A stretch of DNA of 64,000 bases from a virus (Duplodnaviria; Caudoviricetes), in IMG/VR virus record IMGVR_UViG_3300032303_001959, positions 8,845-72,844 of that record; one strand, 5' to 3'. Below are positions 1-64,000 of the stretch, piece by piece. Under the pieces are notes generated by a model. It was not told the origin of the DNA. It was given only the letters and a program-made list of their open reading frames with translations, and made no database searches. Made by a program: the position numbers and the translations under genes. Each line of letters starts with the position of its first letter. Within the stretch, counting starts at the first letter, position 1.

Positions 1-74
1 TTTTCTAAATCAATCTCAGATAACTTCGGAGATTTGAGCGTTGGAGGAGACGGAGGGCTGGATTTTCCACCCAT
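1..74 (-). CDS. N-terminal fragment of a probable internal virion (ejection) protein; runs off the window start
   Basis: Not in the ORF track. ATG at 74 directly after the TAA of the 76..498 gene. Reads MGGKSSPPSPPTLKSPKLSEIDLE with no stop to the edge. An MGGxxxPP start is typical of podovirus ejection proteins. Confidence 0.45.
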   Translation of the reverse strand, partial: MGGKSSPPSPPTLKSPKLSEIDLE

Positions 75-75
75 A

Positions 76-498
76 TTACAGCCCCATCCTGGCTAGCCGA
101 TCAAAGAAAGACGCCGGGTAGATCGACATACGATCGAAATGTTTATGTCTGGAAAAACCTACATGTGTGGGCCGTCCGAGGTTTTCAAATACCGGTTTAA
201 TCATGCGACCCAAACCCCCATGCAAAAGACTGACCGTCCAGTCTACCCAGAGAAGCTTGCCGTCGGCCTTATGAGCCCAGCGATCGCGAGCCTGCTCAGG
301 ATCATCAACTCTGCGAAACAAAGTAACCCCTTGCACCGCCTTGTATTTGTTTACATCCCGATCAAGAACAATGGCCATATTCTGCATATGCCACTGAACA
401 GACTTTTCGGGCTCCTGGCAGTGAGGAAGCATGACTTTCACGAAATCGATGGTTTCCTGTATAAAGGGAGGATTGGCCGGGGTCATGTGTATTGTCAC
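76..498 (-). CDS. hypothetical protein in the T7 gp13-like position (possible GNAT-like fold)
   Basis: 140-aa ORF between the tail fibre genes and the ejection protein gene. Function is inferred from position only. Confidence 0.4.
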   Translation of the reverse strand: MTIHMTPANPPFIQETIDFVKVMLPHCQEPEKSVQWHMQNMAIVLDRDVNKYKAVQGVTLFRRVDDPEQARDRWAHKADGKLLWVDWTVSLLHGGLGRMIKPVFENLGRPTHVGFSRHKHFDRMSIYPASFFDRLARMGL

Positions 499-534
499 TA
501 TTCTGCCAGTAATAATATACAGATCAACAACATT

Positions 535-708
535 TTAAGGGGTTGGGGTTTCCGCGGGCAGCGGTTCGTTGCCCTCTGAAAGCCATTGAAGATAGGTTTG
601 ATAGTCTATGTTTGCCGGGTCAAAAGGAATACATGCTCCATCACTCAACCTTTTAATTGCCGTATCAAGTGGTAAGCCCGAAAAAAGTATTTTTTGATAT
701 TGTTCCAT
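535..708 (-). CDS. small tail-fibre-associated protein (assembly chaperone-like)
   Basis: Motif [26 protein letters not shown] is commonly seen after fibre genes in aquatic phages. ATG at 708 follows the upstream stop at 710. Confidence 0.55.
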
Positions 709-709
709 T

Positions 710-2335
710 TTATAACTCCGCTGAAAAAGCAATAAATGCTGTAGCTGTGATGGGTATGCATAAGCTCTGCGCGGTGCCTACACTCGCACCTGTAGCTGCT
801 GAGCAACCAGCGAACACAAGCCCCGCTCGCGTAGAGGGGCTAGCCATATTTAGTGTACTTATTACGTTTGAGAAAGTTCTGAAAAAGAATGTAGTACGTA
901 CGTCAGATGATGTAAAAAGGGTTGGAGCTGCTCGCATCTCCACTGGAAAAGTATAAACGCCCTCCCATTGAGTTGTAGTATACATGTAACCATTGATTAT
1001 TGGCATTACTGTCGAGCCCGCAGTCGCTTTGTCCATAAAATAATATCTTCTGCAAAGATCCAACTCTAACCCAATAGGTCTAACCTCAAAGTCGGTTGCA
1101 ACTGTACCGGACTCATACTGAACTCCCGTGATTTTAAGATAATCAGATGCTGCTAAATTGTTGTTATATGCAAAGTAAATTCCAATAAATCCAGCTGAGT
1201 CAGTTGAGGCCCCGGTCCAAGCAGTCGTATTTAGGTATGCGTAATCAGTAGATGTAATCTTTGTCCAAACACCAGGTGTTACTGTGTGGAGCTGACTCGT
1301 TATGCCACCACCGTTGGGGCCCGCCCAAGAACGAAAAGTGGGCTGCGAAGATTTAACCCAATAAGATAAAGTTGCAGGTTTCCCCGCAAAATCATGTATG
1401 TTTTGTTGTTCAAGTAGCTGACGCACCCCAATGTCGGACGAATTAAGTGCTGTGGGGTTGATCTGCAAGGAATACTTAAACTGTGCGTTTGGCACATCGG
1501 TCGACTGACTTATCGAAACTGTTCCTCCCCCGGAGTAACGAAAACGATCTGCTGTGTACACACCATCGCCAATACCTGTAAATGACGTGCCTCTCTGCCA
1601 AACACGCATATCGCCGTTAATAATACGGTTTCTAAAACCAACCACCTGAGGAATTGCATTTGTTGAAGCTGCCGTAACCCTACCCTTTGCATCTACCGTA
1701 ATACTCGGAATTGATGTAGAACTCCCGTAGCTTCCTGCAGCTACTCCACTTGTAGCCAACGTGGCCGCACCAGTTACATTTGCAGAACCGTTAAATGAAC
1801 CAGATGTATATGTTACATCTCCCGTCATAGCAATCGTCCGCCCATTAGCTAAGGCCGTGGCTGTAGCGGCGTTACCGGTCACGTTACCAGTCACGTTACC
1901 AGTCACGTCACCAACGACGTTACCAGTAAGACCGCCCGTAAAGGCGTTAGCTGTTCCGTTTGTTGCGTTTATTTTGCCGGCTGATATGGTTTGAGCAGTT
2001 AATACTCCTGTAAAAGTAGGGGTGTTTGAAAAAGCAATAGTACTGCCTGTGCCTGTTTTTAATAAAGCCACAAGTTTCTTATCGACATCAACGCCTATAA
2101 CAGAACTCGCTGTTAAAAAACTAAATATTGGCGAAGCGGATATAGTGTTAAGAGAAGTATCTCCAGAAACAGAAAGGCTAGCTGTTGAAGTAGCCCCAGA
2201 AACAGAAAGGCTAGCTGTTGAAGTAGCCCCAGAAACAGAAAGATTCGTAACCGTAGCCGCGCCAGGCGCCACACTTCCGAGTGTACCTTCTAGCACTCCA
2301 TTGGAGGCTTTAATTGTGGTAATTGCTTTACTCAT
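710..2335 (-). CDS. tail fibre / receptor-binding protein with C-terminal carbohydrate-binding-like module
   Basis: 541 aa. GNVT repeats, then [18 protein letters not shown]...[30 protein letters not shown], a recurrent fibre tip signature. Confidence 0.75.
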
Positions 2336-2631
2336 TGTTGTCCCTCCAGAGCTTCGATACGTGCTACCAATGCTTCGTTTTGACTTGTAAGTAGTTCAAT
2401 TTTTTCGAATAGGCTAGTGTCTGTGGGGGCGACACTTAGCGTTGGAGTTTCAATAACTCCTGTACCATTCGCTTCAATCTTAAGAAAGGGGCTGTAAGCA
2501 CCGTCGTACACAAAAGCCTCTGGGTATTCGCCTTTGAATTCTCGCACATGAGCCTCAGCTTCTTCGCGAGTTTCAAACACGCTGTAAAGTGACGGACTTT
2601 TATCAATGAGTTTAAGTATTGAGATGTACAT
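2332..2631 (-). CDS. small fibre-associated protein with C-terminal coiled coil
   Basis: Ends ...[27 protein letters not shown] overlap with the downstream fibre gene. Start taken at 2631. Confidence 0.5.
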   Translation of the reverse strand: MYISILKLIDKSPSLYSVFETREEAEAHVREFKGEYPEAFVYDGAYSPFLKIEANGTGVIETPTLSVAPTDTSLFEKIELLTSQNEALVARIEALEGQQ

Positions 2632-2636
2632 AATAT

Positions 2637-5600
2637 TTAGTAGATGCAATAAACAGATCCTGCGTCGAATAATCCAGTAGCCACTTCCACTTTTACTTTT
2701 GTCAAAGGACCAGTGAAGCTAACTCCAGAATTACATCCGCCTCCTCTACCTCCTAATGTATCCTGTGCGGTGCCTTGAATATGCCAATAATTGCTAGATA
2801 CCTTTGTTATCACATACTTGCCGTAATACGAGTACGTCTGAACAGAGTTGGCGTCAAAAAGAAACGCGGCGTTTGTGTGTTCGCTAGCGCTTATACCAGC
2901 ATTTGAATGATAAATTGTTCCACCAAAATAAGCTCCTGCTCCGACATAACCAGAAGCTGTGCCAAGTTGGATATACGGTACGTCCGTGTTACTCATGCTT
3001 AAGCCCACCAGAATAATTTTCAACTCTTCTGCGTCGGAAGGAATGCCAGTAAATTCTATTGTTCTTGTCGTTGAGGCTGGAGTAAAACCGGGATACACAG
3101 TCGAACGAATAACTTTTGTTCCAACTGTCATAGTTCCAGATACTTTGGCGTTGCCGTCGACGTCCAACTTTTCCGTCGGATCACTTTTCCCGATCCCAAC
3201 ATTGCCGCTACTTTTTAGTACAAATTGAGAGGCTGGAGCGCTTGCATGGCGCAAGTTTATTGAGTCTGGCCCAGTGGTGTCGTGATACAAATATCCTTTT
3301 ACAACTGTACCATTATTAATCTCCAATGCTGGATCAGTATTTGCGGTTATCCTAATCCTGCCACTAACCTCAAGTTTGGTGGATGGACTCTGCGCCCCAA
3401 CCCCAAGGTTTCCGTTTGCGAGTATTGTTGCGGCTACAGAGTTATTAGCATAAAGATTTACCGGGTGATTTGTTTGCGACCCAATCGCTATTGATGTGTC
3501 GGCACTGTTAAAGAATATGCCAGTCATCGTGCCGTTTGTGACTCTTAATCCAGAGTTTGCAGTAGCGAGTACATCAAGTTTTGTGCCAGGAATCGTCGTC
3601 CCAATCCCAACATTTCCACTCGAATCAATCCGCAGACGTTCGGACGCCCCTACATTAAATGAAGTAAATGCTGCTGCGTTTGTATCGTTATTATTTATTG
3701 CAAATTGCCCATTCTTGTATTTAACAATATCCACTGATGTGTTCCCAGATTCAGCAACATTTGATGTAACCAATCTTAGAATTGATCCAGCATTTGCACC
3801 AGTATTACCATTTGAAACATCAAGATAGCGAAGCGTGTTAACAGATTCGGTTCCTATATTGACATTACCACTTGAATCAATTCGCATCTTTTCCGTAATT
3901 GGGCTTGTTGTAGATGTATTTGCCCTGTTTGCAAAAATAATGTCGTATGCTCCATTGGCAGTGTTTTTTGCACCAATTTTAGCTCCAACATTATAGGTGC
4001 TTTCTTGAAATGCTATTGCTTGCTCAGAGAAAGCTGACCCAGGAGCGGCAGTTAATTTAATAAAGTCTGTTCCTCCAGCCCAAGTTGCGTTCGCAATTGT
4101 TGAGGCCGATTTGATATGAAGTGGGTTTGCTGGGTTGGTTTCCCCAATCCCAACATTGCCACTTGAATCAATATTCATTCTAGTTGCATAAGCACTAGCT
4201 GAATCCCTAATAAATAATTTTGATTTTATGTCTAAGTATGTATTTGAAGCAGAAAAGTCACAACTTAATCCAGCCCCTGCTGTTCCATTTGATAATAACA
4301 ATCCAGTAGTTCCAGCAGCTGTAGTTTTATTTACAATGTTCCCACCACTTACATCTAGTTTCCCAGTAGGACTCGTAGTTCCAACCCCAACATTGCCAGA
4401 AGAATCAATCCGCATTTTCTCTGTATTGAGTGTCGAGAATGTTAATGGATGGTCGGTAACTGTGCGGAGATTACCTTCTGAGTTTCCGTTTGCGTTAAGG
4501 TGGACTTGGACACCAGACGTATTGGTTAAGCTTAAAGCGTTATAGTCAGAAGCAGTCTGATTGATGCTTACGTTTTTGCTAAAAGTTGTCGCGCCTGCGC
4601 TATTAACGAGAACTCGCGGAGTCCCATTTGTAGTTAAGGCCAACGTGTCTGCTGCTGGAAAATAGATGCCTGTATTTTCGTCGCCAAAAGTCGTGATGGA
4701 AGGAGCTGTGGCGGTACCTGATTGAAACTTTAAAGTGCCCGCGAGTGTATCGGCTGCAGTGAAGCCAACAATTTCAAGAGTGTCTCCGGCTGTCGCTGGG
4801 GTGACAAGAGTGAAAGACGTACCATTGGAAACGTCCACATCTGTGCCGGTAACCAGTTTGGTCCCGTTTTGAAATACATCTAGCTGGTTTGGCGTGTAAC
4901 CTCCAGCAACAGTGAAAAGGGTTTGCGCAGCAGTAGCTGTAAAAGACAACCTTTTTGGAATAGCTGGACTAGAAAAATATCCGCTGGCCAGACCGACTAC
5001 GTCAATAATATCGCCAACAGAAGCTCCGGCCGACAAAACCACAGATGATCCACTGGTTACCGTTACAGTGGAACCGTTGACCAATTTAATACCATTCTTA
5101 AAGACATCGATTTTTCCAGGAGTGTATCCGCCGGTAACCGTAAAAGTCGTCTGGCCGGCCGTAGCCGTAAACGTCTGCCTTACGTACGAGGTTGCGCTTG
5201 AGCCACTACTTCCACCTGAAGTTGTCCCTCCAATACCTCCCCATACAAGCCCGTTATACCCCTCAAACTCGTTTGTAGTTGTATTAAACCGAAGCTGACC
5301 ACCTGCGGGCGCCGGTCTTTCAGCGGTCGTGCCAGCCGGGATTTTAAATGCGGAGGATGAATTAAATTGAGCATAGCCGTTTGCATTGAAAGCCCCGGAA
5401 ACAGTTAGATTTTCAATCAAGCTGTTTCCTGTTTGAGATCCGTTGTTTACGGGAACGCCGCCACCGCTAGTTGCCCAGGCCGTGGCACCTCGAACTTTCA
5501 TGCCGGGCATGGTCGTCGAGTAATACATATCCCCTACCTGAAGTGGAGATCCGTCAACCCTTACGGTCGGGTCGGTGTCGCTTGTTCCAAGAAAAGTAGT

Positions 5601-5873
5601 GTAGTACCTATTTATCTCTCCCAACTTTGAGTTTACGGTCTCAATGGTAGACAAGTTATTGTTTAAATTTAGTAGGTTTGCTTTGCTTGAGGCCAGACTA
5701 TTAATCGCATCAATGCTCTCAGCGTCCGCAACAACGCTGTCCATATTGTTAGAAACAATATCAATAGCCGAAAGGTTTCCAGCTACGACCGTAATATCAC
5801 CGCTGTCAACAGGCGCAGTTCCGCCAATCGCAGAATCTCCAATTACTGTTACTGGTGTAATTGTCTCGCTCAT
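2637..5873 (-). CDS. long tail fibre protein
   Basis: 1078 aa. Repeated MRIDSSGNVGIGT units, two TATAGQTTFTVTGGYTP repeats and an IPAGTTAERP...RFNTTTNEFEGYNG motif. Confidence 0.85.
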   Translation of the reverse strand: MSETITPVTVIGDSAIGGTAPVDSGDITVVAGNLSAIDIVSNNMDSVVADAESIDAINSLASSKANLLNLNNNLSTIETVNSKLGEINRYYTTFLGTSDTDPTVRVDGSPLQVGDMYYSTTMPGMKVRGATAWATSGGGVPVNNGSQTGNSLIENLTVSGAFNANGYAQFNSSSAFKIPAGTTAERPAPAGGQLRFNTTTNEFEGYNGLVWGGIGGTTSGGSSGSSATSYVRQTFTATAGQTTFTVTGGYTPGKIDVFKNGIKLVNGSTVTVTSGSSVVLSAGASVGDIIDVVGLASGYFSSPAIPKRLSFTATAAQTLFTVAGGYTPNQLDVFQNGTKLVTGTDVDVSNGTSFTLVTPATAGDTLEIVGFTAADTLAGTLKFQSGTATAPSITTFGDENTGIYFPAADTLALTTNGTPRVLVNSAGATTFSKNVSINQTASDYNALSLTNTSGVQVHLNANGNSEGNLRTVTDHPLTFSTLNTEKMRIDSSGNVGVGTTSPTGKLDVSGGNIVNKTTAAGTTGLLLSNGTAGAGLSCDFSASNTYLDIKSKLFIRDSASAYATRMNIDSSGNVGIGETNPANPLHIKSASTIANATWAGGTDFIKLTAAPGSAFSEQAIAFQESTYNVGAKIGAKNTANGAYDIIFANRANTSTTSPITEKMRIDSSGNVNIGTESVNTLRYLDVSNGNTGANAGSILRLVTSNVAESGNTSVDIVKYKNGQFAINNNDTNAAAFTSFNVGASERLRIDSSGNVGIGTTIPGTKLDVLATANSGLRVTNGTMTGIFFNSADTSIAIGSQTNHPVNLYANNSVAATILANGNLGVGAQSPSTKLEVSGRIRITANTDPALEINNGTVVKGYLYHDTTGPDSINLRHASAPASQFVLKSSGNVGIGKSDPTEKLDVDGNAKVSGTMTVGTKVIRSTVYPGFTPASTTRTIEFTGIPSDAEELKIILVGLSMSNTDVPYIQLGTASGYVGAGAYFGGTIYHSNAGISASEHTNAAFLFDANSVQTYSYYGKYVITKVSSNYWHIQGTAQDTLGGRGGGCNSGVSFTGPLTKVKVEVATGLFDAGSVYCIY

Positions 5874-7594
5874 ATCATCGGCATAACGCCGCCAAGGGCG
5901 AAGTTCTGAGCTTGAATGCGAATTGAGTGTTGTTCCCCTGTCTTGGACTCCCGCAGCTCGTCACGCAAAAGGAGTAAAGCTTTTTGTTCGTGCATTGCAG
6001 ATTGCTCCGCATTGCTCGTAATTGTCAGGGCCGCCAAAGCCATGTTGAAAATAGCTGGGTAGTTTTTGATGCTCATCACATCGCTGTCTTGAGTTTTGTA
6101 GACCGGTCGCTTCTTGACCAGGAGGCGGACATAAGAGCTGCTAGCCCAGTTTCCACGAACAAAGTAAGCGCGGTATTGAACGTTATCGATTCGAGTCTCT
6201 CCTCTTGCAACCATACAAGGCGATGCTGTCAGGTTGGAAGTGTTGTTGGAGTCGATATCAACCTGTTGGTATCCAGGGCCATTCTCCTTAAAGTCGTAGA
6301 ACTCGTCGTATACCGGGATTGGAGATCCGTTAAAAGTAGCGCCAAGAATGGCTTCTACATCATTTGGTACGTAAACAAGCCCGTCCGACTGGTCAATTGT
6401 AAGGGTGTAGCTTTTAATAGTTCCCACAAAAGTACCCATCCGCATGCACTGTTCTTCACTTTGATTTATAAAGCGGGTTAACTCTGAATCAGAAAGGCGT
6501 AGTCCATTTGGCGCTTCAAGCGCAAACCGAGCCTTCATGTAACCAAGCGTTCCAGGAATGGCTGTTGATAATGCCGCTGTATAGGTTCCGTGCCGTTTGG
6601 ATTCCAACTCTACATTAAGCTCCTCTTCCAACATCTTAATCGCTTCGGCCTCAAACTTGGAGGCTTGCTCCAGGTTGAGTTGAGCATTTTTAGTTGATAG
6701 TGAAAGGGCTGTAAGAGCCAGTACCGCGAGCTTCACGATCTGATAATTCGAAACAGAAAGCACGGCCGTATCCGAAACAATGTAACTGTAGGTCGGAAGC
6801 GTCAGGCCGTCCTTTACTCCGTATCGCAAAGCGGACAACAGAAGACGTTTTTTTGTAATCAACAAATCTTGAGCTTTATTTACCAAATCAAATAGCTTGG
6901 CGTCTTCGAGCTTAATACCAAACTCCAGATCTAACCCAAGTTTAGCACGAACATACCCCATCGTGCCTACAGGATGAGTGGAAAGTTTGGATTGGTATAC
7001 TAGCCGGCGAGCTTCTTCAACCGACATATCGGTCTTGTAGGCCATATGTTCCACAGCCTTGGCTTGAAGGCTAGTCGCCATATCAACTTGATTGTTTTCT
7101 TCCCGCCAGAGGGCAAGAACCATCAACTTTAAAGCTTCAAGATCGGCAATAATCAACTCGTCGGAGTCATTCTGCACCTCCACCATCTTTTTCTTGCCGG
7201 TAACGACAACACTCGTGGGGACCGGACTTACCGAGGAATCAATCTTAAACTGAATGACATTTGCGGTTGAGCCAATTGGTACAAAGTTAAGGGGAACTAG
7301 ATCCCCGTCGTCATGAATGAAAACGTACGCGTTGTCGCAAAGCAATACATTGCCCGAAGCCAAAGTCGTGTTGTTATTTTTTGCTACACGAACAATAGAC
7401 TCCAACTGGGAGGGCAAAGTAAAAACGCCAGATATCACGTCGACCTTATACTTGGCAACCGCCCCCACCCAGGCTCGAATCGCGTGAAGCCGGCGTTGGG
7501 CCTGGTTAACACGCTGAATTACCCGGGCATCCGTAGAAGGAACCCCGTTGTCAACGACGCGTGCGATTTCCGATCTTATTTCGCCCAGAGTCAT
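5870..7594 (-). CDS. head-tail adaptor / tail tubular protein A-like, three internal repeats
   Basis: Start MTLGEIRSEIAR at 7594 (TAATG overlap). Three homologous units starting MTLGEIRSEI, GTMGYVRAKL and GTLGYMKARF, each ending in DxxxxxIxNxxAxKLxVLAL-like helices. Confidence 0.55.
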   Translation of the reverse strand: MTLGEIRSEIARVVDNGVPSTDARVIQRVNQAQRRLHAIRAWVGAVAKYKVDVISGVFTLPSQLESIVRVAKNNNTTLASGNVLLCDNAYVFIHDDGDLVPLNFVPIGSTANVIQFKIDSSVSPVPTSVVVTGKKKMVEVQNDSDELIIADLEALKLMVLALWREENNQVDMATSLQAKAVEHMAYKTDMSVEEARRLVYQSKLSTHPVGTMGYVRAKLGLDLEFGIKLEDAKLFDLVNKAQDLLITKKRLLLSALRYGVKDGLTLPTYSYIVSDTAVLSVSNYQIVKLAVLALTALSLSTKNAQLNLEQASKFEAEAIKMLEEELNVELESKRHGTYTAALSTAIPGTLGYMKARFALEAPNGLRLSDSELTRFINQSEEQCMRMGTFVGTIKSYTLTIDQSDGLVYVPNDVEAILGATFNGSPIPVYDEFYDFKENGPGYQQVDIDSNNTSNLTASPCMVARGETRIDNVQYRAYFVRGNWASSSYVRLLVKKRPVYKTQDSDVMSIKNYPAIFNMALAALTITSNAEQSAMHEQKALLLLRDELRESKTGEQHSIRIQAQNFALGGVMPMI

Positions 7595-8598
7595 TATGAA
7601 GCCATGTTCACCCAATAACTGCCGTTCGAAACAAGCGTACACCAGCTTCCGTCAGTGTTTGATAGGATCACGTTTGTTGCGGTCATGCTTGTCTTGGGTA
7701 ACACGTTGTTTGAGTTGGAGTTTACTGCTCGGTTTTGAACTGTCTTAATTGTGATCTCGCGACCAACCCAATCCGCGGCTGTCGGCAAAGTAACCGTGCA
7801 AGTAGAAGCCATATTAACAATGATCCAGTTTTCTGTTGCCCCAACAGTAAAGTTGGCTGTCTTTTCAACGGGCGCTCCTCGGCTTAATGAACCCACTGTT
7901 ACCTTTGAGGAAGCGGCAATGGACGATACGGTCATAGCACCGGAAGAATTAATTGTTGCTCCGGTCAAAGTTAGAGACCCTGCTGTTACTGTGCCGGTTG
8001 TAGAAATGGAGCCACCGCTTACCGCCCCAGTAAGAGTTAAACTGGTGCCTGTCAAAGCCCCGCCACTGGTAATGCCGCCCGAACAAGTGATCGATCCTGC
8101 GGTTAAGACAAGGTTTCCGCTGCTAACTGTTATGCCAGCGGTGGTTGTTACGGCCCCAGTAATGGCTAATGTGCCAGCAGTTGCCGCAATTGCAGGGGTT
8201 ATAACAGAAGTTGTCGCTTTAGCAGACCCAACAACATGAAGAGTTGTGTCTGGTATGACTGTGCCTATGCCAACTCGGTTTGCGTATGTTCCCGTGTTGT
8301 CAATCGATAAAGCTGTAGCCAGCAATCGAATATTGCCCCCGGTAACCGAGAGACCCCCACTAAAAGCGCTACCAACGCTAATTGAAGTCCAACCTCCGGA
8401 AAGGTAGATCTTAAGTAAGGGGTTGGCGCCAGAGGTATCGATCCAAATCTTAGTTTGATCGTTTGGAGCGGAAGGACTCAGCACAAAAATGCTAGCTTCC
8501 GAAGCGGGAACAGAAAGATTTTCGGCGAACAAAGCCAACAACTCTTGCGGGGTTGCATACTTTGTACCGGCTGGAAGTGTTGATGCTAATAGAGCCAT
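7594..8598 (-). CDS. tail fibre-like protein
   Basis: 334 aa, Thr/Gly/Ser-rich beta repeats, C-terminal TVTLPTAADWVGREITIK domain. Confidence 0.65.
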   Translation of the reverse strand: MALLASTLPAGTKYATPQELLALFAENLSVPASEASIFVLSPSAPNDQTKIWIDTSGANPLLKIYLSGGWTSISVGSAFSGGLSVTGGNIRLLATALSIDNTGTYANRVGIGTVIPDTTLHVVGSAKATTSVITPAIAATAGTLAITGAVTTTAGITVSSGNLVLTAGSITCSGGITSGGALTGTSLTLTGAVSGGSISTTGTVTAGSLTLTGATINSSGAMTVSSIAASSKVTVGSLSRGAPVEKTANFTVGATENWIIVNMASTCTVTLPTAADWVGREITIKTVQNRAVNSNSNNVLPKTSMTATNVILSNTDGSWCTLVSNGSYWVNMAS

Positions 8599-8601
8599 AA
8601 T

Positions 8602-9294
8602 TTAACTTTGACCTCCTAAGAGTGGGTTTCCTGTAAGTGTTAAAATGTTACCTTGAGTTACAACGGCTTTTGCGGGCGCTCGTCCAGAGCCGCCTGCTTG
8701 GCCTAAATCTCCTCCGTTCCAGCCAATACTAGCTCCACCAAACAGATAAGAGCTTGGCCACTGTGAACGAGTATAATTGTAACGTCCTTGAAAACTATAT
8801 CCGGGATTGATGCCTGCCCCACCTCCGCCGTCACCCAAAGCGTTGTTGTCTCTATTTTGTGTAATAGCGAGACCGCCCGTGCCTCCAGACCCAATAACAC
8901 CAGAATTAGCAATAGTAAGGGGGTAGCTTAATAAAATAGCTGGGCCACCTAGATTAGTAGTCGCCCCATAGCTGTCGCAACAACCCGTGCTGACAGTAGC
9001 GCCACCCATACCGGCAATAACTCCGTTAGCTGGATTTTTTGCATCGCCCCCACTTATAGCAGGGAGAATAAGCTTGATATTTGACCCAGCAGGCCAAGTA
9101 CCGGTCTGCAAAGCATAAGTCGAGGTACTGGTGCTTCCAATATTTCCAAGGACGGTAAACTCTACCGACGCACCAGTGTTTACATAGGGATATTCAGCAG
9201 TAAATAGATCCCAAAGAACTAAGTTATAAGAATTAGTGTTGGCAGCCCCAATATTCAGCTTAAATGTCGCGCTGTCGACGATGCTAACCATCAT
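8602..9294 (-). CDS. glycine-rich tail / receptor-binding protein
   Basis: GVIAGMGG, GVIGSGGTGG and GDGGGGAG motifs. Probable start MMVSIVD at 9294, just after the upstream stop. Confidence 0.55.
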   Translation of the reverse strand: MMVSIVDSATFKLNIGAANTNSYNLVLWDLFTAEYPYVNTGASVEFTVLGNIGSTSTSTYALQTGTWPAGSNIKLILPAISGGDAKNPANGVIAGMGGATVSTGCCDSYGATTNLGGPAILLSYPLTIANSGVIGSGGTGGLAITQNRDNNALGDGGGGAGINPGYSFQGRYNYTRSQWPSSYLFGGASIGWNGGDLGQAGGSGRAPAKAVVTQGNILTLTGNPLLGGQS

Positions 9295-9298
9295 GGCG

Positions 9299-9901
9299 TT
9301 AGCTCGTGTACCCAAATGAGATTGTTGCGTTCGAAACGCTTCCCGAAAGAGCGGAAAAAGTTGCTGTAACACTTGTGCCGGCCGCAATCACTGTACCGTT
9401 TGCAAGGGCTGGGGATAATGTAATTGTAGCCGAGCCCGAGCCAAAAGTAGCCGTGACGGCGGTGTTGACGGTCATAGCGTGAGTAGCTTTAAAAAGAACG
9501 ACAGTTTGACCTGTATAAGGTTGAAATACGTTTGCACTTACCTGCTGACGAAGGCTCGTAGTGCCGGCCGCAGTAAGAAGACCTTTTTCGTTAACCGTGA
9601 AAGTAGGAATTGCGCTGTTGGAGCCATATGCTCCAGCAACTAAAGTTGAGCGGGTTTCAAGATTTTCCGGAAGAACTGTGCCAAGCGCAATCTTAGCTCC
9701 AATTATATTTCTATCCGCAATTTTGTCTGTGATAACAGACGAAGTTGCAAGCTGTTGAGAGGAGACAGAACCGCTGACAAGAATATTGCCTCGAAGCTCG
9801 GAAAGTGCGATAGCCTTGGTGACGGAAGAGTTTACAACTGGAAATACATCCGTGCTGCTTAAGGTTCCTGAAAAGGGTGTAAGGTCGCTTATTTTAGGCA
9901 T
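9299..9901 (-). CDS. tail fibre-like protein
   Basis: N-terminus MPKISDLTP...TDVFPVV and AGAYGSNSAIPTFTVNEKGLLTAAG, a motif also present in the 710..2335 fibre. Confidence 0.6.
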   Translation of the reverse strand: MPKISDLTPFSGTLSSTDVFPVVNSSVTKAIALSELRGNILVSGSVSSQQLATSSVITDKIADRNIIGAKIALGTVLPENLETRSTLVAGAYGSNSAIPTFTVNEKGLLTAAGTTSLRQQVSANVFQPYTGQTVVLFKATHAMTVNTAVTATFGSGSATITLSPALANGTVIAAGTSVTATFSALSGSVSNATISFGYTS

Positions 9902-9923
9902 AACGGAATCTCCTATTCTGGGC

Positions 9924-9945
9924 TATTGGCATATCTATGTCAATA
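9924..9945 (-). promoter_or_regulatory. conserved promoter/operator box
   Basis: Minus strand TATTGAC-ATAGATAT-GCCAATA, followed by CAGAAT (-10-like). Confidence 0.6.
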
Positions 9946-10135
9946 ATGAAGCATCGCTTTGGTCCGTAATGGGTTCGCCAAACAATGTGGAGCCCCCAGA
10001 AACGGTTAGCGTGCCAGGCTCAGTTAAAAGCTCTTGGGATATAACTGATCCGCAAACTTCTGAATAATGAAGAAACAAAGAAGCTTCAACAGCGTCTAGT
10101 TGCTGCCATTGAGTTTTGCTAAGTTCTGTGCTCAT
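9935..10135 (-). CDS. hypothetical protein, 66 aa
   Basis: [10 protein letters not shown]... start overlaps the upstream stop (TAATG). Confidence 0.5.
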   Translation of the reverse strand: MSTELSKTQWQQLDAVEASLFLHYSEVCGSVISQELLTEPGTLTVSGGSTLFGEPITDQSDASLLT

Positions 10136-13100
10136 TAAATATTTCCTCCTACTTGCTCGACCAAAGTTTGACAGTGTACAAACATTTTTTGAATAGTTGC
10201 GTTGCCTGTCCACACGACACGAGCCTGAAAGTCATAGCCGTGAGAGAACATCCTATTAGTCAGAGGGTCAGCCTGCTCCCGAGGGTTCATGAGCCGGATT
10301 TGAGGTGCAAATTGAGGTTTGAGGTTTGCAATAGTGGATAAGAATCCGGAAGAGTCTACCTGATCAGGTGTCGCTCCTGCCTGATTGAGCCCGTAGGGAG
10401 TTATAGTCACATTGTAAGAGGAATCCGGAAGAATGCTTGGGTACGAGATTTTAAGATAAAGGTAACTGCCTTCTGAGCGATATAGGTTAAAGAATCTGGA
10501 TGCTGTTCTATTGGTGGGGATAGGAACGTTTACTGTTCTAAAAGAACCATAAAAAGTCGAGTAGTCGGTTGAGCCAGACACAAGAGCAGAAACTTCCGAC
10601 GGTTTCTTGGTGGACACAAGGTAAGATACCCCGATTGAAAACGGTGTAGCTCCGGTGCCTGGAGGCGTTGCGCCAATAGAGAAGTCGAGACGAATGCCTA
10701 AACCTCTAGTTGAACGGGTAGAGTACTTCGAAAGATCAATACTATAAGACTCAGTCGCAATCGAAGATGCTATACCTACTTTTTCAATCTTATCTCCAGT
10801 AAGAGGTGCAACAGAAACGGACGTCTCGGGCAGCATGTAAAAGTTGTCCCAGAAGATCCAGCTGGGGTATTGATCGGGTTTGTAATACACCTCGACGTCC
10901 GTCTGGTCTCGAAGATTAGCAAACCAGAAATCGGAACGTATGATTTTTTTTAACTCAAACATTGACCGGAATGAATAAGCAGAAGTTTCAAGCTCCGCCC
11001 GAATAGGAACAGAGCCGGAAGAGCTTCCGGAAATAGCTAAAGAATATTGAGTGGAGTTTCCGGCGGGCATTGCAGTAGATGCAGCGGCTACTAAATACAA
11101 GAAACCTTTTGTTTGAACGGGACCAAGATCTATGTCGAAGGTAGCTTTTCCAGAGGCTAGGCTAGAAAGGGCTAGTTGCTTTGTTTTAACAAAAGGAGCT
11201 ATTTCTGGGTTCGATAAGATAGTGTTTGCCGGCACGTTTAACTGACTTACCACATAAGAGAGAGATATACTTTGCGTGCCCATACCATTTGAATCCCAAC
11301 CCGTGGCGGCAGATTCGTTTTCTGCGCTGAACAAAAGTTTTACATTTTGTGGCCCAAGAGATGAAATACTCGATAAATTAAAAACAGCGCTAGAAATTCC
11401 AGATAAAGACGAGCCTTCGTAGGTCCCGGAAAGAAAACCGACAGCAAACGTTAAGTCGTTACCGGCTATTGGGCGATCTTCGTGGGCTTTTGAATCAACT
11501 TCCCACACGCCGTTAAGATTACAGCTTAAACCCAAGATAAATGCTCTGTCTCTACGTCCAAAGTCTCCAGCAATGACTTGGAGCATATCTAACCCAGTCC
11601 ATATGCCATCATAAGCCGCGGCCGTTTTACCAAGACTCCCCGTCATGGAGTTAAAGTCTAGGCTGATAAGGGCCTTATAAACTTTCTTGGACCGGCTGTT
11701 AATTGATTCGGGTTGATACTCTTGGGGAAGAGCGGTCATCAAAACACGACCGCGATCGGTGTAAGCAAGACTTACGTCTTGCAAAAGATGAATTGGCTCC
11801 TGATTTAAAATGTAGTTCATCTCGGCGCTCATGGCCGTATTCCCATACGTCTCCATCTCTGCAGTTGCATTTTTGTAGGTACGAAGTCCGTCGTTTGACC
11901 GGAAAAATAGATCGCCGTTTACCTGTGCAAATGCATCGGGTCCAACAGCTCCAATATTCGTATAAAGCACAGTTTGAAAACTAGAAGTAGTGCCCCACTG
12001 ATCTCTTGGAGTCATCACGTTAAAAGTCGCGGCTCCAAATTCGCAAAACACAAACAACTGCCCCTGCCCGGCTACAGTATTTTGCGTAGGTACAAATTGC
12101 ATTCCGGTAATTCTGCCCATGAAAGAGGGCATTAAAAGACTGCCACCTTCATTCAAATAAGTATTCTCAGTGTTAAAAAGAACTGAAGCCCTTGGGTCAG
12201 TCAACGGATAAAACTTTTCGTCCAACGCTGTTTTGCCAGCACTCACATTGACGTGAGAGCCAACTAGATCGAGAGCTTTAATTTCAAAACGATTTGGATT
12301 GGCTATGAAAAGCCTCCCCTGCCCGTAAGCCATAATAGAACCGGTGGGTACCTCAGAGGGGTTGGCAAGTATCGCATATGCTTTAGCACCTGTTCCGGTG
12401 CCGCCAGAGAAAGTAATTGTCGGGGCAGAAGTATACCCAGTGCCAGCATTTGTAATTGTAACGCTTTCAACTTGTCCGCTCGTTGCGTTAATTACGGCGG
12501 TAGCGGTGGCAGTGGTGCTTGTTCCACCAGGAGCAGTTATGGTTACAGTCGGAGCTGAAGTATACCCAGACCCTCTATTTGTAACCACAATACTAGTTAC
12601 GGTTCCATTTCCTGTGCCAAAAGAAAGAGCAGGATTAACATCATATGCGCGGCGAATATTTTCTCCGTCAAAGATAAAAGGCGCATGGACTCCGTCTTGA
12701 ATGATCAAATATTTTTCTGCCTGACAAAAATAATGCCGATTAGTCTTGTGATTCTGATCAGGCCAAGGTCGGCTTGTTTGTGTAGAGTCTCTTGAAAAGC
12801 GAAGACTTAAATCGGCGTTTGTAGATCCTTGTACTGAAGCTTTCGCATTTTTGCTAAATCCCTCGCCCCCTCCTCCAGCTGCAACACTCACATAGTTAAG
12901 AGCGCCTGCAACTGTTGTGGCGGAAGCAGAAAAACCTTTGCCTGTTTTTCCTAAAAGCAAACCTATGGGCAGTGGATCTTCAATTGTGACTTTTGAAGCG
13001 TCTGTCAACCCAACACCAGAGTTTACCTTACCTGCTCCAGCCACACGCAATGTGTAATACGTCGTGTCCATAAACTTTGGAAGATTTGTATACCCAACTG

Positions 13101-13740
13101 AACTTGAAGATATGTCGTAAGTTCCGGTCAGACTGCCCACAGTAGAAGAAGAGTTAGCTGTGTACGTAAAAGTTTGAAGTGTTGGGGTTGAGGTGACTAT
13201 TGCATCTGAAACAATCAAATGCGCTTTTGAAGCAGGAGCTGTAACTGAAACTCGATCCCCTGGGTTTAACTGATGCGGTACAGGCGTTTCAACGGTGGCT
13301 ACTGTTCCGGCGCATGTGATTTTAATCCCAGTCTTGGCAGACAATGTTGTTCCGTTTGTGCCATTTAATCGGATTATTTTCTTTGTTTGCGGATCAATTC
13401 TAAAAAGCCAACCGTCTGCAGCCGCAATAATATAGGTTTTTCCCTTTCCGGAATCAGCCAGGTCTGAAGCTTCGTCGCGATTCGCGGGCTGCGTGAACAA
13501 CGTGGCGCCTTGAAAATAAGCTTCTTGAAAAGCAGTGAGCGCATCTGGATCTTCGGGGTCCGATTGTAGATCAAGCTGAACAAACCCAGGCCGGGTCTTT
13601 ACAATTCCACCTCGGGCTGTGACGTTTACACCAAGTGCATAGCTTTTTTGACTGATCATGTTTGGTTCCTTTGAGGAATCCATGCCACTTTCCAGCCCGT
13701 TAAACCCTGCTACCTGACGTCCTGCATCTTCTATGGCCAT
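10135..13740 (-). CDS. tail nozzle / tubular protein B-like with inserted beta domains
   Basis: 1201 aa in the tail module. [14 protein letters not shown] start, [13 protein letters not shown] repeats, and an AELETSAY...[14 protein letters not shown]-terminus typical of podovirus nozzle proteins. Confidence 0.6.
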
Positions 13741-13770
13741 ATGGTTATTTTCTCAGAAATGAAAGAGGTT

Positions 13771-14190
13771 TCAACCTTTGGACCTCAATACTTCCCAGTT
13801 ATCACGCCAAGCTGAATTAGCGGCAAAGTAGATAGACTTTGTCTTGGGTAGCTTTGCCCGTGGGATTACAAACACGGCATCCTGCGGAATGTGGTAGAAG
13901 ATAAAGATATCGCAGTCGGTTTTGTTGTAGATTGTCTTTACTTTATTGGTTTTAAGAAGAGCTCCGTATCCGTAACCAGGACCTTTTACGGCCAGAAATT
14001 TAAGCTTGTTGCGAGTCTTTGTGTCTGAGGCACCTGCCGTGGTCTTAACCTGAACTCTTTTGAGTTTTCCTCTCCAGTCGGTTATCAAATCGTACCCCTC
14101 GTCAATTACGGGTGTACAAACCAAAAACCCCTGCTCCAAGAGTTTTGCGGCCACTCTTTGCACTCCAATAGCCCCTATACGAAGGCTCAT
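13771..14190 (-). CDS. PD-(D/E)XK endonuclease (PDDEXK_5-like, free-standing)
   Basis: GAIGVQRVAAKLLEQGFLVCTP..GYDLI....LKRVQVKT. ATGA overlap with the endolysin stop. Confidence 0.7.
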   Translation of the reverse strand: MSLRIGAIGVQRVAAKLLEQGFLVCTPVIDEGYDLITDWRGKLKRVQVKTTAGASDTKTRNKLKFLAVKGPGYGYGALLKTNKVKTIYNKTDCDIFIFYHIPQDAVFVIPRAKLPKTKSIYFAANSAWRDNWEVLRSKG

Positions 14191-14714
14191 AGCCAAGACC
14201 TCCCCAGAACATTAACCGCTAGCCTGCGACGCCTATAAACCCCATCTCCGTCGCGAGAACCACCCCCATTAGTGTTTCCCTCAATCGTTAAAAGCCACTC
14301 CCCGTCGTTTTTCTCTACAATACCGGTATGCGCTACCCGGCCCATGCTGTTAAACCAGATCCCAAAAACATCGGCAGGCTTAAGGGGTGTACCTTTTCGT
14401 GATCTGTCCCAAATAGGACGGTACAGCATTGTGGGTGACCAAGCCGTCCGGGGGTATGGGTTAAGCGGGCGAGTAAAAGTCTTGTCCCCTATCCAAACAA
14501 CAAAAGCTGCGCACCAAGGCGCTCGAGAACCTTTTAAGCCTACGGAGTCTAGGATCTCGTCCACCACGGGCCCGTCGTTCTGTCCCGTAGCTTCTGTAAT
14601 CCCAATGGCTTTTCTGGCCGTTTCGACAACCCGATTCCTCGCATCCGCATTACCCAAAGAAAGATTGGGGTAGGCAAGCGCAAGAGTAATCGCAAAAACA
14701 TATCTTATCGGCAT
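14187..14714 (-). CDS. endolysin, CHAP-type peptidase with N-terminal signal/anchor
   Basis: GITEATGQNDG, APWCAAFV (Cys), HTGIV (His), TIEGNT. Hydrophobic N-terminus. Confidence 0.8.
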   Translation of the reverse strand: MPIRYVFAITLALAYPNLSLGNADARNRVVETARKAIGITEATGQNDGPVVDEILDSVGLKGSRAPWCAAFVVWIGDKTFTRPLNPYPRTAWSPTMLYRPIWDRSRKGTPLKPADVFGIWFNSMGRVAHTGIVEKNDGEWLLTIEGNTNGGGSRDGDGVYRRRRLAVNVLGRSWL

Positions 14715-15046
14715 GACAGGATGGCTGCCAGTAACAGGACGGAAAACATGGCTGCAAAAACAAACAGCCTTGTCCGTGGTCCCGATTCCTTCCAGTCATC
14801 GCTGAGCGCACCTCGGTCGACGTATTGATCCAGTATCTTCCAATCCAACTGAAGCACCGTCCAAGCCATGAACGTGCAAAATAGAAATCGAACTGCACCA
14901 AAAGCTAGGACGTGCAGAGAGCCGAGATCTACGGTCCCGGCCGTAGTGTCAAACCCTTGAAGGATCGGGCCTAAAAAGAAAAAGATGATAGTGGCTACAG
15001 CAATAGCCAAGAGCCCCTGGATGTTTGAGAAAAGCCAGCGTTTCAC
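14705..15046 (-). CDS. holin-like membrane protein (about 3 TM segments)
   Basis: Hydrophobic stretches, lies in the lysis cluster, GTG start overlaps the upstream TGA. Confidence 0.55.
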   Translation of the reverse strand: MKRWLFSNIQGLLAIAVATIIFFFLGPILQGFDTTAGTVDLGSLHVLAFGAVRFLFCTFMAWTVLQLDWKILDQYVDRGALSDDWKESGPRTRLFVFAAMFSVLLLAAILSCR

Positions 15047-15426
15047 CAGGGAATCCCAATGAACTTGCGAACCACCCAAAGAATCGGGCCTCGTGCGGCA
15101 AAAAGGATTGCGGCAATCAAGGCCCCTCTCCACATCCATAGCTCACCAAGAGCTTTACGTTGTTTAGCTTTCCAGATCTCAGCGTCTTTAACAGCTTCGT
15201 TGCGTTCTTTGACTGCTTCCTCAAGAGCTTCGGTATTTACAAAACAAGCCTGCTTGGCTGACTCTAATTGCTTTTTAGCCTCTTCGATATGAACTTTAGC
15301 CTCGGGATTGGCAACAGCTGAGGCTGCATCCAGCCGGGCTTCGGTAGTCGCAAAATTGGGCAAACGCTTGGGGGATACGGTAGAACAACCCGTAAAAAAC
15401 AACGCAACCACTAGTAGGGTCGGCAT
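15043..15426 (-). CDS. lipoprotein with C-terminal TM helix; candidate unimolecular spanin
   Basis: MPTLLVVALFFTGC lipobox, helical/coiled-coil middle, C-terminal hydrophobic GALIAAILFAARGPILWVV. Confidence 0.6.
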   Translation of the reverse strand: MPTLLVVALFFTGCSTVSPKRLPNFATTEARLDAASAVANPEAKVHIEEAKKQLESAKQACFVNTEALEEAVKERNEAVKDAEIWKAKQRKALGELWMWRGALIAAILFAARGPILWVVRKFIGIPW

Positions 15427-15442
15427 ATGTGATAGTATCAAT

Positions 15443-15464
15443 TACTTCCTTGCTTTTGTCAATA
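15443..15464 (-). promoter_or_regulatory. conserved promoter/operator box; sigma70-like promoter
   Basis: Minus strand TATTGAC-AAAAGCAA-GGAAGTA; TTGACA-N17-GATACT. Confidence 0.6.
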
Positions 15465-15465
15465 A

Positions 15466-15672
15466 TTAACGGCCGTTAACCTTATCCCAAAACCATTGTC
15501 CAAAAATTGTAAGCCCCAGGGTAATTGTTGCTACAATCCCGTATCCCCTGTTTATGTGCCCTTCTACCTTGTGAAGACGACCGTCGTGGCCGGTAAGCAG
15601 ATCAAGCGTAGAATCAACTTTAGTCTCGATTCGAGCCAAACGTTCCCTGATCTCGGATTGATCTTCGCTCAT
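15466..15672 (-). CDS. XhlA-like holin / hemolysin-like protein
   Basis: EIRERLARIETKVD coiled coil plus a single C-terminal TM (GYGIVATITLGLTIFGQWFW). Confidence 0.55.
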   Translation of the reverse strand: MSEDQSEIRERLARIETKVDSTLDLLTGHDGRLHKVEGHINRGYGIVATITLGLTIFGQWFWDKVNGR

Positions 15673-16073
15673 TTGAGCTTCGCAATAACTGGCCGTAGCC
15701 GGTCGCAAATTGCGTCTCCGTTTAGCCCGAGCAAATGCCAGAGCTCATTCTTCTTATTGAAGAACCAAGCAAAATGTTGCTTGGTCATCAAATCCTCTGG
15801 GTACGCAGATTGGGTGCCGTATTTCTGAGCGTATTTCAAATCCCAAACAGCCTGTTCAACAATTGCCAGGCCGAGGTCTTTGATTAAATGCTCAGGACAT
15901 CCCGGTCTCGATTGAGTCGACGAAGTTGCCTTGTTTGGCTTGCGGGGTTTCATTCGAGGCCATTTTGTCCTTGGGCTCAGCTTCTTCATCACCGACGGGG
16001 TGGCCCTCGACGGAAACAAGGCAAAACATATCGCCTTTGATGTAGCCTTCTGCCATGAACTCAAACGTCTCAC
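15669..16073 (-). CDS. hypothetical protein, start uncertain
   Basis: The C-terminal LAIVEQAVWDLKY...LRPVIAKLK part looks coding and its TGA overlaps the next ATG. The N-terminal part overlaps the 15892..16131 gene. Confidence 0.35.
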   Translation of the reverse strand: MRRLSSWQKATSKAICFALFPSRATPSVMKKLSPRTKWPRMKPRKPNKATSSTQSRPGCPEHLIKDLGLAIVEQAVWDLKYAQKYGTQSAYPEDLMTKQHFAWFFNKKNELWHLLGLNGDAICDRLRPVIAKLK

Positions 16074-16131
16074 CTTCTTTAACTCCGTCTGGGAGTTTAA
16101 AACCTTGCGGAATTGGAAATGTTTCTTTCAT
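15892..16131 (-). CDS. small acidic protein downstream of the capsid gene
   Basis: 79 aa, MKETFPIPQGFKLPDGVKEGETFEF... Confidence 0.55.
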   Translation of the reverse strand: MKETFPIPQGFKLPDGVKEGETFEFMAEGYIKGDMFCLVSVEGHPVGDEEAEPKDKMASNETPQAKQGNFVDSIETGMS

Positions 16132-16171
16132 AACTAAATTTATAAGTTTCTTTCGTTTTTTAAAATATGAC

Positions 16172-16201
16172 TGCCCCAGGGGGATAAAAACCCCTGGGGC
16201 A
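16172..16201 (-). terminator. hairpin terminator after the major capsid gene
   Basis: Perfect 11-bp stem TGCCCCAGGGG/CCCCTGGGGCA 15 bp after the capsid stop; weak U-tract. Confidence 0.6.
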
Positions 16202-16215
16202 ATCGTTCAAGTCAA

Positions 16216-17727
16216 TTAAGCAACCCAGAGCAGGTCAGCCTCGCCACGTTTGTGACGAATGACATAACCCCACTCAGGGCGAACCGGCTTAGAACCGTTC
16301 GCGAACGTCGCGCGGAAAAACCCGTTTGCGCCGTCCGGATTGGTTTCACGATCGGGGATGTTCTTCCATCTGAAGTCACCGCGATAGCCTTGAGCATCAA
16401 AGCCCATTTCACCCATCGAGCCCAGGGGCTTCGGAACAACGGAGTGATACACTTCGTTGATGAGGATGATGGAATCTTCGTAAGCAGCCGAGAGGTAGCT
16501 TGCGTTGATGTCGTATTTGTTGCCTTTGGTGGCCGAGGTGCGAACGAACGGGAACACGCGCTTCCATGCGAAGAGCTTGTCCGTAGCAGACGGGCTAGTA
16601 ACAGCCGCGCTGATCGTTACCGAAGTAGCCGTCAGGGCTGAGACCACGCTAGTGGTGGATTTAACCGTCGTGCCGTCGTTAGCCGTGACAACCAACACAT
16701 CGCCAACTTCCACACCGGTGGAATCAGCAACCGTGTAAACTCCGGACGAATGCGCAGTGGCCGTGAGGGCAATACGATTGTACCGGGGAGGATACGGATC
16801 AATGATGTGGTAGAAGCCGCCGAAGGACCGTTCCACGCCAAGAGGAGTGAGAAGCTCATTCGGTTTGGAGGAGAAGCGGTAGTCGCTACGGATATCGCTG
16901 TTGAGCTTGATAATGTCATCGCTGGTTTCAGCGCTGGTGATCAAGTTGAACACAGGGGCTCCGTTTTCCTTGCCTTGAGCGGCCGTACCGGCGCCGTCAC
17001 GCAGCAACCGCATATAAACCCGACGCAGGATTCCCTGAGTCAGTTTGCTGGTCGCATCAACCAAGGGGCTGAAGGAAGAAGTATCGCTCGACACGGTTGC
17101 GTAATTCAACGCGGCGTTTGAAGCGCTCGAACCAGTCGGAGTGATCTTGTTCTGTGCCAACCGGACGTATTCGTCCTGGTAGCGGGTCGTCCAGACCAAA
17201 GCGGTTTGCTCGGTCAGGATGTTCATGATCTGAGTCAGCTGCTCTTTCCGGCGCACGGGGTAGCGCAAATCTTCGAGCGAGATGTTCGGAGATTCGAGCG
17301 CAACACGACGGAGGTCGTAAGTGCGGAGGGTTTGAGCAAACTCAACGTTAGCAAACTTAGGAAGCTTGCCGTTGTTGGCGTTATCTGTCGAAGCAGTCAA
17401 CGCACTAGCTGCACCTGAGGTAGCTTGAGTATATGCATTGAAGCTGGTGTAGGTCTGATCGGTAGGGTTTGACCCGAGGATCGAGGAAGTGCCCGTCCAG
17501 ACAGACTGAAGATCGAAATCGTTCTGCCGTCCGTTACGGGCCGCCTGGGGGATAGAACGCTCGTAGGTCAGCACGCTGACCCGATCGCCCATCTCGTCGG
17601 GGAAAGTATCTTGTTTAATTAATTTGAGCCAAACATTGTTATCGACCGTTTTGCGGTAGATCTCGGGCCCAATACGTCCAGCTTCCTTAACAAGGAGCTG
17701 CTGAATGTTATCGTATACAGTAGCCAT
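16216..17727 (-). CDS. major capsid protein
   Basis: 503 aa after the scaffold gene, with a strong SD (AAAGGAG) and downstream terminator. Sequence is consistent with the HK97 fold (ALESPNISLEDL..., GDFRWKNIPD...NPDG). Confidence 0.8.
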   Translation of the reverse strand: MATVYDNIQQLLVKEAGRIGPEIYRKTVDNNVWLKLIKQDTFPDEMGDRVSVLTYERSIPQAARNGRQNDFDLQSVWTGTSSILGSNPTDQTYTSFNAYTQATSGAASALTASTDNANNGKLPKFANVEFAQTLRTYDLRRVALESPNISLEDLRYPVRRKEQLTQIMNILTEQTALVWTTRYQDEYVRLAQNKITPTGSSASNAALNYATVSSDTSSFSPLVDATSKLTQGILRRVYMRLLRDGAGTAAQGKENGAPVFNLITSAETSDDIIKLNSDIRSDYRFSSKPNELLTPLGVERSFGGFYHIIDPYPPRYNRIALTATAHSSGVYTVADSTGVEVGDVLVVTANDGTTVKSTTSVVSALTATSVTISAAVTSPSATDKLFAWKRVFPFVRTSATKGNKYDINASYLSAAYEDSIILINEVYHSVVPKPLGSMGEMGFDAQGYRGDFRWKNIPDRETNPDGANGFFRATFANGSKPVRPEWGYVIRHKRGEADLLWVA

Positions 17728-17736
17728 ATTAGTGTT

Positions 17737-17934
17737 CTCCTTTCAGAGAGAAAAAGTAAGAGTTTAAAAACAAGAGGAGAAACCAACACGGTTTCCCGTA
17801 GTTTTCAAAATTGGATCTCCCGGCGGCATCCCGAGACTTTTATTGCCCGCGTGACCACTTCCATTTTTATAGGTCGTGCCCTCAAAACCCGCTTCCGTTT
17901 TTATAGGATCTCTAAGGCAGATGAGAGTATGCGT
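17737..17934 (-). promoter_or_regulatory. structured ~190-nt 5' leader of the capsid gene with two hairpins carrying the same 15-nt loop
   Basis: CCTATAAAAAYGGAAGYGG at 17855-17873 and 17889-17907 (minus sense), closed by different stems. Two further hairpins lie downstream. Confidence 0.55.
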
Positions 17935-17956
17935 TACTGCCTGCGGTCTGTCAATA
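17935..17956 (-). promoter_or_regulatory. conserved promoter/operator box upstream of capsid
   Basis: Minus strand TATTGAC-AGACCGCA-GGCAGTA; TTGACA-N17-CATACT. Confidence 0.65.
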
Positions 17957-17964
17957 CCTAATAC

Positions 17965-19197
17965 TTATTTCAGCCCTTTTTCAAGCGCATCAAGAAAGCC
18001 AACATCGGAAGATATATCGGGTGAACCAGTCTTAGCATCTCCACCACCAGCTCCAGGAGTGGCAGTACGGTATTCACCCAAAGCTTTCTTCAGTCCGGCA
18101 ATTTCTCCCTGGCTCTTTTTTACGTAACCCTGGAACAACTGAACCATGAGGGGCATTGCTACCGCTTGATAAGTCAAAGCAGCTCGAGTTTCAGTATCCA
18201 AATCAGACTGCTCAACAAGCATTGCTTGTTCACGAAGGCCATCAACGCGGGAGTCCCATTCTGGATTACCCGTCTTTTTTAGAATAGGCACTTCCTGAGT
18301 GAAGCGGTTCCAAATCTCGTTGTAAGCCGTGGTGGTTTCTTCCTGAGCTTTCTTTTGAGCAATTTCCTGCTGACGGGTCTGCTCGGCTTGTTGAGCGAGC
18401 TCACGCCTACTAATCTCCTGCATTGCCTTGTCGGCGTTAGTGAGAATAACATCGCGTTTGTTATAGAGTGCGTTAAGTTCATCTACCCGACGACGGACGT
18501 CAACGGCATCAATTGGGTCAAGATTGGTGAGCATTTCTTTAACTGCTGCCCTGCGTTGAACGGGGTCAGTAATTGCTGCGGCCCGAACAACGGCATCCGC
18601 ATCCATTTCGTACATCTTGGCCATTTCTTGAATGGTGTTAGTAGCTTCACGAATAGGAGCATCAATCGCAACCTTGTACTGCTTGGTGGCTTGTACGCGG
18701 GCTACGGAAAGTTCGCTCTCGTACTCATCTCGTTCGGCTTTGAGGGTCTCAAGTTCTTTGCGAAGAATATCGAGTTGAGGAGAAGTCTCCTCCCCAGAGT
18801 CCTCAACCTTAGTTGTCTCTTTGTTAATCTTGGACTCTAATGCGGCCAACTTGGCTTTGGTGTCACGGAGTTCAGTTGTAACCTTCGCAAAAGCCGTTTG
18901 AGCGGATTTGGTAGCCTCTTTTGGCAACTCAGGAGCGGCTTCTTCCTTTGCGGCTTCAGGTTCTTTCCCAATCGCCTCTAGCACATCGTCCGGAATATCC
19001 AGTTTGTTCTCCAAAACCTTGGCAGGCGTTGCTTCTACCTTCGCCTCTGTTTTTGCAGGTTCAGCTTTAACAGCTTCAGGAGCCGTGACAGCTGTATTAT
19101 CAGCAGGTTTAGGAGTTTCTGTTGCGGGCGTAGAAGGAGTATCTAGCGCCACGTTCAGTGCGTCCAACAAGCCAAGTTCAGGAGCGGGTGTGCTCAT
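17965..19197 (-). CDS. capsid scaffolding protein
   Basis: 410 aa, Pro/Ala/Glu-rich N-terminus and long coiled coils, between portal and capsid. Confidence 0.7.
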   Translation of the reverse strand: MSTPAPELGLLDALNVALDTPSTPATETPKPADNTAVTAPEAVKAEPAKTEAKVEATPAKVLENKLDIPDDVLEAIGKEPEAAKEEAAPELPKEATKSAQTAFAKVTTELRDTKAKLAALESKINKETTKVEDSGEETSPQLDILRKELETLKAERDEYESELSVARVQATKQYKVAIDAPIREATNTIQEMAKMYEMDADAVVRAAAITDPVQRRAAVKEMLTNLDPIDAVDVRRRVDELNALYNKRDVILTNADKAMQEISRRELAQQAEQTRQQEIAQKKAQEETTTAYNEIWNRFTQEVPILKKTGNPEWDSRVDGLREQAMLVEQSDLDTETRAALTYQAVAMPLMVQLFQGYVKKSQGEIAGLKKALGEYRTATPGAGGGDAKTGSPDISSDVGFLDALEKGLK

Positions 19198-19487
19198 TCG
19201 TTATTTTTTCCTTTGTTTTCAGTCCAGGGTTCCGGCAACACTGCCGGCTGCTCCGCCAAATTGGTCAAAGCCCCAAAGTTTCTGAGACAGTCATAAAAAC
19301 CTTCGCGTCGTGCGTTTTGAAGTGCGCCGTACAAGGCAATGTCCGCACCTTCAGGAAGTGCGGTAGCTCTGGGCAAAGCAAAATCCACAAGTACTTCAAA
19401 AGCTTTAGCTAAAGCTGGCTGTTGAAGTAACTGTTTAAGTTCCAGTTGAAGGTCTTCCCTTTTACGCCATTCGTCGATAGTCATCAT
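19194..19487 (-). CDS. small head protein (Bbp19-like position)
   Basis: 97 aa between portal and scaffold, ending ARREGFYDCLRNF; ATGA overlap. Confidence 0.5.
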   Translation of the reverse strand: MMTIDEWRKREDLQLELKQLLQQPALAKAFEVLVDFALPRATALPEGADIALYGALQNARREGFYDCLRNFGALTNLAEQPAVLPEPWTENKGKNNE

Positions 19488-19495
19488 ATATACGT

Positions 19496-19517
19496 TATTG
19501 ACAGACTTATGCCATTA
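19496..19517. promoter_or_regulatory. conserved operator-like box
   Basis: TATTGAC-AGACTTAT-GCCATTA in the portal/Bbp19 intergenic gap. Confidence 0.45.
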
Positions 19518-19533
19518 TGGCAAGCACAAAATA

Positions 19534-21744
19534 TTAAGAGTTTCTGATCTTACTGGCGATCTCGGCATCGCGGAGCGCCATTTTCTGCTGGTGATCGGCT
19601 AACTTAATCTGCTGATCAACTTTAGCTTCTTCAACTTTCATCTGCATTGCCAGCTGATGATCCTGAAGTTTGGAAGCAGTATTTGGATCAATACCACCCT
19701 GCCCGCCACCTCGTTTAGCTAAAGCTTCTTGATGCTTGCGCATATTCTCTTGTTGTGCCCTCATGTTATTTTCCAAAGCCACGATAGCTTCACGCATAAG
19801 GTTTAGCATTTCATTGTACTGCCCAACTTCAATCTTTCGCGTAGGGTCTCCGGCAATTTGTTGAAGATGCATCATGGAATGCTGGTAATTAAGAGTGAGA
19901 TAAGCCAAAGCCATGTCCGGTTTCGCGATGCCCTGCGAAGTAGCATCGAGCATTCCGCGAGCATCTGCCAAGTGAACACGAATATGAACCGAGTGATTCT
20001 CGGTAGGCATAACAGAAATAGGACGCCCGTCTTGGAATTGAGCGTTTTCAAGCTCGGCAATCTTGGCGTCGGTCGGTAGGCGTTCTTTGAGTTTCCCAGC
20101 TGGGAGATACCGATCCACCTGGTCGTAGCCAACACGAGCGGCAACACGGTCACGGATAAGATTCTGCTGACCCACTTCGTCAAACCGAGGAAGGAGTTGG
20201 ATAAATTCGTTGAAGGCCAAGATACGAGCGCCGCTAGATCCGTACCCAACAGCCCGAACCGGGATGACTTCATGAACATCGAGTACCGCTTTCCACGGCA
20301 CTCCACGTTCTTCAAGCCTCGAACGAAACTTGGCATAACCTTCGTAACCAGCGTCACCGGGCTGCCAGGTGTCTTTCTGTAAACGTTGAAAGCTTTGTTT
20401 GAGGAGCTTGCCCCAAGTTACATAAAACAAATTGATGCTGGCAGTAGTAAGAACAGATTCGTTCGCCAGCTGAGCTTGAACCTCAGTAGCTGTTCTTTCC
20501 TTACTGCCCTGCACCTGTTGATGAGTGCGATAGCTCCCAGTATTTGCCTGACGAGTCATGGAAAGTTCCTGAACAACTGGCATTACGCTATTGTTGTAGT
20601 TAGGGAACTGAGTCGACACGACCTCAAGGTTCGGAGGAAGGAATGAAATAGGTCCGGCAAAGGCGAGAGACAAACGGCTCACGTCCTCAGCAGTCTTGGG
20701 TTGGAGAACTAAGCTGGTCGACATCATCGAGCCGTCGACCATCGCGCAACGGAGACGATTGCTTACCTGGATATGCGGGAAGATTTTGTAGCCTAAGCCA
20801 CGGATCGAGTGGTAAGTGCCGTTTCCAACGCCGAAGGTAAATAGGTTGAAAGCTTCAGAAGCTTTCTTGAAGCGACCTTCTTTTTTGTAAAGGAAATCTG
20901 TGTTCGTGCCGTCTCGCAGCCCAATGTAGTGACTGACTGTACCGTCGTATTCACGTACGTAATAGTGATTCACCCGAATCTCGCCGGCGCGGGCGTAGGA
21001 GTAGAATAGATCGTTGTTCTTAAATTCCCTCTCAAGCTCTTCCCAACCCTGGTCGGCGGGGCGGTTACCCTTATGGATCGTGGCAAGAGCCTTGCGAACT
21101 TCCTCCACATTCCAACCCGCTTCCTTGGCGGCCTTGGGGTTCTTAATGAAATTGTAAAGTTCGTGAGCCAGGTAAACCCGACGAGCAACGGCAAACTCAA
21201 TTCGATCTTCTGTAGCCTGCGTGCCCCGGGGAATTAAAAAGTCACCAATCCCGCAAACACGCCAGCGCCAGTCTTTATCGTTCTCAAAAAAAGTAACGCC
21301 GAGCCCCTGAGAAATGAAGTGATGCGCCAGCAGTTGGAAGTTGAAATGAAATTGATCCCACTCAACCAAGGTCTTGTGGAACTCTTCAGAGATTGCTCCT
21401 GCCCAGTTCTGCCGTTCGCTCTCATCGCCAAACGTAGTCTTAACTTCGACTAACTTCTCTACGCCGTTCACTAGATCGGTGTAGGCGGCAAGTGCATTCT
21501 CAAGATCAGCCGCAGCTTCGCCAAAGTTTAGATTGGCGCGATACGCCTGCCCCATACTGCGGAGCGTATTCGGGTTGTAGGGTGGATCTCCATCAAACAT
21601 CGCCTGGACCTTACTGCGGTCCTGATCAGCGGTGGCATCCGACTCTCTCAGCGTTGTATAAATACTGTGAGCCGACTTGGCGTCTTTAAGACGTGCCTTT
21701 GGCGGGGCTCCTGTTTCGCTGATGTTCTCGAGTAAGATGTCCAC
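19534..21744 (-). CDS. portal protein
   Basis: 736 aa directly downstream of terL. RSKVQAMFDGDPPY start, ERTATEV motif, Gln-rich coiled-coil C-terminus. Confidence 0.8.
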   Translation of the reverse strand: MDILLENISETGAPPKARLKDAKSAHSIYTTLRESDATADQDRSKVQAMFDGDPPYNPNTLRSMGQAYRANLNFGEAAADLENALAAYTDLVNGVEKLVEVKTTFGDESERQNWAGAISEEFHKTLVEWDQFHFNFQLLAHHFISQGLGVTFFENDKDWRWRVCGIGDFLIPRGTQATEDRIEFAVARRVYLAHELYNFIKNPKAAKEAGWNVEEVRKALATIHKGNRPADQGWEELEREFKNNDLFYSYARAGEIRVNHYYVREYDGTVSHYIGLRDGTNTDFLYKKEGRFKKASEAFNLFTFGVGNGTYHSIRGLGYKIFPHIQVSNRLRCAMVDGSMMSTSLVLQPKTAEDVSRLSLAFAGPISFLPPNLEVVSTQFPNYNNSVMPVVQELSMTRQANTGSYRTHQQVQGSKERTATEVQAQLANESVLTTASINLFYVTWGKLLKQSFQRLQKDTWQPGDAGYEGYAKFRSRLEERGVPWKAVLDVHEVIPVRAVGYGSSGARILAFNEFIQLLPRFDEVGQQNLIRDRVAARVGYDQVDRYLPAGKLKERLPTDAKIAELENAQFQDGRPISVMPTENHSVHIRVHLADARGMLDATSQGIAKPDMALAYLTLNYQHSMMHLQQIAGDPTRKIEVGQYNEMLNLMREAIVALENNMRAQQENMRKHQEALAKRGGGQGGIDPNTASKLQDHQLAMQMKVEEAKVDQQIKLADHQQKMALRDAEIASKIRNS

Positions 21745-21762
21745 GTGAACGACTATTCTGTC

Positions 21763-21784
21763 TACTGTCAGTTAAAAGTCAATA
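21763..21784 (-). promoter_or_regulatory. conserved promoter/operator box upstream of portal
   Basis: Minus strand TATTGAC-TTTTAACT-GACAGTA, followed by GA-CAGAAT. Confidence 0.65.
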
Positions 21785-23494
21785 ATTTAAGACGGGGTCT
21801 TTGTTGGTGTCGATCACGCGATCCAGCCGGCGAGCCTGCTCTTGCCAGCCCCCACTCTTCCTTGCCATCACCGTTCCGCCGGCCATTGCTCCGACTCGTA
21901 CCCTAATACACTCCAACCCTACAAAAGCTGCGTCCGCCAAATCGGGACTCTTCCCTACCCGCGACTTGTAATCTCTCTTGGACTCTACAACCAGTTTACC
22001 CCCGGCCATCGTCGTGTATTTCCTACTGGTTAGTTCCCTGGCCAGCTCAGGAGTCACACCTTTCAACTGGCCTGATCGCATAAACTCAACTCCACCAAAC
22101 CAAAGCTCAGTAACCTTGTTCCCGTATTTGTCCTTGGCCTCCACCATCGAACTTGAGCTGATCGGCAGAGTGCTGGGCTTTTCTCCGAACTTCACCCGCA
22201 AGATTCTTGGAGACCACGTCTCGGAAATAATATCGCAAAGAGGATCTCCCGCACCGGTGGCGTCGACCGCCAGATATTCCGGTGGCACCCCTTGCTTTTG
22301 GCATTCGGCCATAACTTGCCGAGCCACCTGAAAGTTTCTGGGCTGCGGGTCGTTTACGTTTTCTCTGATGATAGTGAATTCTTTTAGGTTCACAGTAGGC
22401 CCTGCTTCCTCAGTCCGTCCGTACTCCAAGAAATACAACACCGTTCTGTCTCCGCCATTAGTAAACGAAGGATCAAGTCCGGCAACTACCTTGGGTGGCT
22501 CAATCCACTTGGGGGCTTTATCGACTTCGAACTTGCGGAAATCTGCTTCCGAGTAAATAGACTCCTCTGCCCCGCCTGGAGCTGGAAAGGAACGGATAAA
22601 TCGCCAGAAAGAGATACTGTGCTCGCCGTCGTGGTCTTCGGCGTGCCGTAGTTGTTTTGTCGTAAGCAAGAACGGCCAAGCATCGTCGTGTTCGATATTG
22701 GGTGTCTTGGCTCCGTCTAAGTGAAGGCACAGCCCCAGCTTTGTATTCCACTCCTCCTTATCGACTGTGACCGAGTTCCACCCACCCACAGGAGTAGCGA
22801 ACATACCGAAGGGATCGTACTGACTGGCGAAGTTGCCCAAGGCAATACATTGAAAGGTGGGGTTGGCGTTTAGATTGGAGATAGCTTCAAAGACCGAGTT
22901 GGTCACGTCGGTGGCCTCGTCGATGATAAGGAAGACCCGCTGGTTCTTAAGACCGATAAGTTTGGCTGTGGCCTCCTTCTCTTTGTCCGGGCTGGACGGC
23001 ACCAAGGTTATGGATGACCTATCGCTTGACTCCCCTTCCGTCAAAATGATCTTACCCATAGAGTCTATCAATTTCCCGGGAAAGCCTGGGACCTGCAGAA
23101 ATCGCTCACGGATACCTCCCCAAAGGCGTTTACGGGCTTCCCGGATAGATGTGCTGGTAACTAGGACAAGAGTCTCGTGAGGCGCACAAAGCCAATTCAC
23201 CAACCCCCACATGGCAAAGGTCGCCGTCTTACCGCTGGACTTAGGGCCGGAGATAGCAAGGTAGTCCTGCTCGCAAGCGGCCTGGATCATCCGTTCCGCC
23301 CAAGGGTGCCAGCAAAACCCGGCTTTGTTTCGCGTCTTGTGGTATGGCCATAGAATCTCTACAACATTCTTGAAATGCTGAAACTTGCCCAAACCTCCAG
23401 TTTCTGGGGTCAAACCCAGCTTAAAAGCCATAAGCTCAATTTCGAGTTTTCCGGCCCCTTCCGGCCACACTTTTCCGTACAGATTCGTCGGCAT
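21779..23494 (-). CDS. terL: terminase large subunit
   Basis: Walker A GPKSSGKT, Walker B LIIDEA, nuclease motifs GLDPSFTNGGD, VDATG and SPDLADA. Confidence 0.9.
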   Translation of the reverse strand: MPTNLYGKVWPEGAGKLEIELMAFKLGLTPETGGLGKFQHFKNVVEILWPYHKTRNKAGFCWHPWAERMIQAACEQDYLAISGPKSSGKTATFAMWGLVNWLCAPHETLVLVTSTSIREARKRLWGGIRERFLQVPGFPGKLIDSMGKIILTEGESSDRSSITLVPSSPDKEKEATAKLIGLKNQRVFLIIDEATDVTNSVFEAISNLNANPTFQCIALGNFASQYDPFGMFATPVGGWNSVTVDKEEWNTKLGLCLHLDGAKTPNIEHDDAWPFLLTTKQLRHAEDHDGEHSISFWRFIRSFPAPGGAEESIYSEADFRKFEVDKAPKWIEPPKVVAGLDPSFTNGGDRTVLYFLEYGRTEEAGPTVNLKEFTIIRENVNDPQPRNFQVARQVMAECQKQGVPPEYLAVDATGAGDPLCDIISETWSPRILRVKFGEKPSTLPISSSSMVEAKDKYGNKVTELWFGGVEFMRSGQLKGVTPELARELTSRKYTTMAGGKLVVESKRDYKSRVGKSPDLADAAFVGLECIRVRVGAMAGGTVMARKSGGWQEQARRLDRVIDTNKDPVLNY

Positions 23495-23515
23495 CAGACA
23501 TTAATTGCCAGTAAT
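23492..23515 (+). repeat. 24-bp direct repeat, copy 1 (left of attP core)
   Basis: CATCAGACATTAATTGCCAGTAAT; 22/24 identical to 23734-23757. Confidence 0.7.
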
Positions 23516-23578
23516 CGCTGTTTTGTCAATAAAAAAATGAGGTCCTTTTTGTAGCAAAGCCTTGTTTTGCAACAACTT

Positions 23579-23619
23579 GGTGCGGTGGCTGAGTGGTCTA
23601 AAGCGACGGTTTGCTAAAC
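23579..23619 (+). mobile_element. attP: attP core: 5' half of tRNA-Ser(GCT)
   Basis: GGTGCGG-TG-GCTGAGTGGTCTAAAGC-G-ACGGT-TTGCTAA-AC gives acceptor 5' strand, D arm and anticodon loop (GCT). tRNA similarity stops two bases past the loop. Lies about 130-150 bp upstream of the integrase. Confidence 0.8.
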
Positions 23620-23733
23620 TGCTCACTGTCAATAATATATACACATTTTGTCTACCCTTTTCTTGAGTAAAAACGACTTACAGTTGACACTCATGACACG
23701 GGAACGGTCATAGAATGTATATCTTTTCCTTGA

Positions 23734-23757
23734 CATCAGACAGTAATTGTCAGTAAT
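23734..23757 (+). repeat. 24-bp direct repeat, copy 2, overlapping the integrase promoter
   Basis: CATCAGACAGTAATTGTCAGTAAT, inside TTGACA(23730)-N18-TAATGT. Confidence 0.7.
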
Positions 23758-25024
23758 GTCTCGTTCAAATATGAATAAGCAATTCAAACCGATTGAGGTG
23801 CAAGACGGCTTTGCGAATGTGAAAATCTATCAGTGCGTGAATAATAAGGATTATTTAACGTACATGGTTACGTGGTGGGCCGAGGGAAAAAGACAGCGTC
23901 GTGCGATTGCAGATCTTTCGGAAGCCAAGCGCGAGGCTCGTAAAATTGCCAGGGATCTTGCGGACGGTCGGGCGTCAATGGTTTCAGTCTCCACCAAGGA
24001 GCTGAGTTATTTTAGAGATCTTGAAAAGAAGATGGGCGGTACCCCGCTAAGTGAGGCCGTTGCCCTGTGGTTGCAAAATAGCGAAAGCAAATTGCCTCAA
24101 ATCAGCGTGAGTGAGGTTTTGAAGGAAATGCTTAACATAAAGCTGAACGACACCTTTATTGAAAAACGCCAAAAACAAACCCTCCAACAGCGTTGGGGCA
24201 AATTTGAAAAGGTTTTTGGGGAGCGAATTGTGTCCACCATCAAAGCCAAGGAACTGGACTCTTTCTTATCTAACCCGGAATGGCAGCCTAGAACCCGTCA
24301 GCACTATCGTGGGGCTATCAGTATGATCTTTGATTACGCCAAGCGGAAAGATTACTTGGAGCCCGACAAAGACCATCAGGCTGAAAAGACTGAAAGTATC
24401 AGAGTTAACGACGCGAAATTGGAAAGCTGGTCAGTTGAAGATATGGCTTTAATTCTTAAACACGCCACAAAAAGAACGATACCCTGGATTGTTTTGGGTG
24501 CATTTGCAGGCATCAGGTCTGCTGAAATTGACAGGCTGAGCTGGGAAGATATCGACTGGTCTAGTAATTTGATACTGGTCAAGGGCAAGCTTGTAGGTGG
24601 TTCTAAATCAAGGGCTAACAACGATAGGGCCATAGCCATGACCGCTAATCTTAAAGCTTGGCTTAGCCCTTTTAGGACATATAAAGGTAATATACTCAAA
24701 AGCCTCGGTGTAACTAGTGCAAACAAAGACATTTACAACGCGGTTAATGAGGTAATTCACAAAATTCATAAGGAAAAACCACTATTTACTTGGAAGCAGA
24801 ATGCGAATCGTCACAGTTTTGCTACATACTATTTAGCTATGACTGGAGACGCTTCAACAACAGCACTTGCGATGGGCAACAGCCCTACCATGTTGCTGCG
24901 TCGGTACAAAACCATCCAGGTGGATGGGAGAACAGTGACCCGGAGTATGGCAGAGAAGTACTTTGCTATAACGCCGGGCGAAGGAGCCACAATTAAGAAT
25001 GAGGAGTCACGAAAGATCGAATAG
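23747..25024 (+). CDS. int: tyrosine integrase
   Basis: Catalytic motifs GIRSAEI (R), NRHSFATY (R-H) and GNSPTMLLRRY (Y), plus an N-terminal arm-binding domain. The true start may be ATG 23771. Confidence 0.92.
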   Translation: MSVMSRSNMNKQFKPIEVQDGFANVKIYQCVNNKDYLTYMVTWWAEGKRQRRAIADLSEAKREARKIARDLADGRASMVSVSTKELSYFRDLEKKMGGTPLSEAVALWLQNSESKLPQISVSEVLKEMLNIKLNDTFIEKRQKQTLQQRWGKFEKVFGERIVSTIKAKELDSFLSNPEWQPRTRQHYRGAISMIFDYAKRKDYLEPDKDHQAEKTESIRVNDAKLESWSVEDMALILKHATKRTIPWIVLGAFAGIRSAEIDRLSWEDIDWSSNLILVKGKLVGGSKSRANNDRAIAMTANLKAWLSPFRTYKGNILKSLGVTSANKDIYNAVNEVIHKIHKEKPLFTWKQNANRHSFATYYLAMTGDASTTALAMGNSPTMLLRRYKTIQVDGRTVTRSMAEKYFAITPGEGATIKNEESRKIE

Positions 25025-25184
25025 TCAGACAGTAAAAACAATAAGCTTACCCAAGCACATGGCTAAATTCCTCGAAGAGGAAAGCCGGCGAATCGGGGTA
25101 AACAACGTTTCAGGTTTGGTTAGAATTGTGTTGGCGCAATACATCGACGCGCATAGTAAGAAAAACAGTCAAAAACGCCTATAG
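24999..25184 (+). CDS. ribbon-helix-helix (Arc/MetJ/CopG-type) regulator
   Basis: VKTISLPKHMAKFLEEESRRIGVNNVSGLVRIVL: alternating beta strand, helix, G-turn-S, helix. Confidence 0.7.
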   Translation: MRSHERSNSQTVKTISLPKHMAKFLEEESRRIGVNNVSGLVRIVLAQYIDAHSKKNSQKRL

Positions 25185-25214
25185 CCCTTTAGTTATAAAA
25201 CAAATTAATCTTAA

Positions 25215-25277
25215 GTCATAAACTGAATTGGATTGACTGCCGTCATACGGCGTGTTTAGATGTCATACACCGTATGA
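25215..25277 (+). promoter_or_regulatory. promoter and operator-like repeats upstream of xis
   Basis: TTGACT(25233)-N17-TTAGAT; three GTCATA boxes; inverted repeat TCATACGG-N19-CCGTATGA covering the ATG. Confidence 0.5.
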
Positions 25278-25570
25278 ATCTAATATTGGAAGCTCACTCA
25301 TTTAAAGTAGCAATCACTCCTTCCAATAAACTTCACATCTTCGTCGAGAACGTAAACCCCTCTGAAATCAGCAAACAAATTCCCGAAAAGATTTATTCCG
25401 TAAAAGAAGCCGCCTCTCGTCTCAAAGTCGGCGACCGCACAATCCGTCGGTACTTAAATAACAAACGTCATCCCCTCCCTCACTCGAAAGCCGGTGGAAT
25501 AATCCGCATTTGTGAGTCGGATATCCAGGCGTGGCTCGCGAATGAGAAATTCGGAGTCGCACGTGAATAG
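25274..25570 (+). CDS. xis: excisionase-like HTH DNA-binding protein
   Basis: YSVKEAASRLKVGDRTIRRYL...GGIIRICESDIQAWL (HTH_17/MerR-like). Confidence 0.7.
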   Translation: MNLILEAHSFKVAITPSNKLHIFVENVNPSEISKQIPEKIYSVKEAASRLKVGDRTIRRYLNNKRHPLPHSKAGGIIRICESDIQAWLANEKFGVARE

Positions 25571-25889
25571 TCGTGCCAAAGGATGTGTCGGTGAGCGTGA
25601 GTGGAGAGACGAAGTCAAAAAACGTGGCTACACCGCAAGGCGTGGCCAGCAGTTCTCTGGGAATCCGGATGCACCCGACGTCATTTCAGAACTCCCATTC
25701 CATTTCGAAGTCAAAAGGGTTCAGGCCCTCAACGTCGGAAAAGCTGTTGAACAAGCGGTACGAGACTGCGGAGGAAAACCCATCGCAGTGGCGCACCGTA
25801 AAAACAATTCACCCTGGCTCGTGACCATGACCGCGGATTCTTGGTTTGAGCTAGTAACTAAAGTGCATCCGCCAGCGGAGATAAAATAA
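25563..25889 (+). CDS. Holliday junction resolvase (Hjc-like PD-(D/E)XK)
   Basis: NSRAKGCVGERE...PDV...FEVKR; GTG start at 25563. Confidence 0.75.
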   Translation: MNSRAKGCVGEREWRDEVKKRGYTARRGQQFSGNPDAPDVISELPFHFEVKRVQALNVGKAVEQAVRDCGGKPIAVAHRKNNSPWLVTMTADSWFELVTKVHPPAEIK

Positions 25890-25890
25890 A

Positions 25891-26055
25891 ATGACAGTTG
25901 GAGAACTGTTGGAAAAACTGCAAAAGGTAAGCCCTTCCCTCGACATCTGCGTCGATGTGGATTCGGACTGCTTCGATATACAGGAAGTTCAGACCTGGCG
26001 AAGTGGAAGTGATGACTCTGAAGGTTCGTTTGTTTCGTTGATCATCGAAACTTGA
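25891..26055 (+). CDS. hypothetical protein, 54 aa
   Basis: Not in the ORF track. MTVGELLEKLQK...; TTGA overlap with the helicase start. Confidence 0.55.
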   Translation: MTVGELLEKLQKVSPSLDICVDVDSDCFDIQEVQTWRSGSDDSEGSFVSLIIET

Positions 26056-27326
26056 ACCTCTTTCCTTGGCAGAAGGAAAACGCGTCCCAGTTAATGGACG
26101 CCCTGATCAGCAACCGCGTGGCGTTGGACGCGAGCGATTGCGGAACAGGAAAAACGGTCACGGCGGCCTTTGTCGCTAAGCAGATGAATATGCCCGTGGC
26201 GGTGATATGTCCTAAAGCGGTCATACCTTCCTGGAAGCACTGGCTCAAAGAAGCTGGCGTCGAGCCCCTGTTTGTCATCAACTACGAAAAACTCCGCACG
26301 GGCAAAAAGCACGGCAAGTGGGTTGCCAAGAAATGGCAGTGGGATCTACCCTCCTCTACTCTTCTGATTTTTGACGAGGTTCATAAGTGCAAAGGATACA
26401 GCAGTCAGAACGGCAAGATCCTGGGTGCGTCTAAAGCCGACCATACCGTCTTGATGCTCTCAGCTACGGCCGCTCAGAACCCTCTGGATATGCGATGGAC
26501 GGGCGACCTTCTCGGCATCCATACCGGCGTGAACTACTGGGGTTGGCTCAAGACCATGAAGGTGGCGCAAGCCCCTTGGGGTGGTTTCCAATACTACGGC
26601 GGCAAAGAGGGTCTTCTCGCCATTCATGCTCATATATTTCCCAAGAAAGGCGTACGTACTCGCGTACAGGATCTCGGGGATGCCTTCCCTCAAAACAATG
26701 TTATGTCCGAGGTATTCGATATTGATGACCGCATTGGCAAGCTCTACGGCCAAATGGAGGCCGAGTTGGCGGCCTTGGCTGAGGCTAAGTCCAACGATTT
26801 CGACCCATCTGAACCCCGCACGAGGCTATTAAGACTTCGCCAGGAGGTTGAACTACTGCGAGTGCCCGTACTTACCGAGATGGCGAAGGAGCATGTGGAG
26901 GCTGGATGCAGTGTCGTGATCTTTACCAATTTCATGCAGACATGCCGGACGCTTATGGAGCGTTTAAATGCCCCTGCAATTCACGGAGAACAAAGCGCAG
27001 AGGAGCGTCAGGAAGCGATCGACAAGTTTCAAGCGAACAAAGAACACGTCATCATCGTGCAAATTCAAGCGGGTGGCGTTGGTCTTTCACTTCACGATTT
27101 ACACGGCCGCCCTCGAGTGAGTTTAGTGTGCCCGACGTACTCGGCGATTGACTTAAAACAGGCGCTCGGTCGCATCGCACGCACCGGATCTAAGAGTCAT
27201 TGCAGACAATATTTAGTTTACGCCGCAAATTCAGTTGAAGAACAAGTCGCACGAAAAACGAAATCCAAGATCCGTGAAATTGACTTGCTTAATGACGGAG
27301 ATTTGGTAATAACGTTGGCCTCATGA
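26052..27326 (+). CDS. SF2 (SNF2-like) helicase
   Basis: DCGTGKT, DEVH, SAT, QALGRIARTG. Confidence 0.9.
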   Translation: MNLFPWQKENASQLMDALISNRVALDASDCGTGKTVTAAFVAKQMNMPVAVICPKAVIPSWKHWLKEAGVEPLFVINYEKLRTGKKHGKWVAKKWQWDLPSSTLLIFDEVHKCKGYSSQNGKILGASKADHTVLMLSATAAQNPLDMRWTGDLLGIHTGVNYWGWLKTMKVAQAPWGGFQYYGGKEGLLAIHAHIFPKKGVRTRVQDLGDAFPQNNVMSEVFDIDDRIGKLYGQMEAELAALAEAKSNDFDPSEPRTRLLRLRQEVELLRVPVLTEMAKEHVEAGCSVVIFTNFMQTCRTLMERLNAPAIHGEQSAEERQEAIDKFQANKEHVIIVQIQAGGVGLSLHDLHGRPRVSLVCPTYSAIDLKQALGRIARTGSKSHCRQYLVYAANSVEEQVARKTKSKIREIDLLNDGDLVITLAS

Positions 27327-28423
27327 GTACTACTGACAATCACGCTAGCTACTCACCGAGCAGCCTCAAGTACTTTGAGCTCTGTCCCTGTTATCAAAAA
27401 GACAATTCTGGTGAAGTTCATCCGGTAACTCTCCGTGGAACTGCGATGCACAAAGCGTGCGAGACCGGCGAAATGGAAGGTCTCGACTCCACTGAAAAAG
27501 CTCTCGTCCACAAATGTCTTTCATTCGTCGAAGCGGCAAAAGCTGAGTACACGGAAAAGAATTCTAAATTCATGGACTTGTCCGAGCAGAAGCTCGACGT
27601 GTTTGACCAATGGGGTTACGTCGATCGCTTTTTTATTTGTGCGGATGAGGCTGCGATGTTTGATTTCAAATTTGGTTTCAACCCAGTCGACCCAGCGGAG
27701 ACCAACCCGCAGATGTGGGCGTACGCAATCGGCGTCTTTAAGAAGTATCCGTACGTAAAGAATCTCAAGCTCCATATTCTCCAGCCCCGCTTGGATTACG
27801 TCGACTCCGCTTCCTTCACCAGGGACGGAGATCTTCCCAAGATGAACGCCAGAATCAAGGGCATCATTGAGCGGGCTCGGAATAACACCCCGGATATGGC
27901 CCGCCCCGGCGACCAGTGCATCTATTGTTCCCGTATCGCGACCTGTGACGCAGTCCAGGCTATGTCCCTTTCCCTAGCCAAGTCCTACGACCTGGCTCAC
28001 GACGCTCAACTTCCCGATCTCTTCCATCCAAGCCAGCTCGCCACCCCCGACAAGCGCTCACAAGCGCAACGCCTTGTACCGGTGCTGGAAGCTTGGTGCG
28101 GTTCCGTACGTAAACACAACGTGGAGTACGCAAAGGAAGGAAATGAGATCCCCGGATACGGTCTTACGGCCGTTCAGGGAGCAAGAAAGATTACAGATGC
28201 CAACAAGGCATTTGAATTGGTCAAAGATAAGATTTCGACGGCTGACTTTATGGAAGCCGTCACAGTCAACTTCAAGGAGCTAGCTGATCAAGTCGCCAGC
28301 AAGGCTCCTCGGGGCACAAAACAAGAAGAGCGCGACAACCTTGAGGACAAACTCACCGAAGCGAACGCCCTGACGCGAGGAAGCGAGTCCTACCAACTAA
28401 GAAAGATAAAAGATAAACAATGA
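27323..28423 (+). CDS. PD-(D/E)XK / Cas4-like exonuclease (DUF2800-like)
   Basis: SPSSLKYFELCP, GTAMH, YVD...FDFKFG, QMWAYA, GDQCIYC. Confidence 0.75.
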   Translation: MSTTDNHASYSPSSLKYFELCPCYQKDNSGEVHPVTLRGTAMHKACETGEMEGLDSTEKALVHKCLSFVEAAKAEYTEKNSKFMDLSEQKLDVFDQWGYVDRFFICADEAAMFDFKFGFNPVDPAETNPQMWAYAIGVFKKYPYVKNLKLHILQPRLDYVDSASFTRDGDLPKMNARIKGIIERARNNTPDMARPGDQCIYCSRIATCDAVQAMSLSLAKSYDLAHDAQLPDLFHPSQLATPDKRSQAQRLVPVLEAWCGSVRKHNVEYAKEGNEIPGYGLTAVQGARKITDANKAFELVKDKISTADFMEAVTVNFKELADQVASKAPRGTKQEERDNLEDKLTEANALTRGSESYQLRKIKDKQ

Positions 28424-29133
28424 AAACTACGTTCCCTAAAGAACAAAAAGCAAAAGTAGAAACAGCAACCGAATCGAGCAAGGCATTGACGGAGGTTGTA
28501 GAACAACCCCTCACCTTGACCACCAACGCCGGCATGGAAGGAGAATTTAATGTCTCCGACTTCCAGATCCCCCGGCTCAACATCGCCAACAAAACTGGCG
28601 AACTCTCCAACGACTTCCCTCCCGGCAGCATCGTCTTCCGGAAAGAGGTGGCCGTTGGAAACCAGAAGTCTCCTGCCAAATTGACGATCATCCGCATGGC
28701 AAAAAAGTACATGCAGAGGATTCCCTACGGCACGGAAGAACGTCCGAAAATCTTTAACACGGCAGCCGACGTGCGTACTGCAGGCGGCACCACCGACATT
28801 ACCGAGGGTGATATGGATATCTACGATCCTATCCTGATCCTCACGATGGCGGTGCAAAGTCCTGAAGGCGCACATCCCCTGTTCGCCTTTGAAAAAGATG
28901 GAGCCCACTACGCTCTGGCGCAGATGATCCTAGCCAAGAGCGCGTACAACAACGCTGGAAAGCAGTTGATCACGGAAGCTACCACTGCTCTCCGCGAGAA
29001 GCTCTCCGGCGGCAAGTACGAGTTGGTTACCCAACTTCGCTCCAACACAATGGGCAGCTGGTTCACACCAGTGTTCCGTTTGGTCGGCAAGAACACCCCA
29101 GAAACCACCGCGTGGTTTGACGGGTTGATCTAA
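28420..29133 (+). CDS. putative ssDNA-binding/annealing protein
   Basis: Lies between the nuclease and polymerase genes; FQIPRLNI motif. Assignment is largely positional. Confidence 0.35.
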   Translation: MKTTFPKEQKAKVETATESSKALTEVVEQPLTLTTNAGMEGEFNVSDFQIPRLNIANKTGELSNDFPPGSIVFRKEVAVGNQKSPAKLTIIRMAKKYMQRIPYGTEERPKIFNTAADVRTAGGTTDITEGDMDIYDPILILTMAVQSPEGAHPLFAFEKDGAHYALAQMILAKSAYNNAGKQLITEATTALREKLSGGKYELVTQLRSNTMGSWFTPVFRLVGKNTPETTAWFDGLI

Positions 29134-29150
29134 AGATTTGGGATTCGGCC

Positions 29151-29504
29151 ATGGTGTTACAGGAGAACTGTAAACAACGCGTCACCTCTGCGTTTTTGAA
29201 ACAGCCGAGTTCCTATCCTCTGCCTCAGGAAATAGCAAAAAGCACATTCACAGAGATTGTTCATGTGATGACGCGGGGCGGGAAATCAAAAACAGGTTCA
29301 ACAAAATCAGGCCCCGGGCAATGGTTTACCCGGGATTCGATCCGATATTCTGCGGATCGAGCAGTGAGCCATATGGCCACCGCAATGATGATGTTGGACG
29401 GGAATAAAAAAGAGGACAAAGAGGGCGTCGTCGGACACCTGCAAAGAGCTTTATGCAGGGCAGCGATGGTTCTTTATAAAATAAGAAAGGGTCAGAAAAA
29501 ATGA
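29151..29504 (+). CDS. possible dATP/dGTP diphosphohydrolase-like (DUF5664-like) protein
   Basis: EIVHVMTRG...QW...RYSADRAVSHM...D.EG..GHLQRALCR loosely matches the family pattern. Confidence 0.35.
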   Translation: MVLQENCKQRVTSAFLKQPSSYPLPQEIAKSTFTEIVHVMTRGGKSKTGSTKSGPGQWFTRDSIRYSADRAVSHMATAMMMLDGNKKEDKEGVVGHLQRALCRAAMVLYKIRKGQKK

Positions 29505-29761
29505 AAGCCAAAGGGAAAGCGCAGATTTACAACAAGAGAACAGGCAAAGATATCGGTCAGATCAAGGTGTTGGATGTGAGGGAAGCTGACACCGTTGAGA
29601 TCGATCTTCAGATGGAAGACAATGTATATAACGAATTCGTCTATTTTGGGAGGAAAGATGCTACGAGGGACGATTTCTTCAGCATCGCGTTCAAAAAGAT
29701 GCTGGCAGAAACAATTCAGGATTTAGAGAAGAAGAAAAAGAAACGAGGGCATAATGATTAA
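29501..29761 (+). CDS. hypothetical protein
   Basis: 86 aa, ATGA overlap with the upstream gene. Confidence 0.55.
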   Translation: MKAKGKAQIYNKRTGKDIGQIKVLDVREADTVEIDLQMEDNVYNEFVYFGRKDATRDDFFSIAFKKMLAETIQDLEKKKKKRGHND

Positions 29762-29951
29762 TACCTTTTTGATGAGTATCTTTCTCAAGCTTGCTCAACG
29801 CTGGTTTGGGTTTACCGACATCTACTGCCCAAATGATCAGGTAGAGGCGATCATTTTTGCGGTCGACAAAAAGCAACATCACGAAGCCATAAAGTCTGCT
29901 GCAAAATTCTTATATGAAGCCAAAGACGAAAGAACAGCCGTCGGCGTTTAA
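29754..29951 (+). CDS. hypothetical protein
   Basis: 65 aa, overlaps the previous stop. Confidence 0.5.
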   Translation: MINTFLMSIFLKLAQRWFGFTDIYCPNDQVEAIIFAVDKKQHHEAIKSAAKFLYEAKDERTAVGV

Positions 29952-29999
29952 CGTCGACGTGCCTGAACTAAACGAAAGAAACGATTACGGATATCCCAT

Positions 30000-30254
30000 A
30001 TGGACGAAATTAGAAATACAGCGAATGAAGCTCCAAATCGAGAAGTCGAAATTGGAGAAGAAGTAGCCGACGTCTTTAACCCAATCTTTATGAGAACATC
30101 AGAACAAATACTCGAGCTCGGTCTCCGGCAAATGCGCGAGGAGAACGAATCCCTGTCATCAGAGAACCGTCGTCTTAAGGACGAAATACGGACTCTCATC
30201 GAGCAAGCCCGCCGTGCCGGGTTTGTGGGTGCCACCAAAGACACGCATCCGTGA
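30000..30254 (+). CDS. hypothetical coiled-coil protein
   Basis: 84 aa, LRQMREENESLSSENRRLKDEI. Confidence 0.45.
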   Translation: MDEIRNTANEAPNREVEIGEEVADVFNPIFMRTSEQILELGLRQMREENESLSSENRRLKDEIRTLIEQARRAGFVGATKDTHP

Positions 30255-30399
30255 TCCAACTGGAATTCCCATTTATGAAAGACCTTTACCCGACAACCGA
30301 AGCAACTTCCCAGGGTACAACCACAACCGTGAATTACACCTTTGGTGCTGCGATTGAAAGCGTAAGCACCACAACTCACACAACGAAAGGAAACTCAGA

Positions 30400-30636
30400 A
30401 TGAGCGTAGACGTAAGAGTACGCATTTCAGCGGTCGAGGGTGAACTCAAGTTTGAAGTTCACACCGATCATATGGATGCACAACCAGTCGAAAAGACGGT
30501 AGCGGAGGAGCTCAAGGGCCTCACCTGCCGGATGCTTGACCTATATCTCGAAACCCTCAAGGAACCCAAAGAAGAAATCCAAGCCGAATGCGAAACATTG
30601 CCATCGATTTCGAATCCTACTACGACAACGAGCTGA
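30400..30636 (+). CDS. hypothetical protein
   Basis: 78 aa, SD-like AAGGA upstream. Confidence 0.5.
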   Translation: MSVDVRVRISAVEGELKFEVHTDHMDAQPVEKTVAEELKGLTCRMLDLYLETLKEPKEEIQAECETLPSISNPTTTTS

Positions 30637-32348
30637 GCATTAAGACGCTCGGCCAGTGGCACTACCTACGCGATCCGCGTGGGGAGATCTACATGGTGTC
30701 GATGGTTGGTGACGGTATTGAGCCGTATTGCGGTCCCGTGGACAAGGCTCCCTGGGACAAGATCGACGGCTGCCGGTGGATTGCGCACAACTACAGCTTT
30801 GACGGAGCTTGTGTTGAGGCTCTTGGTGGCCGAATCAAGCCGAAGCCCGCGGATTTCTTCTGCACGGCCAATCTTGCGGCTTACCTTGGGTCTCCTAGAG
30901 ATCTGGAGGGCGCCTGCACGAACCTCCTTGGTAAGGAGATTTCGAAGGATCCTCGTAAAAAGATGAAGGGCAAGAAGTGGTCTGATATCATCAATACTGA
31001 GTTTGCGGAAGAGATGACGCAATACGCTTTAGCGGACTCTGTGAGCTGTTTGGAGCTCTACAAGAAGTACGGATCGGAAATGCCGGAGATCGAGCGCAAG
31101 CTGTCCAAGCACACGATTGAGATGGCGTGGAAGGGTTTTGCGATTGATCAGCCTCTAGTAAGAGAAGGCATCAAGAAGCTCGATAAAATCAAGTGGGAAG
31201 CAGAACAGAAGCTCCCGTGGATGGACAAAGGAGATGGCGTTGTTCTCTCCATCAAGAATTTTAGGGCCGAGTGTATCAACCAAGGTATCCCCTGGCCGGA
31301 TTCCCTTTCAGAAGATTCCGAAGAGTGTGCGGTATGGGAAAAGAAATACGGCGACAAGGTTCCTTTTGTTGCCGCCATGCGGGATTGGAGAAAATCCAAT
31401 TCCTACTTGGTCAAGATGAAGGTGCTCGATTCTCGTGTGCGTCCAGATATGACGGCGTCTTACGGCATGAAGTTCTTCGGGGCACATACGGGTCGGTTTA
31501 GCGGAGATAGCCGCTTTAACGTCCAGAATTTGCCTAGGGAACCCCATTTCGGCGTCGATATGCGGGGCTGTATCATTCCTCGCCCAGGCAAGAAGTTCAT
31601 CGTTTGCGATCTGTCCCAGATTGAACCCAGGGTTCTGGCTTGGTTGTCCGGGAATACAACCCTCCTGGAAGCCGTCCGTAAAGGATATGGCATCTACGAA
31701 GCCTTTGCCATCTCAGCCAATCTCTGGAACGGAGAAAAAGGAACACTTAAGAAAACCAATACAGCCATGTACCAGCTTGCCAAGGCAATGGTGCTGGGTC
31801 TTGGGTACGGCGCAGGAGCAAAGAAGTTCGCCTACATGGCCAACACAGCATACGGCCTGGAGATCGATGAAGCTCAAGCGGCAAACATTGTTAGAACATA
31901 CCGATCTAAAAATCATCACGTCGTCAATTTCTGGAAGAAGTTAGAAACGGCTTACAAACAATCCAAAGCAGACGGACAATACGAGATCGAGCTTCCCTCC
32001 TGGAGAAGCCTCAGATACCGCAACATCCGCACACAAAACCTCGCAAGCGGATACGCGGGATACACAGCTCAGACCATCATGGGTGGTCCTCACGTCAATT
32101 TCTACGGCGGGAACTTATGTAATAACACCGTTCAGGCTACAGCCCGGGATGTCATGGCCGAATGCATCCTCCGATTGGAAAAGGCTGGCCTACCCCTTGT
32201 CCTTCACGTTCACGACGAAGCCGTTGTGGAGGTCGACAAGGATGTTAAACCAAAAGATGTGGAAATGTTGATGTCGGTAACCCCGGACTGGTTACAAGGC
32301 TGCCCGGTCGCAGCCGAGGCCGTGGAAACCGACAGATACGTTAAATAG
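30588..32348 (+). CDS. polA: DNA polymerase family A with 3'-5' exonuclease
   Basis: AIDFESYY (ExoI), HNYSFD, DLSQIEPR (motif A), KAMVLGLGYG (motif B), HVHDE (motif C). Confidence 0.95.
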   Translation: MRNIAIDFESYYDNELSIKTLGQWHYLRDPRGEIYMVSMVGDGIEPYCGPVDKAPWDKIDGCRWIAHNYSFDGACVEALGGRIKPKPADFFCTANLAAYLGSPRDLEGACTNLLGKEISKDPRKKMKGKKWSDIINTEFAEEMTQYALADSVSCLELYKKYGSEMPEIERKLSKHTIEMAWKGFAIDQPLVREGIKKLDKIKWEAEQKLPWMDKGDGVVLSIKNFRAECINQGIPWPDSLSEDSEECAVWEKKYGDKVPFVAAMRDWRKSNSYLVKMKVLDSRVRPDMTASYGMKFFGAHTGRFSGDSRFNVQNLPREPHFGVDMRGCIIPRPGKKFIVCDLSQIEPRVLAWLSGNTTLLEAVRKGYGIYEAFAISANLWNGEKGTLKKTNTAMYQLAKAMVLGLGYGAGAKKFAYMANTAYGLEIDEAQAANIVRTYRSKNHHVVNFWKKLETAYKQSKADGQYEIELPSWRSLRYRNIRTQNLASGYAGYTAQTIMGGPHVNFYGGNLCNNTVQATARDVMAECILRLEKAGLPLVLHVHDEAVVEVDKDVKPKDVEMLMSVTPDWLQGCPVAAEAVETDRYVK

Positions 32349-32359
32349 GAGTAAATAAA

Positions 32360-32533
32360 ATGGATAACGCGAGGTACATAGTGTTGAGAGACGGTTCAAG
32401 AGTGTCCGATAGGACGCACCGGAGCAAATTGGACGCACAAGTCGAGGCTGATTACTGGCACGATATTGTCAGGAGGTGGCCAGACGGGTCTGTAGTCCGA
32501 ATCGAAACCATATTCTTTAAAAGCCGGGAGTAA
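32360..32533 (+). CDS. hypothetical protein, 57 aa
   Basis: Not in the ORF track. AGGAG SD; MDNARYIVLRDGSRV... Confidence 0.55.
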   Translation: MDNARYIVLRDGSRVSDRTHRSKLDAQVEADYWHDIVRRWPDGSVVRIETIFFKSRE

Positions 32534-32537
32534 GGCC

Positions 32538-34655
32538 ATGAGTCTTTACGCCCTGAAGAATCTGGCTTCCCTGGAGGTAACTCCAGTCGACGCCTGGCTT
32601 CACACAACCCCACTACCCAACATGACCAAGGAGGAGTTTTCCTCCTGGTCTACCAACCCCTCGACAGACTGGCTGTTTGTGTCCGGCTTTGAGGGTCGTG
32701 CACCCAACCTGCGTGTCTCCCGTGAGAACCAGGCGGTCAAGATGCACGCCCTTGTAGCCGACTACGATGCCCAGATTACAGCTGAGGAAATGCTTGAAGG
32801 TCTTACTCGTCGCTCAAAAGCCGGGATGAAACCCGCCTACGCCCACCGAACAATTAGTGGTGGGGTAAGAGTTATCTGGCTGTTTGAGAAACCCGTAGCC
32901 ATCGCACCTGGGATATTTGATCCCTTCATCACTCGTCTGATGAAGGAGCTCAATGTCCGTAAACTGTTCCCTGGGCTGGATGACAACATCCGTAAGCCAG
33001 AACAGTACTACGCCTGGAACCCTCCAGCCACCGAGGTCAGCGACAACCGAGTTAAGTTTGATACCCTCTGTGCACTTCTAGCTTCAGCCTTTGACGCCTC
33101 TCACCGCTACCGTGGTGAGGGAGATACCGAGATACCTGTAGATAAGATCAAGGAACGGGTAGAGAGCCTGTTCCCCGGTCGACTTCGTGGGTCTCTGGAC
33201 ATCAACGGACGTTGTAATGCTTTTTGGTCTCCGGATTCCAACAATCCGTCGGCTTGTATCGTTACGGCAACCGGGATGGTTTCATTCTCGCAGGATCGGG
33301 CGTTTTATCCTTGGGCAGATATCTTGGGTGCGGATTGGGTCGATGAATTTAACAACACTCGTCTGGGCGGACCTCTGGGTTCGTACTGGTACGACGGAAG
33401 TAAGTATTGGCGCAGGGACATGGAAGGCAGCTGGAGAGACGCACCTTCGGAGACAGCTCGCAAGGACATTGCAGGCTTGTTCGGTTTGAGTCTCACCAGC
33501 GATGCCCGAGGAGATATGTCCGAGACCGACGAGGCTATGCTTCGCATTCGGGAAAACCGTCGTGTCGATGCCACCGGCCCCGTGCTTTACAGCCATGAAG
33601 AGCTCGTGCGATTTGGCAGCCGATGCATCCTCAACACATCCAGGGTAAAGGTCATGCCCCCAAGCACGCTCGTGGGCGAGTGGGGCGAGCACTTCCCTTG
33701 GACAGCGAGTCTGTTGGACGAGTTCTTCGATCCGTCTGACAGTCTCCAGTACTTCCTGGCCTGGCTGAAACGGTTCTATACCACAGCCAGTGCCGGGGCC
33801 CCCGCCCAAGGTCAGGCCGTGTTTATCGCCGGTCCGGTCGAACAAGGAAAAACCCTAATCGGTACCAAGATTGTCGCCGCGCTAATGGGAGGAGGTTGCG
33901 ATGCCTCCTCTCACATCAGTGGTGGGGATCAGTTCAATAACGAGCTCTTCGAAGTTGGCGTGCTCAACATTGACGATACCGTCGCTTCGACCAGCTACGA
34001 GAAACACCTTCTCTTCACCAACTCGATCAAGAAGTTCGTCGCCAACACTCAGCATCGTCACCGTGCGATGCGCGAGAATCCAACGACGATCAACTGGATC
34101 GGGCGGATCATCTTCACGCTGAATGATGACCCCGAATCGATGAGGGCGATCCCCTACACCGACACCTCAATCCTGGACAAGATCATGCTCTTCAAAGCGA
34201 GGCACCGGAAGTTCCCCTTCCCTCCCCGCCAGGAGATCGATCGGATCTTAGCCAGGGAGTTGCCCAACTTTGCCCGCTGGCTCCTTGACTGGACACCAGC
34301 CTCGCATCTGGAAGGCACCAACCGGTTCGGCGTAACGAATTATCATCACCCCGACATTTTGGAAGATACGAGAACAACCCACCCTAACCACGCTTTCTCC
34401 GAACTCCTCGATAAGTACCTCATCAACTACAAAATCGCGGCGAACGGGAAAAACCCAAAACAGTGGGTTGGTTCAGCAACCGACCTACTCAACAACATGC
34501 TTAATGATGCCGAGCTCGAAAAGCTCGCGCGTCATTACGTTTCAAGTCCGGACCGCATGGGTCAGAGATTGGCCAAAATTATGGCTATCCGACCTGAGCA
34601 GGTTATCCGGCGCAAATCAGGAGGAAAAATAACATGGGAAATCAATCTGGAGTAA
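32538..34655 (+). CDS. primase-helicase (AEP/PrimPol N-terminus, SF3-like C-terminus)
   Basis: LVADYD and HRTISGGVRVIW (AEP-like); GPVEQGKT Walker A and LNIDD Walker B. Confidence 0.8.
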   Translation: MSLYALKNLASLEVTPVDAWLHTTPLPNMTKEEFSSWSTNPSTDWLFVSGFEGRAPNLRVSRENQAVKMHALVADYDAQITAEEMLEGLTRRSKAGMKPAYAHRTISGGVRVIWLFEKPVAIAPGIFDPFITRLMKELNVRKLFPGLDDNIRKPEQYYAWNPPATEVSDNRVKFDTLCALLASAFDASHRYRGEGDTEIPVDKIKERVESLFPGRLRGSLDINGRCNAFWSPDSNNPSACIVTATGMVSFSQDRAFYPWADILGADWVDEFNNTRLGGPLGSYWYDGSKYWRRDMEGSWRDAPSETARKDIAGLFGLSLTSDARGDMSETDEAMLRIRENRRVDATGPVLYSHEELVRFGSRCILNTSRVKVMPPSTLVGEWGEHFPWTASLLDEFFDPSDSLQYFLAWLKRFYTTASAGAPAQGQAVFIAGPVEQGKTLIGTKIVAALMGGGCDASSHISGGDQFNNELFEVGVLNIDDTVASTSYEKHLLFTNSIKKFVANTQHRHRAMRENPTTINWIGRIIFTLNDDPESMRAIPYTDTSILDKIMLFKARHRKFPFPPRQEIDRILARELPNFARWLLDWTPASHLEGTNRFGVTNYHHPDILEDTRTTHPNHAFSELLDKYLINYKIAANGKNPKQWVGSATDLLNNMLNDAELEKLARHYVSSPDRMGQRLAKIMAIRPEQVIRRKSGGKITWEINLE

Positions 34656-35290
34656 TCGAGCCACAGAGATCGGTGGCACCACTATTTAGCACCCCGCTGT
34701 TCATCTCGCAGCTGGGACAACCCGACAGCCAATCTGTCGCGGTCGTTAAAAAGGCGGATATGCGTCGCGTTAAAGCCGACAACGGATGGGCTTCCGTCGA
34801 CACCAGGATTCTGGATGTCCCGGACATGCAGTATCTGAAGGGCTCCATCCTTCGAGAGATCAATGCGTATGCATTCGAAGCTCTCGGCCTAAAGAGAAAG
34901 TATCAGTTCCAAATTACCAACTCTTGGGTCATGAAGCACCAGAAGGGTGACTTTTCTCACGCTCATGCACACGAGAATTCACTGATCTCGGGTGTCTACT
35001 ATGTAGAGACCTACGAGAACAGCGGCCCAATCTTGTTCTCCAAGTCCTACAAAGACTTGAACCTATTCCCCGCTTTCTTTGGCTGGGAATTTGAGAAGAG
35101 AGACATCTTGAGTGCAGACGTGTGGCCCGTGCTGCCCAAGAACGGAATGTTGGTTTTGTTTCCTTCTCACCTGTCGCATCACGTGGAACCGAGTCAAGCA
35201 GATGCCGACCGGTACTGCATTGCCTTCAACGTGTTTGTGAAAGGTAAGTTCGGCTCAGAAGAAACCTTCAGTGCCCTGGAGATCCTATGA
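34634..35290 (+). CDS. 2OG-Fe(II) oxygenase (TIGR02466-like)
   Basis: SWVMKH..GD...HAHENSLISGVYY, LFPSHLSHHV, RYCIAFN. Confidence 0.85.
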   Translation: MGNQSGVIEPQRSVAPLFSTPLFISQLGQPDSQSVAVVKKADMRRVKADNGWASVDTRILDVPDMQYLKGSILREINAYAFEALGLKRKYQFQITNSWVMKHQKGDFSHAHAHENSLISGVYYVETYENSGPILFSKSYKDLNLFPAFFGWEFEKRDILSADVWPVLPKNGMLVLFPSHLSHHVEPSQADADRYCIAFNVFVKGKFGSEETFSALEIL

Positions 35291-35586
35291 ACGGCATGGT
35301 TATTTGCTCCATTGTCATCGTCTTCATGATCATCGTCCCGGTGTGCGTCGCTTTTGGATTGTGGTTTAAGGACCGCAAAGACGAAGAGCGGAGAGGATAT
35401 TGGGACGCAGAATGAGAAAGAGAAAACGAATCCGAAACATCACGGTTCGAAAACCCTGGTACGTCGAAAACAAGTTTGGCGTGTGGAAGACCACCCCCTT
35501 TGGGGTTTGTGAGAGAATCAGGCGGCAACGTCCTGGCTTTTTTACCCGCCTATTGAGGTGGTTTTTGGAGCAGTTAAACTAGCTCG

Positions 35587-35826
35587 ATGACGCTGGATCA
35601 GATCAAAGCTTTCTCCAATTCCGTATCCACTTGGATCATCAACGGAATGAAGACGGCTACGGATGAACAGCGTGCTGCGAGATATGCCATCTGTCAGGCG
35701 TGTCCAAACTTTGATCAACGAGTGTTCTGTGGTCATGGAGTTTGCAAGATTTGTGGGTGCAATATGCGTACAAAAACGGTGTTCCCCCACGAGAAATGTC
35801 CCATTGATAAATGGGGAAAGGTTTAA
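35587..35826 (+). CDS. small Cys-rich (metal-binding) protein
   Basis: RYAICQACP...CKICGC...CPIDKW. Confidence 0.65.
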   Translation: MTLDQIKAFSNSVSTWIINGMKTATDEQRAARYAICQACPNFDQRVFCGHGVCKICGCNMRTKTVFPHEKCPIDKWGKV

Positions 35827-35828
35827 CC

Positions 35829-36062
35829 ATGCCACTAGGTAAAAGAGATTACGCCAAGGAATACCGGGAGTATCACGGTAAGCCTGATCAAATTAAACGT
35901 CGTGCTGGTCGTAACGCTGCTCGTCGAACGATGACTAAACGTCGTGGGCTGGCTGCTATGCGTGGAAAAGACGTCAATCACAAGGACGGCAACACCATGA
36001 ATAATGCAGCGTCGAACCTGAATCTTGAGTCAAAGAGCGTGAATCGCGGACGAAAGTATTGA
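35829..36062 (+). CDS. HNH endonuclease-like protein
   Basis: RDYAKEYREYHG...RNAARR...DVNHKDGNTMNN..SNL...NR. Confidence 0.7.
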   Translation: MPLGKRDYAKEYREYHGKPDQIKRRAGRNAARRTMTKRRGLAAMRGKDVNHKDGNTMNNAASNLNLESKSVNRGRKY

Positions 36063-36078
36063 CTAATTCAAGACAGTA
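36057..36078 (+). promoter_or_regulatory. conserved promoter/operator box, start of cassette 1
   Basis: TATTGAC-TAATTCAA-GACAGTA-TT-TAATAT, overlapping the HNH stop. Confidence 0.7.
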
Positions 36079-36094
36079 TTTAATATAGGAAGTT

Positions 36095-36418
36095 ATGGCA
36101 TACGAACCCTCCAGCAGCGACAACGAGAATTATTCTTTACGGAAAATCAATCAGCTAGCCTCGGATTCTGAAAAGGATTCGAGTCTTTCCCTGGGGCAGT
36201 TTGGAGCCGTTTACAAGACTGCTGCCGGCGCTCTTACGGGCGGGCCTTGGGGCGCTATTCAGGCGACGGCCACGGCGGTCGTTAACGTAACATCGGGCAA
36301 CTGGACTGATAGTGATGCAACGACGGCCGTTGATATTGCAGCGGGAGCAACCATTTTTGGTTCTTTCTCCGCAATCACGCTCACCAGCGGAAAAATTATT
36401 GCTTACAAAAGCGCTTAA
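36095..36418 (+). CDS. small beta-rich putative virion protein (cassette gene A)
   Basis: 107 aa, GPWGAIQA...FSAITLTSGKIIAYK. Confidence 0.55.
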   Translation: MAYEPSSSDNENYSLRKINQLASDSEKDSSLSLGQFGAVYKTAAGALTGGPWGAIQATATAVVNVTSGNWTDSDATTAVDIAAGATIFGSFSAITLTSGKIIAYKSA

Positions 36419-36424
36419 ACGGCC

Positions 36425-38410
36425 ATGCCGAAACTCGGCTTAGGCTTATTGTTATCGCGTTCTAGGGGTGCTAGTAGCGCAGTCAATTCTTCAAATGTAA
36501 TAAATTTTACTTTGTCGAATTATACTCCTTCTTCGCCAAACTTCTCTTTTAATTCTATACCCAATTATACTAATTATGTAGACCCTAATATTGCATATTC
36601 TCTGCCTTTATCTTCCCCAGTTGTAGGAAAATTAAATGTTTCTTATGTGTCCTTGGTTTCTCGGGTTTTTATAACAAAAGTTACATCTAGGGATTTTTGG
36701 TATCTGAACGACTACGGAGGCTATTCATATACTAGTTATTACTTTATTTTGAATAATAACGGGTCTACATTTACAAAAGATTTCTATAGGCGTGAGCTTG
36801 CTGGTACAGATTATAAAGGAAATGAGTATTATGATTTTTTTTATGAGACAACTTGGACATTAAGCTGGAACGGAACCGCTTGGCAGTTATTTGGAAAAGC
36901 AAATGTTGGTAGCACAGCAGGTGTTTTAAAAACTTATGTTGGGGGGTCTGCGTCTGCTCTGCCTTCCCCACCTGTATGGGGAAATGATTTAGATTTAGAT
37001 TATTATATTAATTACACTAATTCGCTGAGCGACAGCAATATGAACGGAGCTTCTAATCAACTTTATTTTGCAACGCAGTCTTCTAATAATGTTTATAAAG
37101 CAAAAACTATTACTTCAACACTTACGCAAACAGGAAAATTAGGATTAATTTTTAATTTCTTATTACCTTCAGTTTACACTACTGGTTCGCCTTCTGTTTC
37201 TTCATCCTTTAGTAACTCTTATACAAGTTTATTTAGTCCCCTATTTAATTTTTTATCAGCCCAGATTAATGCTTTTACTTCACCTATATCTTCAGATATT
37301 TATTTACCGAAAGATGCTGTTTCGTCCACTTCAATATCTTTAACTACTAATGGAGATTTAACTGATTTAACTAGCCAAGCTTTATCCTCTTTAAGTCAAA
37401 CAAGCACTACTCTTACTAATAGTAATTTTTCAGCAGTAACATATTCTATATCCGCTGATCTAACTGAAAACACTACTTCTTCTAATCGAGCCATATCGAT
37501 TAGTGGCACAAAAACATACGATAATACATCATTTACTGCGGCCTCCAATGCCTACCAGATAGGCACTACAGCCCCAAGCCCGAGTATTTCAATATCTTCA
37601 AATAATACAACTCCAAGGAACTTTTATCTTACCCATATAGGAAGCGGGTTTAGTACTAGAACTCTAGGTGAAAATGAAGGGATAGCTTTTTGGGATTCTA
37701 CACGAAAGTTGTGGGCAATACCAAAAATGGGGCAATATATTAGATATTATGGTGGAAAATACGAATTTATTAACATAAATGGGACAACTATAGAGACCTC
37801 TGCTGGGTCTAATCCTTGGCTTGCTAATACAGATGCTTGTTCACCAACAGTAATGCCTTGGAATGCTAGGTGGCAACAAAACATAGATGTATCTAAACAT
37901 TATTTTGATAGTATGCAAAAGCCGACAACTCTTAATATTGACACAACATTTAAGTTTCCTTTAAGTGGTGTTAATATATCTTCATTTAAAATCAAATCTT
38001 CTCAAAGAAATATTGGTGGGTATCTTATTGATAATTTTAAACTTGGTCAGTATAGAAAATTGGCATTTATGGGTATAAATGCAAAAGCCCCGCAATCAGG
38101 TTATCCCGATAGTGGGGTTCGTATGTACTACAGCTATGCAGAAAATAAATGGTTTTTAGTTATATATGAATCTGTTTCATATAAAGGCAATTCTTCTGGA
38201 AACGCTTACACATATTCAGCACCTTATTCAACTTCGTTTCCAATTACATTTACCTATGTGTCGAGAGCTAATACTTCTTCATCCACAATTGCAACAACTT
38301 TACAAGTTTCAAAGGATACTACAACAGCTTTTGATGATGTTTATACTCTTGCCGACGCAACTTACCCCATCACAATTCCAGTAGATACAGCTTTTTCATC
38401 TATTTGGTAA
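36425..38410 (+). CDS. Ser/Thr/Tyr-rich putative virion accessory protein B1
   Basis: 661 aa, starts MPKLGLGL, AT-rich, W-rich beta motifs (TLSWNGTAWQL). Confidence 0.6.
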   Translation: MPKLGLGLLLSRSRGASSAVNSSNVINFTLSNYTPSSPNFSFNSIPNYTNYVDPNIAYSLPLSSPVVGKLNVSYVSLVSRVFITKVTSRDFWYLNDYGGYSYTSYYFILNNNGSTFTKDFYRRELAGTDYKGNEYYDFFYETTWTLSWNGTAWQLFGKANVGSTAGVLKTYVGGSASALPSPPVWGNDLDLDYYINYTNSLSDSNMNGASNQLYFATQSSNNVYKAKTITSTLTQTGKLGLIFNFLLPSVYTTGSPSVSSSFSNSYTSLFSPLFNFLSAQINAFTSPISSDIYLPKDAVSSTSISLTTNGDLTDLTSQALSSLSQTSTTLTNSNFSAVTYSISADLTENTTSSNRAISISGTKTYDNTSFTAASNAYQIGTTAPSPSISISSNNTTPRNFYLTHIGSGFSTRTLGENEGIAFWDSTRKLWAIPKMGQYIRYYGGKYEFININGTTIETSAGSNPWLANTDACSPTVMPWNARWQQNIDVSKHYFDSMQKPTTLNIDTTFKFPLSGVNISSFKIKSSQRNIGGYLIDNFKLGQYRKLAFMGINAKAPQSGYPDSGVRMYYSYAENKWFLVIYESVSYKGNSSGNAYTYSAPYSTSFPITFTYVSRANTSSSTIATTLQVSKDTTTAFDDVYTLADATYPITIPVDTAFSSIW

Positions 38411-38431
38411 ACAATAAAAAGGAAATAAAAT

Positions 38432-38974
38432 ATGATATTTTTTAAATACGATCAAACTAAAAGTATACTAGCTTTCTTAGGAAGAAGTGGTTCCTCATCT
38501 TTTACTAAAGCTTTTATTGGAGAAGAAGCTTTTAATAATTTTACTCCATCAGAAGGAAAAGCGACTCCTCATATTCTCAATAAAGTTTGTTATAAGTACC
38601 AGCTTTTAGAAAACCTATACCCGGATTACACAATCTATGCAGTAATAAGGCATCCATTTGAAAGATTTCAAAGTGCTATGAACCACAAGAAGAAGTCTTT
38701 TGAGTATTTCTTAGAAAATCCTTTCGATGTGCATACTAAAAACGCATACGAACTAATCAAAGGATTAAATGTAGTGGCTTACAGATTTGAAGACGGGGGA
38801 GTTAATAATTGTGCAAAGGCTATGGGTCTGGACAACTTTGAAAAGATTAACTCGACCGACCATGTAATTACTTTAACAGACGAGCAAAAAGCTATTCTTT
38901 CTGAGAAATATGCAAAAGATATAGAGCTTTGGAACAGCATTGATGAGAATGGAAAAGCTATATTTGTAGAGTAG
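38432..38974 (+). CDS. sulfotransferase-like protein C1
   Basis: 5'-PSB-like loop GRSGSSSF, 3'-PB motif VIRHPFERFQS, C-terminal EKYAKDIEL. Confidence 0.7.
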   Translation: MIFFKYDQTKSILAFLGRSGSSSFTKAFIGEEAFNNFTPSEGKATPHILNKVCYKYQLLENLYPDYTIYAVIRHPFERFQSAMNHKKKSFEYFLENPFDVHTKNAYELIKGLNVVAYRFEDGGVNNCAKAMGLDNFEKINSTDHVITLTDEQKAILSEKYAKDIELWNSIDENGKAIFVE

Positions 38975-38996
38975 TATTGACTGTAAAAAGACAGTA
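38975..38996 (+). promoter_or_regulatory. conserved promoter/operator box, start of cassette 2
   Basis: TATTGAC-TGTAAAAA-GACAGTA directly after the C1 stop. Confidence 0.7.
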
Positions 38997-39013
38997 CATA
39001 ACCTAGAACAACC

Positions 39014-39046
39014 ATGGAATACGAACCCTCAAGTAAAAAAGCTTAA
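39014..39046 (+). pseudogene. 10-codon deletion remnant of cassette gene A (MEYEPSSKKA)
   Basis: ATGGAATACGAACCCTCAAGT matches the 36095 start ATGGCATACGAACCCTCCAGC (18/21) and is fused to an end resembling that gene's ...GCTTAA. Confidence 0.7.
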
Positions 39047-39052
39047 GTTGTT

Positions 39053-40432
39053 ATGCCAAAACTCGGCTTAGGCTTAATACTGGCAAATGCTAAATCAAAT
39101 GCTATTCGCCTAAATACTCCTCTTCGTGTCGCTATTACGGGGATTGGTAATTTTATATACAATGGGTATGATGGGTATGATCGATTCAGCAGTAGATATG
39201 CGTCCTTGCCATATTCATTTTATTGGGATTCTACGTTTACCACAAGTGAATCATATTACTATTCAAGTTCATCATATACAGAGGGTCCTGATATGAGAAC
39301 AAAGAGTGATATAATTGGAACAGTATGGAATGGAAAAACTGTTACCGTTGCGGGAGCAGTAACTCAAATAACAATATCCTATTCCCCACAAACATTTACA
39401 TATTCAAGATCAGTTCCTACGGTTGCTTTTACACCCAGCGTGACAAGTTTTCAATCGCTTATGAGAACTTATTACTTGCAGTTTGACAAATCTAATGCGG
39501 GTTCATATAGCGCTACAATCCTTGGAGATGAATACCCGGATTATAGTTGGTCGACTACCGCAATACCAATCACAATAACAAAGAAAGATGTAACCCTTAC
39601 CCTTTCAGCTGGAACCAGCACATACGGGCAAACGCCAGTAATAGCCACAATTACGGGTCTTGTTTCTGGGGACTCAATTAATACTTCATTTTCTGGTTTG
39701 GTTACGCAGTCTCTACCTACTTCTACTTCTAATGCGGGCACATACTCAATTACATTTAACCCGTCGTATACGAGCGCAAATTATAATATAACAAATTCTC
39801 CGGCTTCTGTTACTTGGACAATCAATAAAGCCAATCAAACTATTAGTTTTAGCCCAAGTACTTCTGTATACACGGGCTCTTCTCAGACTTTAACTGCTTC
39901 TTCGTCGTCTGGATTGCCAGTATCTTTTAGTATTATTAGTGGTCCTGGTTCATTAAGTGGAGCTGTTCTTTCATATACAGGGACTGGAACTGTTGTAGTA
40001 AGAGCAAGTCAGTCGGGGAATACTAATTACAATGCGGCTTCTAGTGTGGATAGCTCCATAACGGTTACAACTCCCGCCCCCGATATATCCTCTTCCGTCT
40101 CCTCCCTTCATTTAGTTTTTTACAATGGATATGGAACAGGCACTGGGGGATGGGGGTTGGATGATAATAATAATGTTGTACTCAACAACCCACCTCTTTT
40201 TACCAGAATTTATTCCGACCCCTTTGGTTTCGGGAATACATTGGCATTTTCGTTCAATAATTGGTGGTTCTTACAGTGGGCGGGAGATCGTTGGGCGCTT
40301 GGAGTTGATTGGGGAAAAGGACCTGGAGTTTGGCTGAATTCCCTTCCATGTAGCATTTCCTACATACCTGCAAATCAATCACAATGGGAAACATATGGTA
40401 ACACAGGTGCCGTTATCAGGGTTGTGCCATAA
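39053..40432 (+). CDS. Ser/Thr-rich putative virion accessory protein B2 with MBG- and Ig-like domains
   Basis: 459 aa, starts MPKLGLGL. TKKDVTLT..STYGQTP...NAGTYSIT is MBG-like; KANQTISF...SSSGLPVSF...VRASQSGNTNYNAA is Ig-like. Confidence 0.65.
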   Translation: MPKLGLGLILANAKSNAIRLNTPLRVAITGIGNFIYNGYDGYDRFSSRYASLPYSFYWDSTFTTSESYYYSSSSYTEGPDMRTKSDIIGTVWNGKTVTVAGAVTQITISYSPQTFTYSRSVPTVAFTPSVTSFQSLMRTYYLQFDKSNAGSYSATILGDEYPDYSWSTTAIPITITKKDVTLTLSAGTSTYGQTPVIATITGLVSGDSINTSFSGLVTQSLPTSTSNAGTYSITFNPSYTSANYNITNSPASVTWTINKANQTISFSPSTSVYTGSSQTLTASSSSGLPVSFSIISGPGSLSGAVLSYTGTGTVVVRASQSGNTNYNAASSVDSSITVTTPAPDISSSVSSLHLVFYNGYGTGTGGWGLDDNNNVVLNNPPLFTRIYSDPFGFGNTLAFSFNNWWFLQWAGDRWALGVDWGKGPGVWLNSLPCSISYIPANQSQWETYGNTGAVIRVVP

Positions 40433-40437
40433 ATTAT

Positions 40438-40977
40438 ATGTTCATTATAAGCGATAATTATAAATGTGCGGTTGCCTTTTTTGGAAGAAGCGGTTCATCT
40501 TCTTTTGCAAAAGCATTTTTGCCAAAGGAAGTGGCTGAATCTTTTGCGCCAAAAAGCGGGGTTCCGTCTATTCACTCACTTTGTAAGTTATGTATGCCTC
40601 AATATCTTGCAGAATTATATCCAGATTATACAAAATATGCCGTCATAAGACACCCATACGAAAGATGGCAGAGCGCCATAAACCATACCGAAAAGACATT
40701 TGAAGAGCTTATGGATCGCCGCGCGTGGGACGTTCATATCAAAAGTTGCACAGATACAATCAAAGGAATAGAGCTTAAAGCCTATCGATTTGAAGATGGT
40801 GGGGTGGAGAATTGTGCCAAAGACATTGGCATACCAGATTTTGAAAAAACAAACTCAACTGATCACATCATTACTTTGACGGATGAACAAAAAACTATTT
40901 TAGATGAAAAGTATGCAAAGGATATTGAGTTGTGGGGTGGCATCAACGAAAACGGAAAGATTATAGCTTTGGAGTAG
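40438..40977 (+). CDS. sulfotransferase-like protein C2, paralog of C1
   Basis: GRSGSSSF, VIRHPYERWQS, AYRFEDGGV and STDHIITLTDEQK are shared with C1. Confidence 0.7.
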   Translation: MFIISDNYKCAVAFFGRSGSSSFAKAFLPKEVAESFAPKSGVPSIHSLCKLCMPQYLAELYPDYTKYAVIRHPYERWQSAINHTEKTFEELMDRRAWDVHIKSCTDTIKGIELKAYRFEDGGVENCAKDIGIPDFEKTNSTDHIITLTDEQKTILDEKYAKDIELWGGINENGKIIALE

Positions 40978-40999
40978 TATTGACTGTTAAGAGACAGTA
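40978..40999 (+). promoter_or_regulatory. conserved promoter/operator box after cassette 2
   Basis: TATTGAC-TGTTAAGA-GACAGTA-AG-TAGCAT directly after the C2 stop. Confidence 0.7.
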
Positions 41000-41013
41000 A
41001 GTAGCATCGATTT

Positions 41014-41487
41014 ATGGCTAAAAATAAAATCCCAGGACTGCTGATTGAAGGGCTCGGAATGGCTAAGGCAGAGCCCACGCATGACGAATCAACGGAAGGG
41101 CCGGATATTATGGAGGCTTTCGCATCCTCCCCCGTTCCCGGTGAGTTCTTCTCTACCCTCTTGCACTCAGCCACTATCGCTCATCAGATTCATTTTAAGA
41201 CCCGTTCTTTTGCCATCCATAAAGCCCTGGGCAAGTTCTACGAAGAGGTTGTAGAGCTGACCGACGCTTTGGTTGAGTCCTGGCAAGGCAAGTATGGGTT
41301 GGTTCAGAACTTCCCCTTCAAATATGACCTGGAGACCGAAGATCCTGAGGCATTTTTGGCTGACCTTGATTACTACGTTGAAACACACCGCGAGCAAGTT
41401 TCAGACGACTCTGAGATCCAAAACGATATTGATACGATCCAGACCCTGATCAACTCCACCACCTACAAGATCCGCTTCCTTAAATAA
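41014..41487 (+). CDS. ferritin-like four-helix protein (DUF5856-like)
   Basis: HQIHFKTRSFAIHKALGKFYE...DALVESWQGKYG...IQTLINSTTYKIRFL. Confidence 0.7.
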   Translation: MAKNKIPGLLIEGLGMAKAEPTHDESTEGPDIMEAFASSPVPGEFFSTLLHSATIAHQIHFKTRSFAIHKALGKFYEEVVELTDALVESWQGKYGLVQNFPFKYDLETEDPEAFLADLDYYVETHREQVSDDSEIQNDIDTIQTLINSTTYKIRFLK

Positions 41488-41491
41488 GCTT

Positions 41492-41752
41492 ATGCCTCTG
41501 GGCAAAAAAGCTTCCATGCCCTGTAACGTGCCTCGGCCAAGCACACGGCCTGGTAAGAAGAAAATGGTCAAAGCATGTGCGAATGGTAAAGAGCGTCTGG
41601 TTCATTTTGGCGATAGTTCCATGAAAGACTTTACGCAGCACCACAGTGCTAAGCGTCGCAAAAGCTATTGTGCTCGGTCCGGTGGGATCAAGGGTGGTGA
41701 CGGCAAGCTGTCTGCCAACTACTGGTCCCGCAAGGTTCTTTGGAGTTGCTGA
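41492..41752 (+). CDS. small basic protein (DUF5754-like)
   Basis: STRPGKKKMV..LVHFGD...RRKSYCAR...SANYWSRKVLW. Confidence 0.6.
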   Translation: MPLGKKASMPCNVPRPSTRPGKKKMVKACANGKERLVHFGDSSMKDFTQHHSAKRRKSYCARSGGIKGGDGKLSANYWSRKVLWSC

Positions 41753-41753
41753 G

Positions 41754-41903
41754 GTGGCTCTAGGAAAGAAGAAAAAAGCCGGGGACGCCTGCACCCGCAA
41801 GGTTAAGTCCAGGTACTCCGTATGGCCGTCGGCTTACGCCAGTGGAGCTCTCGTAAAGTGTCGCAAGGTTGGAGCAGCTAATTGGGGTAATAAAGGCAAG
41901 TAA
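41754..41903 (+). CDS. small basic protein, 49 aa
   Basis: GTG start after the upstream TGA; DACTRKVKSRYSVWPSAYASGALVKCRK. Confidence 0.6.
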   Translation: MALGKKKKAGDACTRKVKSRYSVWPSAYASGALVKCRKVGAANWGNKGK

Positions 41904-42136
41904 TGGGCTTTGAGTTAGAGAAGAAAAAGGGTTTACGTGGTTGGTTCTCCAGGAACAACGGTACGGGTTGGATTAACTGTAAGACCGGTGGACCATGCGG
42001 CCGTAAGAGCGCGTCCGATGGCGGTAGCTACCCTGCTTGTCGTCCTACCAAGTCTATGTGCAATTCCTCGGCTAAGAAAAAAACAAGCTCCAAGCCCATC
42101 AGCTGGAAAAAGAAAACTGGCTTGGGCAAAAGATAG
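41903..42136 (+). CDS. small basic Cys-containing protein
   Basis: GLRGWF...WINCKTGGPCGR...YPACRP; TAATG overlap. Confidence 0.6.
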   Translation: MGFELEKKKGLRGWFSRNNGTGWINCKTGGPCGRKSASDGGSYPACRPTKSMCNSSAKKKTSSKPISWKKKTGLGKR

Positions 42137-42163
42137 CCCTTTTAGGATATATTTCCCATATTC

Positions 42164-42441
42164 AGGGTAACCTAAGTTACCCAAAAATAGAGGTTACCAG
42201 AGCAAGTTACCCCAAAATAATCGCTGTACTTCAACCACTTACATCAAAAAGGGTAACTGGGTAACTTGTTTTTTGACTTTCGGGTTCCCAAGCCCAGCAC
42301 GCACAGCGCAAATAATTCATACAAGATTATATAGATTAAAATATTATAGTTACCCTAGTTACCCTAGTTACCCTAAATATTATAACCACAAATACTTAAA
42401 ATGGGTAACTTTGAAATTTTTGGGGTAACTTAGGTTACCCT
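42164..42441. repeat. iteron-like element with 12 GTTACC/GGTAAC cores and terminal inverted repeats; candidate origin or packaging site
   Basis: Cores at 42166, 42176, 42193, 42206, 42252, 42260, 42349, 42358, 42367, 42404, 42424 and 42434. AGGGTAACCTAAGTTACCC is inverted at the two ends. An AT-rich tract lies next to (AGTTACCCT)x3. Confidence 0.8.
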
Positions 42442-42639
42442 AAAACCGTTTGATTCCGTCATGGGTAGTCCTCTTTGCTAGGACCCAGATAACAGCCACC
42501 GCTGCCAGAAAAATAAGCTTACCTAGGATTTGCCGTATCATTGACCCTGCCTTGGTAAAGGGCCCACTTTGCTATCTTGGCAATCAGCCTTTTGCTGTTC
42601 ACCGGCCTTTGCGTAACCGCGACCTTTGGTCTACGGGTC

Positions 42640-42966
42640 TTAGCCACGACGAGGCATCCTATTGTTCAACCAGGCTCTTCGCTTGGAACACGCTTTACAG
42701 GTGCTTAAACGACTCCCAAACACCGAATCCAGGGCTTTCGCGACAGGCAAGGCAAGAACATGCACCAGATCCCCCATACCCCTTGATTCGCAGTATCCCG
42801 GGTCCTTGGCACAGCTCTGTCGGATGATCTCCTTCCGGTACAATTCCCTGGCTTGATACTCCCAGGGGTCCTGCCCCTTGGATGAAAGTATCTGTGTTAT
42901 TAGATCGTCCAGGCTTTCGTGGATCCTCTTGATCGGCCCCTCTTCGTATGTCCATATAAATTTCAT
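42640..42966 (-). CDS. hypothetical protein with CxxC motif
   Basis: GMGDLVH..A.P.AKALD..FG..LSTCKACSKRRAWLN. Confidence 0.55.
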   Translation of the reverse strand: MKFIWTYEEGPIKRIHESLDDLITQILSSKGQDPWEYQARELYRKEIIRQSCAKDPGYCESRGMGDLVHVLALPVAKALDSVFGSRLSTCKACSKRRAWLNNRMPRRG

Positions 42967-42991
42967 GACAATCCGTTGACATTAACCGATC

Positions 42992-43273
42992 ATGCCCCAA
43001 AATTGTTTAGTGGATTTGGAAGACCTACATTTGCACTTCATTGAAGAAGATACCGTCTTGAGCGTTCTTTTGGCCGCCTGCGTCGATTCCCCAAACAACG
43101 AACTACAAGTCTCAAAGAAAGCTTTAGCGGAACTTAAAGGCCGGATGCAGGCCCTTAAGAAAGGCCAAAAGCCAATTTTAATTGCGATCGATGATGATGA
43201 TTGTTTACGTGTGCGTTTCATGTTCAATGAGCAAGAGGTGCATGATTTCGTGCAAGACCTCATGCCGGATTAA
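42992..43273 (+). CDS. hypothetical protein
   Basis: 93-aa ORF. Confidence 0.4.
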   Translation: MPQNCLVDLEDLHLHFIEEDTVLSVLLAACVDSPNNELQVSKKALAELKGRMQALKKGQKPILIAIDDDDCLRVRFMFNEQEVHDFVQDLMPD

Positions 43274-43572
43274 AAGTCCGCCTTTTCAAACTCAGTAAGC
43301 AACGCTTGCGCGTCCTCCACGTTATCTTCGATATAACCGCGGAGCTTGTGTTGTAGAACCCGCTCTTCCTTTTTCTGCTCTACCTTGAGTGCACTCAGTG
43401 CCCCGCAAGATTCTTTATGGATCTTAACTTTGTCTCGCAACTCATCGCGCAGGAAACAGATTTGTATGTCAAGATTCTCTAGAAGTCTTTCAGTGCGGTC
43501 GATTTCCCGCTTCATTGCTCGCATCCGCGAGCCCATCTTTTGAAACCACGATTTAAATTTCACCTTCTCCAT
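43270..43572 (-). CDS. hypothetical coiled-coil protein
   Basis: About 100 aa, heptad-rich. Confidence 0.45.
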   Translation of the reverse strand: MEKVKFKSWFQKMGSRMRAMKREIDRTERLLENLDIQICFLRDELRDKVKIHKESCGALSALKVEQKKEERVLQHKLRGYIEDNVEDAQALLTEFEKADF

Positions 43573-43625
43573 GCCCACAGTTTGCGGACATGGAGAGATG
43601 AATCAATTAGTCAACGTGAGACAGA

Positions 43626-43886
43626 TTAACGTAATGTTTGCAGCAACGCGTTTGCTTGTGCCCGTGTCATGCGACTGTCGTCAACACGTACGTCGTAACC
43701 ACCGTACCACTTCTGCTGTCCCCAAACCAAAGCTTTCGCTTCACCAACTTTGACTCCCCCGGAGTAGAGATCGTAACCGCCGGGCCATTTTTGAGTTCCC
43801 CAAACGGAAGGACGAATGGCAAAGTCCTCCGCATGTGCGCCTGCTGCAAAGGCCACCACGCATAATGCAGCGATTAGTTTCTTCAT
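43626..43886 (-). CDS. small secreted protein with internal repeat
   Basis: Signal peptide MKKLIAALCVVAFAAGAHA; repeats VWGTQKWPGGYD and VWGQQKWYGGYD. Confidence 0.6.
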   Translation of the reverse strand: MKKLIAALCVVAFAAGAHAEDFAIRPSVWGTQKWPGGYDLYSGGVKVGEAKALVWGQQKWYGGYDVRVDDSRMTRAQANALLQTLR

Positions 43887-43900
43887 TGTTTGAAACAGTA

Positions 43901-43922
43901 TACTGACAGCGTTTAGTCAGCA
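43901..43922. promoter_or_regulatory. conserved operator-like box
   Basis: TACTGAC-AGCGTTTA-GTCAGCA. Confidence 0.6.
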
Positions 43923-43975
43923 AGAAAAATAAATTAAATTTTTCTCATACGTGTATCTATAGAACTTAAACTAAA

Positions 43976-43998
43976 GGGGGGGAGGGTGGGTGTGGGGG
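43976..43998 (+). other. G-quadruplex-forming motif
   Basis: GGGGGGG-A-GGG-T-GGG-TGT-GGGGG. Confidence 0.55.
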
Positions 43999-44117
43999 TA
44001 GTTGCCCAACATTAAGCAGTTACACCGCCCCGCAGCCTATTTGTATTATTAGCAGAGAGAGAAGGGAACCAGATGGATCCCTGTATCTCAAAACCCCTGC
44101 TATAGATAGGAGACACC

Positions 44118-44441
44118 ATGGCATATGATACCCAAACCGTAGCAGCTCAAACCGCAACAACTTACGCACCGAAGAACGATGCGTTGTACTTGACGGTGAA
44201 GCGGAGCAAGTTCGGCCACCTCGGCACGATCAACCCCAGCTCGAACAACGGCTCGGAGCAGGCCGCTGCTCTCGCCGCCCTGGCGAAGATCGCCCTCAGT
44301 GGCAAGAGCTTGGACATCAGCGTTCGCACGTCGAAGGACGATGCGGAGAACCTCACCCTGCGCTTCTCGGTGAGTTCGTTCGTTCCGCAGCAGCGGACGT
44401 CGTTGGCAGAGCGGCTCGTGACCGCTCACCTCAATAGCTAA
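44118..44441 (+). CDS. hypothetical protein; likely first early gene
   Basis: 107 aa, strong SD AGGAG. Confidence 0.65.
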   Translation: MAYDTQTVAAQTATTYAPKNDALYLTVKRSKFGHLGTINPSSNNGSEQAAALAALAKIALSGKSLDISVRTSKDDAENLTLRFSVSSFVPQQRTSLAERLVTAHLNS

Positions 44442-44454
44442 TTGAGGCTCCGGA

Positions 44455-44702
44455 CCTCGTGGGGACTGCAAACCCACGAGGAACGGTTTATAATCAGTGG
44501 ACGGTGAACGATGTAAGTAAGAGCCATGCTAACTCTTAAACGCATCCTGCAAGGGATGTGAGATATCAAATGAGGATTAGGCTCGCAAGGCAGCTCTGAG
44601 AGGAGTTGAAAAGGTTATGTACAAACCGTACCTGCTTACATCGTTCACCCTTCATTGATCTCGTGGGACAGTAAAACCACGAGGAACGGTTTATTAAACC
44701 GT
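44455..44702 (+). ncRNA. candidate structured non-coding RNA (~170-250 nt), class not recognised
   Basis: 25-bp closing helix (44493-44517 with 44635-44659; two G-U pairs, one mismatch) enclosing five hairpins, three with GNRA loops. Flanked by two copies of a CTCGTGG..CCACGAGGAACGGTTTAT hairpin unit. CTGCAA-N17-TATAAT lies upstream. Confidence 0.65.
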
Positions 44703-44705
44703 AGG

Positions 44706-45167
44706 CTACACAGTGATAACTGGATTACTGGCAGTTACTGACACCGAATCTTGTGGAAGTTGTTGTAAAACCGCAATGTTCACTGTTTGAGTTTTCGAGC
44801 CTTCCGACAAGCCAAAAGCTGTCGTTGCCACACGATTCACCTTTTCCAATGCAGTAAAGTGTTCTTCAACTTCGCCGCGGGTAGCTGGGGCTTCTGCCTC
44901 AAGCGCATTCATCCCGCCTTCAACCTGTTTCTTTAACCTTACTAGATATGATTGGGCTTCACCCACCATTTCTGTCGTTGCAACACGATGCGCTTCTGCC
45001 ACTCGTTGCAGAGATTGCTGCTTGTAAGTTGCAAGTTTGAAACGCGCAACGTGACTGCGTATCGACGCAGCATTCACGTTGAATCTAGTAGCTAATATCT
45101 GAGGTGGAATACCTTTCGCGTATTCCGCTTCGATCGGACCCCAATCAATCACTGAACGCTGTCTCAT
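44706..45167 (-). CDS. terS: terminase small subunit-like HTH protein
   Basis: IDWGPIEAEYAKG...ILATRFNVNAASIRSH (HTH), helical core, AFGL...TVNIAVL C-terminus. Confidence 0.55.
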   Translation of the reverse strand: MRQRSVIDWGPIEAEYAKGIPPQILATRFNVNAASIRSHVARFKLATYKQQSLQRVAEAHRVATTEMVGEAQSYLVRLKKQVEGGMNALEAEAPATRGEVEEHFTALEKVNRVATTAFGLSEGSKTQTVNIAVLQQLPQDSVSVTASNPVITV

Positions 45168-45210
45168 GCTGTTGCAGCGATTGTATCAGACGTTGCAACT
45201 ATTTGCAAGC

Positions 45211-45232
45211 TACTGACAAACAACAGTCATTT
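45211..45232. promoter_or_regulatory. conserved operator-like box upstream of terS
   Basis: TACTGAC-AAACAACA-GTCATTT. Confidence 0.45.
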
Positions 45233-45420
45233 TAACCACGATCGATAAACCACAACCCATAACCAAGGAGACAACCAAATGTTACCTATATACGCAGTCA
45301 TCTACAGAGGACACGTGCAATACGAGTTCAAACGTCGTGAAGACGCTTGGGACTACCTAGTACGACGTGGCTGGCGTTGGTCTGACGACGCCTACATCAC
45401 CACTTACTAATCCAATTTCC

Positions 45421-45468
45421 TGCAACGCGGTACTTTGCCTCCGCGTTGCATCCTGACGGTAAGGCAAA
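45421..45468 (+). promoter_or_regulatory. H-type RNA pseudoknot immediately before an SD
   Basis: Stem 1 TGCAACGCGG/CCGCGTTGCA; loop TTTGCCT pairs with AGGCAAA (45462-45468); GAGG at 45473. Confidence 0.5.
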
Positions 45469-45640
45469 ACAAGAGGTACATATATGCGTAACATGATCCC
45501 AATCGACTATGTCGAAGTGGAAGAAGACACCAACCAATCAACCCTTGATGCCGTGAGCAGCGAGTACGTTGCAATGCGGCACCCCATGCTCGACACGGAC
45601 GAAGCGTCCATGCGGGCTGAGTGCGTCCGGAGGTTCATCA

Positions 45641-45970
45641 ATGATTAACCTAACCGAACAACTCGAAGCGATCCGGCCTAGCTTGAACCTCAAGCCCAAC
45701 CCGGTGCAACCGACAGCCAAAGTACCGGTACCAGCACAGATCATGCGCATCCCTGCCAAGGTGATGCGTGATGGCGTAGCCTGGTCGCCGACCTATTGGT
45801 ACAACCCCAAGAGTAACCACGATCGATGCCGTGCAATGAGCGAGCTTCGATCTGCGTTGCAGTATGGCACCAGCTTGGAAGGCTCAAACGCTTCCCGTTG
45901 GGGCGTACAGATCGGGGACAAAACCTTCACCGTCAACCCAGTTGGGCTGACCGAGTGGATCAATAGTTAA
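45641..45970 (+). CDS. hypothetical protein
   Basis: Probable start MINLTEQLEAIRP inside the 45569..45970 ORF. Confidence 0.5.
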   Translation: MINLTEQLEAIRPSLNLKPNPVQPTAKVPVPAQIMRIPAKVMRDGVAWSPTYWYNPKSNHDRCRAMSELRSALQYGTSLEGSNASRWGVQIGDKTFTVNPVGLTEWINS

Positions 45971-45971
45971 T

Positions 45972-45993
45972 TATTGACAGGCATGTGCTAGTA
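45972..45993 (+). promoter_or_regulatory. conserved promoter/operator box
   Basis: TATTGAC-AGGCATGT-GCTAGTA. Confidence 0.5.
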
Positions 45994-46035
45994 GTTCAAT
46001 CCTTTAGCACCTTCCTGACAGAAAGGATAACACCC

Positions 46036-46401
46036 ATGAAAACCAAGACAGAACCTACAGTCGACAAGATCAAGATACCAGAAGACATCGCCCACATTCT
46101 GATTCAAGTCGCCAACCAAAAAAGCAAGAAGCGGACCAAACAAACACGCCAGTATTACACGGAAATGAGTGAGCTCTTCGAGAAACACAAGATGGGTGAG
46201 CTCCATACCGTTATGTCCATCAAGAAACTTTGTTTCTTTATGGAAGTATTCGGCGAAAACAAAAAGCTTTTCAACTGGTTCAAAAAGCTTTCGTCACAAG
46301 ACCACCAAAGGTTGGTGCACAGTTTTGTGCCGCCTTACATGAACCGCGACGAGATCTGGCCCAACTTGTGCAAGTTCGGTGAGGTGCTGATACGGACATG
46401 A
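46036..46401 (+). CDS. hypothetical protein
   Basis: MKTKTEP start with an AAGGA SD. Confidence 0.55.
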   Translation: MKTKTEPTVDKIKIPEDIAHILIQVANQKSKKRTKQTRQYYTEMSELFEKHKMGELHTVMSIKKLCFFMEVFGENKKLFNWFKKLSSQDHQRLVHSFVPPYMNRDEIWPNLCKFGEVLIRT

Positions 46402-46492
46402 GTACCCTACTAGACTACGCGAAGATCGTAGCCGTTGCGTTGGGCGGACTCGTCATGTTCTACACCCTTTGGGTGTTGCTGGAGTTGATCTG

Positions 46493-46816
46493 ATGACCGT
46501 CGAGATTGACTACGCTGAAGCTAAGTTCCGGCATGATGACCGGTTATACATAGCTATCGGCGGAGTAACCCACAATACCAAGGCAGAACACGCAGGTATC
46601 GGAAGCTACGAATACTGGGGCTGTCGTGAGTACGACACCAAGGTAGTAGCCGTTAGTGAGTTCAAGGACGCCGAGTTCATCGACGTCTGCATCTACCCCG
46701 ACGGCGACACATCACCCTTAGGCGATCCATCAGATGCCCTAGTAACAGCAGCCGAAGAAGCCTTGTTCGACAAGACGTACGAACGGGCTGAACAACAAGC
46801 AGCGGAGGCAACATGA
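46493..46816 (+). CDS. hypothetical acidic protein
   Basis: MTVEIDYAEAKF... inside the 46469..46816 ORF; contains GIGSYEYWG. Confidence 0.5.
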   Translation: MTVEIDYAEAKFRHDDRLYIAIGGVTHNTKAEHAGIGSYEYWGCREYDTKVVAVSEFKDAEFIDVCIYPDGDTSPLGDPSDALVTAAEEALFDKTYERAEQQAAEAT

Positions 46817-47296
46817 AACCTACAACCGAACAGATCAAAGCAGAGCTAAAGAAAATAACCAAAGACTTAGAGAAATACCGCAAGTTCATACCCAACGAGC
46901 ACGAAGAGTTGCTCTGCGTGGGTTGGATCGAGGCACTGACATGGGTCTTAGGCGAGGAGGAAGCATGAACAACATTGAGATACTGAGAGCAGCACTACAG
47001 GACTTTGTAGATTTCTACAATGATCCAAACATGCCGATGGCTGAGCTTGTTAGCCGGGCTCAAGAAGCATTAGACAAAACTAAAGGAAGTTACTGAGGGT
47101 AAAGTATGAAGAAAGCATCTGTCTGCGCTAACAGCTATGCCATCCCCGGTAGCTACCCAATCAAGAAGCTAAGGGCGAGGGCTAAACCTCAGATTATTTA
47201 CCGGTACGGCGAGTACTGGGAAGAACGCAGGGTCAGTTCAGCTCAGCGAGAACGAGGAGTGTTACAGCAATTCGTTCTTGTTAAGAAGGAACAGCT

Positions 47297-47479
47297 ATGA
47301 GCTACACCGTACGCGAGTGCGACTGTGGTTCAGGCAAGACATCCGACTGGGTCAATGACGGGCACGGCATACCGCTATGCCGTACCTGTCCTGATTGCCA
47401 CGACGAGAAGGTCAGCAGATACCGTCCCGATATCTTCAATAGATATCAGACGGAGGAGCAGATCGAGGATGATTATTGA
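47297..47479 (+). CDS. small Zn-finger-like protein
   Basis: CDCGSG...CRTCPDC...YRPDI. Confidence 0.6.
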   Translation: MSYTVRECDCGSGKTSDWVNDGHGIPLCRTCPDCHDEKVSRYRPDIFNRYQTEEQIEDDY

Positions 47480-47695
47480 TATGAATCTACCAACCATCAA
47501 TCGATTAAAGGCAGTCCATCTGATGGACCAGTCCGAGTTAGCGATGCTAATCGAGCAGTTCAACACGCTGCTTGCCTCACATCAAAGAGTTAAAAGCGAA
47601 GTGGAAACACTACGCCAAACCCTTAGCTCCTACGTTGGCTTCACGCAGAAGCTGACCGAGGAGATCACCCAATACAAAAGGAATAAAAGACCACG

Positions 47696-48019
47696 ATGAA
47701 CAACCTAACCGCAGAACCCATCAACAGGATTGAACCTTGCGATGACAACCCTAGCACACACAAGACCGGGGAGCTACGCAACATTACAGCCGACGAGATA
47801 ACCGCGATCCTTGGCTTCGAGCCCAACTTCTCTGATGATCCAGACAAGGTGGTTCACTCTTGGCTTGGACGATTCACTTACTCGGATGGAGAACGCAGGA
47901 CGTTCGCCATCTGGGACTACAAGGGATCGCACAAAGACAACAAGTTCAGTACCTGGGGCGACCAGGAGTTACTCAACGGACTGTTCTACGGGCACTACCA
48001 CCACGGTATGGGTTGGTAA
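47696..48019 (+). CDS. hypothetical protein
   Basis: 107 aa, ITAILGFEP...DKVVHSW...FAIWDYKG. Confidence 0.55.
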   Translation: MNNLTAEPINRIEPCDDNPSTHKTGELRNITADEITAILGFEPNFSDDPDKVVHSWLGRFTYSDGERRTFAIWDYKGSHKDNKFSTWGDQELLNGLFYGHYHHGMGW

Positions 48020-48021
48020 AT

Positions 48022-48043
48022 TACTGACGCTTATATGTCAGCA
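48022..48043. promoter_or_regulatory. conserved operator-like box
   Basis: TACTGAC-GCTTATAT-GTCAGCA, overlapping the ATG at 48035. Confidence 0.6.
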
Positions 48044-48376
48044 ACTTATACAATCCCTGGTTGGTTCAGCCCTGCCATGTCTCGCGCGATCATTCACGCA
48101 TACAAGGAGGGCTACAAAGCCAGAGAGATCAGTCGTCTATTCAACATTAAGTACAACCAAATCTACAGGTTCCTTGTGCTCAGCCAGCACTTGATCCCAA
48201 CCAAGAAAGTTAGACGTAATGAAGATAAATAAAATGGAGCTCAAAGACTTGAACCGCATCAAGTTGCGGCTCGAAAGTGTAAATGAGAAGACAGACAGCT
48301 CACCTGCCAAGGGTGACGAGTCCCCTTCCCTCTACTACAAGCACATCGCCGAACAACTACAACGGATAGGAGGCAA

Positions 48377-48823
48377 ATGAAATCAGCCGTACTCGATACG
48401 ATGGATGATCTGGAAGTAGGCATCGACCAGCTTCTACCTACCGCAAGCAATACACCTACAGGTAAAGACCTATGGGCTATCTGTTCAGAGAGCCAATGGG
48501 TTAGCCGTGCCTTTGGTTGGGAGAAGATCGACAAGACAACAACTGATCAGTTCCCCGACAACAAGGCAACCGTTCGGGCTAACCGCAACACCGGCAAGTC
48601 GAACATGGTTTACACAGTGTACTTCAACCAAGGCGCGGTAAACAAAACCAACAGCTGGGGCACCTACTACACGAGAAGTCGCGTGATGATATGTGTCTAT
48701 GGCGAGGCAGGTGCACGACGCTTCAGCCTTAACGGCGACAGCGGAACAGGCGGAGAACTTCAGAGGATCACCGACACAATGGAGTTCATTGAGTCGAGGA
48801 TCCAGGCCGCAAGTAACGGCTAA
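48377..48823 (+). CDS. hypothetical protein
   Basis: 148 aa, AGGAGG SD. Confidence 0.6.
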   Translation: MKSAVLDTMDDLEVGIDQLLPTASNTPTGKDLWAICSESQWVSRAFGWEKIDKTTTDQFPDNKATVRANRNTGKSNMVYTVYFNQGAVNKTNSWGTYYTRSRVMICVYGEAGARRFSLNGDSGTGGELQRITDTMEFIESRIQAASNG

Positions 48824-48883
48824 TCGGTACGGTTCTATGAACCGCGATCGACAAATCAATAAACTAAAACGGAGGATACACAC

Positions 48884-49234
48884 ATGGCTTACGTCGTCAC
48901 AGCGACACCTGACCAGGTTGACTTGTTCGGCAAGGCATCTGATCAGCTCAACAAAGCGAAGAAGGTACGCGATGATCTCGTCAAACGGGTCTTCATACCT
49001 TCGTCCGATAACGGTAACACGCACTGGGCAGGGTCACATTATCAGATCACTGCCTCTGAGAGGCGTGTTAACCGGTTCGATCTACCCACGTTGATCGAGA
49101 AACTTCAGGAGCGTGGCATCGATGATGCCAACGCGTTGGTTGAATCCTGTCAGAAGGATTCCATCAGCGTCTCGTTCCGATCCACCGTCCTTGTTGGACG
49201 GCTGGCACTACAACTAGCGGAAGCAACCAGCTAA
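48884..49234 (+). CDS. hypothetical protein
   Basis: 116 aa, GGAGG SD. Confidence 0.6.
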   Translation: MAYVVTATPDQVDLFGKASDQLNKAKKVRDDLVKRVFIPSSDNGNTHWAGSHYQITASERRVNRFDLPTLIEKLQERGIDDANALVESCQKDSISVSFRSTVLVGRLALQLAEATS

Positions 49235-49248
49235 AGGAGATACCCATC

Positions 49249-49995
49249 ATGGCTAAACTAAAAGCAACTGCACCCGTGTCCGTCGAAGCACTCGACGCAC
49301 ATCCCCTACCCCAAGCAACCGAAACCTTCCACCCCGTAGCACACGGTAGCCTGCACAACATGTTCTTGCAGGCATCCGAGGCTGCCGGACTGACTGTGGT
49401 ACCGGCTAAGTTCCAGCTCGCACCCAATGGCGAAATGGCAATCGGTACCTACAACCTCATCGACTCACGCCTGGATACGACAGAGACCAAGGCGCAGATC
49501 GGTTGGTTCAATAGCTGGGACAAGTCCTGCTCAGCCCGCATGTACATGGCGGACGAGATCAAGTGGTGCACCAACGGAATGGTCTTTGCTATGCGAGTGC
49601 TAGCCCGTAAGCACACGGCCAACATCCTGGCTGACCTGCCCGGTGGCATAGCCAAAGCTATGCACGATGCAGTACCCAAGTTCCTGGGTAACCGCATGCG
49701 CATCGACACCTACAAGTCGGTGGCCTTGGAGACCAAGGACGCTGACCACTTGCTCATGGAACACTGGCGTCAAGGTATCCTTGGTGACCGGCAGCTGAAG
49801 CGTGCTCACTCCGAGTGGGTCGAGCCTACCTACAATGCATTCAAACCACGCAGTGTCTGGTCCTTCCACAACGCCATCACCGAATCCCTGAAGTCAGCTG
49901 TCGTGTTCGATGCTCCGCATCTGACCACGCTGAGCAACGACATCCTGGATTCGTACACAAACTTCAGCGAACCCGTATTCGCTGGGGCCAACTGA
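49249..49995 (+). CDS. DUF932-like protein
   Basis: TFHPVAHG...FNSWDKS...WCTNGMVF...SVWSFHNAITE; AAGGAG SD. Confidence 0.6.
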   Translation: MAKLKATAPVSVEALDAHPLPQATETFHPVAHGSLHNMFLQASEAAGLTVVPAKFQLAPNGEMAIGTYNLIDSRLDTTETKAQIGWFNSWDKSCSARMYMADEIKWCTNGMVFAMRVLARKHTANILADLPGGIAKAMHDAVPKFLGNRMRIDTYKSVALETKDADHLLMEHWRQGILGDRQLKRAHSEWVEPTYNAFKPRSVWSFHNAITESLKSAVVFDAPHLTTLSNDILDSYTNFSEPVFAGAN

Positions 49996-50124
49996 TTGGA
50001 CGGGGAGTGTCGTGTAACAGCGGCACTCCCCTCCCCCTATGGCAACCGTAAGCAATAAACTCGGTAAGATCCTAGCCATCCTATCGGTGGTTGGTTTCAT
50101 ACTTCTATTACTACTGATGAAAAT

Positions 50125-52470
50125 ATGATCATAACAAACTCAAGACAGACACCGTTTCAGTCAGCACAGTTTGTAGAAAAACAATTCAGTATCCGCATCA
50201 ACCCTAAACTATTCGAGGCTCTCGGTTCGTTGTACACGGACCCAATCCTAGCCATCTGCCGTGAGTACATGACCAATGCAGATGAGGCACACCAGCTTGC
50301 CGGTCACAAGCAACCCATCCGGGTTACGTTACCCACGGTACTAAAGCCTGAGCTCGTCATCGAGGACAAGGGTCCTGGCTTATCGCAAGATAAGATCTTT
50401 GAGCTGTTCACCACATACGGTGCAAGCGGCGATGAGAAAGAGACAAGCAATGCGTACGAGGGTGGCTTCGGTCTAGGCGGTAAGTGCTGGCGGTCCTATG
50501 CCGACAGCATCATCGTTGAGTCCAAGCACGGTGGGGTCAAGACAATCTACTCGTTCTTCCTGGACGAGACGGGTATGGGTAAAGCTGCTGTCCTTGATAA
50601 GACCGCAGCTACCGGCACGGGTGTCACCATCCGTATCCCCATCAAGAAGGATGACATCGGTACCTTCACTGCACGCGCAGTAAAGATCGGCTCGATGTTT
50701 CCTGTCCGACCTACCTTCACCAACCTAACAGACGCACAGTTCAAGGAGTCAATGGATAACGACGCGGACTTTGCTAACCGGGCTACCATCCACAAAACAG
50801 ATAAGTTCAGTTACTTCGGGGATGGCTCTGCTTCGTATGTTCGTATGGGTAGGTTGGTCTACCCCGTCACCACTCAGCATCTTCCCTCCAACTTCAGCGC
50901 GATTCTCAAGAGTCTGCTCGAAGCTGGTGTGTTGATTAACTACACAGTTGGCGAACTGGATCTTGCGCCTAGCCGTGAGACGCTTAAGTACACCACCAAA
51001 ACCGTATCGGCTTTGTTCGGTGAGCTGAAAGCTGCGGCTGACGGGATGGCTAAGGGTATTCTTAAGGAAGTCAATGACCTCCCTTCGGAGCACCAAGCCA
51101 TCATCAAGATCAATGAGCTGACCCGTAAAGCATTTCGGGGCGGCAATCATTACAATAACGACGTCGAGAAGTTTAATTGTCAGTTGGCTGATAAGCTGGA
51201 CAAAAAGTGGACGTGGCAAGACAAGCCGCTTCTACATAAAACCTATGAACTAGGTAAAGCGTTCCCACCTGAACCATCGGGTTACCCGAACACAACGGTT
51301 GAATACTACAAGTCACTAGGTTTGTGCAGTCGTGTGTTTTGGTTGAGAAACTGGGGCTCTAAAAACTTACAGTTCCAAGATGAACGGGAGATCATCCCGT
51401 CCAAGCGTGCTGCCTTCGTAACGACAGGTACTCGCATGTCCTCACCCAATGCGAGGATTAAGAAGTATCTGAACGACAACAAGGAGGTTGACCACGTTTA
51501 TGTGCTGGGTCTTAGCGACGCAGCCAAAGCCAAGGTCCTAGCCAAGTACCCGGGGTTGATGAGCTTACCGTTCATCGAAGCCGATACCTTGCCGCTACCT
51601 GAAAGGGATAGCTCCGGCGACGGCAGCACAGCTGCTGGCGTTAAGAGTAAGAAGCACTGCAAGGGCAACGTGTTTGTGTTCGATGGCAACAATTCGAATG
51701 CAGAGAAACGTTCCGACTTGTGGAGCATAACCAAAGACTACGACTTAGACGTACAAGAGATCTATGTCGTGTTGGATAACTTCCACGCCAACACCTTGAA
51801 AGGTGGGCACTTTGGTATGTGTCTCAACACCGCCAGGAAAGCACTGGCTTCAGTAGGTATGAAGTTTGCCCACATCCACGGTATCAAGACTAGCGAACTA
51901 GATAAGGTTAAAGACTCCAAGTGGTTGCATATCACTGAAGCCTTCGACTTAGCCTGCGCCAATCTTGATGCTGACGAAGCATTGAAGGCCAAGGTCTACC
52001 CGATCATGGCCTACTCGATGGTTGGCAAAGGACTTCATTGGTCCGACAGACCAAAGAACATGACGGAGAAACAACACGGCAATCTGTCTTATCTGAGAGA
52101 GATGCTTAAACGAGTGAGCTCGTTTGTTGAAGGTGCAAAAGGACTTGATGAAGTTCTGTTGGATCTTAACCGCGAGTTCAAAGCGTTGAGCGATGAACGT
52201 GCAACCTACGAATGTTGGTTGAGCATGGCATACACCCTCGACTTTAAATGGTCAAACGTTGTGGGGTATGAGCCAGCGATCTTCGACAAGATCCGTTCCT
52301 TACTCAGAGATTACCCACTGCTGCGTTACTTCAACTACAACTCCAATAGTTTGAACGACACGTTCAGATCTAAAGGGGTCGCAGCCTTGAATGAATACAT
52401 AACTTTGAAGCAACCCCTGGTTCAGAAGAATCAGGCTCAGCTTCCCAACAAAGAAAGAGAGGTAGCATGA
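50125..52470 (+). CDS. rIIA: RIIA-like protein (N-terminal GHKL ATPase)
   Basis: LYTDPILAICREYMTNADEAH, IEDKGPGLS, GGFGLGGK, LDLAPSRETL. Confidence 0.85.
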   Translation: MIITNSRQTPFQSAQFVEKQFSIRINPKLFEALGSLYTDPILAICREYMTNADEAHQLAGHKQPIRVTLPTVLKPELVIEDKGPGLSQDKIFELFTTYGASGDEKETSNAYEGGFGLGGKCWRSYADSIIVESKHGGVKTIYSFFLDETGMGKAAVLDKTAATGTGVTIRIPIKKDDIGTFTARAVKIGSMFPVRPTFTNLTDAQFKESMDNDADFANRATIHKTDKFSYFGDGSASYVRMGRLVYPVTTQHLPSNFSAILKSLLEAGVLINYTVGELDLAPSRETLKYTTKTVSALFGELKAAADGMAKGILKEVNDLPSEHQAIIKINELTRKAFRGGNHYNNDVEKFNCQLADKLDKKWTWQDKPLLHKTYELGKAFPPEPSGYPNTTVEYYKSLGLCSRVFWLRNWGSKNLQFQDEREIIPSKRAAFVTTGTRMSSPNARIKKYLNDNKEVDHVYVLGLSDAAKAKVLAKYPGLMSLPFIEADTLPLPERDSSGDGSTAAGVKSKKHCKGNVFVFDGNNSNAEKRSDLWSITKDYDLDVQEIYVVLDNFHANTLKGGHFGMCLNTARKALASVGMKFAHIHGIKTSELDKVKDSKWLHITEAFDLACANLDADEALKAKVYPIMAYSMVGKGLHWSDRPKNMTEKQHGNLSYLREMLKRVSSFVEGAKGLDEVLLDLNREFKALSDERATYECWLSMAYTLDFKWSNVVGYEPAIFDKIRSLLRDYPLLRYFNYNSNSLNDTFRSKGVAALNEYITLKQPLVQKNQAQLPNKEREVA

Positions 52471-53312
52471 ACATAATCATAACCGAAAATGACCTGACTG
52501 CGGTCATCAACAACAAGTCCTACACCCTCCGCAAGGAACACCCAAACTTCCGGTTGGTGGTGGACGGTATCAAGAACAAGCTCCCTGAGACGGAGATCGT
52601 TGACTTGATGGACGTCACCAAGAGCGTTGTTCACTACACCGACGGTAAGGTGGAAGTGCGTAACGGCGAGGTGTTCTACGACAACGAGCCAGTACAAGGC
52701 ACGTTGGTAGAGCGTCTGCTCAGCTTCATGCAGGAAGGTCTCCCGCATGAACCCTACATAAAGTTTTTAGAAAACCTTATGCAGAACCCCAGCAGTCGTA
52801 GCCGGTCTCAGTTGTACCGCTTCCTTGAGCACAAGAGTTTGCCCATCACAGATGATGGCTGCTTCCTTGCGTACAAGGGGGTCAGGGACAACTACCTGGA
52901 CTGCCACTCTGGCACGATCGACAACAACCCCGGACGGCGCATCACCATGCCCCGTTCCAGGATCTCAGATGATCCTGACCTGGGTTGTCACACTGGGTTA
53001 CACGTGGGTAGCGAGGAGTATGCGACCAGCTTTGGTCAGCGTACCGTCATCGTTAAGGTTAACCCTCGTAACGTAGTGTCAGTCCCCTTGGACTGCGAGT
53101 GCCAGAAGATGCGGGTCTGTGAGTACGAGGTGACGGCGGATTACGCCGGCTCCATGCGTCAGACTTACAGCTCCAGCAATACTGGGTACGGTGACAATAG
53201 CTATTACAACGATACCGATAATGATTGCAGCGACGAGGATGAGTCCGGTGCATGCAGCACTTCCGTCCTCAACCCCAATCGTTACGAGTACAAGTTCACA
53301 CATCAGGTCTAA
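52467..53312 (+). CDS. rIIB: RIIB-like protein
   Basis: FLENLMQNPS...QLYRFL...ITDDGCFLAYKGV...GLHVG...VKVNPRNVVSVP.D...KMRVCEYEV. Confidence 0.88.
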   Translation: MNIIITENDLTAVINNKSYTLRKEHPNFRLVVDGIKNKLPETEIVDLMDVTKSVVHYTDGKVEVRNGEVFYDNEPVQGTLVERLLSFMQEGLPHEPYIKFLENLMQNPSSRSRSQLYRFLEHKSLPITDDGCFLAYKGVRDNYLDCHSGTIDNNPGRRITMPRSRISDDPDLGCHTGLHVGSEEYATSFGQRTVIVKVNPRNVVSVPLDCECQKMRVCEYEVTADYAGSMRQTYSSSNTGYGDNSYYNDTDNDCSDEDESGACSTSVLNPNRYEYKFTHQV

Positions 53313-53313
53313 T

Positions 53314-53335
53314 TACTGACTGATGATGGCCAGTA
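53314..53335. promoter_or_regulatory. conserved operator-like box
   Basis: TACTGAC-TGATGATG-GCCAGTA, directly after the rIIB stop. Confidence 0.6.
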
Positions 53336-53365
53336 AGGGGCGGTCGCCCCTATCCGACCGCCCCT
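53336..53365 (+). terminator. GC-rich hairpin without U-tract (terminator or processing site)
   Basis: Perfect 11-bp stem AGGGGCGGTCG/CGACCGCCCCT. Confidence 0.45.
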
Positions 53366-53582
53366 GAAAACCATAAGGAGGACACATGAGTGGAGTTACA
53401 TACGGACAGTGGCAAGCAAGGATGTCGTCTCAAGCTGCAGCTGAAAGCTCTCGTGAATACCACGATCTTAAAGCTCAGATGCTTCGGCTAGAGAATCAAA
53501 AGCTTAAGGAAGAAATCCTTAGGCTACAGAAAGACAACAGGCAACTAGATCGAGAGGAACAACTTCGATCGGAGCGTTGGGC

Positions 53583-53801
53583 ATGAGCTTACTCAACAGA
53601 GCGGCAGTCAAACGTTGTGCCTTGGACATGGCCAGCTTCAAGTTCAAGGAACGCAACAAGACCAGGTTGGAGATGGGCATCGCCCCGCTGAAAGCTGCGC
53701 CTTCACGGGTTAGTGGCGAGTTCATGGACAACTTTGAAGCAAAGGTAATCAACACACTTAACACTATGGTCAACGACCATAAGACAGGAGCAACACTATG
53801 A
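53583..53801 (+). CDS. small protein with histone-fold-like pattern
   Basis: LLNRAAVKR...RVSGEFMDNFEAKVINTLNTMVNDHKTGATL. Confidence 0.35.
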   Translation: MSLLNRAAVKRCALDMASFKFKERNKTRLEMGIAPLKAAPSRVSGEFMDNFEAKVINTLNTMVNDHKTGATL

Positions 53802-53979
53802 CAATAAAAGAAAGAAGAATGCTCATTACGAAACATGCAAAAGACCTTCCCCAGTTGCGAGAAGCCGCAGCGGAAGTAGGAAGTTGCAGCGTCAACGAGG
53901 ACTTAGGTTGGACCAAGGGTTACATTGCTGGTCTAAGCCACGGTAAATATAAAACACAAGCGGAGCTGAAAAGAAAAGT

Positions 53980-54618
53980 ATGACATTAGCTATGGCTGAG
54001 TCCACGATCGGGGCTCTGTCCAATCCAAGCAAGATGCCCGGCTGGGGCTGGGGCATCTCCGCACTTAACTGCAACATCGGTACCAAACTAAGAGAAGTTG
54101 TCGATAGCGTATGCGCTGAGTGCTACGCCCTACGCAATCGGTACGTCATGCAGAATGTGGTGCAGGCTCACGCTAAGCGTCAGCTTGCATCCAACCGGCA
54201 CGACTGGGCCGACATAATGGCCATGATGATCAACCTGAAATCAAAGAACAAAGGTGGCGACGCCTTCCGTTGGTTTGATTCTGGTGATCTTCAATCGGTA
54301 GAATTACTGACAAAGATCTGTCAGGTCTGCGTCAAGACACCTAAGGTAAAGCACTACCTACCAACAAAGGAATACAAGATCGTACAGGACTATGTCCAGG
54401 GTGGCGGGGTTATCCCTGACAACCTGTGCATCAGGCTATCCGCTTACATCATTGACGGTCCCCTACCCCAAGCCTTGGCCCAACGCCTCGGCGTACAGAC
54501 AGCTGTAACCGTTACTAACAACGCTACCTGCCCAGCCAAACAGCAGAACAACAAGTGCTTGGACTGCCGCATTTGCTGGGACAAAGCCACAACCAACGTC
54601 AGCTACATCAAACATTAA
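53980..54618 (+). CDS. Gp88-like Cys-rich (Fe-S) protein
   Basis: LSNPSKMPG, C...VCAECYA, FRWFDSGD, TCPA...CLDCRICW. Confidence 0.7.
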   Translation: MTLAMAESTIGALSNPSKMPGWGWGISALNCNIGTKLREVVDSVCAECYALRNRYVMQNVVQAHAKRQLASNRHDWADIMAMMINLKSKNKGGDAFRWFDSGDLQSVELLTKICQVCVKTPKVKHYLPTKEYKIVQDYVQGGGVIPDNLCIRLSAYIIDGPLPQALAQRLGVQTAVTVTNNATCPAKQQNNKCLDCRICWDKATTNVSYIKH

Positions 54619-54628
54619 GAAAGGATAC

Positions 54629-55201
54629 ATGATACAACCCATTAACCCTGTCAATGTTACCGACTACCAACGAGACGACGTTAACCTTCAAGCGTTCTGG
54701 ATCTTCTGCATACTGACCGCCGGCAAGAATGCCGACACGGCAGCTAAGAAAGTATCGGAGTTACTGAACCGATTCACTACGCAGAAGCCCTTTGAATACA
54801 TCAGACAGCTTGGGCCTATTGCCCTGCGCAACGCTCTGCTCTCCGCCAAAAGCGGACAGTATGAGCGGATCTCCCAAGCCTTAATGGAATCATGCAACCT
54901 CAACCTTAGATACGCCACGACGGATGAACTAGACGATGTCTACGGTGTAGGTCCCAAGACAGCTAGGTTCTTCATCCTACATACCAGACCCTTGGTTAGG
55001 GTCGCTGTGCTCGACACCCACATCCTCAAATGGATGAAAAGTGTCGGCGTAGAAGATGTGCCTGAGGCATCCCCAACAGACAAAGAAGTGTACGAAAAGT
55101 ATGAGCGCATCTGGCTCACGCTTTACCCGTCACACTTCCCCAACTGCACGCCAGCTCAAGCCGACTTGCTTATCTGGAGATTAATGAGCGGACGCGAATG
55201 A
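54629..55201 (+). CDS. HhH-GPD DNA glycosylase (archaeal Ogg-like)
   Basis: HhH motif VYGVGPKTARF with the catalytic Lys, and VLDTH with the catalytic Asp. Confidence 0.75.
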   Translation: MIQPINPVNVTDYQRDDVNLQAFWIFCILTAGKNADTAAKKVSELLNRFTTQKPFEYIRQLGPIALRNALLSAKSGQYERISQALMESCNLNLRYATTDELDDVYGVGPKTARFFILHTRPLVRVAVLDTHILKWMKSVGVEDVPEASPTDKEVYEKYERIWLTLYPSHFPNCTPAQADLLIWRLMSGRE

Positions 55202-55410
55202 GATTCTTTTACCACTTCAACAAACCCTTATCGGTACAACGCAAGGACGTCTGGTGGACTATTCACTACCAGGGTCGTTGCGTTCCCATCACAGGTTTCG
55301 AGTGCCGTGTGCCGACACACGATCGCAAACGAAAATCACAACCCCGTGCAGTTGTTTGGGGCGATGCCCATAGCATCAGCATACAAGACAACCGCGCAAT
55401 TATTACATGA
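55198..55410 (+). CDS. hypothetical protein
   Basis: 70 aa, RFFYHFNKP...KRKSQPRAV; ATGA overlap. Confidence 0.6.
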   Translation: MRFFYHFNKPLSVQRKDVWWTIHYQGRCVPITGFECRVPTHDRKRKSQPRAVVWGDAHSISIQDNRAIIT

Positions 55411-55637
55411 AGGATACCCCTATGACGACATACGCCATTAAGAATAACCGCAACCTTTGGCTCTCAATCGACGATACCTGGCTTGACCTTGAACAAGGCA
55501 TACGCCAAGACACGATACGTGGCTACACAGAATTAGAAGCAGTTAACGAGGATCTACTCAAGTACCAGCAGGATCAGGCTACAGTTGCCTACCATCCCTG
55601 GCAGACGGGTAAGACCCGGGAGCTGCAGCTTACATGA
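55407..55637 (+). CDS. hypothetical protein
   Basis: 76 aa, ATGA overlaps at both ends. Confidence 0.55.
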   Translation: MKDTPMTTYAIKNNRNLWLSIDDTWLDLEQGIRQDTIRGYTELEAVNEDLLKYQQDQATVAYHPWQTGKTRELQLT

Positions 55638-56278
55638 CAGCCGCCATTAGGGATCTCTACTACAACCTTAAACAATCCGACATCGACAGCTACACCCGCT
55701 ACTGGGATGAGATTAACCCCAGAGGAGATAAGATGCGGGAGTTCAAGTTCTGGATGTTCAGTATCTTTGCAGCCAACATGGGCTGGGAAGACAACGTCAA
55801 GTGCATGGAAGCTGTCGGCAACCACAATGATTGGATCGACAATACAGCCGAGTTAGAACGTAGACTGTACAACGCACGCACTGGTTTATGGCGGAGCAAA
55901 GCCAGAGACATCCAGCGTTTCACACAGTTGTTTATGCACAAGTATCACAGCTTTGTGCGTCAATCCAACGAAAGCTGCACTGAATACCGCAACCGCATTG
56001 CCGCGACTGTCCCTGGTTTAGGGCTGGCTAAAGCCAGCTTTGCCATCGGCATGTTGAATCCTAACTGCATGGTCGTCTGCCTGGATCGATTGATCTTGCG
56101 TGGAATCCATGCATTAAAAGGACGGCAAGTAAACAAAACGGAGTACACAAAAATGGAGAACCATTGGACTAGACTCGCCTCTGACTATGACGTTAAACCG
56201 TTCATTGCTAGAGAGATCTGGTGGAACAAGCTTCAAGGCTTTAAGTCCACGAGATACTGGAGTAAGACATTGGAATGA
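55634..56278 (+). CDS. second, divergent HhH-GPD glycosylase-like protein
   Basis: VPGLGLAKASF (HhH) and VCLDRLILR. Confidence 0.6.
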   Translation: MTAAIRDLYYNLKQSDIDSYTRYWDEINPRGDKMREFKFWMFSIFAANMGWEDNVKCMEAVGNHNDWIDNTAELERRLYNARTGLWRSKARDIQRFTQLFMHKYHSFVRQSNESCTEYRNRIAATVPGLGLAKASFAIGMLNPNCMVVCLDRLILRGIHALKGRQVNKTEYTKMENHWTRLASDYDVKPFIAREIWWNKLQGFKSTRYWSKTLE

Positions 56279-56862
56279 CTAACCCCAGATTATTATGGAG
56301 GGCAGATAAAGACTATAAACATTACCAAGAAGGAGACATTAAACTAGGCGTAGACCTTGCCAACTGGGCTCATGCTCAGACGCAGGTTGAACTTAAGAAT
56401 TCCAAGCAACTAGCTAAGAGAAGCAAAACATATTGGATGAGTTGGGATGAGTGCAGTGAGTATTATCAAAAGCACTGCAACCATGTCCTGCCTCATGACT
56501 GTGAGTTTGGACACGAGAACTGTTCAGATAAACCTGACGGCGTCTGCGTGTACTGCACAGCTATGTTTGAGTATATGCGTGCTCATGAGTCATCGTTGCT
56601 TGCTGCATTCCAAGACGAAAGGATCCAGGAGATTCTTGGCCCGGAAGAAGTCAACGCATACTACAAACGTATGCTTGGCTATGACGCCGAGCTTAACAAA
56701 GATATCAACAAGAACCTTCTTAGTAAGAAGTGTTTGATCGATATCCCCTCAAGATACAAAGGTCAAGGCAAGCAGTTAAAGGAACTGTATGATGCCTTCA
56801 AGGGTCCAAGCCCAATGGTCAGGGCTGACGACCCTCCTGAACCACCTTGTAAAGTGTTCTAG
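56275..56862 (+). CDS. hypothetical protein with Cys/His cluster
   Basis: 195 aa, HCNH...CEFGHENC...CVYC; last plus-strand gene. Confidence 0.55.
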   Translation: MTNPRLLWRADKDYKHYQEGDIKLGVDLANWAHAQTQVELKNSKQLAKRSKTYWMSWDECSEYYQKHCNHVLPHDCEFGHENCSDKPDGVCVYCTAMFEYMRAHESSLLAAFQDERIQEILGPEEVNAYYKRMLGYDAELNKDINKNLLSKKCLIDIPSRYKGQGKQLKELYDAFKGPSPMVRADDPPEPPCKVF

Positions 56863-58151
56863 AGAAGTCTGCCCGACAGCGAGCGTCTCGATCCCCCACC
56901 TGCCATGGTGCCAAATCTTCCCGTGTTCACAAAGAAACGTGGAGGGGGTCGGACGTTCGCCGTTGTGGTGGATGAGGGGCCCATGCCGTCCTCATCATCT
57001 TCATTTTTTTTACGTGGTTTAAAGTCGGGGATATTACCGGCAGACTGAACTCGATTAGCCTGCTTGGCTACCAACTCACCAATCATTCTTTGCGTGTCGG
57101 GTTGGTTAAGAAAGGACATAATGTCAGGCTCCGGAGCTTTATCTTGAATACCGATGGGGGCTTTGACCGCTTGTTCCGCCATTGCTACAGATTCTTTAGC
57201 GGAGGGTTTGTATGTATCGGCCGACGGCTGTGGCTCAGGAGTTTTGTTGATCTGTTCTTGTTGCATCTTATCCAACTGCTCAAAAGCCCGATTGTAATCT
57301 TCCACAGATGGATCTTGAATTCCGCGTTGTTGAAGCCAGTTAGCCGCCTCCTCAATACTGACAGAAGATACTTTTTTAGGTGCGACGGGAGCCTCTGCTT
57401 CTTTTGGTTTGCGATAATTCTTTGGCCCGTTGGACGCAACGTCGTAGGTCCTGGCTGCCACCTTGCCTATCATGGGGAGCGCTATTCCTCCGGCCACCGC
57501 ACCTACCCCAGGCATGCCAAATCGACTACCAATCATAGCTCCACCACGCTGCCCGATAGCCATTAGACTGGCATCGAGAAGACCTTCACCCAAAGCTTTG
57601 TTTGATTCCGGTTTGTTTATTGCTTCGTCAACAGTTTTTCCTGTGCTGATGTCGTCATAGAATTCCTTACCGCGACCGTATATATTTCCGGCCACACTTA
57701 ATCCCGCTCCATACTTCATCAACTTACCACCAATACCTTTTGCCTTAGCGATAGTGCCGGCCGCGCCTTTAGCTGCGCCTTCTGCAGCACCCTCGGCTGC
57801 TGTAGCACCTGCCTTTCCAGCCGCGCTTAGCTCTGCGGTAACCGCGTCTTTAGTAGCTTTGGCTGAAGGATTGCTAGCAACAGATTGTAGTTTTGTAGCG
57901 CCTCCCCTAATTTTGCCGCCTTTAGCTTGAGGGGCCGGCGTCTTTGCCGGTTCGGCGGCTGCTGCTTTAGGGACAGTTTGAGCTACGGGCTTTTGCTTGC
58001 TTGCCCAGCCAGCGGGTAGTTCAGCCTCAACCTCTTTGACCAAACCCTTTTCAAGCATATCACCTAACCGAGTTTGAATTTCGGGAGGTTGGTTTTTTAA
58101 CCAGACTTTAATCTTGGTTATGCGTTTATCGCTTGCTGTCGCTGTGGCCAT
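56859..58151 (-). CDS. Ala/Gly-rich internal virion (ejection) protein
   Basis: 430 aa, low-complexity GAA repeats and a glycine-zipper segment (GSRFGMPGVGAVAGG). Confidence 0.55.
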   Translation of the reverse strand: MATATASDKRITKIKVWLKNQPPEIQTRLGDMLEKGLVKEVEAELPAGWASKQKPVAQTVPKAAAAEPAKTPAPQAKGGKIRGGATKLQSVASNPSAKATKDAVTAELSAAGKAGATAAEGAAEGAAKGAAGTIAKAKGIGGKLMKYGAGLSVAGNIYGRGKEFYDDISTGKTVDEAINKPESNKALGEGLLDASLMAIGQRGGAMIGSRFGMPGVGAVAGGIALPMIGKVAARTYDVASNGPKNYRKPKEAEAPVAPKKVSSVSIEEAANWLQQRGIQDPSVEDYNRAFEQLDKMQQEQINKTPEPQPSADTYKPSAKESVAMAEQAVKAPIGIQDKAPEPDIMSFLNQPDTQRMIGELVAKQANRVQSAGNIPDFKPRKKNEDDEDGMGPSSTTTANVRPPPRFFVNTGRFGTMAGGGSRRSLSGRLL

Positions 58152-58171
58152 ATGTATTACTCCTTTTTAGC

Positions 58172-58193
58172 TACTGTCAGATATTAGTCAATA
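58172..58193 (-). promoter_or_regulatory. conserved promoter/operator box
   Basis: Minus strand TATTGAC-TAATATCT-GACAGTA. Confidence 0.65.
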
Positions 58194-58355
58194 TTATCGC
58201 TTTTGATCTTTTTCCCATTGATCATCTTCGCCGTCATCATCTTTGTCTTTGAAGGTCCAAGGCATACGACTGCCCGGGTGCTTGGAAAGAAGCCAGTCAG
58301 TCTCTGGGGATTCCTCACGGGCAATCTGTCTTGGCTTTCTTTTTTTACCGGCCAT
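58194..58355 (-). CDS. hypothetical 53-aa protein, basic N-terminus and acidic C-terminus
   Basis: Not in the ORF track. MAGKKRKPRQIARE...FKDKDDDGEDDQWEKDQKR exactly fills the gap between two genes. Confidence 0.5.
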   Translation of the reverse strand: MAGKKRKPRQIAREESPETDWLLSKHPGSRMPWTFKDKDDDGEDDQWEKDQKR

Positions 58356-58357
58356 GA

Positions 58358-59296
58358 CTACCCGTTAAAGAACCCTGGGAAACTATATCTTGTTGGTTGC
58401 TCGTAAGTAAACGATGGCTGTTTCAAGCTCTTGGCGTACTCATCCAGCATATCATTGGTTGCGTCGTCGGCTTTTGATGCCCCTGCCCCCGCAAAACTAC
58501 TAAGCAACTTGGCCAAACCACCCATAGCATCGAGCGCTTTACCTGCTATTGCGCCGCCATCCATGCCTTTACCCATACCATTGGAGGATAGAAGATCCTC
58601 CCCAGAAGGGGCTTTACCACTAGGGTTTCCATTTGGGCCATTCTTTTTGTACCAGTTTTCAATATCGTCCAAGCGGTCATGAACTCTTGGCACAAAACCT
58701 TTAGCCAAGTTTGGATTGGGGTTTGGTTCCGGCAAAGGTTTCGATGGTTGTTTGGGGGACATTTCAAAAGAAAATCCTGGCATCGTTTCTACCGGCGGAG
58801 TGTTTGCCTGGCCGGCTGGAGGCTTCGCGCCTTTTACCTCTGGTATTAAACGATCGACACTCTTCATGGCATTCATGATTGATGATGAGTATTCCTGAGG
58901 GTTTGTGGTCGCATACCCAGAGGCAGCTAATGCATTAATAAAGCCGTTGGGGTCCGTCTGTCCTCTTACGCTTTTGTATCTCTCTCCTGATAGAAAGTTT
59001 CCGTACTCGTCTGCGTACTGATTTATATCAGCGAACTTCTTGAAGTTGGCTTGCGTGCTTACTTTCTTTCCGTTGACTTCTTCTTTCGTAGGCATTCGCA
59101 CGGACGGACCGTTCTTCCACTCTTTAATTCCACCAAAGTTATTAGCGGTTCTCGATAGATCGCTCGTACCCCACCCAGATTCCATAGCCCATTGAGCCAT
59201 GACCGCGTTACTAGGAACCCCCAATCTTGCGGCTACGCGTTCGGCTGGCACAATTGCCCGTTTAATAAAATCAATCTGTTCTTGTCTTGTAGCCAT
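58358..59296 (-). CDS. virion-associated peptidoglycan hydrolase (GH73 / FlgJ-like glucosaminidase)
   Basis: AQWAMESGWG, NNFGGIK, YADEYGNFL...RY, GYAT. Confidence 0.85.
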   Translation of the reverse strand: MATRQEQIDFIKRAIVPAERVAARLGVPSNAVMAQWAMESGWGTSDLSRTANNFGGIKEWKNGPSVRMPTKEEVNGKKVSTQANFKKFADINQYADEYGNFLSGERYKSVRGQTDPNGFINALAASGYATTNPQEYSSSIMNAMKSVDRLIPEVKGAKPPAGQANTPPVETMPGFSFEMSPKQPSKPLPEPNPNPNLAKGFVPRVHDRLDDIENWYKKNGPNGNPSGKAPSGEDLLSSNGMGKGMDGGAIAGKALDAMGGLAKLLSSFAGAGASKADDATNDMLDEYAKSLKQPSFTYEQPTRYSFPGFFNG

Positions 59297-59312
59297 ATAT
59301 TTATATTCTAAT

Positions 59313-59334
59313 TACTTACGTTTTGTGGTCAATA
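59313..59334 (-). promoter_or_regulatory. conserved promoter/operator box
   Basis: Minus strand TATTGAC-CACAAAAC-GTAAGTA-AT-TAGAAT. Confidence 0.65.
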
Positions 59335-59337
59335 ATC

Positions 59338-62300
59338 CTACAGCTTTACGCCTTGTTTGATTAGTTCGGGAGTCAATTGTTTAGATGCTATGTCCGATGC
59401 TTGTTGGCCAAGTTTTCTTAGGTAGCTATCCAACTGCTCGGCAGTCATTCTTTTAGCCATAGCAAAGAAGGCCGGCCTACGTACAACCTGAGCAATCACC
59501 TTACCGCGCAGTTCTCTAAACTTATAGAACTGCTCGTCGTTGAGAGGATAGTTCCCAACTTTCTGCCCACGCCGAGCATCAGGAATGAATGTGTTCTTAG
59601 CCATGAATAGCTTAAACAGTGGGTCTGCCTCAGAAGTATTGATGAACCTTTGCAGGAACACCATTCTTTCGACTCCGGCCGGGGCATTGACCACCTCACC
59701 CAACACGTTCAGCTGAGGCGTCCCGGTCATGCTCTTAAGGATGGGCACTTTATTAAAGAGCCACTTGCCGACAAAACTTGTCTGCTGTTGCGGGATGGGT
59801 TCAAAGATCTGATCAGCCTGTTTGAGAACGTTCGGGACTGCGTTGCCGACCGCACCGGAGAAGAAGTTCTGCAGGGCTGAAACGTCTTGTCCTTCAGAAG
59901 TTCCGTCCAGCATCTTGAACAGGTTGGACAACCCCTGAAGGAATGATTGGTTGAAGGGCACCTGGGCAACGGCGAGTGCGGCCGAAGTAACTTTTTCGGT
60001 CAGGTCTTTCTCTCTACCTCTTGGGTAGTTGGATTGATCAAACCACGTTCCGACAATCGATAAAGGAATAGCCAAGGGCGTGGAGAGGTAGCTGAGCTTG
60101 ACGCTGTTACCCCCAAAGGAGAACGAGTAAGGAACATATCCGCCTTCTCGCGCCTGTTTTCTTGCCGCCGGATCGGAAGGCCCGCCACCGGTGATTGTAA
60201 ACCCATCATCCTGACCATCGTCGTCCTTATCCTTCAACATTCCAGCTAGACCAGCTAACACGATCATGGCGCTTGTCCCGATGACAGCCTGGATGGCGTA
60301 GAGACTGCCCTGCTCAATCTTCTTGATTTGCTCCATTTGTTCAACGGTCTTAGCTAACCCACTTGTAGTTTTTGCACCGGCTTCTTTCCAAGCTTTAAAG
60401 GCTCGGTATGCACCAATTGGAGTGTAGTTAATACTCTCGTTGGTCACGTTCGATACGATCTTGGTGAAAGGCACAAACAATGGGACAAGAATTGGGTGCT
60501 CCCTGGACAACGCCCCAATGCCCTCGGCGATATGTCCAAGAAGTCCGTACGGTTTGTTGTTATAGGTAGCGTAGAGAGATAAGTCTTCCGCGCGACGCAT
60601 GATGGCTGCTCTTTCTGGGTCACCTTGGATTGCTAAGTCGCGTAGTTCGTACACTCGCTTGGTGAAATCTGCTGTACCAGGAGTCAATTTCTCGCCGATA
60701 GCCTGCTTTGTGGCTTGCTCTACGAACGAATCCGTTTGATTGAGCAGTCTTGCGGTCTCTTCCTCTACCGATAAATCGGTTACCTTGTTCTCGACATTCT
60801 CGATAGCCTGGATCTGTGCCTGAATCGCGGCAAACCCTTCCATCGCAGAACGGCCGAACAATGCATCCGAGGCGGACATGATCCTAAAAATATATTTACC
60901 CTTGGACAGCACCTTCTTCATCAAGGTATCGGTTCCCATAGACTCAAGGGCGTTGATGCTTGCCTCGTCCACGTACTTACCATTTGTCCGTGGGTTAATG
61001 TCTCCGTGAAGAAGGATTCCTTTAGCTTCCGCCAAGGCAATGGTGTGCATCGAAGCTAAGAATGTTTTATAGCCGAGCGTCATGTATTTGATCGCTAGCG
61101 CCGGGTTTCCTCTAGCGGCGGCCGCCGCCATTGAGTAAGTCGCTATATCTGCGATTGCTTTAATAGCGGTCGAAAAGAAGTTCATCCAGAATGTCGCTGG
61201 ACCAGATAGCATAGACATATACCAATATGCGGAAACCTGCGGCAGAGCTCCTGATTTGGTGGAATTATGAAGAAGCTTCAAAGCATCATGGAACTTCCTA
61301 TCTCTTTGGAAACCGTAAGGTGTCCTTGAAGCATCAACCATCATCTTGCGAAGAGTTTCAGCCGTGTTTACATCGAACGACGGGAACTTGCCCAGGCTTT
61401 CAATGGTTGAAAGAACAACGTCATCATTGATTGCGCCTAGCGCGGCCAGTTCAAGGATCTTTCTGGCGTCGCCGGAGATAGCATCCTCGATGGTATTGCC
61501 GGACTTGGAGATCGGTGGTTTTACAACCTCATGCATCTCCCCAAGCAACTGCTCGATACGCTCGGCTCGAAGCTCGGCATTGTTCATACCTTTGCGGTTT
61601 ACAATATTCCTGCGGAGCGTGCGGCCACGTAGACTCAAAGCCTTGCCAAGCTGGGTCTGCATGTTCTTTTGAACCATGTCAGCCAACTCAAACAACAGAG
61701 GCTCGTTTTCATATTCTGGCAAAAGCTTGGCCAGCACACTTACAAGCTGTTCACCGCTGAACTCGGCGTAATGATTCCTGATGATAGTGGCCAGATCATC
61801 CTGGTTAACCTGCTTTAAAGCCTGCCCATACAGATCATTGATCTGTTTAATCAAAGCCTGAACCCCTGCGTCATTCAGAGTAAGCCCCAACGCTTCACCT
61901 TGAGCTTGCTTAACTTCTTCCCCAAGCGACCCTAGCTGCTCACCTACCTTGTTCTTCAATGCGCCCCTTGTCTCTGCAAGTCGAGACACGTATTCAGTCA
62001 CCATGCCGGATGGAGACTGCATAAGAAACTGTTTCAACAGTCTGTATGCAATAGAGATAGTCTGACCCATCCCTCGGCCGAGTTTACTTACATGCTTCAA
62101 CAGCATAGTAGCTTTGTGGTTCTGCCCTGTCTCAGAGAATCTTCCGATTGCGTAGCTGGCCAGGGTAAAAATCTGCGTGTTATCTAGACTAAAAGTCTGA
62201 TCTCCAATTTCAACGGCAGCTGTTGTATCCGGAAGCGGGTTATAGCTAAGCCACACAGCAACTTGATCGGCACTCAACTCACGAAGAATATTTTCAACGG

Positions 62301-64000
62301 CCTCAATTGCCCCGATGTTCTTTAGATACGCAACTTCTTCTGGCGAGGTCTTTTCAGTATAGGTAGGCACCCCACCCTCGTTTTGGAACAACCTTGCGCC
62401 ATTGGCTGCTGCGGCTTCCTCCCTTTGAGCTCCGATAGGCTTGGCTCGGTTGAACGCGTCGCCCATCGGCAGCAACCCTTCCGTCTCGACGGTCGGTGTA
62501 TTAACCGTCGGAGGCGCCACATAGTCAGAATAGAAACGATCGTAAATAGCGCTGAGTTTATTATAAGTTGTATAAAGCTCCCTCGCCCGAGGATCGGAGG
62601 AGGCTTTGAGTGTGCTGAAAAGATTGAATACGGAATCAAGAACCGTACGGAGCCAGCCTAGGAACGATTTCCGTTGGGATCTAGCGAACTCGTCCATCGC
62701 CATAACTTGCTGGCGAGATTGTCCTCGGATCAGGCTGGATACCCGATCCTGAACCTGGAGGCTTCTCTGAAGTTCTAAGCCTTCAGTAAATACTTTGGCG
62801 CCCCTGCTCTTATCCAATTCCAGCAATAGCCGCAAGAACTCAGCCACCAGAACTTCATCACTTTGCTTGGTCTCTGGGTAGAGCTCGCCAAGAGCTTCCG
62901 TAACGGAAACGGCCTTCTTACCTTCAAGCTTGACCTTTAGTCCGTTGTCCTCAGCGCGTAGGAAGTTGGCTGCATCGCGAACACGATCGTTATAGTAAGA
63001 CTCCCATGATACGCCACCGTTGGGGAAGCGAGCCCTATACTCTTGCCGGAGCTGCTCAAAGTAGGAAAGATGCGCGACTTCATGGGCGATAAGTTGATCC
63101 ATCAACTGCTCGGTCAGCTTGTCGTACGTGTTCCTGGCTACGGGGTCGAGGAAGTTAATATCTTTCTGTTGGAAAAGTTTCTCTGCTAACAGTTCTGGGT
63201 TGACGAAGATGGTCGAGTTAACAGGGTCCATCGCGTTGTCGGAACCGCGAACCGTAAACACAGGGTAATTCTCTGCGGTGTTAGACTGGAATCTGACATT
63301 CTTAAGCCCTTTGCGACGAGCAGAAGCACGCAGATACTCCATCGCTTGCTCTTGTCGAGGGTCTTGGAGGTTAAGAAGATTTGAATCAAAGCTTACGCCT
63401 GCGTCTGCAAAGCCTTCTTCAGTCGCATACTTGGAAGCTCCGGAGACATCAGCCTGAATCTTCCTTACTCGGGACAGGTTGGCTTGCCTGCGGTACGGAT
63501 CGTTGATCACACGCATCTGGTTAAGCGTTGCCGCTGAATCAAAGGAACCCCTGTTCTCAAAGGCGGGCAAAAGAGCGTTGAACAAGATATCTCGCATACG
63601 CGCCCGATCATTCTCGGGGCTGATAAGATCTTCAGGGGCCAGTGTTCCGTCAAACTTTCCGACTGGATCAACAAGTTGCTCCATCAACTGCTCCAAGGTA
63701 GTTCCATTAAACTTGTACTGCTGTCTGAGTCTGTTGATTAGCAGTTCCGAAGTGTCTCTTAAGGATGCTAGCGGGCTATTTCCGAGAATATTTAACAACG
63801 CTTTCGGCAGGGAGCCGACCCTCTTTGGGTTGGCAGCCAAGTTCATTGCTCTTATTTCTGGAGTTGATTTATTTCCAATAGGTATTCCGGCTTGTCTTAT
63901 ATCTTTCCGTAGCTGAGATGCCCGGCTCTGCGCATCGACGACTTCCTGCTCGTATTGACGAAGCGTTTCGCGGACCTTTTCAGCATCCGAGAACTCCTGC
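59338..64000 (-). CDS. very large internal virion / polyvalent protein, N-terminus beyond the window
   Basis: The frame stays open from 63846 to the edge (QEFSDAEKVRETLRQ...IRAMNLAANPK), so it is >1550 aa. Contains IAHEVAHL (HExxH) and a gp16-like helical C-terminus. Confidence 0.7.
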   Translation of the reverse strand, partial: QEFSDAEKVRETLRQYEQEVVDAQSRASQLRKDIRQAGIPIGNKSTPEIRAMNLAANPKRVGSLPKALLNILGNSPLASLRDTSELLINRLRQQYKFNGTTLEQLMEQLVDPVGKFDGTLAPEDLISPENDRARMRDILFNALLPAFENRGSFDSAATLNQMRVINDPYRRQANLSRVRKIQADVSGASKYATEEGFADAGVSFDSNLLNLQDPRQEQAMEYLRASARRKGLKNVRFQSNTAENYPVFTVRGSDNAMDPVNSTIFVNPELLAEKLFQQKDINFLDPVARNTYDKLTEQLMDQLIAHEVAHLSYFEQLRQEYRARFPNGGVSWESYYNDRVRDAANFLRAEDNGLKVKLEGKKAVSVTEALGELYPETKQSDEVLVAEFLRLLLELDKSRGAKVFTEGLELQRSLQVQDRVSSLIRGQSRQQVMAMDEFARSQRKSFLGWLRTVLDSVFNLFSTLKASSDPRARELYTTYNKLSAIYDRFYSDYVAPPTVNTPTVETEGLLPMGDAFNRAKPIGAQREEAAAANGARLFQNEGGVPTYTEKTSPEEVAYLKNIGAIEAVENILRELSADQVAVWLSYNPLPDTTAAVEIGDQTFSLDNTQIFTLASYAIGRFSETGQNHKATMLLKHVSKLGRGMGQTISIAYRLLKQFLMQSPSGMVTEYVSRLAETRGALKNKVGEQLGSLGEEVKQAQGEALGLTLNDAGVQALIKQINDLYGQALKQVNQDDLATIIRNHYAEFSGEQLVSVLAKLLPEYENEPLLFELADMVQKNMQTQLGKALSLRGRTLRRNIVNRKGMNNAELRAERIEQLLGEMHEVVKPPISKSGNTIEDAISGDARKILELAALGAINDDVVLSTIESLGKFPSFDVNTAETLRKMMVDASRTPYGFQRDRKFHDALKLLHNSTKSGALPQVSAYWYMSMLSGPATFWMNFFSTAIKAIADIATYSMAAAAARGNPALAIKYMTLGYKTFLASMHTIALAEAKGILLHGDINPRTNGKYVDEASINALESMGTDTLMKKVLSKGKYIFRIMSASDALFGRSAMEGFAAIQAQIQAIENVENKVTDLSVEEETARLLNQTDSFVEQATKQAIGEKLTPGTADFTKRVYELRDLAIQGDPERAAIMRRAEDLSLYATYNNKPYGLLGHIAEGIGALSREHPILVPLFVPFTKIVSNVTNESINYTPIGAYRAFKAWKEAGAKTTSGLAKTVEQMEQIKKIEQGSLYAIQAVIGTSAMIVLAGLAGMLKDKDDDGQDDGFTITGGGPSDPAARKQAREGGYVPYSFSFGGNSVKLSYLSTPLAIPLSIVGTWFDQSNYPRGREKDLTEKVTSAALAVAQVPFNQSFLQGLSNLFKMLDGTSEGQDVSALQNFFSGAVGNAVPNVLKQADQIFEPIPQQQTSFVGKWLFNKVPILKSMTGTPQLNVLGEVVNAPAGVERMVFLQRFINTSEADPLFKLFMAKNTFIPDARRGQKVGNYPLNDEQFYKFRELRGKVIAQVVRRPAFFAMAKRMTAEQLDSYLRKLGQQASDIASKQLTPELIKQGVKL

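Follow-up and report, generated by a model that had tools for sequence, protein, structure and literature searches.

One intergenic site in a freshwater phage lineage is a hot spot for two small non-coding cassettes, X (in five types) and Y: near-identical phages carry one of them or neither, or have both in stacked or fused form. The explanation that we tentatively favour is that X is an immobilised, MITE-like palindromic cassette of IS630 type, shuffled by recombination between hairpin units and acting at most in cis. The match of its arm to an IS630-type end, together with the swapping of cassettes, makes a trapped miniature mobile element likelier than a new RNA machine, and we infer that X does not serve as a dedicated RNA machine in trans. 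The element is genuine. Its kind is familiar, with both PeSL-like shuffling and MITE-like elements already known from phages, but its details are unusual; the cassettes occur in a single phage lineage, and there is no sign of a new catalytic or essential RNA.

A folded non-coding cassette between convergent genes

The window analysed here is a stretch of 64,000 nucleotides, corresponding to bases 8845-72844 of the 72,844-bp IMG/VR phage record IMGVR_UViG_3300032303_001959. The record represents a freshwater phage of 72.8 kb with direct terminal repeats. Coordinates without a locus name are positions in the window, and features lie on the plus strand unless noted otherwise. Folds and an alignment of 10 copies belonging to 5 types delimit the cassette of the window as X type A, 167 nt long (44492..44658). 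In the list of open reading frames it occupies the 3' flank of a gene for a 107-aa protein (44118..44441), and a convergent gene for a 153-aa protein follows on the minus strand (44706..45167). The 107-aa protein has no match in Pfam, PHROG or NCBIfam, and its 16 homologous protein clusters all come from relatives of the phage. The convergent gene was called terS in a preliminary description of this DNA, a name for which Pfam, PHROGs and NCBIfam offer no terminase support. The 153-aa protein was also considered as kin of the IS630-family transposase or its DNA-binding domain, and proved unrelated on comparison. A simple promoter scan places promoter-like sites for the two genes near 43901-43930 (107-aa gene) and at 45208-45180 (153-aa gene).

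The most prominent feature of X is a closing helix, P1, formed by the left (44493..44517) and right (44635..44659) inverted repeats; of its 25 positions, two are G-U pairs (44497, 44500) and one is a C-C mismatch (44502). This helix, already reported in the preliminary description, can be read directly from the sequence and is reproduced by the minimum free energy fold. The internal hairpins likewise lie where they had been placed, except that the energy model favours pairing of 44521-44525 with 44580-44584 (P2) over a local TAAGAG/CTCTTA stem. P2 encloses a hairpin at 44541-44560, whose arms (44541-44548 and 44553-44560) are capped by GCAA, and is followed by P5 (44591-44608; arms 44591-44597 and 44602-44608 around GAGA) and P6 (44613-44627; arms 44613-44616 and 44624-44627 around a 7-nt loop). 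Folding of 44442-44710 yields -113.8 kcal/mol on the plus strand (z = -9.01; none of 200 shuffles folds as well) and z = -6.52 on the minus strand, and the interior alone (44518-44634) reaches only z = -1.65 on the plus and +0.34 on the minus strand. Most of the fold signal is thus contributed by P1 and the hairpins on either side of the cassette rather than by the interior. No open reading frame that could explain the region is conserved across the versions of the cassette, as had been noted for the single copy. The source gene calls do place an 80-aa ORF on the minus strand over type C (L083:1827-2069 and L084:1827-2069); it has no family match and no counterpart in the other types, and is probably a spurious call.

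The searches agree with the earlier view of a structured non-coding element outside the catalogued families: the fold is strong, its scaffold recurs in relatives, and Rfam has no match for it. The window returns no Rfam hit at gathering thresholds and only noise at E up to 10, and the loci carrying types B, C, D and Y give no hit at E up to 0.5. Rfam covers ribozymes, 6S, Y RNA, RNase P, tmRNA and group I/II introns, none of which was matched, and ARAGORN found neither a tRNA nor a tmRNA. GenBank phages yield no match by blastn; exact arm and unit words in IMG/VR and JGI metagenomes find this phage lineage and chance hits only. A covariance model, R1, retrieves its own training copies and weaker minus-strand echoes only (26 sources, five phage records). 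Two functions proposed earlier are not borne out. Nothing supports a ribozyme, and a packaging RNA is excluded by the complete relatives that lack X and by the absence of an adjoining terminase gene. For comparison, the pRNA that is essential for packaging in phi29 is likewise phage-encoded and of similar size, and its two ends pair into a long helix with hairpins at a central junction. X differs from it in being absent from complete close relatives, in belonging to a phage unrelated to phi29-like phages and in having no terminase gene beside it.

Filled, empty and stacked sites in related phages

Relatives of the locus were collected by a scan for an 18-mer of the hairpin unit, followed by queries with both flanking proteins. 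The resulting 58 loci contain 22 distinct spacer haplotypes, of which 4 are cut at contig ends and 18 are complete. Among the complete haplotypes, 7 are empty, 10 contain X and one (L120) contains Y alone. The empty state consists of a 61-nt spacer with one hairpin unit; it is the commonest arrangement (36/58 fetched loci) and already holds two hairpins. L004 represents a near-identical filled site and L005 a close relative with an empty one, in which the single hairpin unit runs directly into the downstream flank. Compared with the empty site, the inserted block of the window is 44492-44694 (203 nt), that is, the 167-nt X and a second unit.

The X copies of the ten haplotypes fall into five types, A-E, of 137-244 nt. 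All types have the first ~32 and last ~70 nt in common and differ in the middle part, which some lack. In L057 the two cassettes are stacked, with Y behind X and a unit; in L113 they are fused, and L085 has a variant of the fused form. The same upstream protein can be found next to quite different contents. Identical copies of one such protein (P0001) adjoin type C, type D plus Y', or an empty site; those of a second (P0010) adjoin A, or B plus Y; a third (P0014) is found next to an empty site or D, and a fourth (P0015) next to E or an empty site. Identical upstream proteins beside different cassettes, or beside none, imply that turnover is fast relative to point mutation. The genome of the phage in the window carries one copy of X, and two complete relatives (G455 and G456; 72.3 and 76.2 kb) carry none anywhere in the genome, so that X is accessory and dispensable.

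The second cassette, Y, is non-coding and about 110 nt long, with a short closing helix around two hairpins and a further hairpin behind them. It is located at L120:1831-2050 and L057:3650-3800, and after X in L113 and L085. Y has its own extended version of the hairpin unit, with 14-16 bp, and its first ~14 nt resemble a collapsed pair of X arm tips. Its fold reaches z = -9.0 on the plus and -6.2 on the minus strand, with no match in Rfam.

Hairpin units and the exchange of cassettes

The hairpin unit upstream of X, H1 (44455..44491), consists of a stem (44455-44463 with 44473-44481), a 9-nt loop and a 10-nt conserved tail (44482-44491). It is present in every relative, whether the site is filled or empty, and its stem shows U-A to C-G changes with U-G intermediates. 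The second unit, H' (44660..44694), is a diverged copy of H1 with a stem at 44660-44666 and 44677-44683 and a tail at 44684-44694; its loop differs from that of H1 and its tail is the same. The reported occurrence of the unit on both sides of the cassette (44455-44491 and 44660-44694) therefore stands: an 18-mer from its 3' part is present exactly twice, against 0.05 occurrences expected, and nowhere else in the window, which confines it to the cassette locus. The tail of the unit and the downstream flank together form a short palindrome, H2 (44685..44702), whose centre in empty sites is the exact position where cassettes occur.

Comparison of the relatives' haplotypes shows that every cassette boundary is formed by a hairpin unit and the conserved tail. 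Chimeric units are also present, as in L098, where the second unit has been converted and carries a loop of the H1 type. Judged by these junctions, the hairpin units are the apparent exchange points where cassettes are gained, lost and swapped. The preliminary description took the repeated hairpins for the ends of an RNA; they are not merely ends, but mark the gain, loss and swapping of cassettes in relatives. Recombination in the common 3' part of the units would fit the observed junctions, with the left unit keeping the resident loop and the right unit carrying the other. Exchange between the units of an array unit-X-unit-Y-unit can account for every state observed; for the fused X-Y forms, the crossover would have joined the end of X to the start of Y at a short word similar in both.

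Such an arrangement has a known parallel in the PeSL motifs of T4-type phages, composites of a stem-loop and a promoter at which recombination generates indels, replacements and mini-circles (PMC2839356, PMC4122927). In both cases small accessory cassettes are flanked by a short repeated stem-loop with a promoter-like motif, the motif delimits the indels and replacements that distinguish very close phages, and recombination at the motif accounts for deletion, stacking and chimeric units. There are also differences. The cassettes described here are non-coding, whereas PeSL cassettes are ORFans; no more than 1-3 copies of the unit are present, all at one locus, whereas PeSLs are found throughout hyperplastic regions; the -35 element is weak, and promoter and terminator are putative; and the phage is not T4-like.

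The sequence CTGCAA (44466-44471), a 17-nt spacer and TATAAT (44489-44494), all reported earlier, are read directly and form a candidate sigma-70-like promoter (44466..44494), with the weak -35 hexamer in the loop of H1 and the TATAAT created at the junction of H1 and the cassette. Eight of the 10 X copies have the junction TATAAT, as do both Y junctions that follow a hairpin unit; in L057 and L098 it is mutated. Simple consensus scans detect no promoter and no terminator at the hairpin units, and no canonical terminator, with a hairpin and a U-tract, is found at H1, X or H'.

The arms of X resemble the end of an IS630-family element

The right-arm 18-mer of X was scanned against a 596-Gb library in which each prokaryotic species is represented by a single genome. 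In a library of this size an exact 18-mer should occur several times by chance, and the arm match is notable only by its position at a transposon end. Of the nine hits obtained, six look random; the other three are at the ends of contigs from two Verrucomicrobiota MAGs, one of which is Opitutaceae. These three contig ends are the end of an IS630-family insertion sequence. A full copy, about 1.24 kb long, is found in a related genome (L134:2-1243, from G025:C774). Its minus-strand gene (L134:33-1172) specifies a transposase of 379 aa in which DDE_3 and HTH domains are recognised, and the element terminates in CTAG, the classic IS630 target. The end sequence of the element is multi-copy and present at several contig edges in three Verrucomicrobiota MAGs (loci L121, L126 and L123), as would be expected of a multi-copy insertion sequence that breaks assemblies.

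The right arm in the window (44640-44658) agrees with the inner terminal inverted repeat of the insertion sequence at 18 of 19 positions, and in types C, D and in L113 the right arm is 19-20/20 identical to it. The matched part corresponds to about positions 9-27 of the element's end, inside the cleavage tip, and the left arm of X is a diverged copy with 3 differences. We estimate the probability that the arm, itself one half of an inverted repeat, would land in a transposon inverted repeat by chance at 0.001-0.01, a rough post-hoc figure. The reading of X as an RNA of unknown kind had not considered a mobile-DNA origin, to which these 19-20 identical nucleotides of its long stem point. The evolution of the cassette is suggestive in the same way: 21 of the 23 P1 pairs never vary and the interior is replaced wholesale, a pattern that would be expected of inverted-repeat elements.

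Small, non-coding and folding into a hairpin, X has the form of a MITE. It shares several properties with bacterial MITEs derived from IS630/Tc1-mariner elements, such as Correia (CREE) of Neisseria and RUP of pneumococcus (PMC2649163, PMC2229807, PMC10969869): a length of 137-244 nt without coding capacity in an intergenic position at the 3' end of a gene, inverted ends of ~25 nt, one of which matches part of an IS630-family repeat, a predicted long-hairpin transcript and a -10 box made at the junction. MITEs have also been described in viral genomes, where they are shared with hosts (bioRxiv 10.1101/2024.01.18.576219). The resemblance is incomplete in several respects. The outer ~10 nt of the insertion sequence repeat are missing on both sides of X, and no parse of the junctions gives a TA target-site duplication on both sides; a 35-nt imperfect repeat, the hairpin unit, flanks the cassette instead. 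The match to the insertion sequence is limited to the 19-20-nt arm, beyond which the interiors of X have no homology to it, and these interiors differ far more among types than in a typical MITE family. X is also a single-copy element at a single locus. No dispersed copies exist elsewhere in five related phage records, no arm-spacer-arm match occurs in 401 sampled Verrucomicrobiota genomes that could be candidate hosts, and the R1 model has no match in the three MAGs that bear the insertion sequence. Recombination between hairpin units as the driver of exchange has to accommodate the confinement of the unit to this locus, unlike the PeSLs of T4-type phages, and a mobile-element origin has to accommodate the hairpin-respecting indels and the pair-keeping changes in P1 and P6, which fit a selected RNA fold too.

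With these reservations, the origin and behaviour of X may be pictured as follows. X would have originated as a miniature derivative (MITE) of an IS630-type element of the host, and the loss of the cleavage tips would have left it at one locus. Its present movement would proceed only by homologous recombination between hairpin units, as with PeSLs: recombination between units within one genome would delete the cassette, and recombination with a co-infecting relative or an excised circle would add or replace one. Transcription of the plus strand could reach X by read-through from the promoter of the 107-aa gene near 43901-43930 or could begin at the junction TATAAT, and the transcript would fold into a 25-position duplex with side hairpins. 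The likeliest effect would be exerted in cis on that transcript, with X serving as a barrier at its 3' end, as a processing site of RNase III type or as an additional terminator. Effects in cis of this kind have been described for Correia elements, which create promoters and bind RNase III (PMC2649163). Should the mobile-element reading be true, the locus would be an example outside T4-like phages of hairpin units driving the gain, loss and swapping of accessory DNA, and of a fragment of a host transposon that has settled in a phage genome and diversifies there. The likeness of the arm to IS630 would also provide a testable clue to the host of this uncultured lineage, namely a Verrucomicrobiota bacterium of Opitutaceae-like affinity.

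Selection on the fold and alternative explanations

It is possible, though on the whole unlikely, that X and perhaps Y form an accessory non-coding RNA, a 'moron' transcribed from the junction promoter, ending at the second unit and acting in trans, for example by sponging or decoying a host defence or RNA-binding protein. In that case an arms race would have diversified the variable interior, which would act as the specificity module. This alternative draws on the organisation of the cassette: a conserved scaffold of P1, P5, P6 and the joining stretches persists through five types that gain and lose whole hairpins as modules, indels among the types tend to respect hairpin boundaries, and type A has GNRA loops. 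TATAAT stands at most cassette starts, and the rapid turnover in identical backgrounds is typical of accessory and counter-defence loci. The proposed RNA is less easily reconciled with the details of its expression: the -10 hexamer is mutated in two versions, the -35 is weak, a U-tract terminator is lacking, and a transcript starting at the usual distance past TATAAT would presumably be deprived of the outer part of P1. The phage genome contains no complementarity of at least 13 nt to the cassette, the interior alone is barely structured (z = -1.65), and the family is found in one phage lineage only.

The R1 model was built, the ten copies of X realigned and their pairs counted, and 97% of the cells in the ten-copy alignment pair. 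The changes in P1, beside its invariant pairs, are one of A-U to G-U and one double change of A-U to G-C; in P6 and P5 the changes are mostly one-sided and mediated by wobbles. All changes in P1 and P6 and most of those in P5 keep the pairing across the ten copies, several through G-U pairs that are available on the plus strand only. The covariation is not significant, however: 49 of 500 shuffles reach the observed score, and only 2 pairs change on both sides. Two copies of type B (L057 and L113) illustrate how much depends on the fold assumed. Under their consensus fold all eight stem substitutions preserve pairs and 16 of the 24 differences fall in loops, but under unbiased single-sequence folds the substitutions are not depleted in stems, 3-5 of them break pairs, and the minus strand behaves alike. 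All filled haplotypes also fold 10-32 kcal/mol better on the plus strand. We rejected this preference as evidence for an RNA, finding it weak and inside the genome background, where the strand difference in windows of 280 nt has a standard deviation of 12 kcal/mol and 8% of them reach 20 kcal/mol.

The earlier suggestion that wobbles working only on the plus strand reflect selection at the RNA level agrees with the pair-preserving changes through G-U without being proved by them; the covariation is non-significant and the strand bias lies at background level. The compensatory changes sought in homologues amount to a few pair-preserving ones on the same scaffold, too thin to prove an RNA function. 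Gain and loss of hairpins on a common scaffold, together with the wobbles, are compatible with an RNA or a plus-strand fold under selection, without proving it, and the near-invariant arms with freely changing interiors would fit an inverted-repeat DNA element at least as well.

A broader version of the same idea, which we consider doubtful, is that the freshwater phage lineage keeps an array of interchangeable trans-acting RNA cassettes (X types A-E and Y) with their own junction promoters and hairpin terminators, traded through recombination at the hairpin units and directed, for example, against host defence or RNA-binding proteins. If true, the array would be an RNA counterpart of protein 'moron' and anti-defence islands, with variable hairpins setting the specificity of the decoys; trans-acting RNAs in these cassettes would make the locus an unusual RNA-only accessory island.

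A purely terminating role, in which the stems would do no more than add to the termination of transcription or insulate the convergent genes for the 107-aa and 153-aa proteins from each other, is improbable. Its location between two genes with promoters near 43901-43930 and 45208-45180 suits such a role, as does a long helix that folds on both strands (z = -9.0 and -6.5). The empty site, the commonest state with 36/58 loci, has two hairpins of its own, which means that X is not needed for termination. A canonical hairpin with a U-tract is absent from H1, X and H', and termination leaves unexplained the five types with conserved ends, the existence of Y and the IS630-like arms.

Transposases of the Tc1/IS630 group contact, through their DNA-binding domains, the part of the repeat inside the cleavage tip. 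The arms of X equal this very part and are almost invariant, the phage encodes a tyrosine recombinase (23747-25024), and the layout recalls a cassette array with a repeated hairpin unit in between; a role of X as DNA, providing inverted binding sites or an extruded cruciform for a host IS630 transposase or a phage protein, or an integron-like folded recombination site for the tyrosine recombinase, is nevertheless highly improbable. In the window and the fetched loci, the open reading frame and gene tables list no IS630 transposase close to the cassette, and the 153-aa protein next to it shows no relation to that transposase. The recombinase is encoded at a distance of 20 kb, and its only matches are to generic models of Xer-type recombinases and integrases, far below their cut-offs. 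The likeness to integron attC sites extends to a cassette array separated by a repeated imperfect hairpin, to a long stem that is imperfect, keeps a conserved mismatch and varies in its terminal structure, and to a tyrosine recombinase encoded in the genome. Unlike integrons, the locus has no R''/R' core sequences (RYYYAAC and GTTRRRY are absent from the units and arms on direct reading), no adjoining IntI-type integrase and no ORFs in its cassettes.

Other features of the phage genome

Several further observations concern the surroundings of the locus. The 22-bp pseudo-palindrome TAYTGAC-8 nt-GNCARTA has 39 matches in the window with up to 2 mismatches, against 3.7 expected. These correspond to 20 distinct sites at gene boundaries on both strands, including 9924, 17935, 21763, 36057, 38975, 40978, 43901, 45211, 45972, 48022, 53314, 58172 and 59313, and the motif is probably the promoter/operator signal of the phage. 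It brackets the cassette locus (43901, 45211) and is absent from the cassette itself. Small ORFs downstream of the 153-aa gene (45200-47000, and the matching parts of L083-L120) vary in number and size between near-identical relatives and appear in various combinations of 54 to 109 aa. Their variability places the cassette in a generally hyperplastic early region.

The gene for the tyrosine integrase/recombinase (23747-25024) belongs to a block at 23495-25024, with a tRNA-like piece upstream of the gene. This combination suggests a temperate phage that would integrate at a tRNA gene. The tRNA-like attP piece has 91-92% identity over 33-36 nt to Verrucomicrobiota MAGs, but five genomes of other phyla already reach 82-89%, which makes the match too weak to count as evidence on the host. 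The region 36000-40500 has a low GC content (0.36-0.38, compared with about 0.50 elsewhere) and contains, flanked by copies of the 22-bp motif, ORFs of 661 and 459 aa without Pfam or PHROG match; it resembles a module that was acquired horizontally or can be swapped. A fragment of a family A DNA polymerase is found at 30588-32348 and a 2OG-Fe(II) oxygenase at 34634-35290, and genes for rIIA-like (781 aa) and rIIB-like (281 aa) proteins adjoin each other at 50125-53312.
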